Below, one piece after another: positions 1-64,000 of a DNA stretch of 64,000 bases. The position numbers and the translations under genes were made by a program. The stretch lies in NCBI RefSeq assembly GCF_003334815.1, contig NZ_QOWO01000008.1. One strand, given 5' to 3'. The DNA is from Escherichia coli (GTDB lineage: Bacteria > Pseudomonadota > Gammaproteobacteria > Enterobacterales > Enterobacteriaceae). Below the pieces are notes generated by a model. That model made no database searches and had not been told where the DNA came from. It saw only the letters and a list, made by a program, of their open reading frames with translations. Positions within the stretch are counted from its first letter, which is position 1; the number at the start of each line of letters is the position of its first letter.

Positions 1-456
1 TTGATGGCTTACCTGTTCGGTGATTTGCTGGCAGTGACGCCAGAAGATCTCATCTCTATTGCGATTGGCGTGGTCATCGTGGTGGCTATTTTGTTCTGGC
101 AATGGCGCAATTTGCTGTCAATGACGATAAGCCCGGATCTGGCGTTTGTTGATGGTGTGAAATTACAGCGAGTGAAATTGTTGTTGATGCTGGTGACGGC
201 ATTGACGATTGGTGTAGCGATGAAATTTGTCGGTGCGTTGATTATTACTTCGTTGCTGATTATTCCTGCTGCTACTGCGCGTCGCTTTGCCCGCACGCCG
301 GAACAGATGGCTGGTGTCGCTGTTTTGGTGGGGATGGTGGCAGTGACTGGCGGTTTAACCTTTTCCGCGGTTTACGATACGCCGGCGGGTCCGTCGGTGG
401 TGCTATGTGCGGCACTGTTATTTATTCTCAGTATGATGAAAAAGCAGGCCAGCTAA
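1..456 (+). CDS. znuB: Zinc ABC transporter permease ZnuB, C-terminal part (5' end outside window)
   Basis: ORF runs from window edge; hydrophobic membrane protein; position upstream of ruvB as in E. coli. Confidence 0.8.
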
Positions 457-469
457 TCTATCGCTGAAC

Positions 470-1616
<1,147 letters not shown>

Positions 1617-1621
1617 TTACC

Positions 1622-2233
1622 TCATAACGCGGCGCGTAGGGCTTCGCGAATTAAAGTTTCACTGCTGGCGTCAGGGCGAGCGATTTTGCTCACCATGCGG
1701 CTTGCTTCTTGTGGTTTATAGCCCAGCGCCACCAGCGCGGCAACCGCTTCTTGTTCAGCATCGTCGGTCGCCGGGCTGGCAGGAGACGTGAGTACCAGGT
1801 CGGCGGCTGGCGTAAAGAGATCGCCATGCAAACCTTTAAATCGGTCTTTCATTTCAACAATCAAGCGTTCGGCGGTTTTTTTGCCAATACCCGGCAGTTT
1901 CACCAGTGCCCCCACTTCTTCACGCTCAACGGCATTAACGAACTGCTGCGCTGACATTCCGGAGAGGATCGCCAGCGCCAACTTCGGGCCGACGCCGTTG
2001 GTTTTGATCAACTCTTTGAACAATGTGCGCTCTTGTTTATTGTTAAAACCGTACAGCAGTTGCGCGTCTTCACGCACCACAAAGTGGGTGAAAACGATCG
2101 CTTCCTGACCCGCTTCAGGGAGTTCATAAAAACAGGTCATCGGCATATGCACTTCATAGCCTACGCCGCCCACTTCAATTAACACCAGCGGGGGTTGTTT
2201 TTCAATGATGATGCCTCTGAGTCTGCCTATCAC
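1622..2233 (-). CDS. ruvA: Holliday junction DNA helicase subunit RuvA
   Basis: 203 aa ORF immediately upstream of ruv[14 protein letters not shown]-terminus. Confidence 0.95.
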
Positions 2234-2282
2234 ATGACGCTCCTGCGTAATGAATCAAAGATAATGCTGTATGATAAAAAAA

Positions 2283-2302
2283 TGCTGGATAGATATCCAG
2301 CG
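2283..2302 (-). promoter_or_regulatory. LexA (SOS) box of the ruvAB operon
   Basis: Palindrome tgCTGGatagatatCCAGcg about 50 bp upstream of ruvA start; matches recalled ruvAB SOS box. Confidence 0.6.
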
Positions 2303-2507
2303 AAGGATGAAGAAAACTTGCGAGGTGTCTCGATGAACTGAAAAATGGCACAGTATAATTTATTCTACAGGTTATATTGGAAGCAAATATTTTAATATTA
2401 CATATTCAGTGAAGAAATGCGTAATAAAAATATACATTGCGCCTCCTGAAAAAATAAATTTTTTATGCTATTACGTATATTTGTATCTATTTCAATGGAA
2501 TGACAAC

Positions 2508-3110
2508 GTGAATATTAATTACCCTGCTGAATATGAAATTGGAGATATCGTCTTTACATGTATAGGTGCTGCCTTATTTGGTCAAATATCAGCTGCATCA
2601 AATTGCTGGAGTAATCACGTCGGGATCATTATCGGTCATAACGGTGAAGACTTCCTGGTTGCAGAAAGCCGGGTTCCCCTTTCAACCATCACCACGCTAT
2701 CTCGTTTTATTAAACGTTCGTCTAATCAACGCTATGCTATAAAGCGATTAGACGCTGGGCTGACAGAACGACAAAAACAACGAATTGTTGAACAGGTTCC
2801 CTCCCGGCTACGCAAACTTTACCACACCGGTTTTAAATACGAATCTTCGCGCCAGTTCTGTTCAAAATTTGTTTTTGATATTTATAAAGAAGCGCTATGT
2901 ATTCCGGTGGGTGAAATAGAGACGTTTGGAGAATTGTTAAATAGCAATCCGAATGCAAAACTCACTTTCTGGAAATTCTGGTTCCTGGGTTCTATTCCGT
3001 GGGAGCGTAAAACCGTCACGCCAGCCAGTTTGTGGCATCATCCGGGTTTGGTGTTGATTCATGCGGAGGGAGTGGAAACGCCTCAGCCGGAACTGACCGA
3101 GGCGGTATAA
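2508..3110 (+). CDS. yebB: Uncharacterized protein YebB (200 aa form, GTG start); six-frame ORF extends to 2409
   Basis: Translation [17 protein letters not shown]... matches YebB; AT-rich gene. Confidence 0.75.
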
Positions 3111-3111
3111 C

Positions 3112-3633
3112 TTAACGCAGTCGCCCTCTCGCCAGGTTCAGCCGCGATTCGCTCATCTGCATCGCATTCTGACTAACGTGGCAGTGGGTGATAGCAATCG
3201 CCAGCGCATCGGCGGCATCCGCCTGTGGATTAGCGGGCAGTTTCAGCAAGGTGCGGACCATATGCTGCACCTGGCTTTTTTCGGCACTGCCAATACCTAC
3301 CACCGTTTGCTTTACCTGACGTGCCGCGTATTCAAATACTGGCAACTCCTGATTCACCGCCGCCACAATCGCCACGCCGCGCGCCTGGCCCAGTTTCAGG
3401 GCTGAGTCAGCGTTCTTTGCCATAAAGACTTGTTCAATGGCGAAATAATCAGGCTGGAACTGGGTGATGATTTCCGTCACGCCCGCATAGATGAGTTTCA
3501 GACGAGACGGTAAATCATCCACTTTGGTGCGGATGCATCCGCTACCCAGGTAGGACAGTTGCCTACCTACCTGGCGGATGACGCCGTAGCCGGTCACGCG
3601 CGAACCCGGATCAATGCCGAGAATAATAGCCAT
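3112..3633 (-). CDS. ruvC: Holliday junction resolvase RuvC
   Basis: [19 protein letters not shown]-terminus, 173 aa. Confidence 0.95.
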
Positions 3634-3667
3634 CACGCGTCTCCGTTTTGCTGTTTAGCAGGCCTCA

Positions 3668-4408
3668 TCAGAGAGTCGCTGCGACCTCATCAGAGATTTC
3701 ACCGTTATGGTAAACTTCCTGCACGTCGTCGCAATCTTCCAGCATATCGATCAGACGCATCAGTTTCGGTGCGGTTTCTGCATCCATATCAGCTTTGGTA
3801 GACGGGATCATGGAAACTTCCGCGCTGTCTGCTTTCAGACCTGCCGCTTCCAGAGCGTCGCGCACTTTACCCATTTCTTCCCATGCAGTGTAGACATCAA
3901 TCGCGCCGTCATCATAGGTCACAACGTCTTCAGCACCTGCTTCCAGTGCTGCTTCCATGATGGTGTCTTCATCGCCTTTCTCGAAGGAGATCACGCCTTT
4001 TTTGCTGAACAGATAGGCAACGGAACCATCAGTACCGAGGTTACCGCCACATTTGCTAAATGCATGACGCACTTCAGCAACGGTACGGTTGCGGTTGTCA
4101 GACAGACATTCAATCATGATTGCCGTGCCGCCAGGACCGTAACCTTCGTAGATGATGGTTTCCATGTTTGCATCATCATCACCGCCCACACCACGTGCAA
4201 TTGCGCGGTTCAGTGTGTCACGGGTCATGTTGTTAGACAGTGCTTTATCCACCGCCGCACGCAGACGCGGGTTAGCGTCCGGATCGCCACCGCCCAGCTT
4301 AGCCGCGGTTACCAGCTCACGAATGATTTTAGTGAAGATTTTACCGCGCTTAGCATCCTGCGCAGCTTTACGATGTCTGGTGTTGGCCCATTTACTATGA
4401 CCTGCCAT
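3668..4408 (-). CDS. yebC: YebC/PmpR family transcriptional regulator
   Basis: 246 aa, [23 protein letters not shown] signature. Confidence 0.95.
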
Positions 4409-4436
4409 AAAAATATCTCCAGATAGCCCTGCCTGT

Positions 4437-4889
4437 TCAGGCAGCGTTAATTACAAACTGTTCAATCGCCTGCCGGTTGCTCCAGGACTTAGTGAGCGCC
4501 GCCGCAGCAGGCGCATCAAGCCACTTGTAAGCCAGATGTTCAGTGAAAACGATCTGCCGCTCGTGCGGAAGCGCAAGACAGAACCATGATTCCGTATTAC
4601 GCGTCACGCCCGGCGCATAGCGATGACGTAAATGTGAAAAAATTTCAAACTCTACCGTGCGCTGACAGTCAATTAAGGTCAGTTGTTCAGCGACAACATC
4701 AATGGTGACCTCTTCCTTTACTTCGCGCATGGCAGCTTGCGGCGCGGTTTCACCCTCTTCCACGCTGCCGGTTACCGACTGCCAGAAATCGGGATCGTCA
4801 CGCCGCTGCAACATCAGCACCCGTTTCGTATCTTGTGCGTAGATGACCACTAAGATCGAAACGGGACGCTTATACACTTTATCCTTCAC
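4437..4889 (-). CDS. nudB: Dihydroneopterin triphosphate diphosphatase (Nudix) NudB
   Basis: Nudix box present; 150 aa from an internal GTG start; ORF extended to 4946 in six-frame track. Confidence 0.85.
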
Positions 4890-5006
4890 GCTGCCTCTTC
4901 GTTGACTGCCTTCGCTCATCCCATTCACATAGTTATCTATGCTCATGGGAGTTCACTCAGTTGCCGCCTCGATGCAACGCGAATGATTTCGTGTATTTGA
5001 GTCATA

Positions 5007-6779
5007 TCAGTTATTCTCAGCCTTCTTCACAACCTGAATGCTCAGCTCAGCCAGTGCAGTCGGGTTAGCAAAGCTCGGTGCTTCAGTCATCAGACACGCT
5101 GCCGCCGTGGTTTTCGGGAAGGCGATAACGTCACGGATATTGTCGGTGCCGGTCAGCAGCATGGTCAGACGGTCAAGACCGAATGCCAGACCTGCGTGCG
5201 GCGGAGTACCGTATTTCAGAGCGTCGAGCAGGAAGCCGAATTTCTCGCGCTGTTCCTCTTCGTTGATACCCAGAATACCAAACACCGTCTGCTGCATATC
5301 ACCATTATGGATACGTACTGAACCACCGCCCACTTCGTAACCATTGATGACCATATCGTAAGCGTTCGCCACCGCATTTTCCGGTGCAGCTTTCAGTTCT
5401 GCAGCCGTCATATCTTTCGGTGAGGTGAACGGATGGTGCATTGCCGTCAGGCCGCCTTCACCGTCGTCTTCAAACATCGGGAAGTCGATAACCCACAGCG
5501 GTGCCCATTTGCTTTCGTCGGTCAGACCAAGGTCTTTACCCACTTTCAGGCGCAGTGCACCCATCGCGTCGGCAACAATTTTCTTGTTGTCGGCACCGAA
5601 GAAAATCATATCGCCATCTTGCGCGGCAGTACGATCCAGGATGTCTTCGATGATTTCTGCATTAAGGAACTTCGCTACCGGGCTGTTGATACCTTCCAGA
5701 CCTTTCGCGCGTTCGTTAACTTTGATGTAAGCCAGACCTTTCGCGCCGTAGATTTTAACGAAGTTACCGTATTCGTCGATCTGCTTACGGGTCAGCGATG
5801 CGCCGCCCGGAACGCGCAGAGCCGCTACGCGACCTTTCGGATCGTTCGCCGGACCTGCAAATACAGCAAACTCAACAGATTTCAGCAGATCAGCAACGTC
5901 AGTCAGTTCCATCGGGTTACGCAGATCCGGTTTATCAGAACCATAACGGCGTTCTGCTTCCGCAAAGGTCATTACCGGGAAATCGCCCAGATCCACACCC
6001 TTCACTTCCAGCCACAGATGACGCACCAGCGCTTCCATCACTTCACGCACTTGCGGCGCGGTCATGAAAGAAGTTTCCACATCGATCTGAGTAAATTCAG
6101 GCTGACGGTCAGCACGCAGGTCTTCGTCACGGAAGCATTTAACGATCTGATAGTAACGGTCAAAACCGGACATCATCAGCAGCTGTTTGAACAACTGCGG
6201 GGATTGCGGCAGTGCGTAGAATTTACCTTTGTGCACACGAGAAGGCACCAGGTAGTCACGCGCGCCTTCCGGCGTGGCTTTGGTCAGCATCGGAGTTTCG
6301 ATGTCGAGGAAGCCGTGGTCATCCATAAAACGGCGCACCAGGCTGGTGATTTTAGCGCGGGTTTTCAGGCGCTGAGCCATTTCCGGACGACGCAGGTCGA
6401 GGTAGCGGTATTTCAGACGCGCTTCTTCGGTGTTGACGTGGTTAGAGTCAAGCGGCAGAACATCTGCGCGGTTGATGATAGTCAGCGAGGACGCCAGCAC
6501 TTCGATTTCGCCGGTCGCCATATCGCGGTTAATATTTTTTTCGTCACGCGCACGTACGGTGCCCGTGACCTGAATGCAGAACTCATTACGCAGTTCAGAG
6601 GCCAGCTTTAACGCGTCCGCACGATCCGGATCGAAAAATACCTGCACGATACCTTCGCGGTCGCGCATATCGATGAAGATCAGGCTACCAAGATCACGAC
6701 GACGGTTGACCCAACCACACAGAGTCACCTGCTGCCCCACGTGGGACAAACGGAGCTGTCCACAATATTCTGTACGCAT
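5007..6779 (-). CDS. aspS: Aspartate--tRNA ligase
   Basis: 590 aa class II aa[26 protein letters not shown]. Confidence 0.97.
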
Positions 6780-7088
6780 GAGATATCCCTTAACTTAGCT
6801 GCCGGCGGATGCCCCCTGCTGCGCAGGTGACCAAGTCGCAGCGTTAGCTGTATGTCACAACTGAATGAAAAAAGGCGGCTATTATACTGGAAATTCTGCC
6901 GCACCGTAAGAGCCTGGCCCGCGCTGGAACGCCTCGTTACCACTTTATATCGGGCCTGAAATCAGACTCTACGCCAGTTTGCTATAAAGGTGTTGCCCGA
7001 ACTCATAAAAATTAACAAAATTTGTCGTTCCGCCATCGGCTAATCGCATTAAGGTGTGAGGCACGATTTTGTTTTTTCAGGAGTCATT

Positions 7089-7655
7089 ATGCTTGAACTT
7101 AATGCTAAAACCACTGCGCTGGTGGTGATCGATTTACAAGAAGGCATCTTACCTTTTGCCGGTGGTCCACATACTGCCGATGAGGTAGTTAATCGCGCCG
7201 GGAAGCTGGCGGCGAAATTTCGCGCCAGCGGTCAGCCCGTGTTTCTGGTGCGCGTTGGCTGGTCTGCCGATTACGCTGAAGCATTAAAACAGCCGGTCGA
7301 TGCGCCCTCACCGGCTAAAGTGTTGCCCGAAAATTGGTGGCAACATCCTGCTGCATTAGGTGCAACCGACAGCGATATCGAAATCATCAAACGTCAATGG
7401 GGTGCGTTTTACGGTACGGATCTGGAGTTGCAATTACGCCGCCGAGGTATCGATACAATAGTGTTATGTGGGATCTCGACCAATATCGGTGTTGAATCCA
7501 CCGCCCGCAATGCCTGGGAACTTGGCTTTAATCTGGTGATTGCCGAAGACGCCTGTAGTGCCGCCAGCGCCGAGCAGCACAATAACAGTATCAACCATAT
7601 CTACCCGCGCATCGCCCGTGTGCGTAGCGTGGAAGAGATCCTCAACGCGTTATGA
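7089..7655 (+). CDS. yecD: Isochorismatase-family hydrolase YecD
   Basis: [17 protein letters not shown] start, 188 aa; six-frame ORF begins at 7056. Confidence 0.85.
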
Positions 7656-8470
7656 TTTACATCGGTCTACCGCAATGGTCGCATCCTAAATGGGTGCGGT
7701 TGGGGATCACCAGCCTTGAAGAGTATGCCCGCCACTTTAACTGCGTGGAGGGCAACACCACGCTTTACGCCCTGCCGAAACCCGAGGTTGTCCTGCGCTG
7801 GCGTGAGCAGACCACAGATGACTTCCGCTTCTGTTTTAAGTTTCCGGCGACCATTTCGCATCAGGCAGCATTACGGCATTGCGATGATTTAGTGACTGAA
7901 TTTTTGACCCGCATGTCACCGTTGGCTCCGCGCATTGGGCAATACTGGCTGCAACTGCCTGCCACATTCGGCCCACGGGAGCTGCCTGCGCTTTGGCATT
8001 TTCTCGATTCTCTTCCTGGCGAATTTAATTATGGCGTGGAAGTCCGCCATCCACAGTTTTTCGCCAAAGGAGAAGAGGAACAAACGCTTAATCGCGGTTT
8101 ACATCAGCGCGGCGTTAATCGGGTGATTTTAGACAGCCGCCCGGTTCATGCAGCACGTCCACACAGTGAAGCTATTCGCGACGCTCAACGAAAAAAACCT
8201 AAAGTTCCGGTACATGCTGTACTGACGGCGACAAATCCGCTGATCCGTTTTATCGGTAGTGATGATATGACGCAAAACCGGGAATTATTTCAGGTCTGGT
8301 TACAAAAATTAGCGCAGTGGCATCAGACCACTACGCCTTATCTTTTTTTACATACGCCAGACATTGCCCAGGCACCGGAACTGGTACATACCCTGTGGGA
8401 AGACTTACGTAAAACGCTTCCAGAGATCGGAGCAGTTCCGGCTATTCCACAGCAATCTTCTCTTTTCTGA
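7652..8470 (+). CDS. yecE: DUF72 family protein YecE
   Basis: 272 aa ORF; start overlaps yecD stop (ATGA). Confidence 0.9.
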
Positions 8471-8522
8471 ATTTGCCACCTATCATAGACAGGTGCCATC
8501 GGCCATTTTAAAGGGAGTTTGT

Positions 8523-10670
<2,148 letters not shown>

Positions 10671-10682
10671 AGGTCTGGTATT

Positions 10683-10790
10683 ACTGCCGGATGCGGCGTG
10701 AACGCCTTATCCGGCCTACAAAACCTTGCTAATTCAATATATTGCAGGGACTATGTAGGCCTGATAAGCATAGCGCATCAGGCAGCTTTA
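10683..10790. repeat. REP/BIME cluster
   Basis: ctgccggatgcggcgtgaacgccttatccggcctac and inverted copy gtaggcctgataagc...gcatcaggcag. Confidence 0.8.
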
Positions 10791-10834
10791 CGTTTGCATA
10801 ACCTCAGCGCCCGTTTCCGGGCGCTATTCACGTC

Positions 10835-13264
10835 TTACGCCTGAACAGCTGGCTGATCAAACGCCGTTAACTTCGGTGCATTGCCCGTATATTTTTCGAT
10901 ATACACCAACGCTGAGTTACCGGCACAGGCATTTGCCAGCTGCGAGCTGGGGATATCCGCCGTTAACACGTTCGCACTGCCGTTTTTACACAAGCCATTT
11001 TCCAGATCTGGCCATGCACCTTCATGCACGCATACCACGCCTTTTTTGATCCCGTCAGTCACCACCGCGCCTGTCAAAATCTGACCACGTTTGTTCCAGA
11101 CACGCACCAGATCGCCATTCGCAATACCAAAGCGTGCAGCATCTTCGGTGTGAATAGTGATTGGTTCACGATCGGCGATCGCATATTTTTTACGCAGTTC
11201 CGCATAGTTAAGCTGACTGTGTAAACGGTGTGCCGGATGTGCGGTCAGAAGCTGTAACTGCTTCTCGTCGGCGGTACCTTTCCATTCATCAGGAGCCAGC
11301 CAGGTTGGGTGTGCCGGGCAATCCTTATAGCCAAATTTTTCCAACGTTTTTGAATAGATTTCAATTTTGCCGCTTGGCGTACCCAGCGCATTTTTCACCG
11401 GATCGGCGCGGAAATCACCATAACGAACGTACTGTTCGTTCTTCTCGCTGCGGCGCATTTCGATCAGTTTATTTTGCTGCCAGAAGGCATTAAACATTGG
11501 CATAGTGACGCGTTGCGCACGGGCACCTTTCTGAGCGGCATCATAGAAAAATTTCAGCCACGCCATTTCATCTTTACCTTCGGTATAGATCTCTTTTCCG
11601 CCAGGTTTGAGTAATTCCGCAAGATCGGCAAACACGTCAAAATCGTTACGCGCTTCAAATTGCGGAGCAACAGCCTGCTTCATCGGCACAATATGCTGGT
11701 TGCTGTAATCACCGGTCATCGTCAAGTCATTGCGCTCAAACGATGTGGTGATCGGTAATACGATATCTGCGTGTTTGGCTGCTGCGGTCCAGTAGCATTC
11801 AGAAACGACGATCATCTCCGGTTTCTGCCATGCTTTAATCAGACGATTAGTATCCTGGTGATGGGTAAAGTTACCGCCACCCGCCCACCAGATCATTTTG
11901 ATATTCGGATACGTTTGTTCTTTACCGTTATGCTGATATTTGCCGCCAGGATTTTCCAGCGCATCGACGATACGGGCAACAGGAATCGCCGTCATTCCGC
12001 CATCATCAGCGGCCTCGCTGGCATGTCCGGCAATCGCCGCAGACATTTCCGGCAGCACGCCGCCAACACGCGTCGGGTTGCCACCGTTGGAGTAATGATA
12101 AGAGAAACCAAAACCGCCGCCCGGTGTACCAATCTGCCCTAACATCGCCGCCAGCGTCACCAGCATCCAGTGTTTCTGTTCACCATATTGCTGGCGCTGA
12201 ATTCCCCAGCCTGCCATCAGCATTGTGCGATTCGCCGCCATCAGTTCAGCGAGTTTGACTATCTGCGCTTCCGGTACGCCAGTAATTTCCGCCGCCCAGA
12301 CCGCGCTCTTCGGCGTATTATCGCTCTTACCTGTCAGATACTCTTCAAACTGCGGATACCCGGTAGTGTATTTTTCAAGGAACACTTTATCGTGTTTGCC
12401 TTGTGTCATCAGGGTATGCGCAATCCCTAACATCAGTGCCACGTCGGTGCCCATATTCGGCGCGATCCAGGTGGCATTATCGTCAAAGAATTCGATGGTT
12501 TCGGAGCGGATAGGATCAATGGCAATCACTGGTTTGCCAGATTTTTTCAGCTGATGGAAGTATTCCAGCCCTTGCTCATCGGTACTGCTCCAGGCAATTT
12601 TTAAGGTATTCAGCGGGTTCATTCCCCACAGCACCACAACCTGGCTGTTTTCCAGAATCAGCGGCCAGGAGGTCTGCTGTTCATACACCTCTACAGAACC
12701 GACCACATGCGGCATGATCACCTGTGCTGCCCCGGTTGAATAATCGCCGCTATGCCCGGAATAACCGCCCGCCAGGTTCATATAACGTTGCAGTAAGGTT
12801 TGCGCTTTATGCAACACGCCAGAAGAGCGCCAGCCGTAAGATCCGGCAAAAATGGCCGATGGTCCGTTAGCTTTACGAATACGATCATGTTGCTCATGAA
12901 TCAGTTTTAATGCCTGTTCCCAGCTCACCTGTACATAGGTATCTTCGCCACGACCTTTCGCCGGTTGCAGTGGATTATCGAGATAGCTTTTTCTCACCAT
13001 CGGATGCTGAATACGCGCCGTGGTGTGTACCTGATCCGCCGCCGTAGACTGTAAGGAATTCGGTATGGTTTTCGCCAGCGCGCCTGTTGAAGAAACAATC
13101 TTGCCGTCCTTCACTTCTACGTTCATCGCTCCCCAACGTCCCGCGGTGAGGATTTTACCGCCCTTCTCTTCTGCCCATGCGGGGAGCGGTGCTGCCGATG
13201 TCACCACCAGCGCTCCAGCGGCAATACCGCTGTGTTTAATAAATTCACGTCTTGTTAATGTCAT
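10835..13264 (-). CDS. torZ: Trimethylamine N-oxide reductase 2 catalytic subunit TorZ (molybdoenzyme, Tat signal)
   Basis: [20 protein letters not shown] twin-arginine leader; 809 aa. Confidence 0.93.
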
Positions 13265-13288
13265 AACTTCCTCCCTGATCAACGAGGA

Positions 13289-14389
13289 TCACTGTTTCTC
13301 GGTAATATCTTTGGCGTTGTACTGGAAATACCGCGTTAAAATGTCCAGTTCGTTTTCGCTCATGCTGGTTCGTGCCCCCATTCCTTTGGCAATGGACGGC
13401 CACGCATTGACGGTGTAATGGTCGGCGGCAATAGGGGCATGACAACCAGCGCAATAGGTATCGTCAAGTTTTTCAGCGTATTGCCATAGCGGTTTACGGT
13501 CCGCTAATGCGGGATCGGTAAGCGCACCCTGTAAAGACGCCTGACGCCATTGATTGCCGTATTCGTCAGCCTGCCATTCCCCGTTTACAGTGAGCGCCTT
13601 GATACCTTCTTCACTTAATGTGGCTAGCGCCAGCCGTTGACCTGCCGCCAGGTAGAGCGTGTTTTCACTGCCCTGCATTTGATAACCCTGCAACAGAACG
13701 ATCGGCTGTTTGCCACTGGCATCAACGACGGTGAGATCGGTTCCAGGATTCACGGTAGCCAGCTCGCCTATGTGAGAAGTTTTGAAAGGATAAATATGTG
13801 CGCCATTAGTAACTGAAGTAGCGGCCTGACTTTCCAGCTCATGCGCCGCGTTGTCATCCATTTTTATTTCTGGCGGAAAATGGGCAATGCCTTTATGACA
13901 ATCGATACAGGTTTCGCTGTCCTTTTGTGCTTTGTTATGCATTTTCTGCGCAGATTCACTTTGCGAGGCAATATCCATGGCATCAAAAGAATGGCAACTA
14001 CGGCACGTTGCAGAGTCAGTGGCTTTTAATTCTTTCCATACTGTTTCGGCCATTTCCTGGCGATGAGCTTCGAACTTATCGTCACTGTCTATTTTGCCGC
14101 TAACAAATTCATGATAAATATCTTTAGATGCCTTTAATTTAGCAAATAAATAATCCATCCCTGACTTTGGAATATGGCAATCGGCACATTCCGCACGTAT
14201 CCCTTTCTGGTTCGAAAAGTGGACAGTTCCCTGATATTCCTCAAAAGGTTTACTCATCGAGTGGCAGGAAAGGCAAAATGCTGTATCCGACGTTTTATGT
14301 AAGGCTTTTTGCGCCAGCAATAACCCGCCGCCACCAACCACAACCGCTATCAGCAAAAACAATAACCCAATGCGTTTTTTCCCTCGCAT
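13289..14389 (-). CDS. torY: Pentahaem c-type cytochrome TorY
   Basis: 366 aa with multiple CxxCH motifs (CLSCH, CADCH, CRSCH, CIDCH, CAGCH). Confidence 0.93.
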
Positions 14390-14696
14390 AGATTCCTCTA
14401 ATTAAATTACTGGACACCGAAATCATTGTATAATTAAATATACAACGAATTAACCGCTTGCATAATTAGGCACAACACTGCCTGAAACAATCGATAAAGA
14501 ATATGATTTATTACAATGTAATCATTAATTGCTAAGGAATAACCCAGTTGCTATTTAGAATATATATTTATCAGTTTTAGTAATTTAAATCCCATAATTA
14601 ATGTGAATATATACAATATTTTTAGCACAACGCTATGCGCACTGTCACCCGCTCAACAGATCACGGTTATCGTTCGTTTTTTATACTGTTCAGGGA

Positions 14697-15532
<836 letters not shown>

Positions 15533-15536
15533 TTAA

Positions 15537-16103
15537 TTACGCCGACTGCTCGCTGGCAACGATCTCTTCAATGGACCACGGATGAAACTTAATAGTTGTT
15601 TTGCCATCGGTGACCGCCAGCGTCGGATTCGGTAATCGCTCATGCTCACCTTTTGGCGAACTGGTTTTCACTGAGATCCCCGGTAGGCTGAGTCCTTCAT
15701 CAGAAAGCAATGCCAGCGCACGGGCATTCAGCGTTTCTGGATCACCCGGCAGAACGATTTCAATATGTTCCCAACCTTCGTGTGGGTAACGTTTTTCCCC
15801 GGGCCACGGTAGCTCCACAATAGAAAACTGCCAGTGCGCAACCTGTACCGGTTCATGCAATTTAAACAGACAAATCGGTCTGCCATTGATCATATTTTCT
15901 GACAAAAGCTCGCCACACTGTTCAAACCCGCGACGCCAGCGTTCAGCAGTGGCGTTTTGATGGCAACGCAAAGAAATGTGATCGGCAGTCAGCGGAGTGA
16001 TATTCAACCCCAGACGGCGGGAAAGTTCATCTAATGCGTGGATAAATCGCGGTAAATCCGATGCAATATCCTGCAGCTCGTCGATAGATTGCCAGTTCGC
16101 CAT
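15537..16103 (-). CDS. yecM: Uncharacterized protein YecM
   Basis: 188 aa, conserved position between cutC and argS. Confidence 0.85.
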   Translation of the reverse strand: MANWQSIDELQDIASDLPRFIHALDELSRRLGLNITPLTADHISLRCHQNATAERWRRGFEQCGELLSENMINGRPICLFKLHEPVQVAHWQFSIVELPWPGEKRYPHEGWEHIEIVLPGDPETLNARALALLSDEGLSLPGISVKTSSPKGEHERLPNPTLAVTDGKTTIKFHPWSIEEIVASEQSA

Positions 16104-16318
16104 AATCACTCTTCGTCTTTCAGTAAAAGCGTTAATTTACCCTGTTGCCCTGTGCCAACCAACCGCTGATTTCACGCCGCTTCTGATGCAATAGTGAAAA
16201 CGGCAATACGCCACGCGCACGTTGCTGACGAAAACAGCCATTTGCAGTATACTCCCGCCCTAATTTCTTTAACTGGTGCGGGCAATTTTTGCTCGCTTCA
16301 TCAATGTAAGGTATTCCG

Positions 16319-18052
16319 GTGAATATTCAGGCTCTTCTCTCAGAAAAAGTCCGTCAGGCCATGATTGCGGCAGGCGCGCCTGCGGATTGCGAACCGCAGG
16401 TTCGTCAGTCAGCAAAAGTTCAGTTCGGCGACTATCAGGCTAACGGCATGATGGCAGTTGCTAAAAAACTGGGTATGGCACCGCGACAATTAGCAGAGCA
16501 GGTGCTGACTCATCTGGATCTTAACGGTATCGCCAGCAAAGTTGAGATCGCCGGTCCAGGCTTTATCAACATTTTCCTTGATCCGGCATTCCTGGCTGAA
16601 CATGTTCAGCAGGCGCTGGCGTCCGATCGTCTCGGTGTTGCTACGCCAGAAAAACAGACCATTGTGGTTGACTACTCTGCGCCAAACGTGGCGAAAGAGA
16701 TGCATGTCGGTCACCTGCGCTCTACCATTATTGGTGACGCAGCAGTGCGTACTCTGGAGTTCCTCGGTCACAAAGTGATTCGCGCAAACCACGTCGGCGA
16801 CTGGGGCACTCAGTTCGGTATGCTGATTGCATGGCTGGAAAAGCAGCAGCAGGAAAACGCCGGTGAAATGGAGCTGGCTGACCTTGAAGGTTTCTACCGC
16901 GATGCGAAAAAGCATTACGATGAAGATGAAGAGTTCGCCGAGCGCGCACGTAACTACGTGGTAAAACTGCAAAGCGGTGACGAATATTTCCGCGAGATGT
17001 GGCGCAAACTGGTCGACATCACCATGACGCAGAACCAGATCACCTACGATCGTCTCAACGTGACGCTGACCCGTGATGACGTGATGGGCGAAAGCCTCTA
17101 CAACCCGATGCTGCCAGGAATTGTGGCGGATCTCAAAGCCAAAGGTCTGGCAGTAGAAAGCGAAGGGGCGACCGTCGTATTCCTTGATGAGTTTAAAAAC
17201 AAGGAAGGCGAACCGATGGGCGTGATCATTCAGAAGAAAGATGGCGGCTATCTCTACACCACCACTGATATCGCCTGTGCGAAATATCGTTATGAAACAC
17301 TGCATGCCGATCGCGTGCTGTATTACATCGACTCCCGTCAGCATCAACACCTGATGCAGGCATGGGCGATCGTCCGTAAAGCAGGCTATGTACCGGAATC
17401 CGTACCGCTGGAACACCACATGTTCGGCATGATGCTGGGTAAAGACGGCAAACCGTTCAAAACCCGCGCGGGTGGTACAGTGAAACTGGCCGATCTGCTG
17501 GATGAAGCCCTGGAACGTGCACGCCGTCTGGTGGCAGAAAAGAACCCGGATATGCCAGCCGACGAGCTGGAAAAACTGGCTAACGCGGTTGGTATTGGTG
17601 CGGTGAAATATGCGGATCTCTCCAAAAACCGCACCACGGACTACATCTTCGACTGGGACAACATGCTGGCGTTTGAGGGTAATACCGCGCCATACATGCA
17701 GTATGCATACACGCGTGTATTGTCCGTGTTCCGTAAAGCAGAAATTGACGAAGAGCAACTGGCTGCAGCTCCGGTTATCATCCGTGAAGATCGTGAAGCG
17801 CAACTGGCAGCTCGCCTGCTGCAGTTTGAAGAAACCCTCACCGTGGTTGCCCGTGAAGGCACGCCGCATGTAATGTGTGCTTACCTGTACGATCTGGCCG
17901 GTCTGTTCTCTGGCTTCTACGAGCACTGCCCGATCCTCAGCGCAGAAAACGAAGAAGTGCGTAACAGCCGTCTAAAACTGGCACAACTGACGGCGAAGAC
18001 GCTGAAGCTGGGTCTGGATACGCTGGGTATTGAGACTGTAGAGCGTATGTAA
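16319..18052 (+). CDS. argS: Arginine--tRNA ligase (GTG start)
   Basis: 577 aa, [19 protein letters not shown] motif. Confidence 0.97.
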
Positions 18053-18073
18053 TCGATTTTTCGTGAGAGTGAA

Positions 18074-18106
18074 GCCTGATCAGGGTTAGCCGATCAGGCT
18101 TTTTTA
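18074..18106 (+). terminator. Rho-independent terminator after argS
   Basis: gcctgatcagggttagccgatcaggc followed by TTTTTT. Confidence 0.8.
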
Positions 18107-18207
18107 TTGCCATCTAAATGTATTCTGAAAATGGACATGCCATTGTTTTCTCACTGTTGGATAAGAGGCCAGAAGCGTAATATCCGGCCCCAGGGAAACG
18201 ATAACGG

Positions 18208-18717
18208 TTGAATTTAAGGAATACCGCAGTGTTTAAATTTCTTGTATTAACATTAGGCATTATCTCTTGCCAGGCTTACGCAGAAGATACGGTTATAGTA
18301 AACGACCATGACATTTCAGCCATCAAAGATTGTTGGCAAAAAAATTCAGATGATGATACTGACGTTAACGTGATCAAATCATGCCTGCGACAAGAATACA
18401 ATCTCGTCGATGCGCAATTAAATAAAGCCTATGGTGAAGCTTATCGTTATATAGAACAAGTGCCACGCACAGGTGTAAAAAAACCTGATACCGAACAACT
18501 TAACTTGCTTAAAAAATCACAGCGAGCCTGGCTGGATTTTAGGGACAAAGAATGTGAATTAATCCTTTCAAATGAGGACGTTCAGGATTTAAGTGACCCT
18601 TATTCTGAATCAGAATGGCTCTCATGTATGATCATACAGACCAATACGCGAACTCGCCAGTTGCAGCTATACCGTAACTCTGAAGATTTTTATCCAAGCC
18701 CTTTGACAAGAGGATAA
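18208..18717 (+). CDS. yecT: Uncharacterized secreted protein YecT (start codon uncertain)
   Basis: 169 aa ORF with N-terminal signal peptide; AT-rich. Confidence 0.75.
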   Translation: MNLRNTAVFKFLVLTLGIISCQAYAEDTVIVNDHDISAIKDCWQKNSDDDTDVNVIKSCLRQEYNLVDAQLNKAYGEAYRYIEQVPRTGVKKPDTEQLNLLKKSQRAWLDFRDKECELILSNEDVQDLSDPYSESEWLSCMIIQTNTRTRQLQLYRNSEDFYPSPLTRG

Positions 18718-18836
18718 TTCACATCTTTTTGGCATGTTTTGTTGCAAGCTATTCCTGATAAATAATTGCAACAAGACATCGAGCCTTTTTCACTGAGTTA
18801 TTAAACATACTCGCGAGCGCGTAATTTTTTTGTCCT

Positions 18837-19229
18837 TCAGCGATAATTCACAATCACTTCATTACGTTGTACCTTTAGCGGTGGAATTAACCGCCCACCG
18901 CCTGGCACTTCCCAGATAAATCGCAACGGTTCTGCTGCCGCTATACCGGAAAAGGCCACGGTGGTTCCGCTCTGCCCCTCTAATTCCACACAACGAGATT
19001 GCGAACACAAGCGAACCCGCAGTCCTGAAGGTGTCGGGCCGATAAGCTGATAACGCCACGCTACCAGCGTCATCAATCCTGAAGCAGGTTGTCGCGTAGA
19101 AAGAGGCGCAGACGACATCGACTCACCGCGATGATTTAGCGTAATTCCTACACTACTTGCCTGCCACATCCCCTCCCCGGCGGCTTGCACCAGCAGCGGA
19201 AACAATAATATTGCTAATAAGGTTCTCAT
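18837..19229 (-). CDS. flhE: Flagellar protein FlhE
   Basis: 130 aa, signal peptide, downstream of flhA. Confidence 0.9.
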   Translation of the reverse strand: MRTLLAILLFPLLVQAAGEGMWQASSVGITLNHRGESMSSAPLSTRQPASGLMTLVAWRYQLIGPTPSGLRVRLCSQSRCVELEGQSGTTVAFSGIAAAEPLRFIWEVPGGGRLIPPLKVQRNEVIVNYR

Positions 19230-21307
19230 TATTTGCCGCCAATTGTCGCCGTCATGCGGATATGTCGGTTATCAGACAGTTCCAGATTCGACAGGACCAC
19301 TAACTGCGGCAAGCTGCGGCGCAGGAAGCGAGACAATAATGGTCGCAGCGCGTGGTTCACCAACAATACTGGCGGCGCACCCAGCATCTCCTGACGGGAT
19401 AGCGCTTCCTGAGTTTGCGCCAGTAAACGATCCGCCAGCCCTGGCTCCAGTCCTCCCCCGCCCTGCAGCGCCTGTAGTAACAAACGTTCCAGCGGTGTAT
19501 CGAGGCCAATAACATGGACTTCATCTTTGCCAGGAAACCACTGCTGGGTAATCGCCCGTCCCAACGCCACGCGCACGGCGGCGGTTAATTCATGTGGATC
19601 GCTTTGGATGGGCGCATGTTCCGCCAGCGTTTCGAGAATGGTGCGCATATCGCGAATCGGTACTTTTTCATCGAGGAGATTTTGCAGCACTTTATGCAGT
19701 GTGGTGAGCGTGACGACGCCAGGAACGAGATCTTCCGTCAGCTTTGGCATCTCCTGGGCGACGCGATCCAACAGCTGTTGCGCCTCCTGACGACCAAACA
19801 GCTCTGCGGCATGCTGGCTAATGAGGTGGTTAAGATGCGTTGCTACCACCGTGCTGGCCTCAACCACTGTGTACCCCTGAATCTGCGCCTGTTCTTTTAG
19901 CGCACTTTCAATCCAGATAGCATTCAGGCCAAATGCCGGATCGACGGTCGCCTCACCAGGTAACGTCCCGGCAGCGGTTCCAGGGTTAATCGCCAGCCAG
20001 CGCCCCGGATAAGCATCACCACTGCCAATCTCCACGCCTTTCATCAAAATGCGATAGCGGGCAGGTTGCAGATCCATATTGTCGCGAATGTGCACCACTG
20101 GCGGCAGAAATCCCATCTCCTGGGCAAATTTCTTGCGGATACTGCGTATACGGCCCAACAACTCACCATCCTGCTGGAAATCGACCATCGGGATCAGTCG
20201 ATAACCCACTTCCATTCCCAGAGAATCTTCCAGTTGTACATCGTTCCACGTCGCTTCGACAACGGTATTATTCTCTGCCATTTTTACCGGTTTGGGTTCG
20301 GCAGGCGCTTTTTGTTCGCGTCCGCGTATCCACCAGGCCAGCCCGAGCAATCCGGCAGTGAACAGCAAAAATACCAGGTTCGGCATTCCAGGCACCAGGC
20401 CGAGTAAACCGAGCACGGCGGCGCTTAACAACATAACGCTTGGGTTACTGAAAAGCTGATTCACCATCTGCTCGCCAACATCCTGATCGGTGCTGACACG
20501 CGTAACGATGACCCCCGCGGCGGTAGAAATCACCAGCGCCGGAATTTGTGCCACCAGACCGTCGCCAATGGTCAATAGCGTATAACTTTCCGCCGCGTGT
20601 CCCATGCTCATGCCATGTTGCAGCACGCCGACCAGCAACCCGCCGACAATGTTAATGACCATGATGAGGATCCCGGCGATGGCATCGCCGCGAACAAACT
20701 TACTTGCCCCGTCCATTGAGCCGTAAAAATCGGCTTCCTGAGTCACTTCGGAGCGGCGTTTTTTCGCCTCATCTTCACCAATCAATCCGGCGTTAAGGTC
20801 GGCGTCAATCGCCATCTGCTTACCCGGCATACCATCGAGAACAAAGCGCGCACCCACTTCTGCGATACGCCCGGCACCTTTGGTAATGACCATAAAGTTG
20901 ATGATCACGAGAATGACAAACACCACGATACCGATAGCGAAATTGCCACCAACGAGGAAGTGACCGAACGCTTCGACCACCTTCCCTGCCGCCGCCGCGC
21001 CGGTATGCCCTTCCATTAAAATGATACGGGTTGAAGCCACGTTAAGTGCCAGACGCAACAGCGTGGTAAACAACAGAATGGTCGGAAACGCAGCAAACTC
21101 AAGCGTGCGCTGGGTAAACATCGCCACCAGCAACACCATGATCGACAAGGCAATATTGAAGGTAAACAACAGGTCGAGTATGAATGCGGGCAGTGGCAGC
21201 ACCATCATCGACAAGATCAACAGGATCAAAATCGGTCCGGCAAGGATCTGCCATTGTGTCGATTTCAGGTTTGCGGGCAGGCGCAGCATCGCGGCCAGAT
21301 TACTCAT
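19229..21307 (-). CDS. flhA: Flagellar export apparatus protein FlhA
   Basis: 692 aa from MSNLAAMLRLPANLKS; six-frame ORF over-extended to 21382. Confidence 0.93.
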   Translation of the reverse strand: MSNLAAMLRLPANLKSTQWQILAGPILILLILSMMVLPLPAFILDLLFTFNIALSIMVLLVAMFTQRTLEFAAFPTILLFTTLLRLALNVASTRIILMEGHTGAAAAGKVVEAFGHFLVGGNFAIGIVVFVILVIINFMVITKGAGRIAEVGARFVLDGMPGKQMAIDADLNAGLIGEDEAKKRRSEVTQEADFYGSMDGASKFVRGDAIAGILIMVINIVGGLLVGVLQHGMSMGHAAESYTLLTIGDGLVAQIPALVISTAAGVIVTRVSTDQDVGEQMVNQLFSNPSVMLLSAAVLGLLGLVPGMPNLVFLLFTAGLLGLAWWIRGREQKAPAEPKPVKMAENNTVVEATWNDVQLEDSLGMEVGYRLIPMVDFQQDGELLGRIRSIRKKFAQEMGFLPPVVHIRDNMDLQPARYRILMKGVEIGSGDAYPGRWLAINPGTAAGTLPGEATVDPAFGLNAIWIESALKEQAQIQGYTVVEASTVVATHLNHLISQHAAELFGRQEAQQLLDRVAQEMPKLTEDLVPGVVTLTTLHKVLQNLLDEKVPIRDMRTILETLAEHAPIQSDPHELTAAVRVALGRAITQQWFPGKDEVHVIGLDTPLERLLLQALQGGGGLEPGLADRLLAQTQEALSRQEMLGAPPVLLVNHALRPLLSRFLRRSLPQLVVLSNLELSDNRHIRMTATIGGK

Positions 21308-22448
21308 GGGTCGGTTTCTCGTTAATAAAATCCAGGGCTTCCGGCACCGGAAGATGAGTAGGTTGTACAGGGCGCTGTCCACCAGCCAGACGCCAGCGTT
21401 TCAGTTGCCAGACCCAGGCCAGCACTTCCGCCACCGCGGCGTACAGTTGACCCGGGATTTGTTGACCAATCTCCGCATGTCGATACAGCGCTCGCGCCAG
21501 CGGCGGCGCTTCAAGCGTCGGGACGTTATTTTCAGCGCCAATTTCACGAATGCGCAGCGCGACCAGCCCTGCACCTTTAGCGACCACTTTCGGTGCGCTC
21601 ATTTTGTTTTCGTCATACTGCAACGCTACCGAATAGTGGGTCGGGTTATTGACAATGACATCCGCTTTCGGCACATCGGCCATCATCCGACGCCGTGCAG
21701 CAGCTCGCTGCATCTGACGGATCCGCCCTTTAACATGAGGGTCACCTTCGCTTTGTTTGAACTCATCACGAATATCCTGCCGTGACATACGCAGCTTTTT
21801 CAGGTGGCTGAATATTTGGAAAAAGACGTCAAATCCCACCATTGGAATGACACCAAGCACCACCAGCAGTGCGCATAGCCCTACCAAATCCATCGCATTA
21901 CCCATGGCGGTAATCGGAGACTCGGCCATCAAGCGCATCATCTGCGGCCAGTGATGCCAGAGAAAAAACCCCGTCACGCTGCCAACCAGGATGGTTTTCA
22001 AAATTGCTTTAAGCAACTCCGCGCCAGTCTGAGCCGAGAACATCCGTTTAATGCCCGGTAGCGGGTTGAGTTTGGAAAACTTCGGCTGCAAGGATTTGCC
22101 GCTAAATACCAGCCCTCCCAGCATGACCGGAGAAATGAGCGCCACCAGCACCACGCCGCTAATCAGCGGCAGCAGCGCCAGCATGGCTTCTCTGATCAGC
22201 AGAATAATCTGCCCGAGGATCAGATTCGGGTCATTGATAATACTGTGATCAAAATGCAGCCCAGCGGAGAGCATGCCCGACAATCGACGGGCCAGCGACA
22301 CACCGCCAAACCAGATAACACTAACGCCCACCAGCAAAATCAGCAGTGAGGTCAGTTCACGGGAACGCGGGATTTGCCCCTCTTCCCGCGCTTTTTCTAG
22401 TCGGTGAGGTGTGGGGGCTTCTGTTTTGTCGTCGCTCTCGTCAGACAC
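21300..22448 (-). CDS. flhB: Flagellar export apparatus protein FlhB
   Basis: 382 aa, NPTH autocleavage motif, overlaps flhA start by 8 nt. Confidence 0.95.
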   Translation of the reverse strand: MSDESDDKTEAPTPHRLEKAREEGQIPRSRELTSLLILLVGVSVIWFGGVSLARRLSGMLSAGLHFDHSIINDPNLILGQIILLIREAMLALLPLISGVVLVALISPVMLGGLVFSGKSLQPKFSKLNPLPGIKRMFSAQTGAELLKAILKTILVGSVTGFFLWHHWPQMMRLMAESPITAMGNAMDLVGLCALLVVLGVIPMVGFDVFFQIFSHLKKLRMSRQDIRDEFKQSEGDPHVKGRIRQMQRAAARRRMMADVPKADVIVNNPTHYSVALQYDENKMSAPKVVAKGAGLVALRIREIGAENNVPTLEAPPLARALYRHAEIGQQIPGQLYAAVAEVLAWVWQLKRWRLAGGQRPVQPTHLPVPEALDFINEKPTHE

Positions 22449-22569
22449 GTCGCCAATCCTGGAAAGAGTATTAAGCGTGAATGATGCCAGAGCGCAAAGC
22501 GTTCAATGGTTTGAGTAAGGGGCAAAACAGGCGGGATTTAGGGCTTTTGCTGCCACACATCAAGCATAG

Positions 22570-22640
22570 TGTGCGTTTGTCGGATGCGGCGTCATCGCCT
22601 TATCAGACCGCCTGATATGACGTGGTCACGCCACATCAGG
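22570..22640. repeat. REP-like palindromic element
   Basis: tgtcggatgcggcgtcatcgccttatcagaccgcctgat...cacatcaggc. Confidence 0.65.
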
Positions 22641-22649
22641 CAATACAAA

Positions 22650-23294
22650 TCAAAATCCAAGACTATCCAACAAATCGTCCACCTGATCCTGACTGGCTAC
22701 CACACCGGCTTTGCTGGTATCGACCTGAGGTCCATTAAGCAAACTCTGGTTTTCACGTTTTGGACGCGACTCCTGTTCCGGGATGTTTTCCAACAGCACC
22801 ATCAGCAACTGGCGTTCGATCTCCTGAATGACATCCATCATCCGCTTAATGACCTGCCCGGTGAGATCCTGGAAATCCTGCGCCATCATGATTTCCAGCA
22901 GTTGCGCGTTAGTAAAGCTGGTATGCGCGGGTACATCTGCCAGAAATTGTCGTGTATCTGTTACCAGTTCACGGGCGTCGGCAAGGTCAATCGGATCGGC
23001 AAACCAGTCATCCCAACGTTGGGTTAACGCTTTTGCTGATTTCTCCATTTGATCCTGATGCGGTTGTGACGCCTCAACACTGTTCAGCGCCCGCTCCGCA
23101 GCCTGGGCGGTCATCTGCACAACATAGTACAAACGATCGCGCGCATCGGGGATGGCTTCCGCCGCTTCGGCAATGGCCTGATCCAGCCCCAGTTCCCGCA
23201 AACTGTCGCGCAGCATACGCGTCAGGCTGCCGATGCGCGCAATGATATCGCCAGCTGAATGCTCGTCAGCAGGTTTGATTGATGGTTGCATCAT
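22650..23294 (-). CDS. cheZ: CheY-P phosphatase CheZ
   Basis: 214 aa from [16 protein letters not shown]. Confidence 0.93.
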
Positions 23295-23304
23295 AGTCGC
23301 ATCC

Positions 23305-24758
<1,454 letters not shown>

Positions 24759-24760
24759 CG

Positions 24761-25621
24761 TTAATCCTTACTTAGCGCATACACCGTCTGACCACGCAGC
24801 GTGAAGCGGCGCTCAAGGTGGCTAAAGTTTTCAGAGTGACCCGCAAACAGCAATCCGTCGGGTTTAAGGAGCGGAACAAAGCGGCGCAAAATCTCCTGCT
24901 GGGTAGTTTGATCGAAGTAGATCATGACGTTACGACAGAAGATCGCATCAAACGGCCCCGGCACGGTGTACTGTTTCGCCAGTAGATTCAGCGGGGCAAA
25001 ATCAACATAGTTCGCCAGCTCCTGACGCACGCGTACCAGCCCTTCATGCGGCCCCGTCCCTCGCATGAAATACCGTTGCAGTTGCTGCGGCGTCAGGTTT
25101 TTCAACTCTTCATGGCGATAGATACCGCTTCTGGCTTTTTCCAGCACTTCGGTGTCGATATCACTGGCAAACACTTTCCAGCGTCCGGGCGCGGTGCCCA
25201 ATGTGTCAGCCAGCGTCATCGCAATGCTGTACGGCTCTTCGCCGGTCGAAGCCGCCGCGCTCCATACGCGATACTCGCCAGAACGGCGACGTGCGTGATC
25301 CGCGAGCAGAGGGAAATGATGTGCCTCACGGAAAAATGCCGTCAGATTCGTGGTCAGCGAATTGATAAACGCCTGCCACTCACCGCTGTGCTGATTAGAT
25401 TCCAGCAAGTTCAGATAATGACCGAAATCCGTCAGTCCCAGCGAACGCAAACGACGAACCAGTCGGTTGTAAACCATGTCGCGTTTATGGTCAGCCAGAA
25501 CGATCCCGGCTCGTTGATAGATCAATTGACTTATCCGCCGAAAATGCGCGTCGGAAAGCGCCAGGCGCTCGGTCATCTGTAACAATAAAGACGTTTGCCC
25601 ACAGGGCAGAGATGAAGTCAT
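24761..25621 (-). CDS. cheR: Chemotaxis methyltransferase CheR
   Basis: 286 aa. Confidence 0.97.
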
Positions 25622-25639
25622 AGCGCCTTCTCAATCACT

Positions 25640-27241
25640 TCAGGATACCACTGGCGCAATTTGTAACTGCACCGACTCATGTCGTGCTACTTCATGTTCT
25701 TCAAGGGTAAATACCGCCACACGCGACGAAAGATGGTCGGCCTGATTCGCCAGTTGTTCCGTTGCCACCGCCGCTTCTTCTACCAGCGAGGCGTTCTGCT
25801 GAGTCACCTGATCCATCTGGCTGACAGCCTGTGCAACCTGCTCAATCCCCCGCTGTTGTTCTTCCGACGCAGAGGCAATTTCTCCCATAATGTCGTTCAC
25901 GCGGGTCACCGAACTGACAATATCGATCATGGTCGCGGCGGCGTTATTCACCAGTTTCGAACCCTGCTGGACACGATTGACTGACTCTTCGATCAGCCCT
26001 TTGATCTCTTTTGCTGCCTGCGCGCTACGGCTGGCAAGATTGCGCACTTCACCTGCCACTACCGCAAAACCACGCCCCTGCTCTCCGGCGCGAGCCGCTT
26101 CCACTGCCGCATTCAGGGCCAGAATATTGGTCTGGAAAGCAATTCCGTCGATAACGCTGATAATGTCGCCAATTTTTTGCGAGCTGGTGGCGATCTCCTG
26201 CATGGTGTGAGTCATGGTACTGACCTGAACACCGCCCGCCTGCGCCGTTGTCGCGGCATTTTTTGCCAGTTCCGACGCCTGTCGTGCGTTATCGGCGTTT
26301 TGCCCTACCGTGGCGGTTAATTGCTCCATACTGGCGGCCGTTTGTGCCAGCGATGCCGCCTGCTGTTCGGTACGACTTGAGAGATCGTTATTGCCTGCGA
26401 CAATCTCCGCGATACCAATGTGCATCTCCTGGCTTCCCTTACGCACATCACTTACCGTCCCACGCAAAGCCTGCTGCATGGTCTTCAGACTGGCAAAAAT
26501 GGCGGTGATCTCATTACGACCATATACCGCAATCGGACGCGCCAGATTACCCGCAGCAATGCTGTCAAAATGGCTACCGATAATGGCCAGTGGTTGAACA
26601 ATCATCTTGCGCGTCCACCACAGCGCACTGCTGATGTAGATCGCCGCAACAATAATCATGCTGATAAACACCAGTGCCGAAATCTGATAGTTACGCTGGC
26701 TTTGCGCACTGGCGGCTTCCAGCACATGGTTGATCTCCAGCTGCCAGGCCTCAAAGTTAACGTCAAACGCATTCTGTGATCCCTGCACCGGCGCAGTGAG
26801 GAAATCCGAAAGTTGATTACTTTCAAGCCAGGTCGCCTGATGTTCGAGATCGTTGTGCCAGCGGGCAAAACTTTTCTCCGTCTCTTTTTGCAATCCCCTG
26901 ACGTGCTCGTTGCCCGCAGTCATCGCCATAAAACTTTTAAACAGCGTGGTGGATTGCGTCAGACTGGCGCGCGCCGTCGTCATCAACGTTTTAATGTCAT
27001 CCGCCGGATAGCTAAGTGCCGTCAGAGTGCCCGCTTTGTTCAGCGCGGTACTGGCCTGTAACATTACCGCCCGAGTTTGCGCTAATGCCGCACGTTGCTG
27101 ATTGCTCTGCTCGACCTGATTCAGTCGTTGCAAATCGTCGCGAAATGCCCAAAAAGACATGCCGTTACTGCCAATCTGCAAGATCCCGCAGAGAATCAAA
27201 ATTAAAAACAGCGTGGTCGAAATTCGAATACGATTAAACAT
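25640..27241 (-). CDS. tap: Methyl-accepting chemotaxis protein IV (dipeptide/pyrimidine) Tap
   Basis: 533 aa, MFNRIRISTTLFLILILCGILQ; conserved MCP signalling domain. Confidence 0.93.
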   Translation of the reverse strand: MFNRIRISTTLFLILILCGILQIGSNGMSFWAFRDDLQRLNQVEQSNQQRAALAQTRAVMLQASTALNKAGTLTALSYPADDIKTLMTTARASLTQSTTLFKSFMAMTAGNEHVRGLQKETEKSFARWHNDLEHQATWLESNQLSDFLTAPVQGSQNAFDVNFEAWQLEINHVLEAASAQSQRNYQISALVFISMIIVAAIYISSALWWTRKMIVQPLAIIGSHFDSIAAGNLARPIAVYGRNEITAIFASLKTMQQALRGTVSDVRKGSQEMHIGIAEIVAGNNDLSSRTEQQAASLAQTAASMEQLTATVGQNADNARQASELAKNAATTAQAGGVQVSTMTHTMQEIATSSQKIGDIISVIDGIAFQTNILALNAAVEAARAGEQGRGFAVVAGEVRNLASRSAQAAKEIKGLIEESVNRVQQGSKLVNNAAATMIDIVSSVTRVNDIMGEIASASEEQQRGIEQVAQAVSQMDQVTQQNASLVEEAAVATEQLANQADHLSSRVAVFTLEEHEVARHESVQLQIAPVVS

Positions 27242-27286
27242 CAACGCTCCCCATCAGGCGGCAATGACCGCGTTAGTAAATACTCG

Positions 27287-28948
27287 TCAAAATGTTTCCC
27301 AGTTTGGATCTTGTTCAGCAATTCGCAGTCGTGGCTGAGCCGGTGGTTGCTCACTGGCAGGACGGGATGGTGTTTGCGGTTTATTGGTGAGTGGGCTGGC
27401 TGCCAGACGGAACGCGGAAACTGCTTGCGTTAAACGACTCGCCTGTTCTTCCAGCGCAGCGGCGGCGGCAGCTGATTCCTGCACCAGCGATGCGTTCTGT
27501 TGCGTGACGCGATCCATTTCCGAAACCGCCAATGCGACTTGATCGATGCCACGGCTCTGTTCATCCGATGCCGATGCAATCTCGCCCATAATGTCAGTCA
27601 CGCGAGTGACAGCATTGACGATATTGTTCATTGTTTCCCCGGCGCTTTCGACCAGCACCGAACCGGTATCAACGCGTGAGACGGAGTCTTCAATGAGGGC
27701 TTTGATCTCTTTTGCCGCCTGGGCGCTGCGACTGGCAAGATTACGCACTTCACCCGCCACCACGGCAAAACCACGGCCCTGTTCACCCGCACGCGCGGCT
27801 TCAACCGCGGCATTCAGCGCGAGGATATTAGTCTGGAAGGCAATACCGTCGATAACGCTGATAATGTCGGCAATTTTCTTCGAACTATCGGCGATCTCAT
27901 GCATCGTTTTCACTACGCCATCCACCACTTTGCCGCCGTGCTGGGCGGTGTCGGAGGCACTTTGCGCCAGTTGCGAGGCCTGGCGGGCGTTATCGGCGTT
28001 TTGCTTCACTGTCGCGGTGAGCTGCTCCATGCTGGCGGCAGTTTCTTCCAGCGCGGATGCCTGCTGTTCAGTACGGGAGGAAAGATCGGTGTTGCCCGCC
28101 GCAATTTCACGGGTACCGGCATAGATGGCATCTGAACCTTCGCGGACATGAGTGACGGTGTCAGTCAAAGAGCGTTGCATATGTGAAACGCTCTGCGCCA
28201 GGTCGCCCATTTCACTGCGCCCGTCAATGGTCAGGGTATTCGCCAGGTTACCACCGGCGATTTCGCGAATGTGAGCAATAATTTTTGCCAGCGGAGTAAG
28301 CAACATACGGCGAATGCCGTACCACGCCACCAGCAGAATCAATACCACCACCAGCGCGATAACCGCCAGTTGCCACTGGGCAAATCGGTAATCATCTGCG
28401 TTGTCAGTGACGATATCGCGATACAGTTTTTCACTGCTGAGGGCGTACTGAGCAAACGCTTCGCCCATTGCATTTTGCATTCCCTGGGTTGGCTGAGCGA
28501 AATAAGCTCCAGTATTGCCATAATCTAGATAATCAATCAGTTCAGTTAACGCTGTGTAATAGTTTTTATATTTTTCATCAATATTACGACTGGTAGCGAC
28601 CATTTCAGGTAACGGTGCCATGCTTTTGAATTTTTTATAATGCGTCGCTGCCTGCGCCAATGTTTTCCTGGCGCTATCGAGCAATTCAACTTTGGCGTTA
28701 CTTTGTTGATTGGAGGAATCCATCATCATCCGTACCGCTGAACGACTCAGGTTAATGCGCGTTTGCAGCATTAAATCCCAGGTTGACGTCAGCTCGCCCT
28801 GCTGTTCCCGTAATTGATTGGAAACCACAAAGCTCTTCTGGCTATGGTGAAGGGAAGAAAAAAACAGACTGCCGGAAATAAGCTGTAACAGTGCGAATAC
28901 CCCCAGCACCATTACCAACAGCGTGACTACGCGGATACGGTTAATCAT
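27287..28948 (-). CDS. tar: Methyl-accepting chemotaxis protein II (aspartate) Tar
   Basis: 553 aa from [22 protein letters not shown]; C-terminal NWETF pentapeptide. Confidence 0.93.
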
Positions 28949-28979
28949 AAGGCACCTTCCTGAAAACAAGTTGATCTCG

Positions 28980-29006
28980 TTATCGGCAAGGAGGGGGGAA
29001 ACTTTA
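28980..29006 (-). promoter_or_regulatory. sigma28 (FliA) class 3 promoter of the tar-tap-cheRBYZ operon
   Basis: Minus-strand TAAAGTTT-N11-GCCGATAA, exact consensus. Confidence 0.8.
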
Positions 29007-29034
29007 TTGCTGATGCCACCCGCCGCGAAATTGA

Positions 29035-29064
29035 AATAAAAAACCCGATGCGCAGATCATCGGG
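29035..29064 (-). terminator. Rho-independent terminator after cheW
   Basis: cccgatgcgcagatcatcggg hairpin followed by T-run on minus strand. Confidence 0.7.
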
Positions 29065-29092
29065 TTCATTTCAATTGAGGAAATCGGGAGAA

Positions 29093-29596
29093 TTACGCCA
29101 CTTCTGACGCCGCGCTATCTAACAGCGCCATCTCTTCGCTGTTCAGCAGTTTTTCGATGTTCACCAGAATCAACATCCGGTCGCCCAGTGCGCCCAGTCC
29201 AGTGAGATATTCTGTTGAAAGCGTCACGGCAAATTCCGGTGCCGGACGAATTTGCTCCGCCGTCAATGAAAGCACGTCTGAGACGCCGTCAACCACGATG
29301 CCGACCACCCGCTGTCCGAGATTCAGGACGATAACTACCGTGTTGTCGTTATAGTCCACATCCACCTGGCTGAACTTAATTCGTAAGTCAACAATCGGCA
29401 CAATAACGCCGCGCAGATTCGTGACGCCTTTGATAAACGCTGGCGTGTTCGCAATCCGTGTTACCTGATCGTAGCCACGGATCTCCTGCACTTTCAGGAT
29501 ATCAATACCGTACTCTTCATCACCAAGGGTAAATACCAGAAATTCCTGGCCTGACGGCTCGCTGGCCAGCTTTGTTACATTCGTCATACCGGTCAT
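29093..29596 (-). CDS. cheW: Chemotaxis coupling protein CheW
   Basis: 167 aa. Confidence 0.97.
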
Positions 29597-29616
29597 ATTG
29601 TTACCTTTTTACTCAT

Positions 29617-32508
<2,892 letters not shown>

Positions 32509-32512
<4 letters not shown>

Positions 32513-33396
32513 GCTTCCTCGGTTGTCGTCTGTTGTTGCGGATTTTTCACCGCACGCACATGCTCTTCCAGTTCAATAAACGACGGACGTTCGCTGGAAT
32601 AGAGCGTTTTGCGACCAAACTCAACGGCGATAGGCGGTGCGTAACCGTTCAGATTAGAAAGCAGAGTGACTTTGACGCACTGCATCATTTTGCTGGTTTC
32701 GGCGCTTTTCTGACGTAAAACAGTCGCTAATGGGGAAATAAATCCGTAAGCCAATAAAATGCCGAGGAAAGTCCCCACCATCGCATGTGCGATAAGCGCA
32801 CCCAGCTCGGCGGCAGGACGATCGGCTGAACCTAACGCGTGAACGACCCCCATTACAGCCGCAACAATACCAAACGCCGGAAGTGAGTCCCCGACCAGCG
32901 CCAGACTGTTCGCCGGGACTTCTGCCTCGCTTTCGTGCGTCTCAATCTCTTCATCCATCAGAGCTTCGATTTCGAAGGTGTTCATGTGACCGCTGATAAT
33001 CAGGCGCAGATAATCGACGATAAAATCAAGCATGACGCTATCCGCGAGGATGCGTGGGTAGCTGGCGAAGATCTCGCTCTCACGGGGATTTTCAATATCA
33101 CGTTCCAGCGAAAACATCCCCATCTGCCGCGATTTCGCCATCAACCGATAAAGCAGAGCCAGCAGATCCATATACATTGCTTTGGTGTATTTGGAGCGAC
33201 GAAACAGCAACGGCAGCGCCTTCAGCGTGCCTTTAATCGCTTTGCCATTATTGCCGACGATAAACGACCCAATCCCTGCACCGGCAATAATCACCAGTTC
33301 AGCGGGTTGATAGAGTGCTCCAAGGCTTCCACCGGTCATCAAATAACCGCCGAAAACTGTACCGAGAACAACCAGGTAACCTAATAAGATAAGCAC
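32509..33396 (-). CDS. motA: Flagellar motor stator protein MotA
   Basis: 295 aa, stop overlaps motB start. Confidence 0.97.
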
Positions 33397-33464
33397 GACA
33401 TCATCCTTCCACTGTTGACCATGACAGGATGTTCAGTCGTCAGGCGTTAACGCGCGATTGGGGC

Positions 33465-33496
33465 AAAAAAAAGCAGCGGTACGTCGTTACCGCTGC
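33465..33496 (-). terminator. Rho-independent terminator after flhC
   Basis: gcagcggtaacgacgtaccgctgc hairpin plus T8 on minus strand. Confidence 0.75.
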
Positions 33497-33522
33497 TGGA
33501 ATGTTGCGCCTCACCGTATCAG

Positions 33523-34101
33523 TTAAACAGCCTGTACTCTCTGTTCATCCAGCAGTTGTGGGATAATATCGGCAGGATTCTGGGAAAGTTTACGTCTTTT
33601 TACTGCCCGGGATGGCGGTTGACATAAGCTGCAGGCAAAGCTGCCAACAGGCTGGTGAGCGTGGGTAATAAAATTGCCGCCGCAGCAGTTGCAGCTGGAA
33701 AGTTGCAGTAATCCACTTTCAACAAACCGCACCAATGTCCAGGCACGGGTTAATGCCAGCAGTGGTCCTTCTTCTGCTTGTGGGCACTGTTCAAGGTATA
33801 AACGGTAGGCTTTGATCACCGCATCGACGCCATTACACAAACCGGTTTTCAGTAAAAACTGCCATGCATTACAGAACATCGAAGCATGAACGTTTTGTTC
33901 CCAGGTCATAAACCAGTCGGTTGAGAATGGCAGCATGCCTTTCGGCGGTGGGCTTCCGCGCAGTTCTTTATAAAGTTTTATCAGGCGTCCGCGACTTAAC
34001 TGTGTTTCGCTTTCCAGCATCTGCAAACGAGCGCCCAGGGTGATCAATTCCATTGCCAGCTGAATATCCCGCGCTTCCTGAACAATGCTTTTTTCACTCA
34101 T
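33523..34101 (-). CDS. flhC: Flagellar master regulator subunit FlhC
   Basis: 192 aa, [20 protein letters not shown]. Confidence 0.97.
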
Positions 34102-34103
34102 GA

Positions 34104-34454
34104 TCAGGCCCTTTTCTTGCGCAGCGCTTCTTCAGGCTGATTAACATCATTCAGCAAGCGTGTTGAGAGCATGATGCCGGTATGAATTTGCTGGAGATCG
34201 TCAATGCGGGAATCTTGCGTCAACTGAGTAATCGTCTGGTGGCTGTCAAAACGGAAGTGACAAACCAGTTGATTGGTTTCTGCCAGCTTAACCATTTGCG
34301 GAAGAGTCAGTGCCGCTAACGTTGTCGCCATTTCTTCATTTATGCCGAGACGAAACATAGCGGACGCTTTGTCCTGAACAATCAAACGCTGTGCAAGTAG
34401 TAAATATGACAAGTTGATGTCATAAATGTGTTTCAGCAACTCGGAGGTATGCAT
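34104..34454 (-). CDS. flhD: Flagellar master regulator subunit FlhD
   Basis: 116 aa from [22 protein letters not shown]. Confidence 0.95.
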
Positions 34455-34715
34455 TATTCCCACCCAGAATAACCAACTTTATTTTTATGCGGTTTCACCG
34501 CACCCCGTGATGTCGCCGGGAAGCCCCGGTAAAAAATAATTAGCATTAGAATAGTTGCGATAAGCTGCAATAAGCAGAACCACCTTTTTGGTTTAATATG
34601 TCCTTACAAATAGAAATGGGTCTTTACACTTATCTAAGATTTTTCCTAAATCGACGCAACTGTACTCGTCACTACACGCACATACAACGGAGGGGGGCTG
34701 CGATTTTCAATAATG

Positions 34716-34731
34716 TGTGATGCAGATCACA
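34716..34731. promoter_or_regulatory. CRP binding site in the flhDC promoter
   Basis: Perfect TGTGA-N6-TCACA core about 70 bp upstream of the expected flhD transcription start. Confidence 0.7.
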
Positions 34732-35233
34732 CAAAACACTCAATTACTTAACATAAATGTATAAGTCATACTTTTGTTTTGGGTGTATTTCAATCTGTTA
34801 AAAAGTTTTTCGCTACGCTAGCAAGCAAAAATGAAACAGGAATAATCGAAATGGGATGTTGCGCACAGTCAAAATAACTCACCGTAAATAATCATCTGCT
34901 ATAAATAATCACTTTCATGCAATACCAGATAAGCTATTTTTAAACAGACACTTACCGCACAACAAACTAATTAAATACAAAGAAAGGCAACAATCAACTT
35001 AATGTTAATGAAATGTTTTACATATATTAACCACTTGTTTAATGCGGAGAATCAGTACACTATTTTCTTATAATTACATTTGAAATTATATGATCACCGG
35101 GAGTGATTGATTAATTGTCTTTACTAATAATCAGACTAATATTTACCTGTTTGACCGAGTTGGGATTGCGTCGTTTCTCCATTAGGAGTAAAGCTTTAAT
35201 GTCACCTGAAGTTCACAGAATAAGGAACAGGTT

Positions 35234-35662
35234 ATGAGCTATAGCAATATTCTTGTCGCTGTTGCGGTTACACCGGAAAGTCAGCAACTGCTGGCAAAAG
35301 CGGTATCTATCGCCAGGCCAGTAAAGGGACACATCAGTTTAATTACTCTCGCTTCCGACCCGGAAATGTACAATCAATTAGCTGCGCCGATGCTTGAAGA
35401 TTTACGCAGCGTGATGCAGGAAGAAACGCAAAGCTTTCTTGATAAGTTAATTCAGGATGCGGGGTATCCCGTTGACAAGACGTTTATTGCCTACGGTGAG
35501 TTAAGCGAACATATTCTGGAAGTATGTCACAAGCATCATTTCGATTTGGTGATTTGCGGTAATCACAATCACAGTTTCTTTTCGCGAGCATCCTGCTCGG
35601 CGAAAAGAGTTATTGCCTCAAGTGAGGTCGATGTGCTGTTAGTTCCACTTACGGGAGATTAA
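35234..35662 (+). CDS. uspC: Universal stress protein C
   Basis: 142 aa Usp fold. Confidence 0.93.
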   Translation: MSYSNILVAVAVTPESQQLLAKAVSIARPVKGHISLITLASDPEMYNQLAAPMLEDLRSVMQEETQSFLDKLIQDAGYPVDKTFIAYGELSEHILEVCHKHHFDLVICGNHNHSFFSRASCSAKRVIASSEVDVLLVPLTGD

Positions 35663-35668
35663 CCGCTC

Positions 35669-39021
<3,353 letters not shown>

Positions 39022-39035
39022 CATACTCTCCTTAC

Positions 39036-40550
39036 TCAGGCAACAGCCTGGCTGACTTTAGGCATCGCAAGGCTCAGTGCCTGACGCTCATCTGCCTGCT
39101 CGTGTAACAATTCACCGGCGATTTCACCTTCCCGCATCACCACAATCCGGTCGGCAACGCCGAGGACTTCAGGTAAGTCGCTGGAGGCAAACAGCACCGC
39201 CACGCCCTGCGCCGCCAGCGCATAAATTACGTTATATATTTCGTGCTTAGCGCCAACATCAATGCCGCGCGTAGGTTCATCCAGCAAAATGACCTTCATC
39301 TCTTCCGATAACCAGCGGCCCAGAATGGCTTTTTGCTGATTTCCGCCTGAGAGATTCATGATCAGTTGCTCCGCGCCCGGCGTTTTGATGTTGAGCGAAC
39401 GAATGTGGTGATCGGCATTGTTTTCTTCCCAACCGTTGTTGATTACACAACCGCCGAGCACATGTTTACGTCTGGCACTGATGTTGATATTGTCGCGAAC
39501 GGAGTGCACGGGAATAATGCCTTCCGCTTTGCGATCTTCCGGGCAGAGCATCATGCCTGCGGCAATGGCGTGGCTCGGTTTACGAATATCGATCGGCTGT
39601 TGGTCGATATAAACCTGACCGGCGGTGATTTGCGTCCCGCCAAACATGCCTTTCATTAATTCGCTACGCCCCGCCCCTACCAGACCAAACAGCCCAACAA
39701 TTTCACCACTGCGAACCGCCAGACTTATTGGCGTACGCACGCCTGGTGCTTTCACAGCATCAAGACGTAGGCGCTCCTCGCCATAACTACGCGGTTGCCA
39801 GCCGTAGATATCGCCAATGTCGCGCCCGACCATCGCCTGCACCAGCGCGTCGTGGTCAACCTGCTGCATATCGGTAAAGGTTTTGACATAACGTCCATCT
39901 TTAAAGACAGTAATGGCATCGCTGAGGGCAAATATTTCTTCCATACGGTGAGAAACGTATAAGATTACCCGCCCCTCTTTTCGCAGTTCACGAATAACGC
40001 GGAAAAGATTGTCGATTTCACGGGCAGAGAGGGAGCTGGTTGGCTCATCAAAGGCGATAATTTTGGCGTTACGCGCCAGCGCTTTGGCGATTTCAACCAT
40101 CTGCCACTGACCAATGGAGAGATATTTCAGCGGCGTGTCCGGGTCAATATCCATACCAAGATGTTTAAGTTGTAAACCCGCCTCATAATTCAGCAATGAG
40201 CGATTCACAATGCCGCCTTTATGCGGCAGCTGGCCGAGATAGATGTTTTCCGCGACGGTCATTTCCGGCACGAGATGCAGTTCCTGGTAAATAATCGCCA
40301 CGCCCGCGTTAAGTGCTGCGGTCGTGTCGGAAAAGGACATTTCCTGCCCATTAATCACTACAGAACCCGTGGTTGGCGCATAGTTGCCGCTGAGGATTTT
40401 TAAGAGAGTTGATTTTCCTGCGCCATTTTCACCCATCAACGCATGAACCTGACCGGCATAGCAGTCAAAACTAATATCCGTCAGCGCCTTAACGCCGGGA
40501 AACGTTTTACCGATGCCGCGAAATGAGAGATACGGGGTAGACTGTTGCAT
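39036..40550 (-). CDS. araG: L-arabinose ABC transporter ATP-binding protein AraG
   Basis: 504 aa from [17 protein letters not shown]; two ABC domains. Confidence 0.93.
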
Positions 40551-40619
40551 AACGTCTCCGTGAATCACTGGTCGTTCACACCCCCTCTGCATCATGCAGA
40601 GGGGAATTTTTCCGGCAAA

Positions 40620-41609
40620 TTACTTACCGCCTAAACCTTTTTTCTCCAGTTCTTCTTTAAAGTTGTCACGCGTGATCAGTACCACGTCGGTAACTTCGGT
40701 AAATTTTGGCGGTTCAACGTCTTTTGCTACCCAGTTGTAAAGCATTTCGCTGGATTTATAGCCATGTACGTCCGGGCTTGGCAGCAGGGAACCGTAGAAG
40801 CCGGTTGCCTGTGCTTTAGACAGTTCGCTCACCGCATCCACACCGTTAATGCCAATGCCGATGATATCGGCCGCTTTAAAGCCCTGACCTTCCGTCGCGC
40901 GTACGCCGCCCAGCACGGTGCTGTCGTTCATACCGACGATCAGCCAATGTTTAACTTCCGGATGTTGAACCAGCATTGAGTTGGCAGCGTCAAATGCCCC
41001 CGGGATGTCGTTAGATTTGGTAGGTACCTGATAAATTTGTTTTTCCGGGAATCCGGCCGCTTTCAGCGCATCCATAGATCCCGTAGTACGGCGGCGGGCG
41101 GTATCCAGTTCGTTGGCGGTAATCGCCATCACCGCGCTTTCTTTGACATCCCAGCCACGTTTCTGCATCTCTTTATACAGTTCCTGGCCCTGACGTTCGC
41201 CAATTTTAGTCGCCGCCATCATCACCAGCGGAACGGTATCCATTGGCTTACCTTTGGCGTTAACAAACTGGTCATCCACGGCAATGACTTTCATATCGTA
41301 GCCACGCGCTTTCGCGACGATGGCAGAGCCGAGTTTGGGGTCCGGAGTACAAATAACGAAACCTTTTGCGCCACTGGCAGCCAGGCTGTCGATCGCGTTC
41401 AATGTTTTTTCGCCATCCGGCACGGCAATCTTAATAACCTCAAACCCTAAATCCTTCCCGGCTTTATCGGCAAACTTCCATTCGGTCTGGAACCACGGCT
41501 CTTCCGGTTGCTTCACCAGAAAACCGAGCTTCAGGTTCTCCGCCATAGCGGATTGTGACATAACGGCTGCCAGACCAATGGCTGCCAGGGCTTTAGTAAA
41601 TTTGTGCAT
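40620..41609 (-). CDS. araF: L-arabinose-binding periplasmic protein AraF
   Basis: 329 aa from MHKFTKALAAIGLAAVMSQSAMA signal peptide. Confidence 0.95.
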   Translation of the reverse strand: MHKFTKALAAIGLAAVMSQSAMAENLKLGFLVKQPEEPWFQTEWKFADKAGKDLGFEVIKIAVPDGEKTLNAIDSLAASGAKGFVICTPDPKLGSAIVAKARGYDMKVIAVDDQFVNAKGKPMDTVPLVMMAATKIGERQGQELYKEMQKRGWDVKESAVMAITANELDTARRRTTGSMDALKAAGFPEKQIYQVPTKSNDIPGAFDAANSMLVQHPEVKHWLIVGMNDSTVLGGVRATEGQGFKAADIIGIGINGVDAVSELSKAQATGFYGSLLPSPDVHGYKSSEMLYNWVAKDVEPPKFTEVTDVVLITRDNFKEELEKKGLGGK

Positions 41610-42405
41610 GGTTCTCTCCAGCTTTAGTGTCGTTTTGTGTAGGGCAAAAACGAATGACATTCGTTAAATTAATCGGAAAACAAAGCATTACCTTTTAACT
41701 AAAAGATAAGTGACTGTGTTGACATAGTTTTAGCGAGAAATTAATTCTCCATAGGAGAGCAATATCACATCGCAGAATTACAGTGAGAACGTGCATAAAT
41801 TTAGCGGGAAAAGACATAAGGGAAAGCCAATTTGTCAGACAAATTGTCGAATGCACAGCAGATTAATCCATAAGATTAGCCTGGAAATCCTTGTTGTCTT
41901 TGGTACCCATGCGGGATGTCTTCTTTTTAACCAGTCAATAGGCCGCATTACCTGGCGTTGAGTTTTTGAAATGGTGTAATAACCGCAACTCAAAGATGTG
42001 GAAAATGCACGTCATTCATTTCGTCATTAATTATCACTGTGCTCATTAATTAACAGAACACGTATAATGAGAGCCATCTCGCAAAAATGAAAAAACGTTT
42101 TATAAAATCATCACTTCATCATGAATTCAAATTCATTGATTAATATCAACAAGATACAAAAAGCACTATCATTAAAATTCATTGCAGTTACATTGATTTC
42201 ATCAATGAAATGTAAAAATATATAAACTTGATGATTTAAGCATTTTCTTATACCCGTTCAGACGTTATTCTTATTTCAGATCATCGTCAGAATTGACTCC
42301 ACGATCACATTTCGGACCGGCAGAAAGGAATTATTCTGCAAACAGTAATTATGGTGTTTTGATTTATCTTGCACCTCTCCACTTCTGGATATAAGGATAT
42401 TAGGT

Positions 42406-42909
42406 ATGGCAACCGCTGGAATGCTTCTCAAACTCAACTCTCAAATGAACCGCGAGTTTTACGCATCCAATCTCTACCTTCACCTGAGTAACTGGTGTTC
42501 TGAACAGAGTCTGAACGGCACCGCCACTTTCCTTCGCGCCCAGGCACAGAGTAATGTGACCCAAATGATGCGCATGTTTAACTTTATGAAGAGTGTCGGC
42601 GCTACCCCCATCGTTAAAGCCATTGATGTTCCCGGTGAAAAACTGAACTCTCTGGAAGAACTGTTCCAAAAAACGATGGAAGAATACGAGCAACGTTCTA
42701 GTACGTTGGCACAGTTAGCCGATGAAGCGAAAGAACTGAATGATGATTCAACCGTCAATTTCCTGCGCGATCTGGAAAAAGAACAGCAGCATGATGGTCT
42801 GTTGCTGCAAACCATTCTTGATGAAGTGCGCAGTGCGAAACTTGCGGGTATGTGCCCTGTGCAGACCGACCAACATGTTCTGAATGTCGTGTCACACCAG
42901 CTGCATTGA
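42406..42909 (+). CDS. ftnB: Ferritin-like protein FtnB
   Basis: 167 aa ferritin fold, paralogue of ftnA. Confidence 0.93.
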
Positions 42910-42987
42910 TCATCATCGGCGCTAATGCATTGCGCCGATGAAGGTTTTGAGAAACCGCTGCCTCATCTGTTTGAAGCAGCGGTTTTT

Positions 42988-43239
42988 TTAATGGGATTCA
43001 CCCTGTGGGGTAAACTTGAGTTCAATAAGCGCGATGGCTTTTTGGATTGCCCGCATGGTGACCGGGTCTGCGGCGGCGGGATGGTTAGTAAAGTCGATAT
43101 TCTTCAGCTGACTGGACATTTTTTCACGAACTTCAACGGGCGCGATTACATCGAGAACATCCAGAATTTGTTTGATAACCAACTGGCAAGCAACCACATC
43201 AGAAACCAATTCCTGATCGGCATTCAGCGGCTGGGACAT
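42988..43239 (-). CDS. yecJ: Uncharacterized protein YecJ
   Basis: 83 aa ORF in conserved position. Confidence 0.8.
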
Positions 43240-43353
43240 CGTAAACTCCTGATAGCATTTTGAAAGCCGTTATAGTAGCGACTTCACATCTTCAGCGATA
43301 GTCACATCCACCGTCATCAGGACACAAAAAAACCTGCCGGAGCAGGTTTTTTG

Positions 43354-43440
43354 TTATCGGAACATATTGCCTGGCGGTACGTCTTTGAACGTCTTGCAAT
43401 AGTTATTGAACATACTTTTCAGGATTTTGCGCAGTTTCAT
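43354..43440 (-). CDS. azuC: Small membrane protein AzuC (28 aa), part of the dual-function AzuCR RNA
   Basis: Minus-strand translation MKLRKILKSMFNNYCKTFKDVPPGNMFR followed by TAA. Confidence 0.75.
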   Translation of the reverse strand: MKLRKILKSMFNNYCKTFKDVPPGNMFR

Positions 43441-43702
43441 CGCGGCACTCCGACCATTTGTTATACAGGTGTTATTGTCTTTGCGCTTATAATATGACAA
43501 CCATCACAAAAATCAATCTTTATGTGATACAAATCACATAAATACCCCTTTAATGTTATAAAAATGATAATCAAAAAACAGCCCCCCTATTTCTGACACC
43601 TACAGATGGCAAGAAATAGCGCCTGCCAGGCGTCTTTTCCGGCCATTGTCGCAGCACTGTAACGCGTAAAATAGTGCTTTCTCTTACTCTTCTGGCTGGA
43701 CC

Positions 43703-44026
43703 ATGAGACTTCTGATTCTGACTCTTTCATTAATAACGCTGGCGGGGTGTACGGTTACTCGCCAAGCCCATGTGAGCGAAGTTGACGCGGCAACAGGTAT
43801 TGTACGGTTAGTTTATGACCAGGCTTTTTTGCAGCATGCCCATACCGATCGTTATGTCAGTCGCGGGATCGCCGATCGCGCATGCCAGCAGGAAGGCTAT
43901 ACCCACGCGGTCCCCTTTGGTCAGCCAGTAGGCAACTGTAGCCTTTTTGCGGGTTCCTTATGTTTGAATACGGAATTCACTTTGTCATATCAGTGCCATC
44001 ATTCCGCCTTCCCTGTCTTTCTCTAA
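43703..44026 (+). CDS. yecR: Lipoprotein YecR
   Basis: 107 aa, lipobox LAGC. Confidence 0.9.
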   Translation: MRLLILTLSLITLAGCTVTRQAHVSEVDAATGIVRLVYDQAFLQHAHTDRYVSRGIADRACQQEGYTHAVPFGQPVGNCSLFAGSLCLNTEFTLSYQCHHSAFPVFL

Positions 44027-44196
44027 ATATTTTAATCAGCGAGGGGATCTTCGCTGATTAAAGAAATAGCGGTAATGCGTTTTATTCCCATTCGTATTTT
44101 TAATAATTGAAGTTTATATTTTACCTTTTGCAAATAATAAAATAACAAATTATAGTGACGCCACAGCAACAAATATAACCTTTGTGGAGCACTATC

Positions 44197-44694
44197 ATGC
44201 TGAAACCAGAAATGATTGAAAAACTTAATGAGCAGATGAACCTGGAACTGTACTCTTCACTGCTTTATCAGCAAATGAGCGCCTGGTGCAGCTATCATAC
44301 CTTCGAAGGTGCTGCCGCGTTCCTGCGCCGTCACGCCCAGGAAGAGATGACGCATATGCAGCGTCTGTTTGATTACCTGACTGATACCGGCAATTTACCG
44401 CGTATTAATACCGTTGAATCTCCGTTTGCTGAATATTCCTCACTTGATGAGTTATTCCAGGAAACCTATAAACACGAACAATTAATCACCCAGAAAATTA
44501 ACGAACTGGCTCATGCTGCAATGACCAATCAGGACTACCCAACATTTAATTTCCTGCAATGGTATGTTTCTGAGCAGCATGAAGAAGAGAAACTGTTCAA
44601 ATCGATTATTGATAAATTAAGCCTGGCAGGCAAAAGCGGCGAAGGTCTGTATTTTATCGACAAAGAACTCTCTACCCTCGACACACAAAACTAA
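44197..44694 (+). CDS. ftnA: Ferritin FtnA
   Basis: 165 aa from [21 protein letters not shown]. Confidence 0.95.
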
Positions 44695-44699
44695 TGCTC

Positions 44700-44730
44700 T
44701 CCGGCGGCAGGTTTACTGCCGCCGTTTCAA
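44700..44730. terminator. Putative bidirectional terminator between ftnA and yecH
   Basis: ggcggcaggtttactgccgcc hairpin between convergent genes. Confidence 0.45.
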
Positions 44731-44731
44731 A

Positions 44732-44971
44732 TCAGTGACGGCAAATCTTACTCTGATCGGTCGAAAAACCGTCTTTCGAAGGTATAAATTTGCCTTTTGC
44801 TGCCAGAAACGCTACCAGCTCTCCCGCTGTCATCCCTTCTGCCGAGCAGGTGTGAAAACGTGCCTGTTCACCAAAACGCGCTTTAATCGCAGCTTCCAGA
44901 CTGGCATGCGTATATTGCTCGCCTGATTCAATCATCATATTTAACACTTCATGACCGTGAATAGAGTCCAT
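44732..44971 (-). CDS. yecH: DUF2492 family protein YecH
   Basis: 79 aa ORF. Confidence 0.85.
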   Translation of the reverse strand: MDSIHGHEVLNMMIESGEQYTHASLEAAIKARFGEQARFHTCSAEGMTAGELVAFLAAKGKFIPSKDGFSTDQSKICRH

Positions 44972-45161
44972 CGTCCCTCCTCAAAAAAAGCCTAGCGTAG
45001 CGATTGCCGCTTATGAAGACTTTGCGCCAGCGCAGGACTGAATGCTTTTTATTGTACATTTATATTTACACCATATGTAACGTCGGTTTGACGAAGCAGC
45101 CGTTATGCCTTAACCTGCGCCGCAGATATCACTCATAAAGATCGTCAGGACAGAAGAAAGC

Positions 45162-46373
45162 GTGAAAAACAGAACCCTGGGAAGTGTTTTTATCGTGGCG
45201 GGAACCACAATTGGCGCAGGCATGCTGGCAATGCCGCTGGCTGCGGCCGGTGTTGGTTTTAGCGTTACGTTAATCTTGTTGATTGGGCTTTGGGCGTTGA
45301 TGTGCTACACGGCGCTATTACTGCTGGAGGTGTACCAGCATGTTCCGGCAGATACCGGTCTGGGCACGCTGGCAAAACGCTATCTGGGACGCTACGGTCA
45401 ATGGCTGACGGGCTTCAGTATGATGTTCTTAATGTATGCTCTGACTGCGGCATACATCAGCGGTGCCGGTGAATTGTTGGCCTCCAGCATCAGCGACTGG
45501 ACAGGTATTTCTATGTCGGCAACCGCTGGCGTGCTGTTGTTCACTTTTGTTGCCGGTGGCGTGGTTTGTGTCGGAACTTCACTGGTCGATTTATTTAACC
45601 GTTTTCTGTTCAGCGCCAAGATTATTTTTCTGGTGGTAATGCTGGTACTACTGCTGCCGCATATTCACAAAGTGAATCTTTTAACCCTGCCGTTGCAACA
45701 GGGGCTGGCTCTGTCTGCAATCCCGGTGATTTTTACGTCGTTTGGTTTTCACGGTAGCGTGCCGAGTATTGTCAGCTATATGGATGGCAACATTCGTAAG
45801 CTACGCTGGGTGTTTATAATCGGTAGTGCGATCCCCCTGGTGGCATATATTTTCTGGCAGGTGGCGACGCTTGGCAGCATTGATTCAACAACCTTTATGG
45901 GATTGCTGGCTAATCATGCTGGATTAAACGGGCTGTTACAGGCGTTACGCGAAATGGTGGCCTCTCCGCATGTTGAGCTGGCAGTGCATTTATTTGCTGA
46001 TTTAGCCCTCGCCACGTCATTTCTCGGCGTTGCGTTAGGCTTATTTGATTATCTGGCTGATTTATTTCAGCGTTCAAATACCGTTGGTGGACGGTTGCAA
46101 ACTGGTGCAATTACGTTTCTGCCGCCGTTGGCGTTTGCACTGTTTTATCCACGAGGATTTGTGATGGCGCTGGGTTACGCCGGTGTGGCGCTGGCGGTAC
46201 TGGCATTGATTATCCCTTCGCTGTTGACCTGGCAAAGCAGAAAGCACAATCCTCAGGCGGGTTACCGGGTCAAAGGTGGTCGTCCGGCGCTGGTGGTGGT
46301 GTTTCTCTGTGGTATTGCTGTGATTGGCGTGCAATTTTTGATTGCGGCAGGGTTGTTACCAGAAGTGGGGTGA
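45162..46373 (+). CDS. tyrP: Tyrosine-specific transport protein TyrP (GTG start)
   Basis: 403 aa polytopic HAAAP-family permease. Confidence 0.93.
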
Positions 46374-46394
46374 TCAGATAGCCTCAAATTCCTT

Positions 46395-46424
46395 ATTGGG
46401 TGCCAGAATTAACGCTGACACCCA
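46395..46424. terminator. Putative bidirectional terminator between tyrP and yecA
   Basis: ttgggtgccagaattaacgctgacacccaa hairpin between convergent genes. Confidence 0.45.
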
Positions 46425-46434
46425 ATTTGGCCTC

Positions 46435-47100
46435 TTAATGCAGGCAGCACTGCTTAAATTTCTTACCACTACCGCACGGGCAAGGATCGTTACGCCCCGG
46501 TTTCTCTTCTGCTTTGATCGGTTGCTGAACAGCTTTTTCCTGCGGATGCGCCATCCAGTACGCATGTAGATCAAGCGCCGCCAGTCGAATGGCATCTACG
46601 CTCTCTTCAAACGCTTCTGGCGACATCTTTTCTACCCGCTCGAAGTTTTCCTCAGTACCGTGCAGCGCAATCGCCTCCAGCGCTGGTTTTAACGAATCGG
46701 GCAACGTTGACCAGTCAGAAAGTGCCACGCCCCGCATATAGCCAAAGCACCACTCCTCAACAATCGTCAGCTCGCTGCCATCAACTTCTCGCAAGCCGAA
46801 TAACGGCTCAAACTGCTCCGGGAATTCGTTCAGACGCTCTGCGGTATCGGCCATATGTTGAAAAGCCAGATTCATAAAGCGCGTCATCTCTTTCTCTGAC
46901 GCCCAGCGCGGCACATAGTCAGCCCCACCCCACACGGCAACCAGCCACTGTTCCGGTTCAATCTCTTGCGGAGAACTCAACACCGCCGTCAATAAACCGT
47001 CCAGCTCCGCCACATCAAGGATGGCGTGGTCAGTGTTGTATTTGGTCAGAATATCGTCCAGCCATTCCAACTCACTTTCGTTTAACGGTCCCGTTTTCAT
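46435..47100 (-). CDS. yecA: UPF0149/SEC-C motif protein YecA
   Basis: 221 aa, C-terminal [13 protein letters not shown] metal-binding motif. Confidence 0.93.
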
Positions 47101-47295
47101 ACGCTTTTCCTTGTGGATCTCAACTCGCCAGCACCTATCTTACATGCCGGTCCGTATCAGAGATACTTTTTGAGTGGCTTTGCTGGTGATTAAAAATTAA
47201 GGAGGGTGTAACGACAAGTTGCAGGCACAAAAAAACCACCCGAAGGTGGTTTCACGACACTGCTTATTGCTTTGATTTTATTCTTATCTTTCCCA

Positions 47296-47382
47296 TGGTA
47301 CCCGGAGCGGGACTTGAACCCGCACAGCGCGAACGCCGAGGGATTTTAAATCCCTTGTGTCTACCGATTCCACCATCCGGGC
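47296..47382 (-). tRNA. leuZ: tRNA-Leu (anticodon UAA)
   Basis: 87 nt; reverse complement GCCCGGATGGTGGAATCGGTAGACACAAGGGATTTAAAATCCC...GGGTACCA. Confidence 0.93.
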
Positions 47383-47394
47383 TCGGGAAGAAAG

Positions 47395-47468
47395 TGGAGG
47401 CGCGTTCCGGAGTCGAACCGGACTAGACGGATTTGCAATCCGCTACATAACCGCTTTGTTAACGCGCC
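47395..47468 (-). tRNA. cysT: tRNA-Cys (anticodon GCA)
   Basis: 74 nt; reverse complement GGCGCGTTAACAAAGCGGTTATGTAGCGGATTGCAAATCCG...CCTCCA. Confidence 0.93.
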
Positions 47469-47522
47469 AAATTCTTCAGGCCTTTCAGCCAGACATCCGC
47501 TTGACGCCGATGTCTTTTAAAC

Positions 47523-47598
<76 letters not shown>

Positions 47599-47749
47599 AT
47601 TCATCAAGCAATCAGTTAATCACTTGATTTTATTATCGTCTGGCAATCAGTGCCGCCGTTCGATGCGTTGCATTCTACTTACCTGGCGCGATGAGTCAAC
47701 GATATTTTTCACCACTTTTGATCGTTTGCTGAAAATTACGCCGAAACGA

Positions 47750-48298
47750 TCACTGATCAAGCAAATCTGCACGCGCAGCGCTCAAATATTGCAACATTGA
47801 CCACAGAGTCAGTACCGCAGCCACAAAGAAAAGTGCAATACCGGCGTACTCAACCCAAATGTTCGGACGCCACAGCAGCCATGCCAACGCCACCATCTGG
47901 GCAGTGGTTTTCACTTTCCCAATCCAGGAGACGGCCACGCTACTGCGTTTACCCAACTCCGCCATCCATTCGCGTAGCGCAGAAATAATAATTTCACGGG
48001 CGATCATCGTTGCCGCCGGTAATGTCACCCACCAGCTGTGATAATGCTCGGTTACCAGCACCATGGCGATAGCCACGAGAACTTTATCTGCCACAGGGTC
48101 AAGGAAAGCACCAAACCGGGTACTCTGGTTCCAGCGGCGTGCCAGAAAACCATCGAACCAGTCAGTCACCGCCGCGACGCAGAAAATGAGCGCGGCGGCA
48201 AACGGCGACCAGGTGACAGGCAGATAAAAGACCAATACAAAGAATGGGATAAGGATGACACGGAACAGTGTAAGCAACGTAGGGATATTAAATTGCAT
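47750..48298 (-). CDS. pgsA: CDP-diacylglycerol--glycerol-3-phosphate 3-phosphatidyltransferase PgsA
   Basis: 182 aa, CDP-alcohol phosphatidyltransferase motif. Confidence 0.95.
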
Positions 48299-48354
48299 AA
48301 TGACGGGTAACTATCTGTTGTCAGTAAGATTACCCCTATGTTGCTACAGAGACA

Positions 48355-50187
48355 TCAATGTTTCAACGACCAGAAGATCTTTTCTGCCAGACCTTGCGAA
48401 ATACCCGGCACTTTTGCAATTTCCTCGACGCTGGCGTTACGTAAACCTTGCAAACCGCCCATATATTTCAACAACATTTGCCGACGTTTTGGCCCGACGC
48501 CTTCAATGGTTTCCAGGGAACTGGTATTTTTGACCTTCGCCCGTTTTTTACGGTGCCCGCCAATCGCGTGATCATGTGATTCATCGCGAATATGCTGGAT
48601 AACATGCAGCGCGGGTGAATCTGGCGGCAAACTAAATCCCTCACCTTCCGGCTCAAAGAACAGCGTTTCCAGTCCAGCCTTACGATCTGCTCCTTTGGCA
48701 ACGCCAAGTAGCAGCGGATGATTTTTATCCCATGAGACATCCAGTTCGGCGAAGACATTTTTCGCCTGCGCAAGCTGGCCTTTGCCGCCGTCGATAAGGA
48801 TCACATCCGGGATCTTACTGTCGTCAATGGCTTTACCATAACGCCGACGCAGCACCTGATTCATCGCCGCATAATCATCGCCCGGCGTGATGCCTGTAAT
48901 GTTATAGCGCCGATACTCCGCACGCAGCGGGCCGTTAGCATCAAACACCACACAGGAAGCGACGGTTTGTTCGCCCATGGTATGGCTGATGTCAAAGCAC
49001 TCCATCCGCTTCACTTCCGGCAATTTCAACACGCTGGCAAGCGCGGTCAGTCGCTGGTGAACGGTAGATTGCTGCGAAAGTTTGCTGGTTAAGGCCGTCG
49101 CCGCATTGGTGCGCGCGAGTTTCAGATAACGCGCCCTATCGCCGCGAGGTTTGGTTTGAACATTAATCTTGCGTCCCGCCAGTTCTGAAAGGGAATCGGC
49201 GAGCAGCGTTTTATCGCTAAGATTAAAATCGAGCAGGATCTCACCCGGTAAGGTGCGCATCTGGCTGCCTTGTAAATAGAACTGGCCTACGAAGGTTTCT
49301 ACCACCTCGCTCAGTTCCGTACCGCCAGGCACTTTCGGGAAATAGCTGCGGCTGCCGAGCACTTTGCCCTGACGAATGAACAATACGTGGACACAAGCCA
49401 TGCCCGCATCGAACGCCACACCAATAACGTCGAGGTCGTCGCCGGTATTGGAAACGAATTGTTTTTCGGTGACGCGTCGCACCGCCTGAATTTGGTCGCG
49501 AATACGTGCAGCTTCTTCAAACTCCAGATTCTGGCTGGCAGTTTCCATACGACTAATGAGTTGCGTAAGCACCTGATCATCTTTGCCAGACAAAAACAGG
49601 CGCACATACTCGACCTGCTGAGCGTATTCTTCTTCACTCACCAGTCCTTCAACGCACGGTCCCAGACAGCGCCCTATCTGGTATTGCAGACACGGACGCG
49701 AGCGATTGCGATAAACACTATTTTCGCACTGGCGAATGGGGAAAATCTTTTGCAGTAGCGCCAGTGTTTCACGTACGGCATAGCCATTCGGGAACGGGCC
49801 GAAATATTCACCTTTGGCATGCTTCGCACCACGATGCATCGCCAGACGCGGGTGGGTATCACCACTCAGGAAGATAAAAGGATATGATTTATCATCGCGT
49901 AGCAAAACGTTGTAACGCGGCTGATAGAGTTTGATGTAGTTGTGTTCCAGCAACAGCGCTTCGGTTTCTGTGTGAGTAACCGTTACATCAATTTGCTGGA
50001 TCTGGGCGACCAGCGCTTCGGTTTTGCGCGAAGCGAGGTTGCTACGGAAATAGCTGGAAAGCCGTTTTTTCAGGTCTTTCGCTTTGCCGACATAGATAAC
50101 CGTACCACCAGCATCGTACATGCGATAAACGCCTGGCTGGCTGGTTACGGTTTTTAAAAACGCTTTTGCGTCAAACTGATCACTCAC
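48355..50187 (-). CDS. uvrC: Excinuclease ABC subunit C
   Basis: 610 aa, GIY-YIG N-terminus ([24 protein letters not shown]). Confidence 0.97.
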
Positions 50188-50840
50188 TGACTTGATAATG
50201 TCTCCGCATTACACAGACCATGGCGAATTGCCAGGTGAGTCAGCTCAACATCGCCATGAATGTTTAGTTTACTGAACATACGATAGCGGTAGCTGTTCAC
50301 CGTTTTCGGACTGAGATTGAGCTGTTCTGAGATCTCATTGACCTTCTGGCCCTTGGTGATCATCAGCATAATCTGCAATTCACGTTCAGACAAACTGGCA
50401 AATGGGCTTTCTGTTTTTTCTGGTTCGATCTGGCTTAACGCCATTTGTTGAGCGATGTCAGAAGCAATGTAACGCTGCCCTGAATAGACAGAACGAATCG
50501 CACTCACGACTTCCTGCGGAGCCGCGCCTTTGCTGAGGTAGCCCGCAGCACCGGCCTGCATGACTTTCGCTGGTAAAGGGTTTTCTGTATGGACGGTAAG
50601 CATGATGATTTTGACATCAGCTGTGGAACGCGCGATTTTACGCGTCGCCTCAAGACCGCCAATGCCCGGCATACTCATGTCCATTAGCACCACGTCAACG
50701 GCATTTGTCCGGCACCACTTAACGGCGTCTTCACCGCACGATGCCTCACCGACGACTTTTATACCCTTTATATCTTCCAGAATGCGTCGTATCCCTGCGC
50801 GCACCAGTTCGTGGTCATCAACAAGTAGAACGTTGATCAA
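50184..50840 (-). CDS. uvrY: Response regulator UvrY (BarA partner, LuxR-type HTH)
   Basis: 218 aa; stop overlaps uvrC start. Confidence 0.97.
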
Positions 50841-51298
50841 AGGAATATCTCCAGAAATAGGGATAACGCTACTGATAGTTAGTCATTCGTATATTAGCGG
50901 TTTTTATTGCAACTTTGAAACGTTAAAAATGGTGGGTATTCGATTTTTCTCTCGTTTTTGTCAATTCGATTGTCCACAGTTATGGTCACGCCCGTCACCA
51001 ACGGCTTACCGGATCGTTTCACAGTAAGCCCTGCGACGAAATGTGACAAAAATTACCTTTATTCAGCAAAAATGAAAATCAGCCCGCTGAATATGTAACA
51101 TTAATTAACCCGAACAATACGGGCAAAAAACATTCATGATAAAAATATTTATTGGTCATTATATTAACGCATTTAATAGCACCGTTGACGATACGCTCAA
51201 AAAACAACCACTGCTATTTTTAGCAAAGCTTATGGTATACTCCGCCGCCTTAACATTTTTCACCGCAAATTTTCATTGCAACATGACGAGGAAAATAA

Positions 51299-51523
51299 AT
51301 GAGTACGCCTGATTTTTCTACTGCCGAGAATAATCAAGAACTGGCAAATGAAGTCTCCTGCCTGAAAGCGATGCTGACGCTGATGCTGCAGGCGATGGGA
51401 CAAGCTGACGCGGGCCGCGTGATGTTAAAGATGGAAAAACAGCTTGCGCTGATCGAAGACGAAACCCAGGCTGCAGTATTTTCCAAAACGGTTAAGCAAA
51501 TTAAACAAGCCTACCGTCAGTAA
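51299..51523 (+). CDS. yecF: DUF2594 family protein YecF
   Basis: 74 aa ORF followed by a strong terminator. Confidence 0.85.
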
Positions 51524-51528
51524 TATAA

Positions 51529-51563
51529 AACCGGCTGATAGCGTGCCTTTCAGCCGGTTTTTG
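51529..51563 (+). terminator. Rho-independent terminator after yecF
   Basis: aaccggctgatagcgtgcctttcagccggttttt. Confidence 0.8.
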
Positions 51564-51590
51564 CATCTGGCACGCAGGACAGAAAAGAGA

Positions 51591-52313
51591 TCAAATTAAG
51601 CCAGTAGCGGCCGCGTAACAGGCAACCTGGGTCTTATTCGGTGCATTGATTTTTTTCTGCATGTTTTTCTGATGGAAATTGACCGTATTCTCAGAGATTG
51701 ACAAAATCATCGCTATCTCTGCTGATGTCTTCCCTTCCGCCGTCCATTTCAAAATTTCTTTTTCGCGCTTGCTGAAATTCATCTCTGGCGTCATCACTAT
51801 TTCATCATTTAAACGCATCAGAGCCATCAGACTTTCGCGCACCAGTAACTGCATTTTTAATTGCAGTTCATCACTAAGAATGGGTATTTCGCGCGCGCTG
51901 CTACGGGAAAAGGACAAAAAGCCCAGCGCCCGGTTTGGCAGCATTAAATACTGAGTGACACCGCGGCGTAAACCATGTGCGCGCGCGGCTTCCCATAACG
52001 GCTGTGCTTCGCTGAATAAGTCATCATTCCACATTAAATGGCCCTGACTAAAGTTTTCAGGGTTCAGCACCGGATCAATTGCGAGAAAGTTTTTTGCCTG
52101 ATAATAACTAACCCACGCCTCAGGGTAATTGGTGTAGAAAGCCACTTTAGGTCGCGTGAATGGTACCGGGTGGCGAACACATAACGAATAGTAATCGTAC
52201 TCTAGCTGCTGAGCCTGAAGCTCTATTTCATGGTAGACCTCTTCTGCGGCCTCCATCCTCTGAAAACGCAACAGCATCGTGCGACGCCAGCTGAAAAAAT
52301 CCGTATCCTGCAT
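51591..52313 (-). CDS. sdiA: LuxR-family quorum-sensing regulator SdiA
   Basis: 240 aa from MQD.DFFSWRRTMLLRFQ, C-terminal HTH. Confidence 0.93.
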   Translation of the reverse strand: MQDTDFFSWRRTMLLRFQRMEAAEEVYHEIELQAQQLEYDYYSLCVRHPVPFTRPKVAFYTNYPEAWVSYYQAKNFLAIDPVLNPENFSQGHLMWNDDLFSEAQPLWEAARAHGLRRGVTQYLMLPNRALGFLSFSRSSAREIPILSDELQLKMQLLVRESLMALMRLNDEIVMTPEMNFSKREKEILKWTAEGKTSAEIAMILSISENTVNFHQKNMQKKINAPNKTQVACYAAATGLI

Positions 52314-52542
52314 AGTAAACCGCAACGCCCCTGAGAGTGAGTATCATTTATAATGATAATTCAAACTATCACATAAATAAGATTTATATATAATTTATAT
52401 TATTCAGGCAATGAATTACTTTTGCAAGCCATCGCATTCTCTTATGTTATTAATGAGTTATGCTGATTTGTTAAGCTGTTTTATCACGCTTGAAATGGCG
52501 TCCCGCCCCGACAGGTGAATCGTCGGGGCTGATTTTTTCTTA

Positions 52543-53295
52543 TTATTGCAGCAGAAACTTCTCGAGGAACTGGCGGGTGCGAGGCTGCTGGGGATCGGCA
52601 AATAACGCTTTTGCTGCCCCCTGCTCGACTATCCGCCCCTGGTCCATAAAAATCGCCCGGTCCGCAACATCCCGGGCAAAGCTCATTTCGTGCGTCACAA
52701 TCACCATCGTGCGCTTTTCCTGCGCCAGCTGACGGATGGTGTTCAGGACTTCGCCCACCAGCTCTGGATCCAGCGCCGACGTTGGCTCGTCAAACAAAAT
52801 CACCTCAGGACGCATTGCCAGCGCACGTGCAATCGCAACACGTTGCTGTTGACCGCCAGACAAACGACGTGGATAGCTGGTTTCTTTACCGGCCAGCCCA
52901 ACTTTCGCCAACAGCTCGCGAGCGCGCGCCGTGGCCTCTTCTTTCGGTTCGCCTTTGACGATCACCGGCCCTTCAATAATGTTTTCCAGCACCGTACGAT
53001 GCGGAAACAAATTAAAGTTCTGGAAGACAAACCCGACGTGCTGACGCAACTGGCGAATCAGCGATTTTTGCTGACTTAATGAACGTGCAGTATCAATAGT
53101 GATATCGCCAACGGTGATAGTTCCCGCTTCCGGTTGTTCCAGCAGATTTATGCTGCGTAGCAACGTGGTTTTGCCGGAACCACTCGGACCGATAATTGCC
53201 ACCACTTCGCCAGGCTTTACCTCAAGGTCGATACCGTGCAGCACCGTCTGACCGTGAAATTTTTTCACCAGGTTCTTAACTTCAATGGCACTCAT
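52543..53295 (-). CDS. tcyN: L-cystine ABC transporter ATP-binding protein TcyN
   Basis: 250 aa ABC ATPase (GPSGSGKTT, LSGGQQQR). Confidence 0.95.
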   Translation of the reverse strand: MSAIEVKNLVKKFHGQTVLHGIDLEVKPGEVVAIIGPSGSGKTTLLRSINLLEQPEAGTITVGDITIDTARSLSQQKSLIRQLRQHVGFVFQNFNLFPHRTVLENIIEGPVIVKGEPKEEATARARELLAKVGLAGKETSYPRRLSGGQQQRVAIARALAMRPEVILFDEPTSALDPELVGEVLNTIRQLAQEKRTMVIVTHEMSFARDVADRAIFMDQGRIVEQGAAKALFADPQQPRTRQFLEKFLLQ

Positions 53296-53960
53296 TTTGG
53301 TTCTCTCTCCTGGCGATTAAGTTGATTCTCAAAATGGTTCTGCAACGTCGATAATACTGTCGCCATGATCCAGTAGATGAGCGAAGCCGCCAGGTACATG
53401 GTGAACACCTCCAGCGTGCGCGAGGTAATCAACTGCGCCTGACGGAACAGCTCCGGCACCTGAATTGTCGCGGCCAGCGACGTATCTTTTACCAGGCTGA
53501 TAAAGCTGTTCGACAGCGGCGGCAACGCCACCCGCGCCGCCTGTGGCAAAATCGCGCGACGCATAGTCTGCCATGGCGTCATACCAATACTGGCAGCTGC
53601 TTCCCACTGACCTTTATCAATAGAAGAAATGGCGGCGCGCAGCGTTTCGGCAGCATAGGCGGCAGTGTTGAGCGACAGACCAATCATTGCTGACGGAATG
53701 GGATCTAATTCGATACCAAACTGCGGCAGGCCGTAATAGATCATAAACAGTTGTGCGATGAGCGGTGTACCACGAAAAATAGAGATATAAAAACGCGCCA
53801 GCCAGCGCACGGGCCAGATTGGCGACAGGCGCATCAGCGCGAGAATAAACCCGAGCAGTAAGCCAAAAAACATGCCGCCGATACTGAGTTGCAGCGTATA
53901 CCCAGCCCCTTTCAGCAGGAACGGCAAGGAATCAATAACCAGTTGTATACTTTCTTGCAT
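53292..53960 (-). CDS. tcyL: L-cystine ABC transporter permease TcyL
   Basis: 222 aa permease, overlaps tcyN start. Confidence 0.95.
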   Translation of the reverse strand: MQESIQLVIDSLPFLLKGAGYTLQLSIGGMFFGLLLGFILALMRLSPIWPVRWLARFYISIFRGTPLIAQLFMIYYGLPQFGIELDPIPSAMIGLSLNTAAYAAETLRAAISSIDKGQWEAAASIGMTPWQTMRRAILPQAARVALPPLSNSFISLVKDTSLAATIQVPELFRQAQLITSRTLEVFTMYLAASLIYWIMATVLSTLQNHFENQLNRQEREPK

Positions 53961-53974
53961 GAGCGTTCCCGGAG

Positions 53975-55866
<1,892 letters not shown>

Positions 55867-55953
55867 ATTCACCCCGAATGTTGTTATGTCTGTTTGCAGT
55901 GTAGAGCCATTGTTTGTAAACACAAAAACAACTCCGCTACATCTTATTCTTAT

Positions 55954-56505
55954 TTAATATATATCAGAAGAAGGCAGGCTGGAGGATTTCTGCACAAGTC
56001 CGGTACAGGTTTGGCGCTGATAGTGTTGATACTTCCGTAACGCGATGCGGTAATTGTTGGTGCTGGTGGTGGGCAGCCACGGGGCGAGGATTTCATCAAG
56101 GAAACCGTCCTGCAGCTGTTCGAGGGAAATATTTTGCTCGTGTAGATGATTCCCCAAACGGCGCAAACGAACGACATATTCACGCACCGTACCTGGGCTC
56201 ATTTCAGTTTGCTCAAAAAGAAATTGCTTAAAGCCGATAATATCGAAAAAATCACTCTGCGTTTTGCAGTGTAAATCACCGCAAAATCGGCACAATGCCG
56301 CCCATGATTGTTGTTCCACTTGCCAGCCATTTTCATCAAGCAGCGTGTCCAGGCGGGAAATCTCGATTTTATTCACTATTTTGCCGTCGCGAACTAAGGT
56401 AATGCGATCGAGTAATTTACGGCAATGCGCACAATGGGTCTGGCTGTGTTTAAAGTCTTTAAGATAGCGGCTTAATGGCCGTCTTTTCAGGTGCTGCACC
56501 ATCAT
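55954..56505 (-). CDS. fliZ: Regulator FliZ
   Basis: 183 aa from MMVQHLKRRPLSRYLKDF. Confidence 0.93.
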   Translation of the reverse strand: MMVQHLKRRPLSRYLKDFKHSQTHCAHCRKLLDRITLVRDGKIVNKIEISRLDTLLDENGWQVEQQSWAALCRFCGDLHCKTQSDFFDIIGFKQFLFEQTEMSPGTVREYVVRLRRLGNHLHEQNISLEQLQDGFLDEILAPWLPTTSTNNYRIALRKYQHYQRQTCTGLVQKSSSLPSSDIY

Positions 56506-56550
56506 TAAGAACTCCTGGTAGTCAAAGTTAAAGTGCGGCATTTACTGACG

Positions 56551-57270
56551 TTATAACTTACCCAGTTTAGTGCGTAACCGTTTAATGGCCTGGCTGTGTA
56601 ACTGACTGACCCGCGATTCCCCGACCTCCAGCACCGCGCCAATCTCTTTGAGATTCAGCTCTTCCTGGTAATAGAGGGTTAATACCAGTTTTTCGCGCTC
56701 CGGCAGCGTTTCGATAGCTTCCATCACCCGCTGGCGCAGATTACTGTCCAGCAGTTGTTGTAGCGGGTTTTCTCGCTGATGATCATCAGTAACCAGTTCG
56801 ATGCTATCGCCGTGCTCTTCGCGCCACTCATCGTAGGAGAAGAGCTGGCTGTTATTGGTGTCGAGCAACATTTGGCGATAATCGGCAATATCGATCCCTA
56901 AACGTTCCGCTACCTCAGTTTCCGTGGCGTTGCGGCCAAGTTCCTGCTCCAGTTGCCCTATTGCCTGTGCCACTTCACGCGCGTTGCGTCGCACGCTGCG
57001 CGGCACCCAGTCACGGCTGCGAAGTTCATCCAGCATAGCGCCACGGATACGCTGCACTGCGTAAGTTGTAAATGCCGTTCCTTGTAGGGCGTCATAGCGT
57101 TCGACGGCATTAAGTAACCCAATGCCGCCCGCCTGTAGCAGATCGTCAAGTTCCACGCTCGCGGGCAGTCGAACCTGCAGGCGCAATGCTTCGTGACGCA
57201 CCAGCGGGACATAACGCTGCCACAGCGAGTGTTTATCCATTACACCTTCAGCGGTATAGAGTGAATTCAC
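56551..57270 (-). CDS. fliA: Flagellar sigma factor FliA (sigma28)
   Basis: 239 aa sigma70-family regions 2-4. Confidence 0.97.
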   Translation of the reverse strand: MNSLYTAEGVMDKHSLWQRYVPLVRHEALRLQVRLPASVELDDLLQAGGIGLLNAVERYDALQGTAFTTYAVQRIRGAMLDELRSRDWVPRSVRRNAREVAQAIGQLEQELGRNATETEVAERLGIDIADYRQMLLDTNNSQLFSYDEWREEHGDSIELVTDDHQRENPLQQLLDSNLRQRVMEAIETLPEREKLVLTLYYQEELNLKEIGAVLEVGESRVSQLHSQAIKRLRTKLGKL

Positions 57271-57295
57271 GATAAACAGCCCTGCGTTATATGAG

Positions 57296-57322
57296 TTATC
57301 GGCATGATTATCCGTTTCTGCA
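57296..57322 (-). promoter_or_regulatory. fliA promoter region (sigma28-type -10 GCCGATAA; -35 poorly matched)
   Basis: Minus-strand GCCGATAA at 57296-57303, about 25 bp upstream of fliA start. Confidence 0.4.
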
Positions 57323-57391
57323 GGGTTTTTAATCGGACGATTAGTGGGTGAAATGAGGGGTTATTTGGGGGTTACCGGTAAATTGCGGACA

Positions 57392-57415
57392 GAAAAAACC
57401 CCGCCGGTGGCGGGG
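57392..57415 (-). terminator. Rho-independent terminator at the end of the fliC 3' UTR
   Basis: ccccgccaccggcgggg hairpin followed by T6 on minus strand. Confidence 0.7.
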
Positions 57416-57424
57416 AAGCACGTT

Positions 57425-57555
<131 letters not shown>

Positions 57556-57589
57556 TTGCCGTCAGTCTCAGTTAATCAGGTTAGGACGA

Positions 57590-59302
57590 TTAACCCTGCA
57601 GCAGAGACAGAACCTGCTGCGGTACCTGGTTAGCTTTTGCCAGCACGGAGTTACCTGCCTGCTGAATAATCTGCGCTTTCGACATGTTGGACACTTCGGT
57701 CGCATAGTCGGCGTCCTGAATACGGGACTGCGCTTCGGACAGGTTGGTAGTGGTGTTGTTCAGGTTGGTGACTGCGGAATCCAGACGGTTCTGCACGGCA
57801 CCCAGGGAAGAACGGAATTTGTCTACGGATGCGATAGCATCGTCCAGCGCTTTCAGCGGATCCGTGGTCGCTTCAGATTTACCTGTAGCTTCAGTGGTCA
57901 GAGAGCCGTCAGCCGCTTTATACAGAGCCGCGCCGTCATCATCCAGAATATTGCCGTTAGCAAATTCGTGATAAGTTTCTGTGACAGTCTTGTTGGCCGC
58001 AGTCGTCAGTTCACCCTCAGCACCAATATTTACGGTCGCTCCACCTGTAGTAGCAGTTACTGCACCATCAGCGGCAACGTCATAAGACTGTGCGCCGTTA
58101 GCTACGGTATAAGCCTGACCGGTTAACGCAGTGTTCATATCTTCGGCGGATACCGTCGCGCCCTTAATATCCACATTGTTGCTAACCTGGGTGAAGTCAA
58201 CGGTCATGCCGCTGCCGAAGGTAATCTTCGCATCAACTGCATCATGACCATTCGCACCGTTGAAAATACCGTCCAACGTTGCCGCGGCTGGGCCGCCGGC
58301 CTGGTTTTTCGTCAGGTTACCGTCAGCACCAATGTATAAAGCATCGCCATTAGTATCCGTCAGGGTACCATCGCTGGCAATTTTAACTTCCTGAGCGCTA
58401 CCACCGATGGAGATCTGAGCCGTGTTATCGCCGTTTGCTGCATAGGCTTTCAGAACATCAGCAACTTTAGTTGAGCCCGCAGTACCATCACCATTAGTAA
58501 GTGCGGTTGCGTCAAATGAATAAGACTTGCTGGTTGCGTTGTAGGTATATGCAGTAGAAGCCGCTACGCCTAACCCATTGTTTGTGCCAGCATAACCGCT
58601 AATAGTGCTGCCGCCACTAACGCTAGCCAGCACATCGGTAGCTGTTGCTGCATTAAAGGTAGTAACAGTAGATTTAGTCCAGGTGCTATTGCCACTGACA
58701 ACTGCACTTTGGGAGAAGCCCGCAGCGGTCAGATCTGCTTCAGTGGCTTTTGCATTATCAACAGCGCCTTTACCGTTGACGTTGAAGCTGGTCAGCTTCA
58801 GTGTAGAAGAGTCGATTTTTTTCAGGTCAATCGTGATGGTTTCACCATCATTTGCGCCCACCTGAATTTTCATTGAACCGTCTTTGGACAACACATTCAC
58901 GCCATTGAACTGGGTCTGACCAGATACGCGGTCAATTTCATCAAGACGAGATTTGATTTCGTCCTGGATGGAGTCCAGGTCAGAATCGGAGTTAGTACCG
59001 GTAGTGGCCTGAACCGTCAGTTCACGGATACGCTGTAAGTTGTTGTTGATTTCGGACAGCGCGCCTTCGGTGGTCTGCGCAACGGAAATACCGTCGTTGG
59101 CGTTACGTGCAGCCTGAGTCAGGCCTTTAATGTTAGAAGTAAAACGGTTAGCAATCGCCTGACCCGCGGCGTCATCCTTCGCGCTGTTAATACGCAAGCC
59201 AGAAGACAGACGCTCGATAGAACTCGACAGCGCAGACTGGTTCTTGTTGATATTATTTTGAGTGATCAGCGAGAGGCTGTTGGTATTAATGACTTGTGCC
59301 AT
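57590..59302 (-). CDS. fliC: Flagellin FliC (H-antigen), 570 aa allele with a non-K-12 central domain
   Basis: Conserved N-terminus MAQVINTNSLSLITQNNINKNQSALSSSIERLSSGLRINSAKDDAAGQAIANRF and C-terminus ...QVPQQVLSLLQG; central region differs from the 498 aa K-12 H48 flagellin. Confidence 0.95.
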   Translation of the reverse strand: MAQVINTNSLSLITQNNINKNQSALSSSIERLSSGLRINSAKDDAAGQAIANRFTSNIKGLTQAARNANDGISVAQTTEGALSEINNNLQRIRELTVQATTGTNSDSDLDSIQDEIKSRLDEIDRVSGQTQFNGVNVLSKDGSMKIQVGANDGETITIDLKKIDSSTLKLTSFNVNGKGAVDNAKATEADLTAAGFSQSAVVSGNSTWTKSTVTTFNAATATDVLASVSGGSTISGYAGTNNGLGVAASTAYTYNATSKSYSFDATALTNGDGTAGSTKVADVLKAYAANGDNTAQISIGGSAQEVKIASDGTLTDTNGDALYIGADGNLTKNQAGGPAAATLDGIFNGANGHDAVDAKITFGSGMTVDFTQVSNNVDIKGATVSAEDMNTALTGQAYTVANGAQSYDVAADGAVTATTGGATVNIGAEGELTTAANKTVTETYHEFANGNILDDDGAALYKAADGSLTTEATGKSEATTDPLKALDDAIASVDKFRSSLGAVQNRLDSAVTNLNNTTTNLSEAQSRIQDADYATEVSNMSKAQIIQQAGNSVLAKANQVPQQVLSLLQG

Positions 59303-59378
59303 GATTCGTTATCCTATATTGCAAGTCGTTGATTACGTATTGGGTTTCCACCCGTCGGCTCAATCGCCGTCAACCCTG

Positions 59379-59405
59379 TTATCGTCTGTCGTAAAACAAC
59401 CTTTA
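59379..59405 (-). promoter_or_regulatory. sigma28 class 3 promoter of fliC
   Basis: Minus-strand TAAAGGTT-N11-GACGATAA. Confidence 0.7.
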
Positions 59406-59497
59406 GAATTTTTTTCACAAACAGCCATTTTTTGTTAGTCGCCGAAATACTCTTTTCTCTGCCCCTTATTCCCGCTATTAAAAAAAACAATTAAACG

Positions 59498-59524
59498 TAA
59501 ACTTTGCGCAATTCAGGCCGATAA
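59498..59524 (+). promoter_or_regulatory. sigma28 promoter of the fliDST operon
   Basis: TAAACTTT-N11-GCCGATAA on plus strand, about 45 bp upstream of fliD. Confidence 0.75.
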
Positions 59525-59567
59525 CCCCGGTATTCGTTTTACGTGTCGAAAGATAAAAGGAAATCGC

Positions 59568-60974
59568 ATGGCAAGTATTTCATCGCTGGGAGTCGGGTCA
59601 GGCCTGGATTTAAGTTCAATCCTTGATAGCCTCACCGCCGCGCAAAAAGCGACGCTAACCCCTATTTCAAATCAGCAATCGTCGTTTACCGCTAAACTTA
59701 GCGCCTACGGTACGCTGAAAAGCGCGTTGACGACTTTCCAGACCGCCAATACTGCATTGTCTAAAGCCGATCTTTTTTCCGCCACCAGCACTACCAGCAG
59801 CACCACCGCGTTCAGTGCCACCACCGCGGGTAACGCCATCGCCGGGAAATACACCATCAGCGTCACCCATCTGGCGCAGGCGCAAACCCTGACCACGCGC
59901 ACCACCAGAGATGATACGAAAACGGCGATCGCCACCAGCGACAGTAAACTCACCATTCAACAAGGCGGCGACAAAGATCCGATTACCATTGATATCAGCG
60001 CGGCTAACTCGTCGTTAAGCGGGATCCGTGATGCCATCAACAACGCAAAAGCGGGCGTAAGTGCGAGCATCATTAACGTGGGTAACGGTGAATATCGTCT
60101 GTCAGTCACATCAAATGACACCGGCCTTGACAATGCGATGACACTCTCGGTCAGCGGTGATGATGCGCTACAAAGTTTTATGGGCTATGACGCCAGTGCC
60201 AGCAGCAACGGCATGGAAGTCTCGGTCGCCGCCCAGAATGCGCAGCTGACGGTCAACAACGTCGCCATTGAGAACAGCAGCAACACCATCAGCGACGCGC
60301 TGGAAAACATCACCCTGAACCTGAACGATGTCACCACGGGCAACCAGACGCTGACCATCACTCAGGACACCTCCAAAGCGCAAACGGCGATTAAAGACTG
60401 GGTGAATGCCTATAACTCGCTAATAGATACCTTCAGCAGCCTGACCAAATACACCGCCGTAGATGCGGGAGCTGATAGCCAAAGCTCTAGCAATGGCGCA
60501 CTGCTCGGCGACTCCACGCTGCGGACGATTCAGACGCAGTTGAAGTCGATGCTGAGTAATACCGTCAGTTCTTCCAGCTATAAAACGTTGGCGCAGATTG
60601 GTATCACGACCGATCCCAGCGATGGCAAACTGGAACTGGATGCCGACAAACTCACCGCTGCACTGAAAAAAGATGCCAGCGGCGTAGGTGCATTGATTGT
60701 TGGCGATGGTAAAAAAACCGGCATCACAACCACCATCGGCAGCAACCTGACCAGTTGGCTTTCGACAACGGGCATTATTAAAGCCGCTACCGATGGCGTT
60801 AGTAAGACTCTGAATAAATTAACTAAAGACTACAACGCCGCCAGCGATCGCATTGATGCGCAGGTCGCGCGCTACAAAGAACAATTTACCCAACTGGACG
60901 TTTTAATGACCTCGTTAAACAGCACCAGCAGCTACTTAACGCAGCAGTTCGAAAACAACAGTAATTCCAAGTAA
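59568..60974 (+). CDS. fliD: Flagellar filament cap protein FliD
   Basis: 468 aa, MASISSLGVGSGLDLSSILDSL. Confidence 0.95.
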   Translation: MASISSLGVGSGLDLSSILDSLTAAQKATLTPISNQQSSFTAKLSAYGTLKSALTTFQTANTALSKADLFSATSTTSSTTAFSATTAGNAIAGKYTISVTHLAQAQTLTTRTTRDDTKTAIATSDSKLTIQQGGDKDPITIDISAANSSLSGIRDAINNAKAGVSASIINVGNGEYRLSVTSNDTGLDNAMTLSVSGDDALQSFMGYDASASSNGMEVSVAAQNAQLTVNNVAIENSSNTISDALENITLNLNDVTTGNQTLTITQDTSKAQTAIKDWVNAYNSLIDTFSSLTKYTAVDAGADSQSSSNGALLGDSTLRTIQTQLKSMLSNTVSSSSYKTLAQIGITTDPSDGKLELDADKLTAALKKDASGVGALIVGDGKKTGITTTIGSNLTSWLSTTGIIKAATDGVSKTLNKLTKDYNAASDRIDAQVARYKEQFTQLDVLMTSLNSTSSYLTQQFENNSNSK

Positions 60975-60998
60975 TCAATATTCATCGGGAGACAGGTC

Positions 60999-61409
60999 AT
61001 GTACGCGGCAAAAGGCACCCAGGCCTATGCACAAATTGGCGTCGAAAGCGCCGTAATGAGCGCCAGCCAGCAGCAGCTGGTCACCATGCTATTTGATGGA
61101 GTGCTGAGCGCACTGGTTAGAGCGCGCCTGTTTATGCAGGACAACAATCAGCAAGGCAAAGGCGTCTCTTTGTCAAAAGCGATCAACATCATTGAGAACG
61201 GACTGCGGGTGAGTCTTGATGAAGATAGCAAAGACGAATTAACCCAAAACTTGATTGCTCTTTATAGCTATATGGTCAGGCGTTTGCTGCAAGCCAATTT
61301 ACGCAACGATGTCTCCGCAGTCGAAGAAGTGGAAGCATTAATGCGCAATATTGCCGATGCCTGGAAAGAGTCGTTACTCTCCCCTTCTTTGATTCAGGAC
61401 CCAGTCTGA
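60999..61409 (+). CDS. fliS: Flagellin-specific chaperone FliS
   Basis: 136 aa. Confidence 0.95.
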
Positions 61410-61774
61410 TGAACCATGCACCGCATTTGTATTTCGCCTGGCAACAACTCGTCGAAAAAAGCCAGCTCATGTTACGCCTGGCAACGGAAGAACAATGGGA
61501 CGAACTCATCGCCAGCGAAATGGCGTATGTGAATGCGGTGCAGGAGATAGCACACCTGACTGAAGAGGTTGCCCCGTCCACCACGATGCAGGAGCAGCTC
61601 CGCCCGATGCTGCGCCTGATTCTCGACAACGAAAGCAAGGTAAAGCAGTTATTACAGATTCGTATGGATGAACTGGCGAAACTGGTCGGTCAGTCATCGG
61701 TGCAAAAATCGGTGTTAAGTGCCTATGGCGATCAGGGCGGCTTTGTGCTGGCTCCGCAAGATAACTTCTCGTGA
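61409..61774 (+). CDS. fliT: Flagellar chaperone/anti-FlhDC factor FliT
   Basis: 121 aa, start overlaps fliS stop (TGATG). Confidence 0.95.
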
Positions 61775-61851
61775 ATCTTAACGAGCTAATGGTTCGCGAA
61801 TAATCCGATTACGGCTACGCTTCTAATGTTCCCCTTGAATGGAGTCGAAGA

Positions 61852-63339
61852 ATGCGTAATCCCACGCTGTTACAATGTTTTCACTGGTATTACCCGGAAG
61901 GCGGTAAGCTCTGGCCTGAACTGGCCGAGCGCGCCGACGGTTTTAATGATATTGGTATCAATATGGTCTGGTTGCCGCCCGCCTATAAAGGCGCATCGGG
62001 CGGGTATTCGGTCGGCTACGACTCCTATGATTTATTTGATTTAGGCGAGTTTGATCAGAAAGGCAGCATCCCTACTAAATATGGCGATAAAGTACAATTG
62101 CTGGCCGCCATTGACGCCCTGAAACGTAATGACATTGCGGTGCTGTTGGACGTGGTAGTCAACCACAAAATGGGCGCGGATGAAAAAGAAGCTATTCGCG
62201 TGCAGCGTGTAAATGCTGACGACCGTACGCAAATTGATGAAGAAATCATTGAGTGCGAAGGCTGGACGCGTTACACCTTCCCCGCCCGTGCCGGGCAATA
62301 CTCACAGTTTATCTGGGATTTCAAATGTTTTAGCGGTATCGACCATATCGAAAACCCTGATGAAGATGGCATATTTAAAATTGTTAACGACTACACCGGC
62401 GAAGGCTGGAACGATCAGGTTGATGATGAATTAGGTAATTTCGATTATCTGATGGGCGAGAATATCGATTTTCGCAATCATGCCGTGACGGAAGAGATTA
62501 AATACTGGGCGCGCTGGGTGATGGAACAAACGCAATGCGACGGTTTTCGTCTTGATGCGGTCAAACATATACCGGCATGGTTTTATAAAGAGTGGATCGA
62601 ACACGTACAAGAAGTTGCACCAAAGCCGCTGTTTATTGTGGCGGAGTACTGGTCGCATGAAGTCGATAAACTGCAAACGTATATTGATCAGGTGGAAGGC
62701 AAAACCATGCTGTTCGATGCGCCGCTGCAGATGAAATTCCATGAAGCATCGCGCATGGGGCGCGACTACGACATGACGCAGATTTTCACGGGTACATTAG
62801 TGGAAGCCGATCCTTTCCACGCCGTGACGCTCGTTGCCAATCACGACACCCAACCGTTGCAAGCCCTCGAAGCGCCGGTCGAACCGTGGTTTAAACCGCT
62901 GGCGTATGCCTTAATTTTGTTGCGGGAAAATGGCGTTCCTTCGGTATTCTATCCGGACCTCTACGGTGCGCATTACGAAGATGTCGGCGGTGACGGGCAA
63001 ACCTATCCGATAGATATGCCAATAATCGAACAGCTTGATGAGTTAATTCTCGCCCGTCAGCGTTTCGCCCACGGTGTACAGACATTATTTTTCGACCATC
63101 CGAACTGCATTGCCTTTAGCCGCAGTGGCACTGACGAATATCCCGGCTGCGTGGTGGTCATGTCGAACGGGGATGATGGCGAAAAAACCATTAATCTGGG
63201 AGAGAATTACGGCAATAAAACCTGGCGTGATTTTCTGGGGAACCGGCAAGAGAGCGTAGTAACCGACGAAAACGGTGAAGCGACCTTCTTTTGCAACGGC
63301 GGCAGCGTCAGCGTGTGGGTTATCGAAGAGGTGATTTAA
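61852..63339 (+). CDS. amyA: Cytoplasmic alpha-amylase AmyA
   Basis: 495 aa GH13, [21 protein letters not shown]. Confidence 0.95.
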
Positions 63340-63345
63340 ATTCAT

Positions 63346-63366
63346 CCCCGGCGGCAAGCCGGGGAG
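63346..63366. terminator. Putative bidirectional terminator between amyA and yedD
   Basis: ccccggcggcaagccgggg hairpin between convergent genes. Confidence 0.55.
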
Positions 63367-63372
63367 ATTTCA

Positions 63373-63789
63373 TTACGGCAGTGGCGTCGGTAACGGCGCT
63401 TTATCCAGCGCGGCGGCACACTCTGCCGTCGGGCGATCCACACGCTCCATCGTCATACCATCGTACTCAATGGTGTTACCGTCACGCTCAACCTCGTATA
63501 GCTCACGTTTTACGGTAACGTTAGTGAGATCATCAGACATCAATGTCAACTTACCCGGCACGGCAATCACCCGCTGCCACTGACGGCAATCAAGAGTATC
63601 GCCCTCTTTAGTGACAATCAGGCTGCCTATCGCTTCCGGGCTGACCAGCGCACGTTGCGGCCCTTTGGTCTGCCAGTAGCCCGCCAGCCAGTCCGGCGCG
63701 GGGGTTTTCACGACATTGTTATAGTTTTCGACTTCGGCACAGCCCGCCAGCAACATGAGCGCGCCTGCAATTGCGAGTTTTTTCATCAT
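63373..63789 (-). CDS. yedD: Lipoprotein YedD
   Basis: 138 aa ORF with lipobox LAGC. Confidence 0.9.
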   Translation of the reverse strand: MMKKLAIAGALMLLAGCAEVENYNNVVKTPAPDWLAGYWQTKGPQRALVSPEAIGSLIVTKEGDTLDCRQWQRVIAVPGKLTLMSDDLTNVTVKRELYEVERDGNTIEYDGMTMERVDRPTAECAAALDKAPLPTPLP

Positions 63790-63972
63790 TCGTCCTGCAT
63801 GAGAAGAAAAGAAGATTGTGGCATTAAAGCCCTGATGTCGCCAGCCTTTACAGGTTCAGAGAGAAATTTGATCTAACTATTATTTTTGTGAATTATTACC
63901 CCGAAAATAAATTTGCATGATGTATGATTCGCGACTCTTGTTTCAAACCTTCTGAGTTCAGAGGCTACATTC

Positions 63973-64000
63973 ATGTCATGGCAGCAATTCAAACACGCCT
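63973..64000 (+). CDS. yedE: Start of YedE (putative selenium/thiosulfate transporter); truncated at window end
   Basis: ATG followed by SWQQFKHA, matching the YedE N-terminus. Confidence 0.6.

Follow-up and report, generated by a model that had tools for sequence, protein, structure and literature searches.

The AT-rich stretch between ruvA and ruvC of E. coli is very probably not a single object but is built from three layers of differing age, namely the ancestral control region of ruvAB, an old insert that consists of yebB, and a younger filler in which the small gene yobI is located (Table 1). The insert with yobI and yebB as such is an already annotated and known E. coli locus.

The analysed stretch of 64 kb, referred to as the window, is from E. 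coli, and in its first 34.7 kb only 8 mismatches to MG1655 were found. The IS1 element upstream of flhD is absent from the window, and beyond 34.7 kb the MG1655 coordinates are offset.

Table 1. Features of the ruvA-ruvC region in the window and the basis on which they were placed
Feature	Position	Strand	Basis and details
ruvA	1622-2233	-	RefSeq annotation mapped onto the window
ruvA leader, ruvAB sigma-70 promoter and LexA (SOS) box	2234-2303	-	Promoter and terminator scan
Lineage-specific AT-rich filler, 190 bp, 28.4% GC	2304-2493		blastn, GC content, strain comparison
yobI, 21 codons	2372-2437	-	RefSeq annotation; NCBIfam NF038179; ATG to TAA at 2437-2372
Predicted yebB promoter, CTGAAA-17-TATTAC	2446-2474	+	Shimada 2014, Table 1; placed by reading the sequence
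yebB, GTG start, 200 aa	2508-3110	+	RefSeq annotation; NF008547; comparative start evidence
Tail-to-tail junction of yebB and ruvC	3108-3114		yebB stop 3108-3110, ruvC stop 3112-3114 (-), 1 nt between
ruvC	3112-3633	-	RefSeq annotation mapped onto the window

Base composition of the region

The initial annotation had described positions 2234-3110 as markedly AT-rich, and this is confirmed by a GC content of 40.0% compared to 50.4% for the mean of the window (z = -2.66, bottom 3.1% of all 877-bp windows). The region is one of five low-GC patches of this kind in the 64 kb. The flanking genes have GC contents of 53.3% (ruvA) and 55.9-56.0% (ruvC). The 274-bp spacer between ruvA and yebB has 31.0%, where the intergenic regions of the window average 43% (sd 6.9), and further AT-rich promoter spacers are found in the window between yecR and ftnA (30.6%) and between torY and cutC (34%). 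For the yebB coding sequence a GC content of 44.1% was determined (z -2.2, third lowest among 58 genes with 100 aa or more), with a GC3 of 39.8% (z -2.56, second lowest of the 58). An overall content of 44% is moderately low, and four further patches of the window are equally AT-rich.

The AT-richness had originally been assigned to both the spacer and the 5' part of yebB. The former holds, but a concentration at the 5' end of the gene does not, as the 5' part has 42% and the 3' part 45% GC; the minimum is located in the spacer (28-31%) and not at the beginning of yebB. In addition, the spacer had been counted as part of a single yebB locus, which has to be corrected: it is a composite of the conserved SOS promoter of ruvAB and the E. 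coli-specific filler with yobI.

The ruvC-ruvA gap in other Enterobacterales

In Erwinia, Yersinia ruckeri and Xenorhabdus the genes yebC, ruvC, ruvA and ruvB are contiguous, and the distance between ruvC and ruvA is 73, 142 and 129 bp, respectively. At the corresponding site these three genera have no yebB, and neither does K. oxytoca, in which a gene for 220 aa is found between ruvC and ruvA. Since the two ruv genes are direct neighbours in the three former genera, yebB represents a derived insert, in line with the earlier view of a gene that interrupts the ruv machinery. In Salmonella the gap contains a gene for 224/230 aa together with yebB, and in further genera spacers of 1.0-1.8 kb (38-43% GC) encode three unrelated families of proteins. 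When the other genes of the ruvC-ruvA gap were searched against NCBIfam, no match was obtained. The tight junction between yebB and ruvC is found as well in most of the orthologous loci that are linked to ruv. Positions 2304-3110 of the window would occupy what in other families of Enterobacterales is a gap of 73-142 bp, reaching from the ruvC stop codon to the LexA box.

The ruvAB control region

The 70 bp adjoining ruvA (37% GC) are conserved with 80-92% identity across genera and show no variation in nine E. coli strains. They contain the ruvAB promoter, with the -35 element TGGATA at 2299-2294 and the -10 element TATCAT at 2276-2271 of the minus strand, and the same promoter (TGGATA-17-TATCAT) is given in Shimada 2014. 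The LexA palindrome GCTGGATATCTATCCAGC is located at 2301-2284 and is followed by a T-run. Its CTG-N10-CAG core, CTGGATATCTATCCAG at 2300-2285 of the minus strand, overlaps the -35 element. The palindrome upstream of ruvA is kept in Erwinia, Yersinia, Xenorhabdus and K. oxytoca, and in the first three of these it is found 5-50 nt after the ruvC stop codon. We interpret this part as the ancestral control region of ruvAB, which would comprise leader, sigma-70 promoter and LexA operator.

With its palindrome and T-run the LexA box also resembles a terminator. A second candidate terminator hairpin is located at 3249-3272. For yebB itself, a role as LexA target has been predicted from an expression compendium. 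An Rfam scan of positions 1500-3800 yielded nothing credible, the only hit being a chance match to a lncRNA (E 0.29).

The AT-rich filler and yobI

In blastn comparisons with E. albertii, Salmonella, Citrobacter, Kluyvera and others, homology ends at approximately 2300-2320 and restarts at approximately 2494. The filler that lies in between is limited to E. coli and its closest clades, is present in a single copy per genome and varies more between E. coli strains than the rest of the region. Comparing E. coli positions 2301-2493 with the longer spacers of other genera by blastn and Smith-Waterman alignment gave nothing above shuffled controls; a lone match in Superficieibacter was a match of A/T-runs and was discounted. 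The filler contains yobI, the divergent promoters of yobI and yebB predicted in the literature, and the 33 codons (2409-2507) by which the yebB frame can be extended. The transcription starts of yebB and yobI are predicted at about 2481 (+) and about 2473 (-), respectively.

The initial annotation mentioned that yobI is annotated near here, and its position is now fixed (Table 1). YobI matches the NCBIfam equivalog NF038179 with 54 bits (cutoff 33 bits), and the ORF is intact and has a start codon. It is also intact in nine E. coli strains, with three amino-acid changes at most. In a cryptic-clade Escherichia the start codon is replaced by ATA, and in another divergent strain the ORF is destroyed. 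The gene yobI shares 29 nt with the beginning of the putative yebB extension on the opposite strand. YobI has reportedly been detected via epitope tagging by Hemm et al. in 2008 and 2010. The 2008 identification of yobI is cited by Goodall 2018, and in TraDIS few transposon insertions are found in yobI.

The filler (190 bp, 28% GC) would be the younger part of the insert. In E. coli it would sit at the place that is taken by a gene for 224-231 aa in Salmonella, E. albertii and Citrobacter, and it would supply the divergent promoters of yobI and yebB as well as the small ORF yobI itself. The latter is apparently young. A search for yobI as remnant of the lost 228-aa gene gave IFFLFTQFVIASY as best protein match, with a value of 0.055 that was obtained with 11 queries against a very small search space and is not significant.

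A broader reading of the gap is possible rather than probable, and we put it forward tentatively and for all of its parts taken together. The short stretch that separates the ruvC stop codon from the LexA box could be a recurrent site of landing and turnover for small low-GC genes of the Enterobacteriaceae, with at least four unrelated families including yebB in different genera. In E. coli a membrane-protein gene (224-231 aa, retained by Salmonella and E. albertii) could have been replaced by the filler of 190 bp and 28% GC, in which YobI would be born either de novo or as a degenerate stump. The LexA palindrome with its T-run could at the same time act as operator, as -35 element and as intrinsic terminator, ancestrally for ruvC and now for yobI. 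If this is true, yobI would be a datable and species-restricted case of the birth of a small-protein gene.

Age and origin of yebB

An old horizontal acquisition of yebB had been suggested, and this fits with its low GC3, with the fast divergence of YebB, whose identity between genera is 74-82% compared to 93-98% for RuvA and RuvC of the same genera, and with homologues at unrelated loci in Providencia, Proteus, Budvicia and C. amalonaticus. According to the layered explanation yebB would be the older part of the insert and would have entered the gap in the ancestor of several genera of Enterobacteriaceae, among them Escherichia, Salmonella, some Citrobacter, Kluyvera and Pseudocitrobacter. 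After this entry it would mostly have been inherited vertically while evolving fast, and its GC3 has remained low and binding of H-NS is reported for the region, as is typical of anciently acquired and weakly expressed accessory genes.

Alternatively, yebB could be a native gene that was inherited vertically and never acquired horizontally. Its AT-richness would then be caused by low expression with relaxed codon usage in combination with the AT bias of promoter DNA, and its position at ruv by an intragenomic rearrangement. For such an origin speaks that the locus is present in all complete E. coli genomes (5426/5426), in a single copy per genome, and that it lacks hallmarks of mobile elements: no integrase, tRNA, IS or flanking direct repeats were found at the locus, and the search for phage copies gave no match. 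Matches assigned to plasmids were Mb-scale non-mobilizable replicons or mislabelled chromosomes and not genuine plasmid copies. The YebB family is moreover widespread in Enterobacterales (Providencia, Proteus, Budvicia, Salmonella, Klebsiella), a neighbour-joining tree broadly sets the Morganellaceae apart from the ruv-linked Enterobacteriaceae, and the yecR-ftnA and torY-cutC spacers are equally AT-rich.

However, we consider a native origin unlikely. A GC3 that is second lowest among 58 genes argues against it, and the gap is occupied by unrelated low-GC genes in different genera, therefore suggesting repeated gain and loss. While RuvC identity goes from 95-98% within the Enterobacteriaceae to 85% in other families, that of YebB goes from 74-82% to only 68-74%. 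In addition, the Enterobacteriaceae hold at least two divergent YebB lineages in the tree, with an A and a B type in Salmonella as well as in C. amalonaticus. An old insert therefore remains the preferred explanation for yebB.

Reported H-NS binding

The gene had also been proposed to be bound by H-NS, for which published binding data speak. In the ChAP-seq tables S2/S3 of Higashi 2016 (PMC4720273) the ruvA-yebB intergenic region and ruvC are marked as H-NS-bound, where "bound" stands for binding in at least one of three strains, and an H-NS site in the ruvA-yobI spacer was obtained by genomic SELEX in vitro (Shimada 2014). The gene yebB itself is not among the entries of the tables consulted; as both flanks are called bound, its coding sequence may be occupied by H-NS as well. 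Scanning for the high-affinity motif TCGATAAATT with up to two mismatches gave one weak match in the region (2330-2339), and 82 matches in the window compared to 67±7 expected.

The binding data could be taken to mean that the AT-rich spacer is mainly a regulatory or architectural element, i.e., a curved nucleation site of H-NS that tunes the SOS expression of ruvAB and in which yobI and yebB are passengers. The SELEX peaks of the RpoD and RpoS holoenzymes within the spacer and the scarcity of transposon insertions in yobI would agree with this. It is nevertheless quite improbable, as conservation across genera is limited to the 70 bp next to ruvA and the occurrence of the H-NS motif is not above chance. 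In E. albertii, Salmonella and others the filler is swapped for unrelated DNA while the ruvAB promoter and the LexA box are kept; therefore, the regulation of ruvAB is independent of the filler.

The start codon of yebB

As described in the initial annotation, the yebB frame is open for 33 codons upstream to a GTG at 2409, which gives 233 instead of 200 aa and includes the sequence YYVYLYLF. It had been concluded that the start is ambiguous; the comparison with relatives singles out position 2508 instead. The homologous position is ATG in Superficieibacter, Citrobacter, Pseudocitrobacter, Kluyvera, Enterobacter and Klebsiella, and GTG 2508 is changed to ATG in E. coli strain TUM1586. About 8-10 nt upstream of this start a GGA remnant of a Shine-Dalgarno sequence is kept in most. 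The GTG at 2409 on the other hand is GCG in three of nine E. coli strains. The predicted yebB promoter is located within the extension, and its spacer holds an A-run (2450-2455) of strain-variable length, in which indels of -1, +1 and +2 in O157:H7, NU14 and N61 break the frame of the extension. In E. albertii, Escherichia sp. E1V33 and others, in-frame stop codons are found 1-15 codons upstream of the start.

Judged from these alignments, YebB starts at GTG 2508, and the start given by RefSeq and EcoCyc is confirmed. The additional 33 codons would be an accidental open frame through the filler and would not be translated as part of YebB. In the Weaver 2019 preprint, the TRAINSPOTTER 2026 supplements and the Mg-starvation small-protein paper neither yebB nor yobI is mentioned.

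That the 233-aa ORF from GTG 2409, or a form starting at TTG 2481, represents a genuine isoform of YebB with an extended N-terminus in strains like K-12 is hardly credible. In its favour, the window strain and the clade strain L003 have no stop in this frame over 57 upstream codons, the NCBIfam profile of YebB reaches 4-5 positions beyond the annotated start and one database protein of 269 aa (P0002) exists. Against it speak the loss of the upstream GTG, the A-run indels and the promoter inside the extension. In addition, the extension is interrupted by stop codons in a divergent E. coli, in E. albertii and in every other genus, and it overlaps yobI on the opposite strand. In the 233-aa ORF the Pfam domain does not begin before residue 43, and the aligned structure of YiiX sets in at a position that corresponds to residue 10 of the 200-aa YebB. 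In MG1655 coordinates, GTG 2409, TTG 2481 and GTG 2508 correspond to 1946152, 1946224 and 1946251, and the ATG of yobI to 1946180.

The YebB protein

YebB matches the NCBIfam equivalog NF008547 with 407.6 bits (cutoff 227 bits) and Pfam PF05708 (Peptidase_C92) with an E-value of 2.2e-45, covering 163 of the 166 model positions. Residues 10-185 were aligned to the structure of YiiX (PDB 2IF6; E 1.5e-17). All of the 23 aligned homologues share the residues H37, E53, Y105 and C118. His37 and Glu53 precede Cys118, i.e., the protein is circularly permuted, and their counterparts in YiiX are found at the aligned positions of 2IF6. On the grounds of its sequence, YebB is a permuted papain-like protein of the NlpC/P60 superfamily (Peptidase_C92) with a complete Cys118/His37/Glu53 triad and Tyr105. 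A match to Pfam RecA_dep_nuc at the C-terminus (E 0.31) was dismissed as chance.

The permuted NlpC/P60 family was defined by Xu 2011 (PMC3142127), where also a fatty-acid ligand in the pocket of YiiX was reported and a role as acyl-amidase proposed. By analogy to YiiX, the reaction of YebB would most likely be the hydrolysis or transfer of a fatty-acyl amide or thioester bond. Because it starts directly with the catalytic domain and has no N-terminal signal sequence, YebB is probably cytoplasmic. YiiX and YaeF, by contrast, have signal or lipoprotein sequences.

Implications and comparison with known systems

For the annotation of this region it follows that the GTG start of yebB at 2508 is confirmed, that the 233-aa ORF is an artefact and that the position of yobI is fixed. 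The locus provides a clean small case of an ancient accessory gene that splits the yebC-ruvC/ruvAB cluster, with a stop codon exactly on one side and an SOS operator on the other, and of species-specific AT-rich filler that can host a new small ORF. The current understanding of RuvABC or H-NS is unaltered by it.

The yebB gene of the window is b1862 of K-12 (NF008547; Peptidase_C92, formerly DUF830) and occupies the same place in the genome as it does in MG1655. Its product is identical over 200 residues to the database cluster P0001, except that the GTG start is read as V. From b1862 it differs in nothing; the strain of the window is not MG1655 but is near-identical over the region. Likewise, the stress-response small protein YobI (NF038179; b4677) is encoded here as the same 21-aa product at the same annotated position, without a difference in the window strain, and by comparison it is confined to E. 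coli proper. With its paralogues YiiX (2IF6) and YaeF, YebB has the permuted fold family in common, with His, Glu, Tyr and Cys in register. For YiiX a hydrophobic acyl-binding pocket was proposed, and with 79.5 bits YebB stays below the 216-bit cutoff of the YiiX equivalog model, which corresponds to a match at the level of paralogues.

[quoted passage not shown] 2016 (PMC4720273) in its low GC content, its presence in all E. coli and its absence from the syntenic site in other families. In difference to this class, yobI-yebB comprises about 0.8 kb with a single inserted gene and shows no features of an island, and it is a candidate only for silencing by H-NS.

Gene order and identity of the locus

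The genes at the locus follow the E. coli order ruvB-ruvA-yobI-yebB-ruvC-yebC-nudB-aspS, and a 2.1-kb query around the region 2234-3110 found a match in all 5426 complete E. coli genomes (5426/5426), with at least 80% of the query covered in 5400 of them and less than 80% in 26. The window runs collinear with MG1655, and subtracting 1943743 from an MG1655 coordinate gives the window position; over the first 34.7 kb there are 8 mismatches. The IS1 located upstream of flhD in MG1655 is missing at about 34752-34759, and the fliC region is divergent (57868-58847), followed by a segment that is 97.6% identical. The few mismatches, the absent IS1 and the different fliC region therefore indicate a K-12-like strain, not MG1655 itself. 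Gene coordinates are those of the RefSeq annotation transferred onto the window. All genes of the region are already annotated and its biology is ordinary; modestly new are the precise place of the insertion, between the ruvC stop and the LexA box, the differing sets of genes in the ruvC-ruvA gap across Enterobacteriaceae, the terminator-like character of the conserved LexA palindrome and the E. coli-specific origin of the AT-rich filler carrying yobI.

Features of the ruvA-ruvC interval; L-numbers are orthologous loci of other genomes in their own local coordinates
Feature	Position	Strand	Source or remark
ruvA	1622-2233	-	RefSeq annotation
yobI	2372-2437	-	RefSeq annotation; 54 bits vs 33-bit cutoff on NCBIfam NF038179
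yebB	2508-3110	+	RefSeq annotation
ruvC	3112-3633	-	RefSeq annotation
Layer (A): ruvA Shine-Dalgarno, promoter, LexA palindrome	2234 to about 2303
Layer (B), filler: yobI and whole spurious yebB extension	about 2304-2493		28.4% GC
Layer (C): yebB ribosome-binding site and coding sequence	2494-3110
yobI-equivalent positions, MOD1-EC7003 / SCPM-O-B-8794	L003 and L005
Gap family, first group	L004 3006-3692; L023 2368-3054; L007 3102-3797; L028 3100-3774	-
Gap family, second group	L007 2319-2999(-); L033 4313-4975(+); L006 2905-3591(-); L011 2551-3246(-); L025 3203-3973(-)
Gap family, third group	L023 3083-3937; L010 3084-3908	-
LexA-box hairpin and T-run, Erwinia/Xenorhabdus/Yersinia	L034 4030-4052; L035 4075-4100; L036 4029-4052

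yebB is an insert between ruvC and ruvA

The initial annotation had proposed that yebB was inserted between two parts of the ruv machinery, and the sequence comparison bears this out: yebB is an insert between ruvC and ruvA. Erwinia, Yersinia ruckeri and Xenorhabdus share the gene order aspS-nudB-yebC-ruvC-ruvA-ruvB, in which ruvC and ruvA are only 73, 142 and 129 bp apart, respectively. The gap of Klebsiella oxytoca holds an unrelated 220-aa gene and no yebB, that of Salmonella a 224/230-aa gene together with yebB. Across genera, the gap contains yebB and members of three further families of uncharacterised proteins, found in E. albertii, Escherichia sp. E1V33, Salmonella, Citrobacter, K. oxytoca, Superficieibacter and Pseudocitrobacter. 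These families are mutually unrelated, about 220-285 aa long and only 35-71% identical within a family; their spacers have 38-43% GC, and none of the proteins has an NCBIfam match. Two of the three have hydrophobic N-termini.

YebB is 74-82% identical between genera in which RuvA and RuvC are 93-98% identical, and only beyond the family does RuvC identity drop to about 85%. Homologues of 68-74% identity lie at unrelated loci in Proteus, Providencia, Budvicia and C. amalonaticus. All E. coli carry the locus, neither flanking repeats nor genuine plasmid or phage copies were found, and a neighbour-joining tree of YebB sets the Morganellaceae broadly apart from the ruv-linked Enterobacteriaceae group; the acquisition of yebB is therefore old. 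The same observations would also fit a purely intragenomic relocation, by which yebB may have arrived beside ruv. Of the older horizontal acquisition suggested initially, insertion and age thus largely stand, and relocation is an alternative to its horizontal part. In E. coli strain 720632 (NZ_CP025842.1, 290538-293415) yebB is split by an IS1A, and its two pieces are annotated as YebB fragments; yebB is therefore dispensable.

The spacer consists of three layers

The alignment of the spacer with orthologous loci of other taxa and nine further E. coli/Escherichia strains separates three layers (see table). Layer (A) is 80-92% identical from Salmonella to Kluyvera, invariant among the aligned E. 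coli strains, and contains the promoter TGGATA-17-TATCAT, also given as ruvAB promoter by Shimada et al. (2014; PMC3946193), and the LexA palindrome GCTGGATATCTATCCAGC. Among the aligned loci, layer (B) had no homologues beyond E. coli and its closest clades. At its position E. albertii, Escherichia sp. E1V33, Salmonella, Citrobacter, Kluyvera and Superficieibacter carry 1.0-1.8 kb of unrelated DNA, with no residual similarity above shuffled controls. The filler is single-copy and varies more within E. coli than any other part of the region. At the other end of layer (C) the stop codons of yebB and ruvC are 1 nt apart.

The LexA palindrome, inside which the ruvA -35 element sits, is followed by a run of seven T (2274-2301, minus strand) and was scored as an intrinsic terminator. 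Because a LexA-box hairpin with T-run also lies 5-50 nt past the ruvC stop in Erwinia, Xenorhabdus and Yersinia, it may originally have terminated transcripts of yebC-ruvC, and may terminate those of yobI in E. coli, besides its role as SOS operator.

yobI is confined to E. coli

The small gene yobI, suspected near yebB in the initial annotation, could be placed. Nine E. coli strains keep its 21-codon ORF intact, with at most three substitutions (Y2C, T10A, L15F). The ATG is changed to ATA in the cryptic-clade Escherichia sp. MOD1-EC7003, and a 7-bp deletion and substitutions destroy the ORF in the divergent strain SCPM-O-B-8794; intact yobI was seen only in E. coli proper. All other genera lack yobI because the whole filler is missing. 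Its variability is close to that of the non-coding DNA around it, so sequence alone gives no clear sign of purifying selection. The few TraDIS insertions in yobI (Goodall 2018) are weak evidence of importance for a target of 66 bp in H-NS/RNAP-bound DNA. In Escherichia sp. E1V33 a 228-aa gene occupies the yobI position, and its N-terminal hydrophobic segment has a weak, non-significant likeness to YobI (E 0.055).

Start codon and expression of yebB

The yebB frame is indeed open for 33 codons upstream, from GTG 2508 back to GTG 2409, but the start is not ambiguous as had been proposed: the comparative evidence for 2508 is decisive. At the corresponding position Superficieibacter, Citrobacter, Pseudocitrobacter, Kluyvera, Enterobacter and Klebsiella have ATG; Escherichia has GTG, with ATG in at least one E. 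coli strain (TUM1586). Most compared genera retain a GGA remnant of the Shine-Dalgarno sequence about 8-10 nt upstream, and both the Pfam domain and the structural alignment with YiiX begin just after 2508. Reading upstream from 2508, an in-frame stop is reached after 1-15 codons in E. albertii, Escherichia sp. E1V33, one divergent E. coli and most other genera, GTG 2409 is GCG in three E. coli strains, and the A-run 2450-2455 differs in length from the window by -1 in O157:H7 PV15-279, +1 in NU14 and +2 in N61, putting the extension out of frame; as part of YebB it was rejected as spurious. In the part of the literature searched, yebB had neither a ribosome-profiling nor an N-terminal proteomic record.

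The predicted yebB promoter (CTGAAA 2446-2451, TATTAC 2469-2474) lies inside the extension, with the A-run in its spacer. With these indels the -35 and -10 elements would stand 16, 18 or 19 bp apart instead of 17, and A-run length could tune yebB expression between lineages. An RpoS-holoenzyme SELEX peak is reported in the ruvA-yebB spacer (PMC5493296). In a network inferred from an expression compendium, yebB is among the predicted targets of LexA (PMC2689187), which would fit yebB sharing the ruvAB control region. Since the adjacent stop codons leave no intergenic room, a candidate for terminating yebB transcription is a terminator-like hairpin with T-run, AGGTGCGGACCATATGCTGCACCT GGCTTTTTTC (3249-3282, plus strand), which lies antisense inside the ruvC coding sequence, 140 nt beyond the yebB stop.

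Base composition and H-NS binding

The region has 40.0% GC compared to 50.4% for the whole window, 53.3% for ruvA and 55.9-56.0% for ruvC, which places it in the lowest 3.1% of all 877-bp windows of the 64 kb (z = -2.66) and confirms its AT-richness. Five patches of the window are comparably AT-rich, this region among them; the other four, as AT-rich or more so, are torY-cutC/micL (13.7-14.9 kb), yecT (18.0-18.9 kb), the DNA upstream of flhD (34.1-35.7 kb) and araF-ftnB (41.3-42.9 kb). The trough is the 274-bp ruvA-yebB spacer (31.0%; window intergenic mean 43%, sd 6.9). A concentration in the 5' part of yebB, also proposed, did not hold (42% versus 45% in the 3' part). Among the 58 window genes of at least 100 aa, yebB has the third lowest GC (44.1%) and second lowest GC3 (39.8%, z -2.56); only yecT (38.9% GC) has a lower GC3 (33.7%).

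Published data support the suggestion that the DNA is probably H-NS-bound. Shimada et al. (2014; PMC3946193) place an H-NS site from genomic SELEX between ruvA and yobI, and divergent RpoD promoters between yobI and yebB. In Higashi et al. (2016; PMC4720273), the conserved intergenic region 'ruvA-yebB' (diversity 0.027) is marked as H-NS-bound, as is ruvC beyond its 3' tip, according to ChAP-seq calls in at least one of the strains SE15, SE11 and K-12. Occupancy of the yebB coding sequence would follow from these two flanks. An H-NS motif scan found nothing.

YebB is related to YiiX

YebB scores 407.6 bits on the YebB equivalog model (cutoff 227 bits) and matches Pfam Peptidase_C92 with E 2e-45. 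Its sole solved relative is the paralogue YiiX (PDB 2IF6, E 1.5e-17), for which a fatty acid in the S1 pocket led to the proposal of fatty-acyl amide bond cleavage (Xu et al., 2011; PMC3142127). The N-terminus of YebB enters the catalytic core directly, without signal-peptide-like sequence, and from this and the YiiX proposal we infer that YebB could be a cytoplasmic acyl-amide or thioester hydrolase or transferase. His37, Glu53, Tyr105 and Cys118 are in register with the catalytic residues of YiiX and invariant in 23 homologues. As in the YiiX family, His precedes Cys in the sequence of YebB, the order of the circular permutation that defines this family (Xu et al., 2011).

Follow-up and report, generated by a model that had tools for sequence, protein, structure and literature searches.

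Etsi4 of EHEC is a DUF1311 protein that acts in T6SS immunity, as evidenced by rescue data, and it is the only such immunity protein that has been tested experimentally. Proteins with the LprI domain have also been predicted to be immunity or orphan-immunity proteins in the hcp island of Pantoea agglomerans (PMC9796082), and they are listed beside WHIX effectors in a further dataset, one part of which mentions them 44 times (PMC12135965). The Pfam family takes its name from LprI (Rv1541c) of Mycobacterium tuberculosis, a lysozyme-inhibiting lipoprotein, and it has been argued that the lysozyme inhibition of this protein is carried by its MliC domain (PMC7933661). ScwA (SL1344_0490), a protein of Salmonella Typhimurium, contains an LprI domain, resides in the periplasm and raises the levels of MltD; its four conserved cysteines are paired in two disulfides that depend on DsbA, it is found only in some enterobacteria, and its deletion leaves lysozyme sensitivity unchanged (PMC7933661). 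UmoC of Proteus mirabilis (NCBIfam NF041434) is another small envelope protein of the DUF1311 type, with a model that aligns end to end with YecT.

In E. coli K-12, yecT is among the y-genes that are still uncharacterised. It is proposed here that YecT is an orphan T6SS immunity protein, dampened by H-NS and inducible through BglJ-RcsB, a reading to which a probability of about one half is given. The gene and its family were known already; what is new is the assignment of yecT to a clade found in T6SS islands, from which a testable orphan-immunity function follows.

The yecT locus

The window, meaning the whole stretch of 64,000 nucleotides of E. coli DNA that was analysed, has the gene order ruvBA ... 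aspS ... torZY-cutC-yecM-argS-yecT-flhEAB-che/mot-flhCD and is a segment of an E. coli K-12-type chromosome. The coordinates of the features at the locus (Table 1) confirm the earlier description of yecT as lying between argS and flhBAE, beside flagellar genes.

Table 1. Features in and around yecT, in window coordinates.
Feature	Position	Strand	Basis or remark
argS	16319-18052	+	upstream neighbour of yecT
argS intrinsic terminator: hairpin AAGCCTGATC...GATCAGGCTT, then T-run	18072..18106	+	inverted repeat; fold -22 kcal/mol, z = -4.4
yecT promoter/regulatory region	18106..18228	+	argS-yecT intergenic region
Candidate RcsB half-site TATTCTGA	18121-18128	+	found by eye; fits the published core wwTTCykA
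Longest ORF	18208 (TTG)-18717	+	169 aa; the ORF listing mechanically uses the first start codon
In-frame 7-codon upstream extension MNLRNTA, from TTG	18208..18228	+	missing in all homologues; RefSeq start lies downstream
Shine-Dalgarno-like AAGGA, 8 nt 5' of GTG 18229	18216..18220	+	read from the sequence
yecT CDS	18229..18717	+	162 aa + stop; GTG start per RefSeq
Signal peptide, residues 1-18, MFKFLVLTLGIISCQAYA	18229..18282	+	predicted signal-peptidase I cut between AYA and ED; by inspection
yecT codons ~16-34, remnant in HH97-type yecT-less E. coli	18274..18330	+	spacer alignment
LprI/DUF1311 domain, residues 35-145 of the 162-aa protein; C35, C52, C109, C133	18331..18663	+	
yecT terminator: long hairpin 18731-18785, then TTTTT	18731..18790	+	inverted repeat and fold
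flhE/flhA/flhB	18837-22448	-	downstream neighbours of yecT

The initial annotation gave a product of 169 aa, which needs to be shortened. The identical sequence of strain BW25113 is annotated in RefSeq as yecT, "lysozyme inhibitor LprI family protein", with 162 aa and a start at GTG 18229. The motif M-[FLV]-[KR] at the equivalent position is the start of every homologue, and the E. fergusonii homologue has an ATG at the aligned start position. The seven-codon TTG extension is thus probably untranslated, given the RefSeq start, the spacing of the AAGGA motif and where the homologues begin.

The gene is convergent with flhE and forms a stand-alone unit between the argS terminator, which is its upstream boundary, and a terminator of its own. 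A simple terminator scan missed both hairpins, the one behind yecT because of its long loop, and both were detected by folding; for the yecT terminator region (18718-18836) the fold has an energy of -24.5 kcal/mol (z = -2.2). No tRNA, IS element or integrase was seen next to yecT in the window or in the BW25113 flanks, and the only repeat at the site, a direct one of 11 nt, is marginally significant.

Base composition and codon usage

Composition was compared among the 58 genes of the window encoding at least 100 aa, with yecT set against the other 57. That yecT is AT-rich relative to its neighbours, as had been noticed from the sequence, was borne out, since it has the lowest values of all 58 genes for both GC (0.386–0.389; z = -4.16) and GC3 (0.337–0.341; z = -4.20), the GC of the window being 0.504. 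Codon adaptation, measured against the other genes of the window, averages 0.690 but is 0.601 for yecT (z = -2.08, rank 2 of 58), so that in both respects yecT is strongly atypical rather than indistinguishable from its neighbours. When YecT was recoded with window-average codons the GC content became 0.462, as compared to the actual 0.391, and therefore amino-acid content and codon choice both contribute, with codon choice accounting for about half of the GC deficit. All genes of the YecT clade, discussed below, have GC contents of 0.35–0.39, independent of those of their hosts (0.48–0.56).

The YecT protein

YecT matches the Pfam family LprI/DUF1311 (PF07007) over model positions 1–106 of 106 (E 1.6e-17, 64.3 bits), and it keeps all of the residues that define the family. 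The gene had been called an orphan, a label that is wrong because it belongs to a clear Pfam family with many homologues and is annotated in RefSeq. The description of a secreted protein with conserved cysteines holds up better: a signal peptide is predicted, and in an alignment of 70 family members the conservation of C35, C52, C109 and C133 (162-aa numbering) is complete or at least 90%. A motif [NS/Q]-[AIV]-[YH]-A closing the hydrophobic stretch is conserved in all members of the YecT clade. As an alternative to cleavage after AYA, a lipobox-like IISC at residues 11–14 could make YecT a lipoprotein, but its cysteine is limited to E. coli and E. fergusonii, and it is probably not used. Taken together, the N-terminal hydrophobic signal, the motif of AYA followed by ED and the conserved cysteine pairs imply export, and YecT would accordingly be located in the periplasm.

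A structure prediction for the product, which the initial annotation had suggested, is available as an AF2 model, in which an N-terminal helix (residues 3–12) is followed by coil; the fold is all-alpha, as in the solved DUF1311 structure (PDB 3gi7), which the YecT profile matches with an E of 3.9e-15. This structure, of PP0307 from Pseudomonas putida, is 14–16% identical to YecT, which differs from it by an extra N-terminal helix (residues 30–37) and a C-terminal tail. The fold match between YecT and TsiV3 is no better than the matches to many unrelated helical bundles. A PDB search with the single YecT protein gave only CFAP143 at E 0.2, which was rejected as spurious. The Pfam scan of YecT gave LprI only, with the MliC domain (PF09864) absent, and there was no match between yecT and the PADLOC anti-phage defence models.

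The only NCBIfam match of YecT is to the UmoC family, over the full 105-position model (E 6e-9). This could suggest that YecT is a UmoC-like periplasmic regulator of flagella, passing an envelope signal (e.g., from Rcs) to flhDC as the umo genes of Proteus do, and it would agree with the position of yecT next to flhE in both E. coli and E. fergusonii, with the proximity of a Helicobacter copy to flgE/flgD, and with regulation of yecT through RcsB. However, YecT scores 36 bits where the curated cut-off of NF041434 is 120, and ten other DUF1311 proteins, Etsi4 included, score 21.7–42.4 bits. A weak match common to all DUF1311 proteins tested therefore reflects the shared domain only, and the identification of YecT as UmoC was rejected as similarity at the level of the family. 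Furthermore, yecT is convergent to flhE and has its own promoter and terminator, which places it outside the flhBAE operon, and umoC of Morganella lies outside the flagellar locus. Given also the distribution of the gene within E. coli and the genomic context of its homologues described below, a flagellar role is considered highly improbable, and nothing else was found that links yecT to the flagellar genes beside it.

Closest relatives and their T6SS context

The homology search, the other follow-up that had been proposed, placed YecT in the DUF1311 family and found relatives embedded in T6SS clusters at 59–65% identity. The clade is narrow, with only six matches below 1e-30 among 1.84 billion representatives, after which the scores are those of generic DUF1311 proteins. 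The relatives at this level of identity come from seven genera (Citrobacter tructae-like, Enterobacter sp., Yersinia intermedia/kristensenii, Mangrovibacter, Cedecea davisae, Pantoea dispersa and, rarely, Salmonella enterica), and in all seven the YecT-like gene is found inside a T6SS cluster. There it closes a variable VgrG/WHIX effector-immunity island 3' of ClpV-VgrG, and lies directly upstream of genes for PAAR, a conserved protein of 386–392 aa, TssM, TssA and TssF. Homologues thus situated in T6SS clusters, and not in flagellar ones, speak against the flagellar role considered above.

The effectors of these islands are 48–54% identical across genera over their first ~545 residues, and carry WHGG[IM]H at residues 41–46, which fits the motif WHxxxH described as the signature of the WHIX secretion domain (PMC12135965). 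At the C-terminus they carry exchangeable peptidoglycan hydrolase domains (CHAP, as in Citrobacter, Muramidase, as in Salmonella, Pesticin-like, as in Cedecea, and an orphan module of M23 and phage lysozyme), and small secreted proteins follow each island effector. The minimal island, in Cedecea and Pantoea, consists of a WHIX-Pesticin effector, a 124-aa LprI protein, the YecT-like protein and PAAR. The YecT-like gene is never directly 3' of an effector, as another small secreted protein always lies between the two, which in Cedecea and Pantoea is the 124-aa protein, itself a different LprI protein. A cognate toxin can therefore not be assigned by adjacency. The YecT-like gene might be an ancestral immunity gene that was stranded at the distal end of the island while toxin modules were exchanged, or its product might pair with the PAAR-adjacent 386-aa protein; it could also be a conserved accessory component, rather than an immunity protein.

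A scan of contigs with the motif QRAWxxFRD gave, among the matches listed, relatives at ~30% identity in unrelated Proteobacteria. A background set of 80 distant DUF1311 loci of other bacteria was drawn from these listed matches, and T6SS genes were found within 8 kb in only one of them (Siccibacter). The T6SS linkage is specific to the YecT clade.

The T6SS-embedded copies of Salmonella, Cedecea, Pantoea and Mangrovibacter share 85–97% identity with one another. A further copy, 64% identical to YecT, was found near flgE/flgD on a contig with a GC content of 0.346, which also encodes a PurU 74% identical to that of Helicobacter cappadocius. The presence of a YecT copy on this Helicobacter-like contig indicates that a phylum boundary has been crossed and, along with the patchy distribution of the clade, that the family moves horizontally. 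Two further relatives (P0119 and P0121, 38–40% identity), on short contigs with a carbonic anhydrase gene on one side and leuD on the other, are uninformative.

History of yecT within Escherichia

The flanks, argS and flhE, were matched in all 5,426 complete E. coli genomes, and yecT is essentially intact in 3,544–3,554 of these (~65%), with about a third of the genomes being without the gene. In ST131 and similar strains the argS-flhE spacer is reduced to 52 bp with a single terminator hairpin. A rarer type, seen in HH97, has a 164-bp spacer that contains ~55 nt of yecT coding sequence, and this fragment shows that a deletion took place in that lineage. Insertions of IS1 were also found among the complete E. 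coli genomes. Loss of the gene has thus happened several times, by two or more independent types of deletion as well as by IS1 insertion, and truncated copies are common in Shigella. The genomes without yecT keep flhE, flhA and flhB, which is a further argument against a part for YecT in the flagellar system.

In E. fergusonii, too, the site between argS and flhE is occupied by a DUF1311 gene. Between E. coli and E. fergusonii the identity of YecT is 55%, as compared to 87–98% for CutC, YecM, ArgS, FlhE, FlhA and FlhB. The dS of yecT between the two species is 1.81 (neighbours 0.5–1.66), its dN is 0.31 (neighbours 0.009–0.08) and its omega 0.17 (neighbours 0.02–0.08), with a dN/dS of 0.22 between K-12 and O157. 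The gene is under purifying selection with a raised rate of amino-acid substitution. As the E. fergusonii copy occupies the same site with a comparable dS, yecT must have been in place before the two species split, and its absence is best read as loss because the outgroup has the gene and HH97 retains a remnant. Any acquisition of yecT in Escherichia would therefore be at most an ancient event, and not a recent one.

The earlier suggestion of horizontal acquisition can thus be kept in part. The atypical composition and the mobility of the family agree with it, but any such event is ancient, with the same site occupied in E. fergusonii and no mobility genes flanking yecT. Strong AT-richness can evidently last in a gene that already had its present place when E. 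coli and E. fergusonii diverged, which makes composition alone a poor clock of acquisition. In a plasmid collection and among phages, yecT was found on no genuine plasmid and had no phage match, and a plasmid or phage vehicle was rejected on these grounds; the close matches in the plasmid collection were E. coli-like chromosomal pieces filed as plasmids and one 5-kb "Klebsiella" record.

In metagenomes, a broader sequence pattern recovered 44 loci with yecT, all 44 of which have the E. coli arrangement argS-yecT-flhE, and a pattern built to leave out E. coli gave no match. None of the metagenome loci has a YecT-clade gene directly 3' of a toxin. No effector or T6SS gene was seen next to yecT in E. 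coli or E. fergusonii, in the window, the RefSeq genomes inspected and the 44 metagenome loci, and for this reason the claim made here is one of orphan immunity and not of a cognate pair.

The repeated losses and the frequent truncation in Shigella could also mean that yecT is a decaying remnant without function, an old acquisition silenced by H-NS and drifting to loss, and its AT-richness, poor codon adaptation and partial repression by H-NS/StpA (PMC3950696) would be in keeping with this. A remnant, however, would not be expected to stay an intact ORF in 3,544–3,554 complete genomes, to have a dN/dS of 0.17–0.22 instead of ~1, to keep every family-defining residue, or to possess a dedicated inducible promoter (PMC3950696). 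Decay is therefore judged very unlikely as an account of the gene.

Regulation

BglJ-RcsB activates expression from the argS-yecT intergenic region when this is fused to lacZ, and an hns stpA mutant shows a moderate increase in yecT mRNA (PMC3950696). In a scan with the sigma-70 consensus no promoter was found in the spacer upstream of yecT, the single promoter-like match (18333-18360) being inside the coding sequence. In E. coli O26 in meat, yecT was 2.1-fold up with the microbiota as compared to without it (PMC5543532), which is weakly compatible with orphan immunity.

Control by RcsB would also fit an envelope role of another kind, in which YecT modulates the peptidoglycan hydrolases of its own cell (a lytic transglycosylase or amidase) or inhibits host c-/g-type lysozyme, and so tunes wall turnover or protects the wall under envelope stress. 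The name of the family and the RefSeq product name point in this direction, as do the precedent of ScwA, with which MltD levels go up (PMC7933661), and the fact that yecT has kept its chromosomal position from before the separation of E. coli and E. fergusonii. For lysozyme in particular, YecT is without the MliC domain, and the deletion of scwA had no lysozyme phenotype (PMC7933661). Moreover, a housekeeping regulator of the wall is not expected to be missing from a third of E. coli, to have a dN 4–30 times that of its neighbours, or to occur in the T6SS effector islands of seven genera. This explanation is consequently considered unlikely, if more probable than decay or a flagellar function.

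Proposed function

The function had initially been given as unknown, and this can be improved upon, as the T6SS context of the relatives and the published DUF1311 immunity proteins point to the neutralisation of toxins. Under the orphan-immunity reading, YecT would be exported to the periplasm and fold there as a small, disulfide-stabilised helical bundle, which would bind an injected peptidoglycan hydrolase toxin at its catalytic face and so block it. The target would be a domain of the lysozyme, muramidase or amidase type on WHIX-class effectors of rival Enterobacterales; both the binding and the identity of the toxin are inferred. Strains of E. coli without the matching weapon may in this way be protected. 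The gene, AT-rich and partly repressed by H-NS/StpA, would be kept nearly silent until BglJ-RcsB switches its expression on. The E. coli gene may be a relic of a T6SS island, or a capture from one, that was kept as protection from the weapons of neighbours.

The fast dN, presence/absence polymorphism, clade-wide AT-richness and partial repression by H-NS/StpA of yecT are frequent features of effector-immunity cargo. The Rcs envelope-stress pathway is reportedly of help to E. coli in surviving T6SS attack. A fuller scenario is put forward only tentatively, being doubtful when all of its parts are taken together: yecT of K-12 would be a normally silenced orphan immunity gene, which upon induction (through RcsB-BglJ or loss of H-NS) gives specific protection from a widespread WHIX-class peptidoglycan-hydrolase effector; the YecT-like gene of the islands would represent the ancestral immunity gene, which stayed when toxin modules were swapped; and the Helicobacter copy would reflect cross-phylum trade in the gut.

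E. coli K-12 is the standard "prey" strain for the T6SS. Should the proposal be true, the use of K-12 as "naive" prey in competition assays would involve a hidden, inducible variable, and the presence or absence of yecT would be a determinant, at strain level, of resistance to interbacterial attack in the gut.

Comparison with known systems

Rv1541c of M. tuberculosis is like YecT in having the DUF1311/LprI domain and in crossing the cytoplasmic membrane by export (predicted for YecT), but Rv1541c has an extra MliC domain. ScwA is longer (275 aa), has its LprI domain at the C-terminus, falls outside the YecT clade and acts on the cell's own MltD instead of on a foreign toxin. The LprI proteins of Pantoea agglomerans and of the WHIX dataset are like the YecT clade in domain, in signal peptide and in belonging to T6SS effector/immunity islands of enterobacteria; they were, however, assigned by adjacency to a toxin, whereas members of the YecT clade lie at least one gene away from it, at the PAAR-proximal end.

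Etsi4 resembles YecT in its Pfam domain (DUF1311/LprI), in being small and secreted (149 aa as compared to 162 aa) and in occurring in E. coli. The two proteins are 21% identical (pairwise E 0.007) and sit on separate branches of the family tree, so that their relation is one of family and not of orthology. The gene for Etsi4 belongs to a T6SS cluster and adjoins that of its effector, unlike yecT with its place between argS and flhE. In EHEC, Etsi4 has nonetheless been retained while its effector is broken, which makes it a de facto orphan, as is proposed here for YecT.

Terminators, repeats and loss of yecT

The short gene yecV shares sequence with the argS terminator, namely its 3' arm and T-run, and in O157 the equivalent ORF is labelled hypothetical. 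An exact 11-nt direct repeat (GATAATTCACA) is also present, with one copy across the yecT stop codon and the other at the 3' end of flhE. Around 0.1 such 11-nt repeat pairs would be expected by chance in a stretch of 921 nt, and the repeat could be either a recombination scar or a coincidence.

Where yecT is missing, as in the ST131-type E. coli contigs L104 and L105, the argS–flhE spacer is reduced to 52 bp holding a single strong hairpin terminator (-19.4 kcal/mol), as compared with positions 18053–18836 of the window. The 3' arm of this hairpin (GACATCGGCTTTTTT) is similar to that of the K-12 yecT terminator (GACATCGAGCCTTTTT), and because the two arms are alike, the deletion end points may lie inside terminator hairpins.

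Coordinates of features discussed in this section
Feature	Sequence	Position	Strand	Remarks
yecV ("protein YecV")	window	18094-18138	-	RefSeq annotation; 14 codons; within argS-yecT spacer
Direct repeat GATAATTCACA	window	18713-18723 and 18842-18852		copies 129 nt apart
yebB	window	2409-3110	+	between ruvC and ruvA; 407 bits to NCBIfam "YebB family permuted papain-like enzyme"
AT-rich spacer	window	14390-14776		between torY-like ORF and cutC
argS-flhE spacer, ST131-type	L104/L105	801-852		without yecT
tor-like genes, E. fergusonii	L085-L087	11341-14501		after flhB
YecT homologue, Helicobacter-like	L004	6001-6585		Logan SRR29213564 contig
272-aa LprI protein / IS3-family element	L102	645-1463 and 6837-8417		Pantoea dispersa

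Base composition and gene order in the surrounding region

Besides yecT, a further gene of atypical composition is yebB, which ranks second in the window for AT-richness (GC 0.417, GC3 0.389, CAI 0.609). The spacer separating cutC from the torY-like ORF is also strongly AT-rich, on par with yecT, with a GC of approximately 0.35 in windows of 400 nt. No ORFs of at least 40 aa were found from position 15000 onward, the stretch checked beginning beyond this spacer.

In the E. fergusonii contigs (L085–L087), torD/torZ/torY-like genes follow flhB in place of cheZ, and the interval from cmoB to cutC has no torZY; the tor-like cluster of this species therefore lies across the flhBAE block from its position in E. 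coli.

YecT in other genomes and its possible part in interbacterial conflict

A YecT homologue with 64% identity is encoded on a Helicobacter-like contig (GC 0.346), the PurU of which is 74% identical to that of H. cappadocius. The homologue lies two genes away from flgE/flgD and its GC content is in line with that of the host, and the copy represents an apparent inter-phylum transfer among gut bacteria.

A motif search for BglJ-RcsB predicted a site at yecT, as well as sites at rhsA and rhsB (PMC3950696). The latter two are polymorphic-toxin loci, and these predictions together hint that the silent BglJ-RcsB regulon gathers genes of interbacterial conflict.

Among the T6SS loci carrying a YecT-like gene (L003, L088, L091, L093, L098, L100, and L102), the sole other constant neighbour of that gene is a protein of 386–392 aa, always present between PAAR and TssM. 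This protein has N-terminal transmembrane segments, shares 42–90% identity across genera and has no match in Pfam or NCBIfam; structural, adaptor and effector functions are candidate roles.

In the Pantoea dispersa locus (L102), the YecT-like gene has lost its 5' end, severed by an IS3-family element (HTH_Tnp_1 and rve). A separate protein of 272 aa is encoded between clpV and vgrG, with its LprI domain at the C-terminus. In size and architecture this protein matches both Salmonella ScwA and the 271-aa LprI proteins listed beside WHIX effectors (PMC12135965), and on the basis of this match ScwA-type proteins may also be immunity proteins of T6SS islands.

Follow-up and report, generated by a model that had tools for sequence, protein, structure and literature searches.

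Natural Tar-Tap fusion alleles at the homologous signalling regions of the tandem chemoreceptor genes tar and tap of Escherichia coli

Results

The receptor genes tar and tap of Escherichia coli are very probably old tandem paralogues whose homology is kept by selection and which, on rare occasions, recombine in register at their longest islands of identity. According to the original prediction made for this DNA, a receptor could be fused or deleted through the homologous stretches of the two genes, and tar-tap hybrid alleles were to be sought in population data. Hybrid alleles were indeed obtained in three of the 5,426 complete E. coli genomes searched, where they represent two independent alleles. 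In all three genomes the product is an in-frame fusion gene of 1608 nt with its junction inside the homology, as the proposed capacity to fuse or delete a receptor had implied.

The stretch of DNA analysed, here called the window, comprises 64,000 nucleotides of an E. coli genome (GCF_003334815.1 NZ_QOWO01000008.1). It holds the chemotaxis operon, and its 21-33 kb region contains the genes flhB, cheZ, cheY, cheB, cheR, tap, tar, cheW, cheA, motB and motA, all of them on the minus strand, and the order cheW-tar-tap-cheR was given by the ORFs of the window as well as by RefSeq. The ORF calls reproduced exactly, both on the minus strand, the limits proposed beforehand for tap and tar (Table 1), and ATG is the start codon of both genes. 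Tar matched the NCBIfam equivalog PRK15048.1 with 1200 bits (cut-off 900) over its full length (1-553), and Tap matched PRK09793.1 with 1181.9 bits (cut-off 903) over the span 1-533. Both proteins contain the Pfam domains TarH, HAMP and MCPsignal, located in Tar at residues 1-169, 212-262 and 325-482, respectively. The C-terminal pentapeptide of Tar is NWETF; the C-terminus of Tap is ...QLQIAPVVS, without NWETF. On these sequence features, namely the absence of NWETF and the position of its gene between tar and cheR, Tap fits the low-abundance type of receptor.

The region 25400-29200 of the window was matched in 5,426 of 5,426 complete E. coli genomes, and strains M217 and GYB01 were 100% identical to it. 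The tar/tap signalling core had no megablast match in 21 of the 5,426 genomes, from which the tar/tap receptor genes are presumably wholly absent. A length variant was observed in strain E2855, whose tap gene has 1605 nt, 3 nt more than that of the window (L015, 341-1945). Long ORFs (106-192 aa) with a high content of Ala, Ser and Arg were present on the antisense strand of tar and tap, at 27546-28124 (+), 25890-26210 (+) and 26420-26779 (+); we take them to be by-products of the codon composition of the sense strand, not genes. Promoter, terminator and Rfam scans revealed nothing within tar or tap of relevance to the homology of the two genes. Outside them, in the cheW-tar intergenic region, an Rfam C0465 RNA match was recorded at 28996-29073 (+) with 111.6 bits (gathering score 40); it lies antisense to the che genes and overlaps a terminator-like hairpin at 29041-29067.

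Table 1. Positions in the window of tap, tar and the segments that they share
Feature	Positions	Strand	Basis or remark
tap, methyl-accepting chemotaxis protein IV, 533 aa	25640..27241	(-)	ORF and translation; RefSeq annotation of identical DNA
tar, methyl-accepting chemotaxis protein II, 553 aa	27287..28948	(-)	ORF and translation; RefSeq annotation
tar-tap intergenic spacer, 45 nt	27242..27286	(-)	gone in fusion alleles
Homologous core, tap copy (methylation helices and signalling hairpin)	25782..26407	(-)	single blastn match; repeat families D1, D2, spacing 1701
Homologous core, tar copy	27483..28108	(-)	blastn, repeat search, run lengths
tap codons for the 56-residue identical run (hairpin tip)	26000..26167	(-)	protein alignments
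tar codons for the 56-residue identical run (Tar 361-416)	27701..27868	(-)	protein alignments
24-nt exact run, tap copy; crossover interval of hybrid allele A (ET474, PEC389)	26145..26168	(-)	run lengths, diagnostic sites
24-nt exact run, tar copy	27846..27869	(-)	run lengths, diagnostic sites
18-nt exact run, tap copy; crossover interval of hybrid allele B (ETEC4088)	26286..26303	(-)	run lengths, diagnostic sites
18-nt exact run, tar copy	27987..28004	(-)	run lengths, diagnostic sites

A conserved signalling domain has been recognised in E. coli chemoreceptors since the 1980s and is textbook knowledge. The two peptide motifs that had been quoted as common to both receptors were found in Tar and in Tap, in the translations and in the protein alignment. 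The proteins are 78.7% identical over 202 residues (Tar residues 288-489), and their longest run of identical residues, DIISVIDG...AAKEIK, extends over 56 positions at the tip of the signalling hairpin, a stretch that is near-invariant across all five E. coli receptors, including Tsr, Trg and Aer. The description of the shared stretches as near-identical was thus borne out for the protein (78.7%, 56-residue run) but not for the DNA, with 72-74% identity and a longest exact run of 24 nt.

At the DNA level, the extended segment that a comparison of the two genes had been expected to reveal was present as one block of about 630 nt, at an identity of only 72-74%. It was returned by blastn as a single match between the two copies of the core (74.4% over 634 columns, E 1.7e-112), and megablast gave no match of tar to tap. 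The ungapped in-register identity of the core (25760-26420) was 72%, reaching 90% in the best 60-nt bin. The longest exact runs had 24, 18 and 16 nt, and no exact word of at least 28 nt was detected; a longest run of 24 nt is not unusual at such conservation (P ~0.08, codon columns shuffled). The register offset between the copies, first put at about 1.6 kb, was measured as 1701 nt (3 x 567), and it is therefore in frame; the two genes have the same orientation, on the minus strand. The homology of tar and tap is far above chance.

For comparison with receptors encoded elsewhere, tsr, trg and aer were taken from MG1655 and the five receptor genes were aligned by codon. In the core, the adjacent pair tar-tap showed 73.6% nucleotide identity, 78.7% protein identity, a codon identity at identical residues of 0.528 and a longest run of 24 nt. 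The corresponding values for the unlinked pair tar-tsr were 77.9%, 86.6%, 0.543 and 28 nt. Because the tar-tsr values are the same or higher, adjacency has not raised the likeness of tar and tap above that of an unlinked pair.

These values bear on the possibility that ongoing gene conversion between the tandem copies maintains their similarity. The two genes are adjacent, lie in the same orientation and have a 630-nt alignable block in common, and at identical residues they agree in codon more often than the 0.394 that codon usage by itself would give, all of which speaks for conversion; however, the unlinked tar-tsr pair has the same or a greater excess, together with a higher nucleotide identity. 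Furthermore, in a small sample of eight diverse E. coli alleles, the base of the paralogue occupied at most two consecutive sites out of 183 diagnostic sites, and the tar-tap identity of the core within genomes was constant, at 72.0-72.5%, across diverse lineages. With tar and tap no more alike than tar and tsr, and with no tracts in eight alleles, the gene-conversion half of the original interpretation was not upheld, and we consider such conversion very unlikely. Since tsr is closer to tar and the eight alleles are without tracts, the similarity of tar and tap is attributed to purifying selection on an old duplication. We conclude that the likeness of the domains is due to selection on their shared structure; gene conversion has left no trace.

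Fusion alleles were searched for with a synthetic Tar-Tap hybrid of 1500 nt, joined in the 24-nt run, as query against the 5,426 complete E. coli genomes; by this design, intact loci report the two halves separately and in-register fusions rank at the top. One-piece matches were obtained in strains ET474 (100%), PEC389 (100%) and ETEC4088 (97.3%), isolated from frog faeces in China, pig faeces in Korea and pig faeces in Belgium, respectively. In each of these genomes a single gene, annotated as 'tar', lies between cheW and cheR. ET474 and PEC389 carry the same allele, here designated allele A, and are identical over 6.5 kb. In allele A, a single switch from tar to tap occurs between positions 27870 (tar) and 26144 (tap) of the window, that is, in the 24-nt run. 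In allele B, from ETEC4088, the switch occurs between positions 28005 and 26285, corresponding to the 18-nt run. The fusions switch cleanly and only once at the diagnostic sites, and each parental part has 0-2 further mismatches. The probability that two independent crossovers fall in exactly the two longest runs is ~0.002 under uniform placement across the core; a preference of crossovers for the longest exact runs is based on no more than two independent junctions (n = 2). Independent assemblies also carry the exact fusion proteins, which were recovered on 71 and 28 contigs and are entered in 140 and 58 blocks of the collection. The gene context of these contigs is constant, with all the genes from flhDC to flhE (surrounding 20 kb) present.

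In the protein encoded by allele A, residue 417 is the first to differ from Tar, since the crossover lies inside the 56-residue identical run, and 42 differences from Tar are present within residues 1-520. The allele B protein turns Tap-like at residue 326 and differs from Tar at 60 positions. Both fusion proteins end in ...QLQIAPVVS and are without NWETF. Their scores against the Tar model were 1049 and 1004 bits, above the cut-off, with model positions 1-523/524 of 553 only being covered. Since both pass this cut-off, the fusions are annotated as 'tar'.

Allele A was found on two upstream haplotypes, with ~80 differences in the 10 kb upstream (flhDC, motAB, cheAW; L016 vs L017, 1-10192) and only three differences in the 8 kb that lie downstream, counted from the last difference inside the gene. 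The two haplotypes could reflect recurrent formation of the fusion at the 24-nt run, or flanking recombination or transfer between lineages. As a separate observation, one genome with hybrid A has a 1-nt indel at the place of flhB, where no flhB was called (L018, about 15681); to judge from this indel, the strain may be non-motile.

A duplication would yield the reciprocal Tap-Tar junction; a synthetic query for this junction matched no record at 95% identity or more. Three records were found at 90-95% identity, ranked below ordinary matches, and are probably truncated alignments.

Coverage of the locus was below 80% in ~1,100 of the 5,426 genomes. These ~1,100 genomes, at 64% coverage, were at first suspected of carrying fusions; this was ruled out, as they have a deletion inside tap and an intact tar. 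The deletion, of 1374 nt, is common to ~1,060 of the 5,426 complete genomes, including UTI89, S88 and APEC O1. It spans about 25749-27107 (L001, 1816-1967), and an imperfect direct repeat of 12 nt, TCGRCCTGATTC, marks its ends. In the genomes that carry it, tar is intact and the remnant of tap is annotated as a pseudogene. The commonest natural loss of tap is one that involves no tar-tap homology. Uropathogenic E. coli have been reported to be without Tap, according to a secondary summary (PMC3559539, summarising Lane 2006), and the 1374-nt deletion fits this reported absence.

Another candidate, strain 673, ranked high against the synthetic hybrid and was rejected as a fusion, since it carries an in-frame deletion of 222 nt inside tar. 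This deletion, at about 27568-27789 and between the imperfect repeats CCACGGCYCTGTTCAYCCG, removes roughly Tar residues 394-467. The product has 479 aa, and its annotation is that of an intact 'Tar ligand binding domain-containing protein' (L009, 4388-5827). Strains PI24 and 472, also among the high-ranking matches, resembled strain 673 in match span and annotation in the search with the synthetic hybrid.

In another reading, the homology is a passive relic, with a DNA divergence of 26-28% blocking exchange in nature. The lack of any exact word of at least 28 nt is in its favour, as is the fact that the dominant natural deletion of tap uses a short repeat inside tap. Against it stand the two independent natural in-register fusions, which have their junctions inside the homology and occur in many assemblies; the relic reading is extremely unlikely and is refuted by them, unless the fusion assemblies are artefactual. 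That the fusion genes are such artefacts, with two paralogues collapsed as short-read assemblers can do with repeats, is likewise extremely unlikely, given that the copies are only ~74% identical and far too different to collapse, that the fusions lie in the complete circular chromosomes of three strains from three different countries, that identical fusion proteins appear again on the 71 and 28 contigs, and that each fusion has one clean switch at the diagnostic sites with hardly any other mismatches (0-2 per parental part).

Discussion

In the mechanism that we propose, the cytoplasmic methylation and signalling domains of the receptors have a shared structure under purifying selection, the hairpin through which they contact CheA and CheW and assemble into trimers of dimers. 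The outcome is a pair of in-frame direct repeats of ~630 nt, with 72-74% DNA identity, 1701 nt apart and bearing short perfect islands, and it is at the longest of these islands that rare in-register recombination between the copies would take place. Such an event deletes 1701 nt, made up of the 3' end of tar, the spacer and the 5' half of tap. The surviving gene encodes the Tar sensing domain, transmembrane segments, HAMP and first methylation helix, followed by the distal signalling domain and the C-terminus of Tap.

The recombination itself may follow either of two routes: slippage or annealing without RecA, or RecA-dependent exchange at a minimal length of exact identity. In E. coli, RecA needs perfect identity over at least about 23-27 nt for efficient exchange. 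The longest run common to tar and tap (24 nt) lies at the lower edge of this minimum, and its flanks are ~25% diverged. A RecA-independent route for the fusions is equally possible.

The function of the fusion receptors can be inferred because NWETF is the docking site (tether) for CheR and CheB and because neighbouring receptors in arrays help each other. As predicted from its composition, a fusion receptor would probably keep the sensing of aspartate and maltose and lose the dipeptide sensing of Tap. If the NWETF tether is absent, its adaptation would be dependent on Tsr. The natural fusions could be neutral or mildly harmful losses which have spread clonally.

Exchange between tar and tap has precedents in the laboratory. 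Slocum, Halden and Parkinson (1987, J Bacteriol 169:2938) reportedly traced many spontaneous deletions in the tar-tap region to exchange between the homologous parts that encode the C-termini, with Tar-Tap hybrids as the result. As in the alleles described here, adjacent tar and tap genes in the same orientation had recombined in them, joining the N-terminus of Tar to the C-terminus of Tap. Those hybrids, however, are reported to have come from laboratory strains and phage constructs, whereas the present alleles come from wild isolates (frog and pig faeces), persist in many assemblies and have their crossovers placed within the 24-nt and 18-nt runs. Weerasuriya, Schneider and Manson (1998, J Bacteriol 180:914) are said to have engineered Tar-Tap and Tap-Tar chimeras. 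These chimeras represent the same kind of domain swap and are the basis for expecting Tar ligand specificity together with Tap-type adaptation in the fusions; their junctions were designed, whereas the present fusions arose by natural recombination.

Unequal crossover between tandem paralogues is also the origin of haemoglobin Lepore and of the red/green opsin hybrids. The likeness to the present fusions consists in an in-register exchange between diverged tandem genes, which yields a fusion gene and deletes the intervening DNA. The bacterial fusions differ from these cases in their much shorter islands of perfect identity and in that no reciprocal duplication was found. A natural loss of receptors has also been described in uropathogenic E. 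coli, for which the loss of Tap and Trg is given in a secondary account (Lane et al. 2006, J Bacteriol 188:5618, via PMC3559539). This is a natural loss of tap as well, but the deletion lies inside tap, with tar intact and no tar-tap exchange.

The homology of tar and tap and their tendency to recombine in the laboratory, the latter likewise since the 1980s, are already known. The small additions made here are the wild fusion alleles at the longest identity runs, their plain annotation as 'tar' and the absence of gene conversion. No account of natural Tar-Tap hybrids came up in a full-text search of the literature, and we rate the proposition that wild E. coli carry natural Tar-Tap fusion receptors undescribed in the searchable literature at somewhat short of an even chance.

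The natural fusions provide a small data set on how short an identity suffices for exchange between diverged repeats. The naming of fusions as 'tar', together with the separate origin of the common loss of tap, is relevant to counts of the chemoreceptor repertoire across strains. If selection keeps the fusions, an aspartate receptor that lacks the NWETF tether, and whose adaptation is altered as a result, would exist in nature.

Follow-up and report, generated by a model that had tools for sequence, protein, structure and literature searches.

Where does translation of tar begin when an in-frame start triplet lies a few codons upstream of the annotated one? In the window analyzed here (the whole 64 kb stretch of Escherichia coli contig NZ_QOWO01000008.1), the maximal open reading frame (ORF) of tar spans 27287..28969 on the minus strand and encodes 560 amino acids, starting at a TTG that lies seven codons (MFSGRCL) upstream of the annotated ATG. 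The initial annotation of this stretch proposed that the sigma28 promoter constrains the choice of the tar start, an interpretation that our analysis supports. It also described an upstream ATG at 28969: the coordinate of the longest ORF was right, but the codon is TTG rather than ATG, which further lowers the likelihood that it serves as a start. We conclude with high confidence that this locus carries the known class 3 flagellar promoter and the true Tar translation start at ATG 28948, and that TTG 28969 is a chance triplet of the leader, which means that the maximal ORF of 560 aa is seven codons too long. In what follows, the literature is the source for the +1 position, FliA binding and FliA dependence; this analysis is the source for the annotation, the energies of Shine-Dalgarno pairing and the sequence elements with their conservation. 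The coordinates of all features are collected in Table 1.

Table 1 Features of the tar promoter and translation start region, in window coordinates
Feature	Position	Strand	Remarks
sigma28 -35 element TAAAGTTT	28999..29006	(-)	consensus match; TAAAGTT invariant in 50 orthologous loci; within FliA ChIP-seq motif
promoter spacer cccccctcctt, 11 nt	28988..28998	(-)	length conserved, sequence variable except for an invariant T at 28988; mean majority fraction 0.54
sigma28 -10 element GCCGATAA	28980..28987	(-)	consensus match; invariant, 50/50
transcription start +1 (A) of the tar-tap-cheRBYZ mRNA	28972	(-)	PMC4604602; A invariant in 50/50 orthologous loci
5' untranslated leader AACUUGUUUUCAGGAAGGUGCCUU, 24 nt	28949..28972	(-)	derived from the sequence and the literature +1
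in-frame TTG opening the maximal ORF, judged a non-start	28967..28969	(-)	+4..+6 of the mRNA; only in 4 Escherichia sequences
Shine-Dalgarno GGAAGGTG, 4 nt before ATG	28953..28960	(-)	-10.2 kcal/mol; AAGGTG invariant, 50/50
tar coding sequence, 553 aa, MINRIRVV	27287..28948	(-)	RefSeq; ATG 28948-28946 invariant; N-terminus common to orthologues and Tap
intrinsic terminator after cheW	29031..29067	(-)	10-bp stem, 7-nt loop (29067-29041), T-rich tail TTTATTTCAA
cheW coding sequence, last gene of the motAB-cheAW operon	29093..29596	(-)	ORF and RefSeq

The tar promoter matches the sigma28 consensus exactly

Read along the minus strand, the region consists of TAAAGTTT (29006-28999), N11, GCCGATAA (28987-28980), cgagatc, A (28972), ac and TTG (28969-28967), followed by ttttca, GGAAGGTG (28960-28953), cctt and ATG (28948-28946). 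When matched to the sigma28 consensus in the version of PMC2859248, TAAAGTTT-N11-GCCGATAA at 28980-29006 (-) agrees at 16/16 consensus bases and is the sole exact match in the window, bearing out the exact-consensus promoter that the initial annotation had placed at these positions. By our own arithmetic, about 3e-5 exact 16-base matches are expected by chance in the 128 kb of two-strand sequence. Allowing up to three mismatches, we found five matches in the window against 0.57 expected, a number reached in none of 100 shuffles. All five are FliA ChIP-seq sites, at tar, motA (inside flhC), otsA (intragenic), fliC and fliD (Fitzgerald et al. 2014, PMC4183435).

The window corresponds to the flagellar region of MG1655. 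Its tar region is identical to that of MG1655 (NC_000913.3; 601 nt compared), and this stretch was found in 5384 of 5426 complete E. coli genomes. The sampled variants within E. coli differ only at 28993, in the promoter spacer, and at 28974, between the -10 element and +1. There is likewise no difference between the window sequence and either the E. coli K-12 Ptar of PMC4604602 or the FliA ChIP-seq motif of PMC4183435, and the promoter used in cryo-EM of sigma28 is the same one. The promoter in the window is the E. coli K-12 tar promoter (Ptar, or tarp) itself, the usual model of a class 3 flagellar (sigma28) promoter, and it drives the tar-tap-cheRBYZ ('meche') operon.

The remaining near-consensus sigma28 motifs, those of the motA promoter, otsA, the fliC promoter and the fliD promoter, lie at 33566-33592 (-), 36798-36824 (+), 59379-59405 (-) and 59498-59524 (+). 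The motA promoter inside flhC is the source of the MotR sRNA, and the intragenic FliA site in otsA is one without an expression effect. At the fliD site the window has GCCGATAA, where the table of Fitzgerald et al. 2014 (PMC4183435) has ACCGATAA.

The literature +1 of Ptar lies three nucleotides before the TTG

Ptar is given in PMC4604602 as TAAAGTTTcccccctccttGCCGATAAcgagatcA, with the -35, -10 and +1 capitalized. This +1 maps to window position 28972, 8 nt after the -10 element, and is a literature value from papers using Ptar rather than raw mapping data; it equals the start that the initial annotation had predicted at about 28972. For cryo-EM of the sigma28 initiation complex, this promoter (numbered -39 to +15) was supplied with ATP and CTP only, which fits an RNA beginning AAC. 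At aer, another E. coli sigma28 promoter, the start determined by primer extension is 6 bp downstream of the -10 octamer (PMC2859248), so that promoter geometry calls for a start no more than a few bases from 28972. With +1 at 28972, the 5' end of the mRNA reads AACUUGUUUUCAGGAAGGUGCCUUAUG. Only AAC (3 nt) precedes the TTG on the Ptar transcript, and the promoter does leave the upstream codon essentially leaderless, as had been argued from the sequence.

Published data tie this transcript to FliA. A FliA ChIP-seq peak lies on the exact tar 28-mer with a score 57 fold above threshold, and tar expression is 251 in motile MG1655 vs 0 in a fliA deletion (both PMC4183435). In a sigmaF mutant, tar is down 13-fold (PMC1935009). 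A transcription start site (TSS) at the expected coordinate (1,970,739 in U00096.2, equal to 1,972,715 in U00096.3) is absent from Kim 2012 (PMC3415461), from the Cappable-seq supplements and from the Cho 2014 supplements, which for b1886 give expression values only. The missing entry in these three genome-wide datasets is plausibly explained by ordinary MG1655 stocks barely expressing the flagellar regulon. Kim 2012 gives tar a weak TSS (3 reads) at window position 29356 (-), inside cheW and 408 nt upstream of the ATG; this site is upstream of the cheW terminator too.

That terminator separates cheW from Ptar. Its hairpin, GAACCCGATG-atctgcg-CATCGGGTT, is followed by the T-rich tail (29067-29031, minus strand) and folds at -19.1 kcal/mol (z = -5.1), a value matched by 0/200 shuffles. 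We also scanned the intergenic region for a sigma70 promoter able to feed the TTG, and the sole consensus-like match was on the opposite strand. On that plus strand, antisense to both the cheW terminator and the Ptar -35 element, Rfam RF00116 'C0465 RNA' matches at 28996-29073 with 111.6 bits (gathering score 40). C0465 is absent from the current NC_000913.3 annotation, its overexpression gave no biofilm or motility phenotype (PMC4606813), and the promoter scan found no plus-strand promoter-like site upstream of it. It may be an array-era sRNA candidate rather than a real RNA. When the leader was searched for known RNA elements in Rfam, this opposite-strand candidate was the only hit.

A strong Shine-Dalgarno sequence leads the annotated ATG

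The initial annotation had suggested checking for a Shine-Dalgarno sequence before 28948, and one is present: GGAAGGTG at 28953-28960 forms a -10.2 kcal/mol duplex with the 16S rRNA 3' end, which ranks in the top 2% when all 6231 ATG/GTG/TTG triplets of the window are compared. In the mRNA, GGAAGGUG ends 4 nt before the AUG, inside the range of 4 to 9 nt of a canonical Shine-Dalgarno-led start. This strong site, on a leader of 24 nt, agrees with the short conventional leader that had been suggested for ATG 28948. RefSeq starts tar at this ATG in all five records inspected, including MG1655 (NC_000913.3, tar 1971030..1972691), so the internal ATG that had been taken as the annotated start of a 553-aa protein beginning MINRIRVV is indeed the annotated one. 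The TRAINSPOTTER supplements, consulted for direct evidence on the Tar N-terminus, have no Tar entry.

No canonical Shine-Dalgarno-led start is found at TTG 28969. On a hypothetical longer RNA, the 20 nt upstream of this codon would pair at -5.0 kcal/mol, which falls at the 31st percentile. The ORF that begins at ATG 28948 (27287..28948) gives the same protein as annotated Tar, and the seven extra codons of the maximal ORF appear in no annotation and are not conserved.

The promoter and the ATG are conserved and the TTG is not

A scan of one genome per species yielded 55 orthologous tar loci, of which one (L048, with no canonical start) was dropped. The resulting 54 loci, from Escherichia, Salmonella, Citrobacter, Enterobacter, Lelliottia, Kluyvera and other genera, together with the window formed a comparison set of 55 sequences. 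Ptar is present at the orthologous position, with constant spacing, in 54/54 loci. Between the -10 element and the ATG lie 31 nt in 50 of the 55 sequences and 32 nt in the other five, and the -35/-10 spacing does not vary. Across the 50 loci in ungapped register, conservation is 100% for TAAAGTT, T-GCCGATAA, A 28972, AAGGTG and the ATG; the bases flanking A 28972 are variable. The N-terminus M-x-N-R-I-R is common to all orthologues and to the paralogue Tap (MFNRIRIS), which is encoded just downstream.

At the TTG codon, the mean majority fraction in the 50 loci is 0.53, among the lowest in the region. Of the 55 sequences, four have TTG here (all Escherichia), 23 have TCG (Salmonella, Citrobacter) and 17 have AAA; AAG, AAT, CAA, ACG or CCA is found in the remaining loci. 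Seven species carry an in-frame stop within the seven-codon extension; in six of them codon -5 is TAG or TAA, and in the seventh codon -2 is TGA. Five loci have a 1-nt length change in the interval 28949-28969. The extension therefore does not behave as coding sequence, which would be open, in frame and conserved in orthologues.

The 24-nt leader as a whole is 22 to 23/24 identical among Escherichia, Salmonella and Citrobacter, next to an 11-nt spacer that is scrambled in the same genera (loci L005-L023, L053, L055 and L056). Its 5' half (28961-28972 (-), AACU[U/C]GUU[U/A]UC) is almost unchanged among them and seems to be constrained for a reason beyond the Shine-Dalgarno sequence. Such a site could be a small RNA or Hfq target, a promoter escape signal or an mRNA stability signal. 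It is a long shot, in our estimate, that this half of the leader is an undescribed post-transcriptional control site or else that the TTG gives rise to a rare, Escherichia-specific, N-extended Tar from read-through RNA.

In E. coli strain E1 (NZ_CP195951.1, locus L060, about 1557-2300), an IS1A copy is inserted inside the tar Shine-Dalgarno sequence (...TTTTCAGG, then IS1). This strain has a rearranged mot/che region in which cheA and cheW carry pseudogene annotations, and it is presumably non-chemotactic.

Translation from the TTG is improbable on any transcript

In the mechanism that we favor, RNA polymerase carrying sigma28 (FliA) would recognize TAAAGTTT-N11-GCCGATAA (29006-28980, minus strand) and start the mRNA at A 28972. 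The ribosome would then bind the Shine-Dalgarno sequence GGAAGGUG (28960-28953) on the 24-nt leader and initiate at AUG 28948 to make the 553-aa receptor, and at TTG 28969, at +4 of this mRNA, there would be nothing upstream for a ribosome to bind. We infer that no protein is made from TTG 28969. The promoter argument taken alone may leave room for translation of the TTG on longer RNAs, produced by read-through from cheW or from the TSS at 29356; as the TTG has neither a Shine-Dalgarno sequence nor conservation, this gap is closed.

A minor 560-aa Tar isoform, specific to Escherichia and translated from the TTG on longer RNAs that read through the cheW terminator or start weakly inside cheW, is the likeliest of the alternatives, although we consider it very unlikely. 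The weak tar TSS of Kim 2012 (3 reads) at 29356 could supply such an RNA, a GAG triplet (28978-28976) lies 6 nt before the TTG with a pairing energy of -5.0 kcal/mol, and the four Escherichia sequences and the E. coli variants that were inspected all keep the TTG. However, this RNA would have to pass a strong intervening terminator, the Shine-Dalgarno energy is unexceptional for the window, TTG is a poor start codon, and outside Escherichia the codon is not conserved and the same stretch contains in-frame stops in seven species. Retention of the TTG within Escherichia is explained by very low divergence, the whole leader being identical. Furthermore, the fliA deletion brings tar expression to 0, so there is next to no contribution from any sigma28-independent RNA. 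We hold it to be less probable still that transcription in vivo begins at a site other than the literature +1 and so far upstream that the TTG gains a functional leader. The +1 does come from later users of Ptar rather than from primary mapping, but the -10 element ends at 28980, so a sigma28 start must fall a few bases downstream of it, as the mapped aer start does. Were transcription to begin at 28975-28977, the TTG would still be preceded by no more than 5 to 8 nt and would lack a Shine-Dalgarno sequence. The invariance of A 28972 amid variable flanks in 50 genomes also speaks against a displaced start.

Least credible of all, to the point of being nearly negligible, is a leaderless-like use of the TTG on the sigma28 transcript itself, with a 5' untranslated region of 3 nt before the codon. 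In E. coli, leaderless translation generally relies on an AUG at the very 5' end of the mRNA, and codons other than AUG have almost no activity in this context. The tar mRNA resembles leaderless mRNAs such as that of lambda cI in having very little sequence, just 3 nt, before the candidate codon. However, leaderless mRNAs have AUG at or next to the 5' end, whereas the tar mRNA has UUG at +4 and then a conventional, strong and invariant Shine-Dalgarno sequence with an AUG 21 nt downstream of the UUG. Leaderless initiation at the TTG was rejected on these grounds, together with the lack of conservation of the codon; the tar mRNA is not a leaderless mRNA. The reading in which Ptar is followed by a single Tar start at ATG 28948 is already known textbook biology, and nothing at this locus departs from the published picture, so that our view of Tar, of the sigma28 regulon and of translation initiation is unchanged. 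The locus is of value only as a teaching and quality-control example, in which an in-frame start codon farther upstream can be dismissed once the transcription start has been mapped or predicted with confidence.

Maximal ORFs over-extend neighboring chemotaxis genes

A second lesson concerns 'longest ORF' gene calls, which over-extend real genes. The remark in the initial annotation that several maximal ORFs of the six-frame track are too long holds locally for three of the four chemotaxis genes compared: the maximal ORF exceeds the RefSeq start by 18 codons in cheA, seven in tar and one in tap, and in cheW by none. For cheA, the maximal ORF begins at 31635 vs a RefSeq start at 31581 (-), the 18 extra codons running from a TTG. 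For tap, the positions are 27244 vs 27241 (-), the one extra codon being a TTG directly before the ATG. Like tar, cheA and tap thus have an in-frame ATG/GTG/TTG upstream of the annotated start. However, their true starts are not fixed by a promoter, because both are internal operon genes, and only in tar does the transcription start cut off the extension.

Eleven Enterobacter species (L025, L027, L028, L030-L032, L034, L035, L038, L044 and L054) have an in-frame ATG 15 nt upstream of the tar ATG. It is codon -5 and overlaps the Shine-Dalgarno sequence (tctATGagaaggtg). At this codon, Lelliottia and several further genera have TAG, and TTG, ATA or CAA is found elsewhere, which indicates that codon -5 is not coding, and longest-ORF callers would over-extend tar in these Enterobacter species too.

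Follow-up and report, generated by a model that had tools for sequence, protein, structure and literature searches.

An IS-free flhDC control region of the standard Escherichia coli type, very probably from a wild-type strain close to but distinct from K-12

Organisation of the flhD-uspC intergenic region

The window analysed here is a stretch of Escherichia coli DNA of 64,000 nucleotides, in which flhDC and the divergent neighbouring gene uspC lie on either side of a long spacer (Table 1). Open reading frames (ORFs) and the MG1655 annotation placed the borders of this flhD-uspC spacer exactly at the ends of the interval singled out in an earlier note on the same DNA, 34455-35233, and divergent flhD and uspC genes are the flanks expected of a flhDC class 1 control region. 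The earlier note had also called the interval AT-rich, and its GC content of 35.0%, versus 50.4% for the whole window, bears this out: just 0.26% of all 779-bp windows fall below that value.

Table 1 Features of the flhDC-uspC locus in the window (coordinates count from the first nucleotide of the window).
Feature	Position	Strand	Remarks
flhC CDS, 192 aa	33523..34101	-	protein identical to that of MG1655
flhD CDS, 116 aa from the ATG annotated in MG1655	34104..34454	-	I84 in place of V84
AsflhD antisense RNA equivalent	34433..34652	+	MG1655 1978176-1978395; annotation transferred by ungapped alignment
flhD-uspC intergenic region	34455..35233		779 bp, 35% GC; uninterrupted, no IS
flhDC 5' leader, 198 nt	34455..34652	-	transcription start G at 34652 (inferred)
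RcsAB-box-like TAAGATTTTTCCTA	34635..34648		+5..+18; read from sequence
Predicted weak sigma-70 core promoter	34659..34687	-	-35 TTGTAT (34687-34682), 17-bp spacer, -10 TACAGT (34664-34659); from spacing to the transcription start
Perfect CRP core TGTGA-TGCAGA-TCACA	34716..34731		centre 34723.5, -71.5 from the inferred transcription start at 34652
TTAA, IS5 hot-spot target	34748..34751		-99..-96; occupied in W3110, empty here
CATAAATG, target duplicated around MG1655 IS1H	34752..34759		single-copy here
Zone with two more IS1 targets	34769..34797		34769-34777 (AF56) and 34789-34797 (NCTC9008); both single-copy here
uspC CDS, 142 aa, divergent neighbour	35234..35662	+	Q62 (codon 62 at window 35419) versus H62 in MG1655

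The transcription start of flhDC was placed at the G at 34652 because the published IS5 hot spot, a TTAA whose bases lie at -99 to -96 relative to the start of flhD transcription (PMC5100188), then falls exactly on 34748-34751. The MG1655 annotation also has AsflhD ending, on its 3' side, at this same base. With this start, the flanking sequence accommodates a weak sigma-70 core promoter, in which six bases separate the -10 hexamer TACAGT from the +1 G. Since the two hexamers agree with the consensus at just 7/12 positions, the promoter went unseen in a consensus scan of 34300-35400, which returned neither promoter nor terminator sites; so poor a match would fit dependence on CRP, and an empty scan, though to be expected of a weak promoter that needs an activator, does not count as positive evidence. 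Natural polymorphisms occur within the inferred core promoter at 34662 and 34686, with strain M2021-10044802/2-E carrying TAAAGT, nearer to the consensus, where the window has TACAGT, and strain 25-07338 carrying a change inside the -35 hexamer.

The leader of flhDC, 198 nt in length, carries GGA motifs at +7 (34644-34646) and +50 (34601-34603), which we take to be CsrA sites, and the small RNAs described in the literature as binding this leader include OxyS. An SD-like GGGTGGGAA stands directly upstream of the flhD ATG. The leader has been documented as a hub for McaS, ArcZ, OmrA/B, other sRNAs and CsrA (PMC3634460). Over its full extent it is identical to that of MG1655, without a single SNP, and when folded together with the first 30 nt of the ORF it was no more stable than shuffled sequences (z = -0.97), a value that lends no independent weight to a special structure. 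Near its 5' end lies TAAGATTTTTCCTA, presumably the RcsAB box as given by Francez-Charlot et al. in 2003. RcsAB is among the proteins that bind the flhDC regulatory region (PMC5493358). On the opposite strand, the antisense promoter of AsflhD, located in the literature at +22 of the flhD ORF, corresponds to window position 34433.

The IS-free arrangement and its prevalence

The earlier note had stated that the spacer contains neither a transposase ORF nor the terminal repeats of an insertion sequence (IS), and our searches led to the same result. No ORF in 34455-35233 reaches 60 aa. With up to three mismatches allowed, IS1 ends were absent from the whole window, and the sole resemblance to an IS5 end in the window was a chance match with three mismatches at 44882, outside the spacer. 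The longest inverted repeat within the spacer spanned 17 nt with 76% complementarity, and direct repeats bracketing an insert were not found there. A target-site duplication, of 4 bp for IS5 or 8-9 bp for IS1, is likewise absent, both TTAA and CATAAATG being single-copy. Thus, the comparison that the note had proposed, covering IS ends, target-site duplications and the structure of IS-bearing K-12, was negative on all three counts. Nor does any IS lie in the stretch from about -96 to -476 relative to the start of flhD, as it would in an IS-activated allele; transposase ORF, ends and extra length are all lacking.

To see this arrangement in its species context, we turned to a survey set of 5,426 complete E. 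coli genomes. The 779-bp spacer was present in 5,422/5,426 of these, and dozens of wild isolates matched it over the full 779 bp at 100% identity. In six divergent lineages, O157:H7 included, it measured 778-780 bp and aligned end to end at 95-99% identity, with 70 variable columns and SNPs spread fairly evenly; a collinear spacer of ~779 bp without extra DNA is what is expected of the class 1 control region.

Insertions greater than ~0.7 kb are not bridged in such a search, and the region was therefore split into two queries of about 430 bp. The flhD-proximal query (34425-34844) matched 5,402 genomes, 5,272 of them with ≥80% in a single place and 139 with two places; the corresponding numbers for the distal query (34815-35263) were 5,419, 5,367 and 51. 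Taking places minus records over the two queries as a proxy for interruption, a count that misses insertions smaller than ~0.7 kb or within ~30 bp of query ends, a large insertion splits the region at some point in about 190/5,426 genomes, and roughly 96% are uninterrupted. Many of the interrupted genomes are probably K-12 laboratory derivatives. The IS-free form is the rule among E. coli and does not distinguish the present sequence; it is the IS-bearing K-12 laboratory strains that are unusual. Because the IS-free arrangement is common to all sampled lineages, it represents the ancestral state, as the earlier note had supposed.

The CRP half-site and the origin of the source strain

A perfect CRP core, TGTGATGCAGATCACA, had been reported in the earlier note at 34716-34731, and it is found precisely there. 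The window contains two perfect TGTGA-N6-TCACA cores, compared with 0.05 expected by chance, and a fortuitous match is therefore unlikely. Relative to the inferred start at 34652, the centre of this core falls at the position expected for a class 1 control region; Soutourina et al. in 1999 reportedly placed the CRP site of flhDC at -71.5. The second core in the window, at 43523-43538 (TGTGATACAAATCACA), corresponds to MG1655 1988042-1988057 and is found about 40-55 bp ahead of azuR/azuC, as measured from its annotated 5' end; it is probably the CRP site of that gene.

While the perfect core is present, it is not a special feature of this sequence, as the earlier note might have led one to think, and represents instead the common E. 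coli allele. The window 61-mer around the site has an exact match in 2,864 of 5,426 genomes, and a second haplotype that also carries T at 34716 does so in 973, so that T-bearing haplotypes match exactly in at least 3,837/5,426. The K-12 haplotype, with C at this position, matches exactly in 399 genomes, mostly laboratory derivatives together with some wild O25 strains. All six sampled lineages have T at 34716. The same TGTGATGCAGATCACAC occurs about 280 bp upstream of flhD in Enterobacter sp. CC120223-11, this outgroup evidence coming from one genome and from a 16-nt pattern with at least 120 mostly chance matches, one of which, among the matches listed, adjoins flhD. The presence of T in the sampled lineages and in the Enterobacter outgroup indicates that the CGTGA half-site of K-12 is the derived state. 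The K-12 reference is therefore atypical at the flhDC locus twice over, carrying both an IS insertion and an imperfect CRP half-site.

We considered whether flhDC might receive less basal activation by CRP from the weaker half-site of K-12, which could in this way help to explain both the poor motility of IS-free K-12 stocks and the ready selection for IS insertions in them, whereas IS-free wild strains such as the present one would be adequately motile without an IS. Built on the base comparison at 34716, this idea is speculative and, in our judgement, rather unlikely to hold; a second and weaker suggestion of the same kind is that the rare V84I substitution in FlhD may alter the activity of FlhD4C2.

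That substitution (codon 84, window 34205) sets the window apart from MG1655, W3110, two wild strains and the Enterobacter outgroup, all of which have V84. A 61-mer containing the I84 change had an exact match in 1/5,426 genomes, the calf isolate 52F4. Alanine scanning has reportedly pointed to a role of FlhD residues 82-84 in DNA binding. In the structure paper on YdiV-FlhD, neither V84 nor its neighbouring residues came up in a text search.

How the source strain relates to K-12 changes along the window. Within the first 34.7 kb the window differs from MG1655 by 8 substitutions, without any indel, and the number of substitutions reaches 12 over the first 51 kb; near 51 kb, in the uvrY/yecF/sdiA area, divergence climbs from about 0.02% to about 2%. 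Further along, fliC (57590-59302, minus strand) encodes 570 aa where the K-12 gene encodes 498 aa, and the variable region of the window gene (about 57868-58847) gave no alignment to K-12 fliC. Strains including 1303, MB06232 and 52F4 have the same fliC allele. Judging by this pattern of divergence, the position at ~51 kb looks like a recombination boundary, and fliC looks like that of a different H antigen. The flagellar genes in the surroundings appear intact, with fliC, fliA, fliD, fliS and fliT all open.

The small number of differences over the first 51 kb, and the fact that over 25 kb K-12 genomes score nearly level with the best wild genomes, would be compatible with a window taken from a laboratory lineage of K-12 that is IS-free at this locus (BW25113, for instance, or an MG1655 stock of poor motility) and not from a wild-type strain outside K-12. 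IS-free K-12 lineages do exist: in BW25113, flhDC is IS-free and largely cryptic (PMC5493358), and the arrangement is like that of the window, with no structural difference. Absence of an IS alone can therefore not indicate that a sequence is not from K-12. Nevertheless, the window lacks the K-12 haplotype of the spacer, of flhD and of fliC. Two SNPs in the spacer separate it from MG1655 (34716 and 35117), the former in the CRP site, where its haplotype is that of 2,864 genomes and not that of K-12's 399; neither MG1655 nor W3110 has I84, which, as a 61-mer, is shared with 52F4 only; and the 570-aa fliC, unmatched in K-12 over its variable region, lies within DNA that past 51 kb diverges by ~2%. 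On the basis of the spacer SNPs, FlhD V84I and fliC we conclude that the source is not K-12, and we reject a K-12 laboratory origin as very improbable and effectively refuted.

The IS-free state could also be secondary, a former IS having been lost through precise excision or through recombinational replacement with an IS-free allele. Losses of this kind are known, as an flhD-proximal IS5 has disappeared from the K-12 biofilm isolate JS111 (PMC5100188); the window itself shows a jump in divergence near 51 kb that resembles recombination, and a precise loss would leave no trace in the sequence. Against this, there is no footprint at any of the four targets (34748-34751, 34752-34759, 34769-34777 and 34789-34797 are all single-copy), and the spacer is identical to that of many unrelated wild isolates. 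As the IS-free form is common across lineages, ancestral retention is far more parsimonious, and we consider secondary loss highly unlikely. Least credible of all is that the spacer conceals a further element, be it a small mobile one, a structured RNA or a gene missing from the annotation, a notion encouraged by its length and AT-richness, by two ORFs of 40 aa (34598-34720 and 35115-35237, the only ones within it) and by the antisense RNA AsflhD already annotated here in MG1655, but countered by equal length in all lineages, the fairly even spread of SNPs over those 70 variable columns, the lack of any Rfam match in 33000-36000 at E <= 1, the lack of terminator-like or promoter-like consensus sites and of significant repeats, and an MG1655 annotation of the spacer that holds nothing further besides IS1H and AsflhD.

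Taken together, we are highly confident that 34455-35233 represents the standard flhDC class 1 control region of E. coli in uninterrupted form, derived from a wild-type strain that is near K-12 but is not K-12. Nothing in the sequence was found to contradict this reading, and a wild-type IS-free flhDC control region is ordinary, already known biology.

Proposed regulation and comparison with known flhDC loci

The earlier note had described the region as a regulatory hub, and the literature documents it both as such a hub and as a hot spot for IS insertion (PMC5493358, PMC5100188, PMC3634460). In the arrangement that we propose, flhDC transcription would start at 34652 on the minus strand from the weak sigma-70 promoter TTGTAT-17-TACAGT, which would need cAMP-CRP at the perfect site, the centre of which is at -71.5, in a geometry typical of class I activation. 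The AT-rich DNA from ~-96 to beyond -476, together with the early transcribed region, would provide sites for the repressors H-NS, LrhA, OmpR, RcsAB, Fur, IHF, MatA and YjjQ, while the 198-nt leader would be targeted by CsrA and several sRNAs and overlapped by the antisense AsflhD. Because the silencing DNA upstream is not set apart from the promoter by an IS, flhDC would be expected to remain under full environmental control, a repression that IS1 or IS5 insertions in K-12 stocks relieve. In K-12, insertions at -96 to -476 raise flhDC expression and motility, and insertions in the leader or in the ORFs abolish motility (PMC5100188). The anatomy of the region, the absence of an IS, the collinearity, the allele frequencies and the sites of the K-12 insertions were established from sequence comparison; the transcription start, promoter hexamers, RcsAB box and CsrA sites were assigned by position and from the literature, and regulator binding and the consequences of an IS-free spacer for the motility of the source strain are likewise taken from the literature or inferred.

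With a normal, fully regulated flhDC promoter, the source strain should show motility that depends on conditions and is not constitutively raised as in MG1655 and W3110, and passage on soft agar would be expected to yield motility-enhancing IS insertions in 34748-35128. The practical value of these observations goes little beyond bookkeeping, with the base in the CRP half-site and FlhD V84I as minor side notes.

Disruptions of the same locus are found in five isolates outside K-12, in agreement with the view expressed in the earlier note that strain-to-strain differences arise here. The blood isolate AF56 carries IS1 at 34769-34777 with a 9-bp duplication and flanks that match the window at 99.8-100%, with one mismatch, and NCTC9008 carries IS1 at 34789-34797, again with a 9-bp duplication, in flanks 100% identical to the window. 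In IAL7255, an IS of ~1.1 kb interrupts the CRP site; the overlap, at 34710-34718, is 9 bp. AUSMDU00014361 has lost about 235 bp (about 34592-34847), and with them the promoter, the transcription start and the CRP site; in E05, a deletion bounded by IS1 reaches from about 35012 across flhDC, motAB and cheAW as far as part of tar. These independent events affect the same locus, whose hot zone borders the CRP site on its upstream side, and the window has no such disruption.

Of the K-12 references, MG1655 has in common with the window the flanking genes, the promoter, the leader, the RcsAB-like box and the position of AsflhD. Unlike the window, it carries IS1H (768 bp, insA5/insB5; b1893/b1894), inserted after window position 34759, at about -107, and flanked by two copies of the 8-bp CATAAATG, of which the window has one. 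The IS1H duplication is of 8 bp, and the IS1 duplications in AF56 and NCTC9008 are of 9 bp. A further sequence, NZ_CM184145.1 ('K12 MG1655 laboratory stock'), matches just 34752-34844 of the proximal query 34425-34844, which suggests a deletion that may have removed flhD and its promoter beside the IS1H site.

Alignment to both references substantiates the statement in the earlier note that K-12 carries IS1 or IS5 at this place, IS1H being found in MG1655 and IS5 in W3110, and in each case removal of the IS and one copy of the duplication restores the sequence of the window. In MG1655 this leaves 777/779 bases equal to those of the window, the two exceptions being C at 34716 (T in the window) and A at 35117 (G in the window); MG1655 also differs in FlhD, with V84 where the window has I84. 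In W3110 the spacer measures 1978 bp, that is, 779 + 1199, with IS5 breaking it at the TTAA at window 34748-34751, and the flanks of IS5 match the window at 99.7-99.8%.

Follow-up and report, generated by a model that had tools for sequence, protein, structure and literature searches.

The araF and ftnB genes of Escherichia coli are separated by a gap of 796 bp, which occupies positions 41610-42405 of the 64-kb stretch of DNA analysed here (hereafter, the window), with the minus-strand araF start codon at 41607-41609 and the ftnB ATG at 42406. The sequence of the gap is 100% identical to that of E. coli K-12 MG1655 (NC_000913.3, 1986129-1986924), for which RefSeq annotates no feature between araF and ftnB, and no annotation falls within it among the ~30 E. 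coli matches listed. It occurs, invariably in one copy, in 5,413 of the 5,426 complete E. coli genomes searched. With a GC content of 34.8%, against 50.4% for the whole window, and no conserved ORF, the gap corresponds well to the original prediction of a long, AT-rich divergent araFGH/ftnB region of ~800 bp lacking a convincing ORF. GC content is lowest towards ftnB (27.6% at 42000-42260 and 26-28% at 42000-42300). The neighbouring gap in MG1655 holds azuR/azuC, a dual-function sRNA and small protein.

The region is an ordinary and largely known one: control of araFGH by AraC and CRP, as well as control of ftnB by CpxR, sigmaE, FNR and CsrA, have already been described in K-12. Taken as a whole, the interval is very probably a bidirectional control region without coding function that falls into three parts, the coordinates of which are collected in Table 1 together with those of the individual elements.

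Conservation and layout of the gap

Conservation was followed in two samples, one of seven divergent E. coli and one of seven Escherichia species-level sequences, the latter being partly related to one another. Across Escherichia species, identity amounts to 86-99% at 41610-41809 and 41860-41884 and to 87-100% at 42210-42405, and drops to 46-75% at 41885-42209. Among the seven divergent E. coli, all 45 variable sites fall within 41822-42256, and the araF-proximal sequence from 41610 up to 41809 is 100% identical. Thus, the eye-catching part of the gap is the least constrained one, since it is there that the variable sites lie and that cross-species identity drops. From these identity values, the divergence of 41885-42209 was judged to be roughly at the neutral level for these species.

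A similar division emerges beyond the genus. An nhmmer profile built from 24 gene-containing gaps of other genera matches the E. coli gap at 41611-41917 (E=2.8e-71) and again at 42104-42401 (E=5e-33), and no part of this 24-gap profile matches 41918-42103. Likewise, blastn homology to ~30 loci stops at 41894-41895. A mobile-element or repeat origin of the central segment was rejected, as E. coli has one copy of this segment and no phage sequence matches it.

Table 1. Parts and candidate elements of the araF/ftnB gap (positions in the window; strand given as +, - or. for unstranded).
Feature	Position	Strand	Basis
Conserved araFGH control region: 5' UTR, promoter, CRP-like site, AraC half-sites	41610..41895	-	Profile, blastn, identity
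Poorly conserved AT-rich spacer	about 41896-42200	.	Identity across Escherichia
Poorly conserved segment where other genera carry a DJ-1-family gene	41896..42103	.	46-74% identity across Escherichia
Conserved ftnB core promoter and 5' leader	42203-42405	+	Conservation, motifs, published TSS
CRP-like TGTGATATTGCTCTCC, 8/10 to TGTGA-N6-TCACA, proposed araFGH CRP site	41754..41769	-	Consensus scan
Proximal AraC-like half-site pair CAGTGAGAACGTGCATA / TAGCGGGAAAAGACATA, 21 bp apart	41781..41818	+	Direct repeat D1, conserved
Distal AraC-like half-site pair CAGCAGATTAATCCATA / TAGCCTGGAAATCCTTG, 21 bp apart	41856..41893	+	Pattern search
Direct repeat TCATTAATTATCA / TCATTAATTAACA, 19-bp spacing, 'tcattaatta'	42024..42055	+	Repeat family D5
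CRP-like palindrome TGAGAGCCATCTCGCA, 8/10	42068..42083	.	Consensus scan; overlaps TATAAT 42063-42068
Perfect FNR consensus TTGATTAATATCAA, TTGAT-N4-ATCAA	42136..42149	.	10/10; centre ~135 bp upstream of ftnB TSS
Pseudo-palindrome TTGAT-TTC-ATCAA containing 'tcatcaatgaaat'	42193..42205	.	Inverted repeat I11
CpxR-like box GTAAAAATATATAAA, 9/10 to GTAAA-N5-GTAAA	42212..42226	+	Pattern search; centre ~-59 from TSS
RcsB-box-like palindrome TAAGCATTTTCTTA	42237..42250	.	7/8 specified positions of TNRGA-N4-TCTNA
ftnB transcription start, MG1655 1986796	42277..42278	+	SMRT-Cappable-seq, PMC6131387 Supplementary Data 2
ftnB 5' leader, 128 nt, GGA at 42314, 42327, 42387, 42395	42278..42405	+	Last GGA in Shine-Dalgarno region

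Control elements of araFGH and ftnB

The E. coli araFGH promoter reportedly depends on AraC and CAP, a dependence that is said to go back to the work of Hendrickson et al. in 1990 and of Johnson and Schleif in 2000. In its architecture, CAP lies adjacent to RNA polymerase and AraC lies upstream. PMC2893085 likewise cites this promoter as being AraC plus CAP dependent. The araF side of the gap carries what an arabinose promoter of this type calls for, namely 17-bp AraC-like half-sites arranged as direct repeats of 21 bp from start to start, and a CRP-like site, which sits between both AraC-like pairs and araF. This CRP-like site is invariant but for one spacer base across 13 Escherichia sequences and would correspond to the published araFGH CAP site. 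Within the proximal AraC-like pair, the half-sites at 41781 (read by eye) and 41802 (found by pattern search) have 3 and 2 mismatches to TAGC-N7-TCCATA, respectively. Those of the distal pair, at 41856 and 41877, have 1 and 2 mismatches and are 97% conserved across Escherichia species, and it is right after this pair that cross-genus homology ends (41894-41895). Matches to the AraC half-site occur at chance frequency across the whole window (39 vs 41 expected), and the case for the two pairs is therefore one of spacing and conservation. Compared with the araFGH promoter of E. coli, which is the same locus, the 21-bp-spaced direct-repeat half-sites and the CRP-like site, all within a block conserved across genera, reveal no difference, the correspondence of single sites to the published footprints being presumed from their sequence. 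The segment 41610-41895 thus very probably drives araFGH leftward, with the two AraC half-site pairs lying upstream of the CRP-like site.

On the opposite side, binding and regulation by FNR, CpxR and CsrA, as well as the transcription start, are taken from the literature, and the motif matches reported here can be laid over them. In addition to the ftnB start given in the SMRT-Cappable-seq operon table (PMC6131387), a pNAD-seq study from 2026 (PMC13273102) describes a second one, active in minimal media and located ~66 bp downstream, which would place it near 42344. The heptamer TTATTCT precedes both candidate starts. Upstream of them, the CpxR-like direct repeat is kept across genera as GTAAA-N5-(G/A)TAAA, and its 9/10 match has a chance P of 0.08 in shuffles of the gap; correspondingly, ftnB is a member of the Cpx regulon (PMC9600279, PMC2731931, PMC7657598). 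The RcsB-like palindrome is nearly invariant across genera as TAAGGATTTTCTTA and overlaps a sigmaE-like TAAACTT-N16-TCTTA; a sigmaE promoter of ftnB is published. An RcsB motif and a change in ftnB expression have been reported (PMC7913699), and 42237-42250 is a predicted RcsB site. In the arrangement proposed here, the CpxR-like box and the RcsB-like palindrome would stand just upstream of weak -10 elements, with transcription starting at 42277/8 and at the second start downstream.

The ftnB leader is 94-100% conserved across Escherichia species. All four of its GGA motifs lie downstream of the start at 42277/8, one of them overlapping the Shine-Dalgarno sequence, in agreement with the CsrA footprints and the four GGA motifs already described on this leader (PMC6686035). 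It is through these motifs of the 128-nt leader that CsrA represses translation.

Additionally, an FNR-type site lies inside the spacer. Nowhere else in the 64-kb window does the FNR consensus have a perfect match, and none of 300 shuffles yields a score of 10/10. In vivo binding of FNR at ftnB was validated by ChIP (PMC2690998), and PMC3212961 attributes to Partridge 2007 a far-upstream ftnB FNR site, located further upstream than the known sites; it is this binding that the box within the spacer would account for. The position of the box at about -135 agrees with that remark on distance and is atypical for direct activation, for which sites lie at about -41.5 or -61.5. In six divergent E. 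coli, the left half of the box reads TCGAT or CCGAT (8-9/10), the perfect version being confined to K-12-like strains, and in other Escherichia species only ATCAA is kept, with the exception of sp. MOD1 (CTGAT). Because the perfect box is neither fixed in E. coli nor present in most other Escherichia, its importance is uncertain.

Collectively, the elements found between 42136 and 42405 (CpxR-like, sigmaE-like, FNR consensus, four GGA and the published TSS) match the description of the same locus, ftnB (yecI), as having a CpxR-activated sigma70 promoter, a sigmaE promoter, a far-upstream FNR site and a CsrA-repressed 5' UTR. The two points that differ are the FNR box, perfect only in K-12-like strains, and the RcsB-like palindrome, which is seemingly not a described ftnB site. 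The suggestion of clustered regulator sites near ftnB thus holds for the FNR-type, CpxR-like and RcsB-like sites and fails for the Fur-like ones, for which no match in the gap reaches 13/19.

A DJ-1-family gene in related genera and the length of the gap

A scan with the FtnB protein, using one genome per species, returned 38 loci. The distance from araF to ftnB is ~790-800 bp in six non-coli Escherichia lineages, as in E. coli, and 1000-1430 bp in Citrobacter, Leclercia, Lelliottia, Enterobacter, Silvania and others. The five genera named, and also Salmonella, whose loci have no araF, carry an ORF of 185 aa immediately upstream of ftnB, on the same strand as araF. The product scores 131.8 bits against the NCBIfam model TIGR01383 (DJ-1 family glyoxalase III), for which the cutoff is 131.25. 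Some 26 loci carry the DJ-1-family gene between araF and ftnB, and in four (three of Citrobacter and one of Leclercia) it has decayed. It is missing from the six other Escherichia lineages examined, and a search with its DNA found no match among the 5,426 E. coli genomes.

Since related genera carry this gene and all Escherichia lack it, the long E. coli gap is most simply explained as two control regions that would have become joined after gene loss. According to this scenario, the coding sequence of the DJ-1-family gene was probably lost in the Escherichia stem, an event that would have brought the araFGH control region next to the former DJ-1/ftnB divergent intergenic region. The segment at 41896..42103 is probably the decayed upstream region of the lost gene. 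In line with this proposal, E. coli 41918-42405 measures 488 bp, and the DJ-1/ftnB gap of C. koseri measures 489 bp. Loss in Escherichia rather than gain elsewhere is what we infer, because the gene is present in the sister genera Salmonella and Citrobacter as well as in the Enterobacter-Leclercia group, the argument on direction being one of parsimony only.

A surviving remnant of the gene in the E. coli gap was considered and rejected: neither tblastn against the window nor the DNA profile revealed one, and six-frame translations of seven Escherichia sequences scored at most 0.8 bits against the protein HMM. The gap resembles the intergenic scars left by lineage-specific gene loss in enterobacteria in that a syntenic gene found in outgroups and sister genera is absent here, in that the flanking regulatory DNA is kept and the centre decayed, and in that pseudogenisation has occurred independently in four non-Escherichia loci. 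It differs from them in having no coding remnant, so that the event would be read from synteny and length only.

Repeats and AT-richness of the ftnB-proximal half

The ftnB-proximal half had been singled out for its repeated short motifs, and these are all present: tcattaatta at 42024 and 42043, attcattga at 42131 and tcatcaatgaaat at 42199, with attcattg occurring again at 42177. Two of them can be assigned to FNR-type sequences. The attcattga at 42131 forms the left part of the FNR box at 42136-42149, and tcatcaatgaaat supplies the right arm of a pseudo-palindrome, TTGAT-N3-ATCAA, directly adjoining the CpxR-like box; of the two arms of this pseudo-palindrome, only the right one, ATCAATGAAAT, is conserved in Escherichia. 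For the two copies of tcattaatta, none of the regulator consensus sequences scanned fits. Read on the minus strand, the second copy of TCATTAATTA yields TGTTAATTAA, which resembles an ArcA site but was rejected for having no properly spaced partner.

Dinucleotide-preserving shuffles revealed no repeat excess over the whole gap (P about 0.16-0.42), and a modest enrichment of near-identical direct repeats within 42000-42260 (P about 0.007-0.03). In that same segment, TCAT/ATGA occurs 16 times (7.9 +/- 2.2 expected) and TCATT/AATGA 10 times (2.8-2.9 expected), counts that 0 of 1000 shuffles reach in either case, in tests that are post hoc, as the motif was picked after being seen. The z-scores of this enrichment are 3.5/4.9 in E. 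coli and 2.5/3.8 in Escherichia sp. MOD1, and for E. albertii they are close to 2. Four further Escherichia lineages and 21 loci from other genera average ~0, with isolated values up to 2.8. The TCAT repeats thus appear to be a young, lineage-specific feature and not a conserved array of sites. In part they are FNR-type half-sites (TTGAT/ATCAA), and for the rest they are a lineage-specific trait of AT-rich DNA.

The AT-rich half could also act mainly as a platform for nucleoid proteins, on which H-NS, perhaps aided by Fis or IHF, keeps ftnB silent and FNR, CpxR or other activators counteract this silencing, the short repeats being by-products of an AT-rich, TpA-rich composition. This proposal is almost as plausible as its negation, and it is compatible with a three-part control region, neither excluding the other. 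The segment 42000-42300 stands out from the roughly 50% GC of the window, and the 261 bp equivalent to the AT-rich half are AT-rich in every genus examined (25-36% GC). IS1, which prefers AT-rich targets, has inserted into the gap three times. In Salmonella, H-NS binding by ChIP and de-repression of ftnB in an hns mutant are cited in PMC3212961, and coverage of the E. coli spacer by H-NS is plausible by analogy with that organism and from AT-richness. The motif evidence points the other way: of the seven sites that match the H-NS high-affinity motif TCGATAAATT at 8/10 or better, most belong to the araF half and not to the AT-rich half, and Fis-like and IHF-like matches are at chance level. More broadly, consensus scans of the gap for ArcA, IHF, Fis, OmpR, Lrp and NsrR gave no match or matches at chance level. 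All site scans relied on plain consensus strings and not on curated matrices, and several of the matches are weak, namely CRP at 8/10, an AraC half-site with 2-3 mismatches and CpxR with its P of 0.08. Of the regulators for which a scan had been proposed, AraC and CRP were found to have candidate half-sites and sites, respectively, Fur had none, Fis did not exceed chance and H-NS matched chiefly outside the AT-rich half.

A known case of such silencing is the ftnA promoter, where Fe-Fur reverses silencing by H-NS (Nandal et al., 2010, as cited in PMC6686035). Both genes belong to the ferritin family and have a long AT-rich upstream region, a likeness that makes silencing and its reversal an attractive model for ftnB too. 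The ftnB region differs in having neither Fur boxes nor a Fur effect in E. coli, and hence any anti-silencer acting on it would be FNR, CpxR or another factor.

Two short blocks within the supposedly neutral spacer, 42027-42053 and 42068-42083, are conserved across Escherichia. They lie within 42027-42086, a stretch that comprises TTAATTATCAC and TCATTAATTAA (cores of the TTAATTA type), a TATAAT and a TGnGA-N6-TCnCA palindrome. The two direct-repeat cores are kept in most Escherichia species (5-6 of 7), inside an Escherichia-specific segment in which their flanks are only about 50-70% identical. In the palindrome, the TGnGA/TCnCA arms are kept in all Escherichia lineages compared (E. coli, sp. 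MOD1, E69, E. whittamii, E. albertii and others) and the 6-bp spacer varies freely, a pattern that would be the footprint expected of a dimeric CRP-family site. The block could accordingly be a still-functional regulatory module from the promoter of the lost gene, now used by ftnB or araFGH, but this is improbable. The CRP match is only 8/10, and such matches arise in about half of shuffles; no convincing -35/-10 pair stands at standard distance from the palindrome on either strand (as read by eye); and the conservation is that of seven species-level sequences, partly related to one another. With similarly low probability, the block might be a CRP-family-dependent orphan promoter, or it might influence ftnB or araFGH at long range or as an architectural element. 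The palindrome itself may be a piece of the lost gene's promoter that still functions, or a product of chance.

The suggestion that a gene for a small RNA or small protein has been overlooked in the gap is very unlikely to be right. Such a gene could be expected from a length of 796 bp, long for an E. coli gap, from the perfect TATAAT at 42063-42068, from several ORFs of 23-56 aa, from a weak terminator-like hairpin at 41995-42013 and from the azuR/azuC precedent next door. However, Rfam gave no match at E<=1, and the number of sigma70-like promoters with at least 9/12 matching positions and at least 4/6 in each hexamer is 0 (3.0 expected). RNA folding yielded z-scores of -1.5 and 0.0, with no excess stability on either strand; for both the AT-rich part and the ftnB leader, the idea of a structured RNA was rejected on the same grounds. 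Of what an sRNA gene should possess (its own promoter and TSS, a terminator and a conserved sequence or structure), the gap thus offers nothing that resembles a promoter, and its hairpins are weak. In sister Escherichia species, stops or frameshifts disrupt all ORFs between 41783 and 42225, and identity at 41935-42200 is near neutral. The 17-aa ORF from 42087 and the 34-aa ORF at 42121-42225 were discarded as not being conserved even in the closest clade. The ORFs in 42276-42437 stay open, with few changes that are mostly amino-acid replacements, and they do so only because the DNA of the ftnB leader is almost invariant. The absence of RefSeq annotation there, in MG1655 and among the ~30 E. 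coli matches listed, likewise speaks against a hidden gene. SMRT-Cappable-seq favours long transcripts and is therefore ill-suited to sRNAs. The sole start it records in the gap is that of ftnB (PMC6131387).

Least credible of all is the proposal that the TCAT/ATGA repeats form a cluster of Fur boxes making ftnB or araFGH iron-responsive: the Fur consensus GATAATGATAATCATTATC includes TCATT/AATGA, which is over-represented in 42000-42260, ATTATCA at 42030-42036 could be read by eye as one arm of the 7-1-7 Fur model, and ftnB is activated by Fur in Salmonella (PMC3212961), but this reading is already largely refuted, as the gap holds no match of at least 13/19 to GATAATGATAATCATTATC and none of at least 12/15 to triple NATWAT hexamers (0.67 and 1.24 in shuffles), an ftnB'-'lacZ fusion is unchanged by deletion of fur in E. 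coli (PMC6686035), the Salmonella ftnB promoter has no Fur motif and an indirect effect through H-NS was argued for it (PMC3212961), and the TCAT enrichment is missing from most other Escherichia and other genera.

A bidirectional control region in three parts, with an araFGH portion, a poorly conserved spacer and an ftnB promoter and leader, is thus the preferred reading of the araF/ftnB gap. The minor new points are a probable evolutionary reason for its unusual length, namely the loss of a neighbouring gene, the seemingly young and lineage-specific TCAT repeats, a clear negative for Fur, sRNA and ORF, and one conserved palindrome that is unexplained. Beyond a tidy annotation of the locus, the significance of these points is slight. 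If the palindrome at 42068-42083 were functional, it would show on a small scale that regulatory DNA can persist after its gene is gone.

CpxR-type matches and the neighbouring azuC/azuR gap

Across the whole window, matches to the CpxR consensus with at most one mismatch are over-represented, nine being found against 3.4 expected, a number that none of 100 shuffles reached (0/100). The sole perfect GTAAA-N5-GTAAA in the 64-kb window lies on the minus strand at 33589-33603. Separately, azuC/azuR lies on the minus strand of the gap that follows the one between araF and ftnB (43294-43512), and the AzuC peptide can be seen in the ORF at 43354-43500; searches of this gap against Rfam returned a weak, sub-threshold match to STnc370 (33.4 bits vs a gathering score of 54) and a likewise weak and sub-threshold match to rsmX.

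Palindromes and IS1 insertions in the araF-ftnB gap

A candidate CRP-like palindrome, TGnGA-N6-TCnCA, is located at 42068-42083, where it overlaps a TATAAT at 42063-42068; its arms are kept across Escherichia species, and its spacer varies freely. Closer to araF, the two AraC half-site pairs flank an inverted repeat with perfectly matching 9-bp arms (CAATTTGTC-A-GACAAATTG, 41828-41846), whose TTGTC-N-GACAA core is found again in other genera. Additionally, Citrobacter and Salmonella loci (e.g., L019 and L012) share a conserved palindrome-like block, tgtgatatGAAACaccaTTTCAt, which lies between the DJ-1-family gene described below and ftnB, ~330-390 bp upstream of the latter, and takes the form TGAAACA-A-TGTTTCA in S. 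arizonae. The E. coli sequence aligned to this block (TGAAAAAACGTTTTA, 42088-42102) is decayed. Among 5,426 E. coli genomes, the gap has been hit independently by IS1 three times (see table).

Table. IS1 events in the araF-ftnB gap and the DJ-1-family gene, with the comparison loci (L numbers) in which they occur
Feature	Position	Detail	Locus
IS1 simple insertion, ftnB leader	42361-42369	9-bp duplication	L048
IS1 junction	42202/42203	loss of otsA-araFGH	L046
IS1 junction	41976/41977	deletion reaching into ftnB	L047
DJ-1-family (glyoxalase III-type) gene, 185 aa	1954-2511 of L013	equivalents in ~26 loci	L013

Gene content between araF and ftnB in other genera

In Citrobacter, Leclercia, Lelliottia, Enterobacter and Silvania, the DJ-1-family gene sits between araF and ftnB, and in the Salmonella loci, which are without araF, it is immediately upstream of ftnB. 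It is a pseudogene in four of the retrieved loci (L007, L014, L036 and L038) and is missing in all Escherichia. At the locus of Salmonella enterica subsp. diarizonae (L009, 1047-1700), an internal deletion of the araFGH operon has left a 3' piece of araH together with the promoter region and initial codons of araF, adjoined by an intact DJ-1-family gene. With araFGH internally deleted and the DJ-1-family gene intact in this genome, it therefore appears that different genes were lost from one and the same locus in Salmonella and in Escherichia.

Follow-up and report, generated by a model that had tools for sequence, protein, structure and literature searches.

The azuC/AzuCR locus in an Escherichia coli contig: a conserved 28-codon gene within a base-pairing RNA

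The window analysed here, a stretch of 64,000 nucleotides from Escherichia coli contig NZ_QOWO01000008.1 (assembly GCF_003334815.1), carries the small-protein gene azuC on the minus strand of the gap between yecJ and yecR (Table 1), where the original prediction, made from the sequence without database searches, had placed it. The open reading frame (ORF) extends from an ATG at 43440 to a TAA at 43356-43354, 87 nt with the stop codon, and its re-translation yields exactly the 28-aa peptide that had been proposed, MKLRKILKSMFNNYCKTFKDVPPGNMFR. The peptide, already assigned to AzuC in the original prediction, scores 75.9 bits (E = 1.3e-21) against NF033642, the curated NCBIfam equivalog for 'stress response protein AzuC', well above its whole-protein cutoff of 30 bits, with AzuC residues 2-27 aligned on profile positions 1-26 of 26. 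The K-12 record NC_000913.3, with which the window is collinear (window coordinate = NC_000913.3 coordinate − 1,944,519), has azuC (b4663, 'small regulatory membrane protein AzuC') at 1987873..1987959, coordinates that correspond precisely to this ORF, and also carries, over azuC, the ncRNA azuR (b4434, 'small regulatory RNA AzuR') at 1987843..1988001; the outer neighbours beyond yecJ and yecR in that record are ftnB and ftnA. The interval first assigned to the locus, 43300-43500, encloses the whole annotated transcript, and the promoter and regulator sites reach beyond it, to about 43557.

Table 1. Coordinates of the azuC/AzuCR locus and of its neighbours in the window
Feature	Position	Strand	Basis and remarks
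yecR	43703..44026	+	flanking gene
NarP site	43541..43557		reported in PMC12266141
PhoP site	43527..43544		reported in PMC12266141
FNR site	43520..43539		reported in PMC12266141
Upstream CRP-type palindrome TGTGAtttgtaTCACA	43523..43538	-	centred at -48.5 from the start site; half-sites conserved, spacer not (59 sequences)
-35 hexamer TTGATT	43511..43516	-	promoter scan; conserved across genera
Second CRP-type site TGTGAtggttgTCATA (TGTGA-N6-TCATA)	43493..43508	-	centred at -18.5; half-sites conserved, spacer variable
-10 hexamer TATTAT	43489..43494	-	promoter scan, conserved; 16-nt spacer from the -35 hexamer
AzuCR/IsrB/IS092 transcript (RefSeq azuR b4434, 159 nt)	43324..43482	-	NC_000913.3 annotation 1987843..1988001
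FnrS target CACCUGU	43465..43471	-	25-31 nt upstream of the ORF; position from PMC8915982
Shine-Dalgarno GGAG	43448..43451	-	7 nt before the ATG; near-invariant in 59 and 41 sequences
azuC CDS (28 codons + TAA)	43354..43440	-	sequence, NF033642, RefSeq b4663, dN/dS
Candidate pairing segment (AzuCR nt 73-114)	43369..43410	-	best computed complementarity to cadA (-15..+24) and galE (+19..+44)
Intrinsic terminator AAAAAACCUGC-UCCG-GCAGGUUUUUUU	43326..43352	-	fold; almost invariant across genera
yecJ	43239..42988	-	flanking gene

By itself, a reading frame of 28 codons could have arisen by chance, and the 3 kb surrounding azuC are overlapped by 49 ORFs of 20 aa or longer; the case for the gene therefore rests on homology and conservation, namely the NCBIfam match, the identity with the annotated K-12 gene, and, in 58 other species, the retention of the ORF and its pattern of variation by codon position. 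Over a 471-bp query that includes the ORF, K-12 strains match at 100% identity, and this region was found in 5,420 of the 5,426 complete E. coli genomes. The gene had been held to be too short for standard gene callers: it is indeed short (87 nt), but current RefSeq annotation does include it, both for the MG1655 reference and for the 12 E. coli records listed; in the latter it neighbours yecR and bears the PGAP label 'azuC: stress response protein AzuC'. The sole mismatch to NC_000913.3 in the 3 kb compared is a G for A at window position 44451, 1 kb from azuC, a synonymous change in ftnA codon 85 (GAG vs GAA, both Glu); the resequenced MG1655 record CP032667 likewise lacks this G. The window reads as K-12-like, yet it differs from the MG1655 reference.

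The DNA of the locus, the peptide, the neighbours, the transcript ends, the promoter and the terminator are identical to those of AzuC/AzuCR (IsrB, IS092) of E. coli K-12 (b4663/b4434; PMC8915982), with zero differences at the locus itself and one synonymous ftnA base 1 kb off. Taken as a whole, the locus is almost certainly the azuC/AzuCR of E. coli K-12, that is, a small protein and a base-pairing RNA with published regulation. It is already known, being RefSeq-annotated and the subject of a curated NCBIfam model, a dedicated mechanistic paper and follow-up promoter work, and nothing in it is new. Nevertheless, a real 28-codon gene proved recognisable from raw sequence in a genome scan, and the present analysis adds modest value with respect to the distribution of the gene, the purifying selection acting on it, its conserved operator and FnrS sites, and its lineage-specific losses. 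The identity, anatomy, synteny, protein-level purifying selection and conserved promoter, operator, ribosome-binding site, FnrS site and terminator were computed here; GlpD binding, cadA and galE repression and chaperone binding are taken from the literature (PMC8915982), as is the regulation (PMC8915982, PMC12266141).

AzuCR is a discrete short transcript unit, with its own -35 and -10 hexamers and an intrinsic terminator, all of them conserved, and with an ncRNA feature in RefSeq. In the proposed mechanism, a sigma-70 promoter with two CRP-type sites would produce a transcript of ~160 nt ending at the intrinsic terminator. The published start, at 1988001 (PMC8915982), corresponds to the annotated 5' end at window position 43482, 6 nt from the end of the -10 hexamer. 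Given this common 5' end, the lengths of 159 nt in RefSeq and 164 nt in PMC8915982 place the 3' end either within the GU that follows the U-run or 5 nt past it (43324 vs ~43319). The regulatory alignment (59 sequences, -170 to +120) consists of conserved islands with variable spacers between them. In the upstream palindrome, the half-sites TGTGA (43538-43534) and TCACA (43527-43523) together form a perfect CRP-consensus palindrome, whereas the second CRP-type site overlaps the promoter spacer and the -10 hexamer, a placement that would suit repression by promoter occlusion. Predicted CRP sites in the azuCR promoter also appear in the Fig. 1A legend of PMC8915982, and CRP represses azuCR transcription when glucose is absent (PMC8915982). 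Ekdahl et al. (2025; PMC12266141) describe FNR, PhoP and NarP as further azuCR repressors, and the upstream CRP-type palindrome coincides with the reported FNR site and overlaps the reported PhoP site. Transcription would, in this scheme, be repressed by CRP and, according to the 2025 study, also by FNR, NarP and PhoP. Farther upstream, in the divergent yecR-azuC spacer, a terminator-like hairpin, CGCCTGGCAGGCG then CTATTTCTTG, occurs on the minus strand at 43620-43632; it is probably a chance match, because there is no upstream minus-strand gene there to terminate.

At the other end of the unit, the terminator follows directly upon the azuC stop codon and is of the textbook intrinsic type, a hairpin with a U-run. 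A consensus terminator scan missed it; the probable reason is that most of the T-run is paired with the A-run. Neither the K-12 AzuCR fold (z-score -1.48) nor RNAalifold on 41 sequences (11 pairs, essentially zero covariation) revealed conserved RNA structure other than the terminator. An Rfam covariance-model search of the azuC region returned zero families at the gathering score and only sub-threshold look-alikes matching the terminator hairpin, namely STnc370 (33.4 bits vs a gathering score of 54), rsmX and RNAI, and gave no matches in seven related loci; Rfam 15 appears to be without a model for AzuCR. The notion that STnc370 might be a Salmonella remnant of AzuCR was rejected, as the Salmonella loci gave no STnc370 match. 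The sub-threshold STnc370 matches lie on both strands (43294-43358, plus; 43321-43404, minus) because the A-run/stem/T-run arrangement is symmetrical, and the azuC terminator could, for the same reason, act bidirectionally.

Conservation of the gene was assessed in 80 loci from 80 Enterobacteriaceae species genomes, anchored on the neighbouring YecJ and representing the best 80 of 224 YecJ-bearing stretches. TBLASTN of the AzuC peptide, the check proposed at the outset, gave a match directly upstream of yecJ and on the same strand in 58 of these species, and the frame, 27 or 28 codons long, is unbroken in all 58 azuC loci; the lack of conservation in related genomes, or of a ribosome-binding site, that would have spoken against the gene was thus not observed, GGAG being conserved at the appropriate distance from the ATG. 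Among the best 80 loci, azuC is present in Escherichia (including E. albertii and E. whittamii), the Citrobacter amalonaticus/sedlakii group, Enterobacter, Lelliottia, Leclercia, Silvania, Kosakonia, Huaxiibacter, Pseudescherichia, Pseudenterobacter and Pseudocitrobacter. Judged by these matches, azuC ranges more widely, over at least ten genera, than the 'limited number of enteric bacteria' given in the literature. The orthologues differ at their ends: seven of those from Enterobacter and Lelliottia start with GTG (L022, L035, L036, L037, L042, L045 and L046); the first two codons in both Pseudocitrobacter loci (L081 and L082) are CAA-CGC, the start being likely shifted to Met3; and outside Escherichia and one C. 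amalonaticus locus (L012) AzuC has 27 aa and is without the C-terminal Arg.

Across 54 distinct azuC coding sequences, the numbers of variable columns at codon positions 1, 2 and 3 are 10, 11 and 26 of 27, with a mean pN/pS of 0.16 and a Jukes-Cantor dN/dS of about 0.1. From this codon-position pattern and dN/dS value it follows that azuC is a real protein gene, and the frame displays what we read as a clear signature of purifying selection on the protein. The RNA was first found as a small RNA (sRNA) candidate (PMC8915982) and short ORFs are plentiful by chance, so that one could still regard the transcript as a purely non-coding sRNA (IsrB/IS092) in which the 28-codon frame arose by chance. 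The codon-position pattern, together with the published detection of tagged AzuC and the ribosome binding cited in PMC8915982, excludes this possibility for practical purposes, and so do the frame kept intact in 58 of the best 80 loci with its conserved GGAG and the NF033642 match. On the opposite strand, an antisense 48-aa ORF (43351..43497, plus) was rejected as a conserved protein because its first codon positions fall on variable sites. As a protein gene, azuC would be translated from the ~160 nt RNA into a 28-aa cationic, amphipathic protein. For residues 1-20, the helical hydrophobic moment comes to 0.53, compared with a shuffle mean of 0.23, a value reached by 1.4% of shuffles, and the net charge is +6; both fit the published description of AzuC as an amphipathic helix. 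The protein is membrane-associated, co-purifies with GlpD and increases dehydrogenase activity (PMC8915982).

In the window, the azuC ORF is followed by the terminator and then by yecJ, 114 nt after the ORF, which encodes an uncharacterised DUF2766 protein. The same-strand adjacency of the two genes, 65-120 nt apart, recurs in the 58 azuC-bearing species among the best 80 of 224 and persists without yecR, ftnA and ftnB nearby, for instance, in L012 and L056; it might point to a functional link between AzuC and YecJ. Such constancy amid changing neighbours, combined with a terminator lying between the two genes, is also what would be seen if azuC were a leader peptide, or attenuator, of yecJ. 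We regard this as highly improbable: transcription attenuation entails mutually exclusive terminator and anti-terminator structures, and an alternative anti-terminator was neither predicted nor conserved in minimum-free-energy and consensus folds, so that an attenuator of this type was rejected; selection acts on the whole peptide rather than on a run of regulatory codons; and Northern analysis shows a discrete 164-nt RNA (PMC8915982). Furthermore, yecJ probably has its own promoter. A TACTAT located at 43272-43277 (minus), about 33 nt upstream of the yecJ ATG and downstream of the azuC terminator, is invariant in six genera, including those without azuC, and is for this reason probably the -10 hexamer of that promoter.

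Turning from the protein gene to the control of its mRNA, the 5' untranslated region (5' UTR) contains a block, ATAACACCTGCATAACA, that is conserved across genera and holds CACCUG(U/C), the complement of the first seven nucleotides of FnrS, GCAGGUG (FnrS sequence from NC_000913.3). Translation of AzuC is repressed by FnrS (PMC8915982); under anaerobiosis, FnrS would pair just upstream of the ribosome-binding site and block AzuC synthesis. Because accessibility is not taken into account in our local duplex scan, the published 5'-end site was outranked there by regions of FnrS that are structured.

The further claim that the transcript also acts as a base-pairing sRNA agrees with Raina et al. 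(2022; PMC8915982), who reported that AzuCR represses cadA and galE by direct pairing, compensatory mutations restoring repression for both, that cadA-gfp expression is higher in an azuCR deletion, and that AzuCR co-immunoprecipitates with Hfq and ProQ. The published cadA and galE repression was measured mostly with plasmid overexpression, and the pairing region lies inside the ORF, so that translation and pairing compete (PMC8915982). Mechanistically, a stretch within the azuC coding sequence would base-pair with the cadA and galE mRNAs and thereby repress both, in competition with the synthesis of AzuC from the same RNA. We searched for this stretch with a sliding 26-nt local scan in which accessibility is ignored and which replaced whole-molecule duplex folding, the latter having returned meaningless 100-nt 'duplexes'. 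The best cadA duplex has -24.2 kcal/mol at cadA -15..+10, and the AzuCR-cadA pairing includes an exact 8-nt complement, UAUUGCAA; the best galE duplex joins AzuCR nt 89-111 to galE +19..+44 at -19.2 kcal/mol. Both lie inside the azuC ORF, and the segment that spans them (Table 1) is the probable AzuR base-pairing region. In the shuffle control, however, shuffled AzuCR did as well in 4 of 40 cases for cadA and in 19 of 40 for galE, and hence the two interactions are not established by sequence alone; the evidence for the riboregulator role in cadA and galE repression is the published set of compensatory mutants (PMC8915982).

The evolutionary behaviour of the pairing segment is relevant in this context. 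Its third-codon positions vary freely among genera, and the segment TATTGCAAGACGTTCA is kept within Escherichia species. Because the synonymous sites vary outside Escherichia, the base-pairing function may be narrower in distribution than the AzuC protein. Pushed further, the same observation would make azuC essentially a protein gene, the AzuR pairing being weak, overexpression-dependent or a recent, Escherichia-specific addition. Strong protein-level selection across at least ten genera is in keeping with such a view, as are the synonymous freedom of the putative pairing segment, a cadA and galE complementarity indistinguishable from shuffles in the local-duplex model, the zero conserved RNA structure apart from the terminator, and the use of overexpression plasmids in the reporter assays (PMC8915982). 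The restoration of cadA and galE repression by compensatory mutations and the rise of cadA-gfp in the azuCR deletion (PMC8915982) argue against it, as does the retention of TATTGCAAGACGTTCA within Escherichia, and we consider this view unlikely, albeit far from fanciful. The reading preferred for the locus as a whole remains that of a small protein and a base-pairing RNA. Its two functions may differ in age: in a tentative joint scenario, which we hold to be possible if still rather doubtful, azuC would be an old Enterobacteriaceae gene paired with yecJ across at least ten genera, the AzuR activity on cadA and galE would have come later and be restricted to Escherichia, and the FnrS site in the 5' UTR would represent an ancient RNA-level control. 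When the sRNA function of AzuCR arose is a testable question that the comparative data serve to frame.

In SgrS, the coding and pairing regions are separate. SgrS/SgrT of E. coli resembles AzuCR in its action on carbon metabolism and in that one short transcript encodes a small protein and pairs with mRNAs (PMC8915982); AzuCR differs from the previously characterised dual-function RNAs in the overlap between its pairing segment and its ORF, with the resulting competition between translation and pairing (PMC8915982). Spot 42/SpfP is likewise a small RNA of carbon metabolism that is repressed by CRP and codes for a very small protein (PMC8916003, PMC8915982); it is set apart from AzuCR by another sequence, another protein and a different protein target, CRP rather than GlpD.

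The distribution of azuC is also marked by absences. Among the best 80 loci, TBLASTN did not find azuC upstream of yecJ in Salmonella enterica subsp. arizonae and diarizonae, C. koseri, the C. freundii complex, Buttiauxella and one Escherichia locus, L004. In the latter (Escherichia sp. MOD1-EC7003, 2231-2501), a deletion of ~690 bp took yecR and nearly all of azuC, leaving the terminator and the last few bases of the gene, and the ftnA start now lies 270 bp from the yecJ start. In the Salmonella and C. koseri loci L013 (S. enterica subsp. arizonae, region 1695-2440), L028 and L009, the azuC position is occupied by a 212-aa ORF, which we take, by eye, to encode an RpiB/LacA-type sugar-phosphate isomerase. 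Downstream of this ORF, L013 retains a sequence resembling the azuC 3' end and terminator (CGCCAGGCAtgATGTgC...AAAAAATCTG), a remnant which suggests that azuC was ancestral and was then displaced.

Follow-up and report, generated by a model that had tools for sequence, protein, structure and literature searches.

The flagellin gene of a 64,000-nucleotide stretch of Escherichia coli DNA (contig NZ_QOWO01000008.1 of assembly GCF_003334815.1; hereafter the window) is almost certainly the chromosomal fliC, in its H32 allelic form, of a strain closely related to K-12, as judged from sequence comparisons. H32 fliC is already known and occurs unchanged in many public genomes, and the allele brings no new biology. 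It is a clean textbook case of conserved, core-forming ends joined to a replaceable surface cassette. The gene allows H32 typing of the source strain, perhaps as O26:H32 by proxy of its close relative FDN-24, and is of use in epidemiology and as a serotype label for the window.

The fliC locus and its transcription signals

An earlier note on this DNA had described a FliC of 570 residues at 57590-59302, with which both the open reading frame list and a full-length family match agree. The NCBIfam model NF005953, "FliC/FljB family flagellin", scores 729 bits (curated cutoff, 619), and the match extends over residues 1-570 of the window FliC and positions 1-548 of the 548-position profile. The stop codon occupies 57590-57592. 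Pfam Flagellin_N (PF00669) is found at residues 5-140 (E = 1.4e-46) and Flagellin_C (PF00700) at residues 483-568 (E = 5e-32), while the enterobacterial FliC middle domain (FliC, PF12445) is located at residues 347-473, corresponding to 57884-58264 of the window. The coordinates of the features are collected in Table 1.

Table 1. Features of the fliC region in the window.
Feature	Coordinates	Strand	Basis or remark
Interval within which K-12-identical sequence gives way to ~2% divergent sequence (left junction)	44452..51033	.	Clustered differences start at 51033, uvrY-yecU intergenic
fliA (sigma-28), intact, 239 aa, downstream of fliC	56551..57270	-	ORF list; K-12 and FDN-24 annotation
fliC 3'UTR, counterpart of the K-12 fliX sRNA region, with REP-type elements and intrinsic terminator	57393..57589	-	
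fliC CDS, H32 allele (probable)	57590..59302	-	ORF list, ATG start, 570 aa
Conserved C-terminal part, residues 479-570 (D1/D0 helices)	57593..57868	-	K-12 identity, Pfam
Variable central region, residues 176-478 (surface-exposed outer domains)	57869..58777	-	BLASTP/blastn break against K-12
Conserved N-terminal part, residues 1-175 (D0/D1 helices and start of the beta-hairpin)	58778..59302	-	K-12 identity, Pfam, AF2
Putative sigma-28 (FliA)-type promoter, TAAAGGTT-N11-GACGATAA	59379..59405	-	Read from sequence, upstream of fliC
fliD (filament cap), intact, 468 aa, divergent from fliC	59568..60974	+	ORF list; K-12, 1303 and FDN-24 annotation
fliS	60999-61409		ORF list; 3' of fliD
fliT	61409-61774		ORF list; 3' of fliS

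The order fliZ-fliA-fliC / fliD-fliS-fliT is that of K-12, and the open reading frames of fliA, fliZ, fliD, fliS and fliT around fliC are all intact. Further left of fliA lie fliZ, tcyJ and dcyD, and amyA and yedD are located further right of fliT. The mechanically called open reading frames of dcyD (53975-55057, 360 aa), tcyJ (55066-55923, 285 aa) and fliZ (55954-56541, 195 aa) exceed their annotated K-12 counterparts (328, 266 and 183 aa, respectively) in length; these are not real extensions, since the ORF finder takes the first in-frame start codon.

The sigma-28 class-3 flagellar promoter has the consensus TAAAGTTT-N11-GCCGATAA. The element upstream of fliC in the window, TAAAGGTT-N11-GACGATAA, differs from it by one mismatch in each half, and it is predicted to function as the fliC promoter. 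A terminator scan reveals a GC-rich hairpin stem (57415-57399) followed by a T-run about 190 nt past the fliC stop codon, so placed that transcription would run from the FliA-dependent class-3 promoter to this intrinsic terminator. In K-12 the corresponding region is annotated as fliX; the 3'UTR matches it at ~95% identity and retains the terminator stem. Two Rfam families are matched in the 3'UTR, ES036 at 57484-57525(+) with 38.1 bits (gathering score 37.6) and naRNA4 at 57428-57478(-) below threshold; both matches arise because the fliC 3'UTR contains REP-type elements. A second copy of the ~100-nt REP-type element at 57428-57525 is present at 10685-10784, between cmoB and torZ, and the copies cross-match the K-12 copies at 86%.

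We infer expression of fliC, motility and serological reactivity from these sequence features. The gene might nevertheless not encode the expressed H antigen: it could be silent, or another flagellin locus could take precedence from a part of the genome outside the 64 kb of the window. Some E. coli do possess alternative flagellin islets with fliC repressors, such as flkA/flkB and flmA/fljA (PMC5422975). Against this stand an intact fliC open reading frame, its putative promoter and intact fliA, fliZ, fliD, fliS and fliT, and the listed complete genomes with the allele show one flagellin match each by megablast, a search that a very divergent second flagellin could escape. We regard a silent or overridden fliC as very unlikely.

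Comparison with the K-12 flagellin

Flagellin subunits assemble beneath the FliD cap through their conserved ends, which form the filament core, and expose an antigenic middle part at the surface. In the window FliC, residues 1-175 are identical to FliC of K-12 MG1655 (498 aa) at 161 of 175 positions and residues 479-570 at all 92, in keeping with the canonical D0/D1 ends recognised earlier. For the centre, residues 176-478, BLASTP against K-12 FliC returns no alignment, and blastn finds the window unalignable to K-12 over 57869-58820, with the alignment breaking at 57868/57869 and 58820/58821. Near-identity to K-12 H48 flagellin, which would have spoken against a non-K-12, serotype-determining central domain, was looked for and is absent, and the reading as such a domain is thus supported. 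The limits first given for it (residues ~190-480, ~57860-58730) are about right, as the BLASTP and blastn breaks against K-12 fall nearby; more exactly, the region comprises residues 176-478, or 57869-58777.

The window gene therefore resembles that of the H48 flagellin of K-12 (FliC b1923, PDB 8cxm) in its locus, its neighbours and its conserved D0/D1 ends. This is in contrast to the central domain, which is unrelated at the BLASTP level, and to the length of the protein, the window FliC being 72 residues longer. At the nucleotide level, the conserved 5' end of the gene differs from K-12 at 39 of 480 positions (8%) and the conserved 3' end at 12 of 279 (4%), all 12 being synonymous; both ends diverge from K-12 more than the flanks do (~2%).

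The central region was also described in the earlier note as rich in T/S/G/A/N repeats. No repeats were detected in the fliC centre by Tandem Repeats Finder at a permissive score, self-BLASTP of the centre gave the trivial self-match but no internal repeat, and a k-mer check of the central domain found no peptide of 5 or more residues that recurs. What stands of that description is the bias in composition: T, S, G, A and N make up 61% of the centre as compared with 45% of the ends and 59% of the K-12 centre. The fliC centre is thus compositionally biased and non-repetitive, as flagellin outer domains generally are.

Assignment of the H type

The H32 call was made by proxy, from strains that share the allele and whose serotypes have been published or labelled, for the most part after typing in silico. 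The window fliC is identical at the nucleotide level to fliC of strain FDN-24, whose protein is RefSeq WP_001507509.1. FliC of E. coli 1303 has the same RefSeq accession, and the 1303 gene differs from that of the window by 3 nt, all synonymous. The serotype of 1303 is published as O70:H32 (PMC4384141), and SerotypeFinder typing likewise gave H32 for this strain (PMC5422975). The flagellin of the O70:H32 strain (Q9AL29) is thus identical to the window protein, and its gene occupies the same position between fliA and fliD. A second labelled strain, entered in RefSeq as "Escherichia coli O10:H32 strain NMBU-W12E19", matches the window at 99.9% identity in the central region and at 99.7% over 20 kb.

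A search of complete genomes with the central region separated the matches into discrete groups: 67 genomes at ≥99%, 155 at ~93% (the H30 group) and 75 at 60-80%; among the complete genomes so searched, no allele falls between 95% and 99%. The assignment to H32 rests on the two independently labelled H32 strains together with this clear gap to the nearest other type.

That nearest type is H30, the sister of H32, to which the window allele might instead belong. In the list of Hu and Reeves (PMC7018530), the 53 E. coli H antigens include only four related pairs, of which H30/H32 is one, and the two flagellins are indeed alike: the H30 protein of STEC409 (WP_032083558.1), a strain of the ~93% group published as O100:H30 (PMC8705337), also has 570 residues, is colinear with the window FliC without gaps, shares 96% of its residues and has the same domain layout. 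The STEC409 gene nevertheless differs from the window fliC at 102 nt. These produce 74 synonymous codon changes and 20 amino acid substitutions, spread from residue 106 to residue 478 (D106T, S199G, A238T, A275G, G276A, S277T, E305D, T317V, A326S, A339D, H353N, D354A, N375K, N376K, N390D, Y407F, D412G, E429D, A436T and A478V). Strains 1303 and NMBU-W12E19 belong with the window allele to the ≥99% group, whereas STEC409 falls in the ~93% group, on the other side of a gap that no complete genome fills. An H30 identity is, on these grounds, extremely improbable. On their sequences, H30 and H32 appear as diverged alleles and not as recent point mutants. A serological cross-reaction between them is plausible, since only 20 of 570 residues differ.

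We also note a third fliC allele group, ~64% identical in nucleotide sequence over the full H32 central region, of which the pig strain ZH142 is an example (flagellin of 561 aa, NZ_CM125651.1 1885882-1887567); the 60-80% band holds 75 genomes.

Distribution of the allele

The exact nucleotide allele is present in 6 complete genomes, including FDN-24, from sources that comprise chicken, seawater, human, calf and wastewater. Of 5426 complete E. coli genomes, 67 have alleles at least 99% identical to it. The exact protein, UniProt Q9AL29, falls in a 90% cluster of 464 members and is recorded on at least 1000 contigs. None of the names in the exact-sequence cluster gives an H type; they are generic ("FliC/FljB family flagellin", Q9AL29). 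When the central domain was searched against a database of 5.8 billion proteins, low-complexity words saturated the index, and none of the 9 matches returned bore a serotype name.

The homology break relative to K-12 within the gene and the greater divergence of its conserved ends (8% at the 5' and 4% at the 3' end, flanks ~2%) might be taken to mean that recombination inside fliC has recently given this strain a novel or hybrid H type. Such an origin is hardly credible for a protein that matches an old UniProt entry with a 464-member cluster and at least 1000 contigs, for a nucleotide allele shared by 6 complete genomes of differing host and country (and at ≥99% by 67), and for a locus whose flanks are also shared at ≥99.7% over 20 kb by about 34 genomes among the matches listed.

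Predicted structure and the outer domains

An AlphaFold2 monomer model of the window FliC, built from 49 diverse homologues, is a confident one (mean pLDDT 87.3). The model reveals long terminal helices at both ends, of which the N-terminal ones span residues 8-100 and 106-129, and a beta-rich middle. Searched with Foldseek against solved structures, the model best matches 7sn4 (EHEC O157:H7), 9n59 (Azotobacter vinelandii), 7sn7 (EPEC O127:H6) and 7sqd (Achromobacter), each with a probability of 1.00. At the sequence level, the 548-aa PDB flagellin 7sqj aligns to residues 1-570 of the window FliC in one stretch; the same sequence recurs in the "EPEC H6" entries 8cvi and 8cye.

The H7, Azotobacter, H6 and Achromobacter flagellins all have large multi-domain outer regions, as does the model of the window FliC, and the H6 sequence (EPEC O127:H6, 7sn7) aligns with it end to end (E about 1e-170). 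There are also differences from H6 and H7: the overall identity is only 54-58% and comes mostly from the conserved ends, and the global TM-scores are 0.4-0.5, because the domain orientations differ. The 7sqj alignment and the Foldseek matches point to a large multi-domain outer region homologous to those of H6 and H7. This suggests, from the single-stretch alignment and the modelled fold, that H32 shares the architecture of the long flagellins, among them H6 and H7, and stands apart from the H48 group.

The product of the window fliC would accordingly serve as the flagellar filament subunit, in which the D0/D1 helices at both ends build the filament core. Export is expected through the flagellar type III system, with FliS as chaperone and FliD as cap, while residues 176-478 are predicted to form the beta-rich outer domains that lie at the filament surface and would carry H32 specificity. 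The outer region of the EHEC O157:H7 flagellin consists of the domains D2, D3 and D4 (PMC8931119). In the H7, H6 and Achromobacter filaments, dimers or tetramers of the outer domains make up an outer-domain sheath, which changes waveform and tumbling (Kreutzberger et al. 2022, PMC8931119).

Boundary of the divergent segment

Over 1-51032 the window differs from MG1655 by only 11 SNPs, the last at 44451, and by the absence of IS1H. From 51033 to 64000, differences from K-12 are dense, with about 2% divergence on both sides of fliC. The divergent segment opens with a cluster of 13 differences at 51033-51193 (uvrY-yecU and yecU), in which two compensating 3-nt indels are found at about 51183 and 51193. 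The proposal that fliA and fliD be examined for a breakpoint is thus answered in part: a sharp breakpoint of K-12 identity does exist, at about 51033, but it lies in the uvrY-yecU spacer, ~6.5 kb left of fliC, and not in fliA or fliD.

FDN-24 was taken as a proxy for the sequence beyond the window, because it differs from the window by only 1 nt in 14,110. In this proxy genome, divergence from K-12 of about 1-8% runs at least 197 kb rightward, and the right end of the divergent segment was not reached within these 197 kb. The stretch includes the fliE-R operons, the asn-tRNA region, cob, sbcB, his, the O-antigen cluster, the colanic-acid genes and gat. Between 2411000 and 2610000 of FDN-24, dacD and sbcB flank a P22-like prophage, and islands are present at asnT.

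A divergent segment of at least 197 kb in the proxy is too long for a small exchange around fliC, and the junction at 51033 is best read from these alignments as one edge of the large-scale mosaicism that related E. coli genomes usually show. Within the block fliC does stand out, by its non-homologous centre and by ends that are more divergent than the flanks. The H-type difference thus lies inside a very large mosaic segment, which calls for caution against reading each fliC difference as local gene conversion. As a guide to which lineage, that of K-12 or that of the window, is the recombinant, the genomes sharing each right flank at ≥99% were counted; 170 have the window type and 372 the K-12 type, the latter number being apparently inflated by laboratory K-12-type strains (ER1709, CJ236 and a "laboratory developed" strain are among the matches listed).

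The wzx and wzy genes in the O-antigen cluster of FDN-24 are named "O26 family" by PGAP, and FDN-24 is for this reason probably O26:H32. The source strain of the window probably belongs to the ST10 complex, as its relatedness to K-12 suggests. If the divergent block entered as a single replacement, both the O and the H antigens would have changed in one event. That one replacement switched both antigens in a K-12-like ST10 background and, separately, that H32 filaments bear an outer-domain sheath like those of H6 and H7, form a tentative proposal that we consider rather unlikely.

Other observations concern the flanks and more distant parts of the window. The right flank, and fliD above all, is highly polymorphic in E. 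coli: 978 genomes match a fliD-yedD query at 80-90% identity, and several of the genomes listed by megablast align only downstream of fliD. The MG1655 IS1H upstream of flhDC (K-12 1978503-1979270) is absent at 34752-34759, which represents the empty target site, since the K-12 alignments abut there with an 8-nt overlap. The paralogous chemoreceptor genes tar and tap (25782-28108) cross-align at 74% over about 630 nt.

Follow-up and report, generated by a model that had tools for sequence, protein, structure and literature searches.

The 64,000-nucleotide stretch analysed here (hereafter the window) is a segment of the E. coli chromosome spanning flagellar regions II and IIIa, with its genes in the order tar-tap-che, flhBAE, motAB-cheAW, flhDC, otsBA, fliAZ, fliC, fliDST and amyA. 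The flagellin gene fliC and the fliD-fliS-fliT operon are transcribed divergently from a spacer of exactly 265 bp (59303–59567), and the features of this spacer are listed in Table 1 together with the related promoters found elsewhere in the window. The spacer is identical to that of K-12 at 263 of its 265 nucleotides. The first difference is at 59418, which is a C in the window and an A in K-12. The second is at 59517, where the fliD -10 octamer begins; the window and O157:H7 have the consensus G at this position, giving GCCGATAA, whereas K-12 strains have an A, giving the poorer match ACCGATAA. An A at the equivalent position is also seen in five other species, mostly Proteus. A search against Rfam returned no RNA family within the 265-bp spacer, and two 58-codon open reading frames that cross it were set aside by judgement as mechanical artefacts of open reading frame listing.

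The fliC allele differs from the H48 type of K-12, encoding a protein of 570 aa versus 498 aa. It is an uncommon flagellin allele: of 5426 complete E. coli genomes, only 67 have its variable region (57900–58900) at ≥99% identity, and several of the listed genomes that share it are pig or poultry isolates. Downstream of fliC, within the fliA-fliC intergenic region, there is a strong terminator-like hairpin (57415..57399, minus strand), which is probably the fliC/FliX 3′ end, and the same region contains an ES036/REP-like Rfam match at 57484–57525. Elsewhere in the window we note a full-length match to the MicL sRNA (14698–15005, minus strand, 381.9 bits in Rfam) and three tRNA genes at 47299–47598 on the minus strand.

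Table 1. Coordinates of the fliC-fliD spacer, its flanking genes and related promoters, counted from the first nucleotide of the window. Conservation values are from an alignment of 33 enterobacterial sequences where so marked; FAT, fold above threshold in K-12 FliA ChIP-seq.
Feature	Position	Strand	Sequence	Remarks
fliC (flagellin)	57590..59302	-		570 aa; open reading frame and flagellin annotation of orthologous loci
fliD-fliS-fliT operon	59568..61774	+		fliD 59568-60974, fliS 60999-61409, fliT 61409-61774; open reading frames and annotated orthologous loci
fliC sigma-28 -35 octamer	59398..59405	-	TAAAGGTT	In K-12 FliA ChIP-seq motif; 95% conserved (33 sequences)
fliC sigma-28 -10 octamer	59379..59386	-	GACGATAA	Same as K-12 FliA ChIP-seq motif; 94% conserved (33 sequences)
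fliC sigma-28 start	59371..59372	-		8th/7th nt after -10 octamer; transferred published distances
fliC 5′ untranslated leader	59303..59372	-		69-70 nt; ATG-to-start distances 70 and 69
A-tract (fliC strand)	59406..59416	-	GAAAAAAATTC	Directly upstream of fliC -35; 87% conserved across genera; possible UP element
Candidate FlhDC box	59438..59479	+	GTCGC-CG-AAATACTC-N11-CCTTATTC-CCG-CTATT	Mid-spacer; 18 of 26 positions of an inverted-repeat consensus
Minor fliD-oriented start	59489	+		3 reads, K-12; possible -10 TATTAA at 59476-59481
Candidate sigma-70 -10	59498..59503	+	TAAACT	Inside fliD sigma-28 -35 octamer; 100% conserved
fliD sigma-28 -35 octamer	59498..59505	+	TAAACTTT	100% conserved (33 sequences)
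Upstream fliD starts	59510..59513	+		Distance 58 in EDL933, 55 in K-12 (RegulonDB)
fliD sigma-28 -10 octamer	59517..59524	+	GCCGATAA	K-12 has ACCGATAA; 99% conserved (33 sequences)
fliD sigma-28 start	59532	+	A	8th nt after octamer; 36-nt leader; EDL933 Cappable-seq
fliA starts	57300 (class 2); 57288/57289 (sigma-28)	-		Sigma-28 start is 8th/7th nt after octamer
fliA sigma-28 promoter	57296..57322	-		Weak -35; overlaps fliA class 2 promoter; K-12 ChIP-seq data
tar-tap-cheRBYZ sigma-28 promoter	28980..29006	-		0 mismatches; 28-mer identical to K-12 FliA ChIP-seq site
motAB-cheAW sigma-28 promoter	33566..33592	-		Inside flhC; 2 mismatches; identical to K-12 ChIP-seq site, FAT 101
otsA-internal FliA-binding motif	36798..36824	+		3 mismatches; identical to K-12 ChIP-seq site, FAT 2

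Each side of the spacer contains a sigma-28 promoter motif. Relative to the published consensus, TAAAGTTT-n11-GCCGATAA (PMC2859248), the fliC motif (TAAAGGTT-gttttacgaca-GACGATAA, reading 59405..59379 on the minus strand) has two mismatches and the fliD motif (TAAACTTT-gcgcaattcag-GCCGATAA, 59498–59524 on the plus strand) has one, and both have the 11-bp spacing. The preliminary description had reported this divergent pair, and both its sequences and its positions are exact; conservation, ChIP-seq in K-12 and mapped start sites all agree with it, as set out below. Its statement that the two promoters lie about 100 bp apart is a fair one, with 92 bp separating the two -35 octamers.

A scan of the 64-kb window for sites with no more than three mismatches to the consensus recovered five, compared with 0.57 expected and a maximum of three in any of 100 shuffles, and all five match FliA ChIP-seq sites of K-12 (Table 2 of Fitzgerald et al. 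2014, PMC4183435). They include the tar promoter, which had been described as an exact consensus match and is one. The further proposal that the fliC, fliD and tar promoters delimit the class 3 regulon in the window fails on two counts. First, the window also contains the motA, fliA and otsA-internal sites (Table 1), the last of which is weak in K-12 and without associated regulation (PMC4183435). Secondly, the tar promoter points leftwards, away from fliC, and so does not form an outer boundary. The strand opposite this promoter carries an Rfam match to the C0465 sRNA (28996–29073, plus strand, 111.6 bits), which overlaps the -35 end of the promoter.

A position-weight matrix, which had been put forward as a check on these promoters, was trained on 20 K-12 FliA sites, all of them outside the window. 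It bears out the tar (26.6), fliD (20.3), motA (15.9) and otsA (14.9) sites but does not separate the fliC site from background; with a score of 9.0 the latter ranks 19th in the window, and the mean best score in shuffled sequence is 14.6. Because its score falls within the shuffled range, the fliC site is inseparable from chance by the matrix alone, and what identifies it is the combination of its conservation, its ChIP-seq signal and the mapped start sites. The same score is what could be cited for the view that both motifs arose by chance, the consensus being degenerate and the intergenic DNA AT-rich, although the excess of recovered over expected consensus sites already argues in the other direction.

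The functional data for the two promoters come from K-12, from O157:H7 or from experiments in vitro, and are carried over to this strain by sequence, which is identical or nearly so. The fliC 28-mer is exactly that of the K-12 FliA ChIP-seq site, and the fliD 28-mer is one base off (G for A). In K-12 the FAT values are 110 for fliC, an occupancy among the highest in the genome, and 43 for fliD, and the RNA-seq value for fliC drops from 2319 in the wild type to 11 in a fliA deletion (PMC4183435). In a microarray comparison, deletion of fliA lowered fliC 78.8-fold and fliD 9.9-fold (PMC1935009), and in published work the fliC promoter was transcribed and footprinted in vitro by purified sigma-28 holoenzyme. 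These data indicate that expression of fliC depends almost entirely on its sigma-28 promoter.

Mapped transcription start sites provide a second line of evidence. The distances from ATG to start are 70 (fliC), 55 (fliD), and 19 and 30 (fliA) for K-12 in RegulonDB, and 69 (fliC), 58 and 36 (fliD), and 18 and 30 (fliA) in EDL933 Cappable-seq data (Table S5, PMC10469882; the columns were interpreted with the help of that paper's methods and of how the numbers in each row add up). As a check on the distance convention we used the fliA start of Kim 2012, at distance 30, whose upstream sequence ends in ATGCCG and thus corresponds to 57300 in the window. Since the O157:H7 spacer is also 265 bp, without insertions or deletions relative to the window, the distances transfer directly. 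With these transferred positions the sigma-28 starts are the seventh or eighth nucleotide past the -10 octamer at fliA, fliC and fliD alike, and the expectation that starts would be found 7–10 nt beyond the -10 elements is borne out for fliC and fliD, at 7–8 nt. The only fliD start in RegulonDB, at distance 55, does not fit the sigma-28 -10, so that the evidence for the sigma-28 start of this gene consists of a single Cappable-seq dataset together with motif geometry.

The transcript starting at 59371/59372 has several conserved features in and around its leader. The first ten or so nucleotides of the mRNA (59364–59373, CGCCGTCAAC on the plus strand) are 90% conserved, and a block at 59342–59353 that is conserved across genera is a small hairpin, GGGU-GGAA-ACCC; folding of the fliC and fliD leaders found no significant structure (z = -1.7 for fliC, and 0.0 and +0.5). 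Directly upstream of the fliC -35 is an A-tract, which is a possible UP element.

Within E. coli the spacer falls into two sharply distinct allele classes, one ≥95% identical to the window (3187 genomes) and one about 70% identical (1315 genomes, including ST131 strains), and 912 of the 5426 genomes have no match to the spacer. The second class has a 19-bp deletion at 59417–59435 and matches at just 8 of the 22 bases in the two 11-nt promoter spacers, with all 32 octamer bases kept. A cross-species scan used one genome per species and was anchored on nucleotides 1–20 of the fliC coding sequence, and was thus blind to the promoters; it gave 74 loci. Among flagellin starts with enough upstream sequence, drawn from many genera, 55 of 76 carry both divergent motifs at no more than two mismatches, for which the probability by chance is approximately 2e-4 per 700 nt. 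Of 36 loci checked, 35 have a fliD homologue as the divergent gene, and 92–94 bp is the commonest distance between the two -35 octamers. The divergent pair is thus conserved through much of the Enterobacterales with a typical gap of 92–94 bp.

In an alignment of 33 enterobacterial sequences the octamers are 97% conserved, compared with 50% for the 11-nt spacers and 66% for the rest of the intergenic region, and in 20,000 random draws of four 8-mers the conservation never equalled that of the octamers. Together with the high ChIP-seq occupancy at fliC and the fit of the start positions to the motifs, these observations refute the reading of the motifs as chance matches, to which we assign a negligible probability.

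The preliminary description also had sigma-28 driving both fliC and fliDST. Both promoters are indeed present, but sigma-28 is neither the only nor the main source of fliDST transcription: the K-12 RNA-seq value for fliD is 633 in the wild type, 356 in a fliA deletion (a difference that is not significant) and 3 in an flhD deletion (PMC4183435), and there is a second start at 59510–59513. FlhDC was detected at the K-12 fliD promoter by ChIP-qPCR, and the authors credit FlhDC-dependent promoters with most of the transcription of dual-regulated genes under the conditions used (PMC4183435). Taken further, these data could mean that the fliD sigma-28 motif binds FliA but adds little or nothing to expression, with fliDST being effectively a class 2 operon and its class 3 promoter vestigial; the fact that the sole RegulonDB start differs from the sigma-28 start is in keeping with this. 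We regard it as very improbable, for four reasons. First, all 16 octamer bases of the fliD motif are 99–100% conserved across some 30 species, whereas the 11 nt between the octamers vary. Secondly, EDL933 has a capped 5′ end at distance 36, where it is expected for the sigma-28 promoter. Thirdly, overexpression of fliA in an flhD deletion returns fliD to wild-type levels or higher (PMC4183435). Finally, the 9.9-fold reduction of fliD in the microarray comparison is from a different study (PMC1935009).

The starts at 59510–59513 lie upstream of the sigma-28 -10 octamer and consequently need a separate promoter. The hexamer TAAACT is 7–10 nt upstream of them and, judged from these start sites, is a candidate for the -10 of a class 2 fliD promoter. 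A scan of the spacer with the sigma-70 consensus found no canonical promoter, as would be expected for one that depends on an activator. A candidate FlhDC box, the boundaries of which are inferred, occupies the middle of the spacer; it was recognised by comparison with an inverted-repeat consensus that reportedly derives from Stafford 2005, and it matches at 18 of 26 specified positions versus 16.0 +/- 1.0 in shuffles, or about 2 SD, a match that is weak alone. An FlhDC half-site consensus is also quoted in PMC1935009. Conservation across genera extends to the core blocks of the candidate box, GAAATAC and TTATTC. The box spans -72 to -31 relative to the 59510 start, and the best box upstream of fliA lies at -73 to -31 of the class 2 start of that gene. 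The 59510–59513 start fits an FlhDC-dependent sigma-70 promoter.

A different account of this start is that its mapping is imprecise, that it is a processing product, or that it belongs to some other promoter or sigma factor, and that the true class 2 promoter is elsewhere, for example at 59489. The weakness of the box match, and the indirect derivation of both the box and the -10, leave room for such an account, and Kim 2012 does report a K-12 start at 2001817, 79 nt upstream of fliD, which corresponds to 59489 (PMC3415461). However, that start is represented by only three reads, obtained from a stock with barely any flagellar gene expression and with no sigma-28 starts in its start-site table (PMC3415461), and its location just downstream of the candidate FlhDC box is a geometry unsuited to activation. 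A start assigned to fliC in the same dataset, with two reads, was rejected as implausible; it sits inside fliD (PMC3415461). The upstream fliD start, by comparison, is placed at distance 55–58 by two independent sources, one of them Cappable-seq, a method that enriches triphosphate 5′ ends (PMC10469882), and the candidate box mirrors the fliA box in its position. We therefore think it unlikely that the 59510–59513 start is anything other than that of the class 2 promoter. The K-12 FlhDC data, the upstream start and the geometry of the candidate box together identify fliDST as a dual class 2/class 3 operon, and the class 2 promoter accounts for most of its transcription under standard conditions.

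We conclude that the 265-bp spacer is very probably a shared control region for divergent late genes, with fliC read leftwards, fliDST read rightwards, and fliDST under dual control. The following sequence of events would account for the observations. Upon completion of the hook-basal body FlgM would be exported, and the FliA (sigma-28) so freed would bind core RNA polymerase. The FliA holoenzyme would then recognise the two outward-facing promoters in the spacer, with TAAAGGTT-N11-GACGATAA giving a fliC mRNA from 59371/59372 with a leader of 69–70 nt, and TAAACTTT-N11-GCCGATAA giving a fliDST mRNA from 59532 with a leader of 36 nt. At an earlier stage fliDST would also be transcribed from an FlhDC-activated sigma-70 class 2 promoter starting at about 59510–59513, with TAAACT in the sigma-28 -35 as its probable -10 and 59438–59479 as its probable FlhDC box. 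Apart from two single-nucleotide differences from K-12, the locus is the fliC/fliDST control region already known, and nothing in it is new. It has little significance beyond correct annotation, as the promoters concerned are textbook members of the class 3 flagellar regulon. What is gained here is base-level coordinates for all of the promoter parts in this strain, the corrections concerning dual control of fliDST and the additional FliA sites of the window, and the cross-genus footprint of the divergent pair.

Several comparisons with known systems can be made. The fliC and fliDST FliA promoters of K-12 (PMC4183435; RegulonDB) are the same locus, with the same divergent layout and the same dual control of fliDST by FlhDC and FliA. 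Salmonella enterica has the same gene order, a divergent sigma-28 pair and a dual-regulated fliDST, as in the window. Control of the Salmonella enterica operon from both class 2 and class 3 promoters was reportedly described by Kutsukake & Ide 1995 and by Wozniak, Chevance & Hughes 2010, as cited in PMC4183435. The fliD motif of S. enterica subsp. arizonae and diarizonae, TAAACTTT-N11-GCCGATAA, is identical to that of the window, whereas the fliC promoter of Salmonella and Citrobacter, TAAAGTTC-N11-GCCGATAC, has its mismatches at other positions and is 69 nt from the ATG rather than 76 nt. A text search of the literature did not find a leader length for Salmonella fliC.

The arrangement at fliD also resembles that of other flagellar operons. 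Overlapping class 2 and class 3 promoters are said to have been reported for fliAZY and fliLMNOPQR by Liu & Matsumura 1996 and are also given by Fitzgerald et al. 2014 (PMC4183435), and in these operons, as at fliD, FlhDC-dependent sigma-70 and sigma-28 promoters lie within the same few dozen bp. The details differ, in that the class 2 and sigma-28 starts are 11–12 nt apart at fliA in the window and about 22 nt apart at fliD, and in that the sigma-70 -10 of fliA (GATAAT) falls within the sigma-28 spacer whereas the candidate one of fliD coincides with the sigma-28 -35. A more distant parallel is the sigma-D promoter of Bacillus subtilis hag, which reportedly has an upstream UP element (Fredrick et al. 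1995). Like fliC, hag is a flagellin gene driven by a sigma-28-family factor and has an A-rich tract upstream of its -35, comparable to 59406–59416, although this is a resemblance only.

The fliC promoter retains one or two mismatches to consensus in all 55 of the loci with both motifs, with TAAAGGTT/GACGATAA in 35 of them and TAAAGTTC/GCCGATAC in 11, the latter being the Salmonella/Citrobacter group. Many genera share these non-consensus bases as well as the probable overlap of sigma-70 and sigma-28 elements at fliD, which hints at selected tuning. We speculate, with considerable reserve, that the non-consensus bases may be selected, that sigma-70 and sigma-28 may compete at fliD, and that a sub-consensus fliC promoter boosted by an UP element may fire last and hardest, such that the pair would effect a hand-over. 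At least part of this idea has probably been covered in the Salmonella literature.

Two further observations emerged from the genome comparisons. In strain 23CRST049 (NZ_AP045822.1) an IS66-family element with ISEc43-like transposase genes is present in the fliC-fliD spacer (1458–3084 of the extracted locus), inserted at a distance of some 170 nt from the start codon of fliC, such that the fliC promoter is kept and the DNA that normally bears the fliD promoters is replaced. Enterobacterial-type flagellin starts were also seen in contigs labelled as a Collinsella MAG, Staphylococcus lugdunensis and a Devosia MAG (L059, L060, L075 and L031), and these probably represent contamination or mis-binning in public assemblies; the promoter pair in one of them, L059, is identical to that of E. 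coli.
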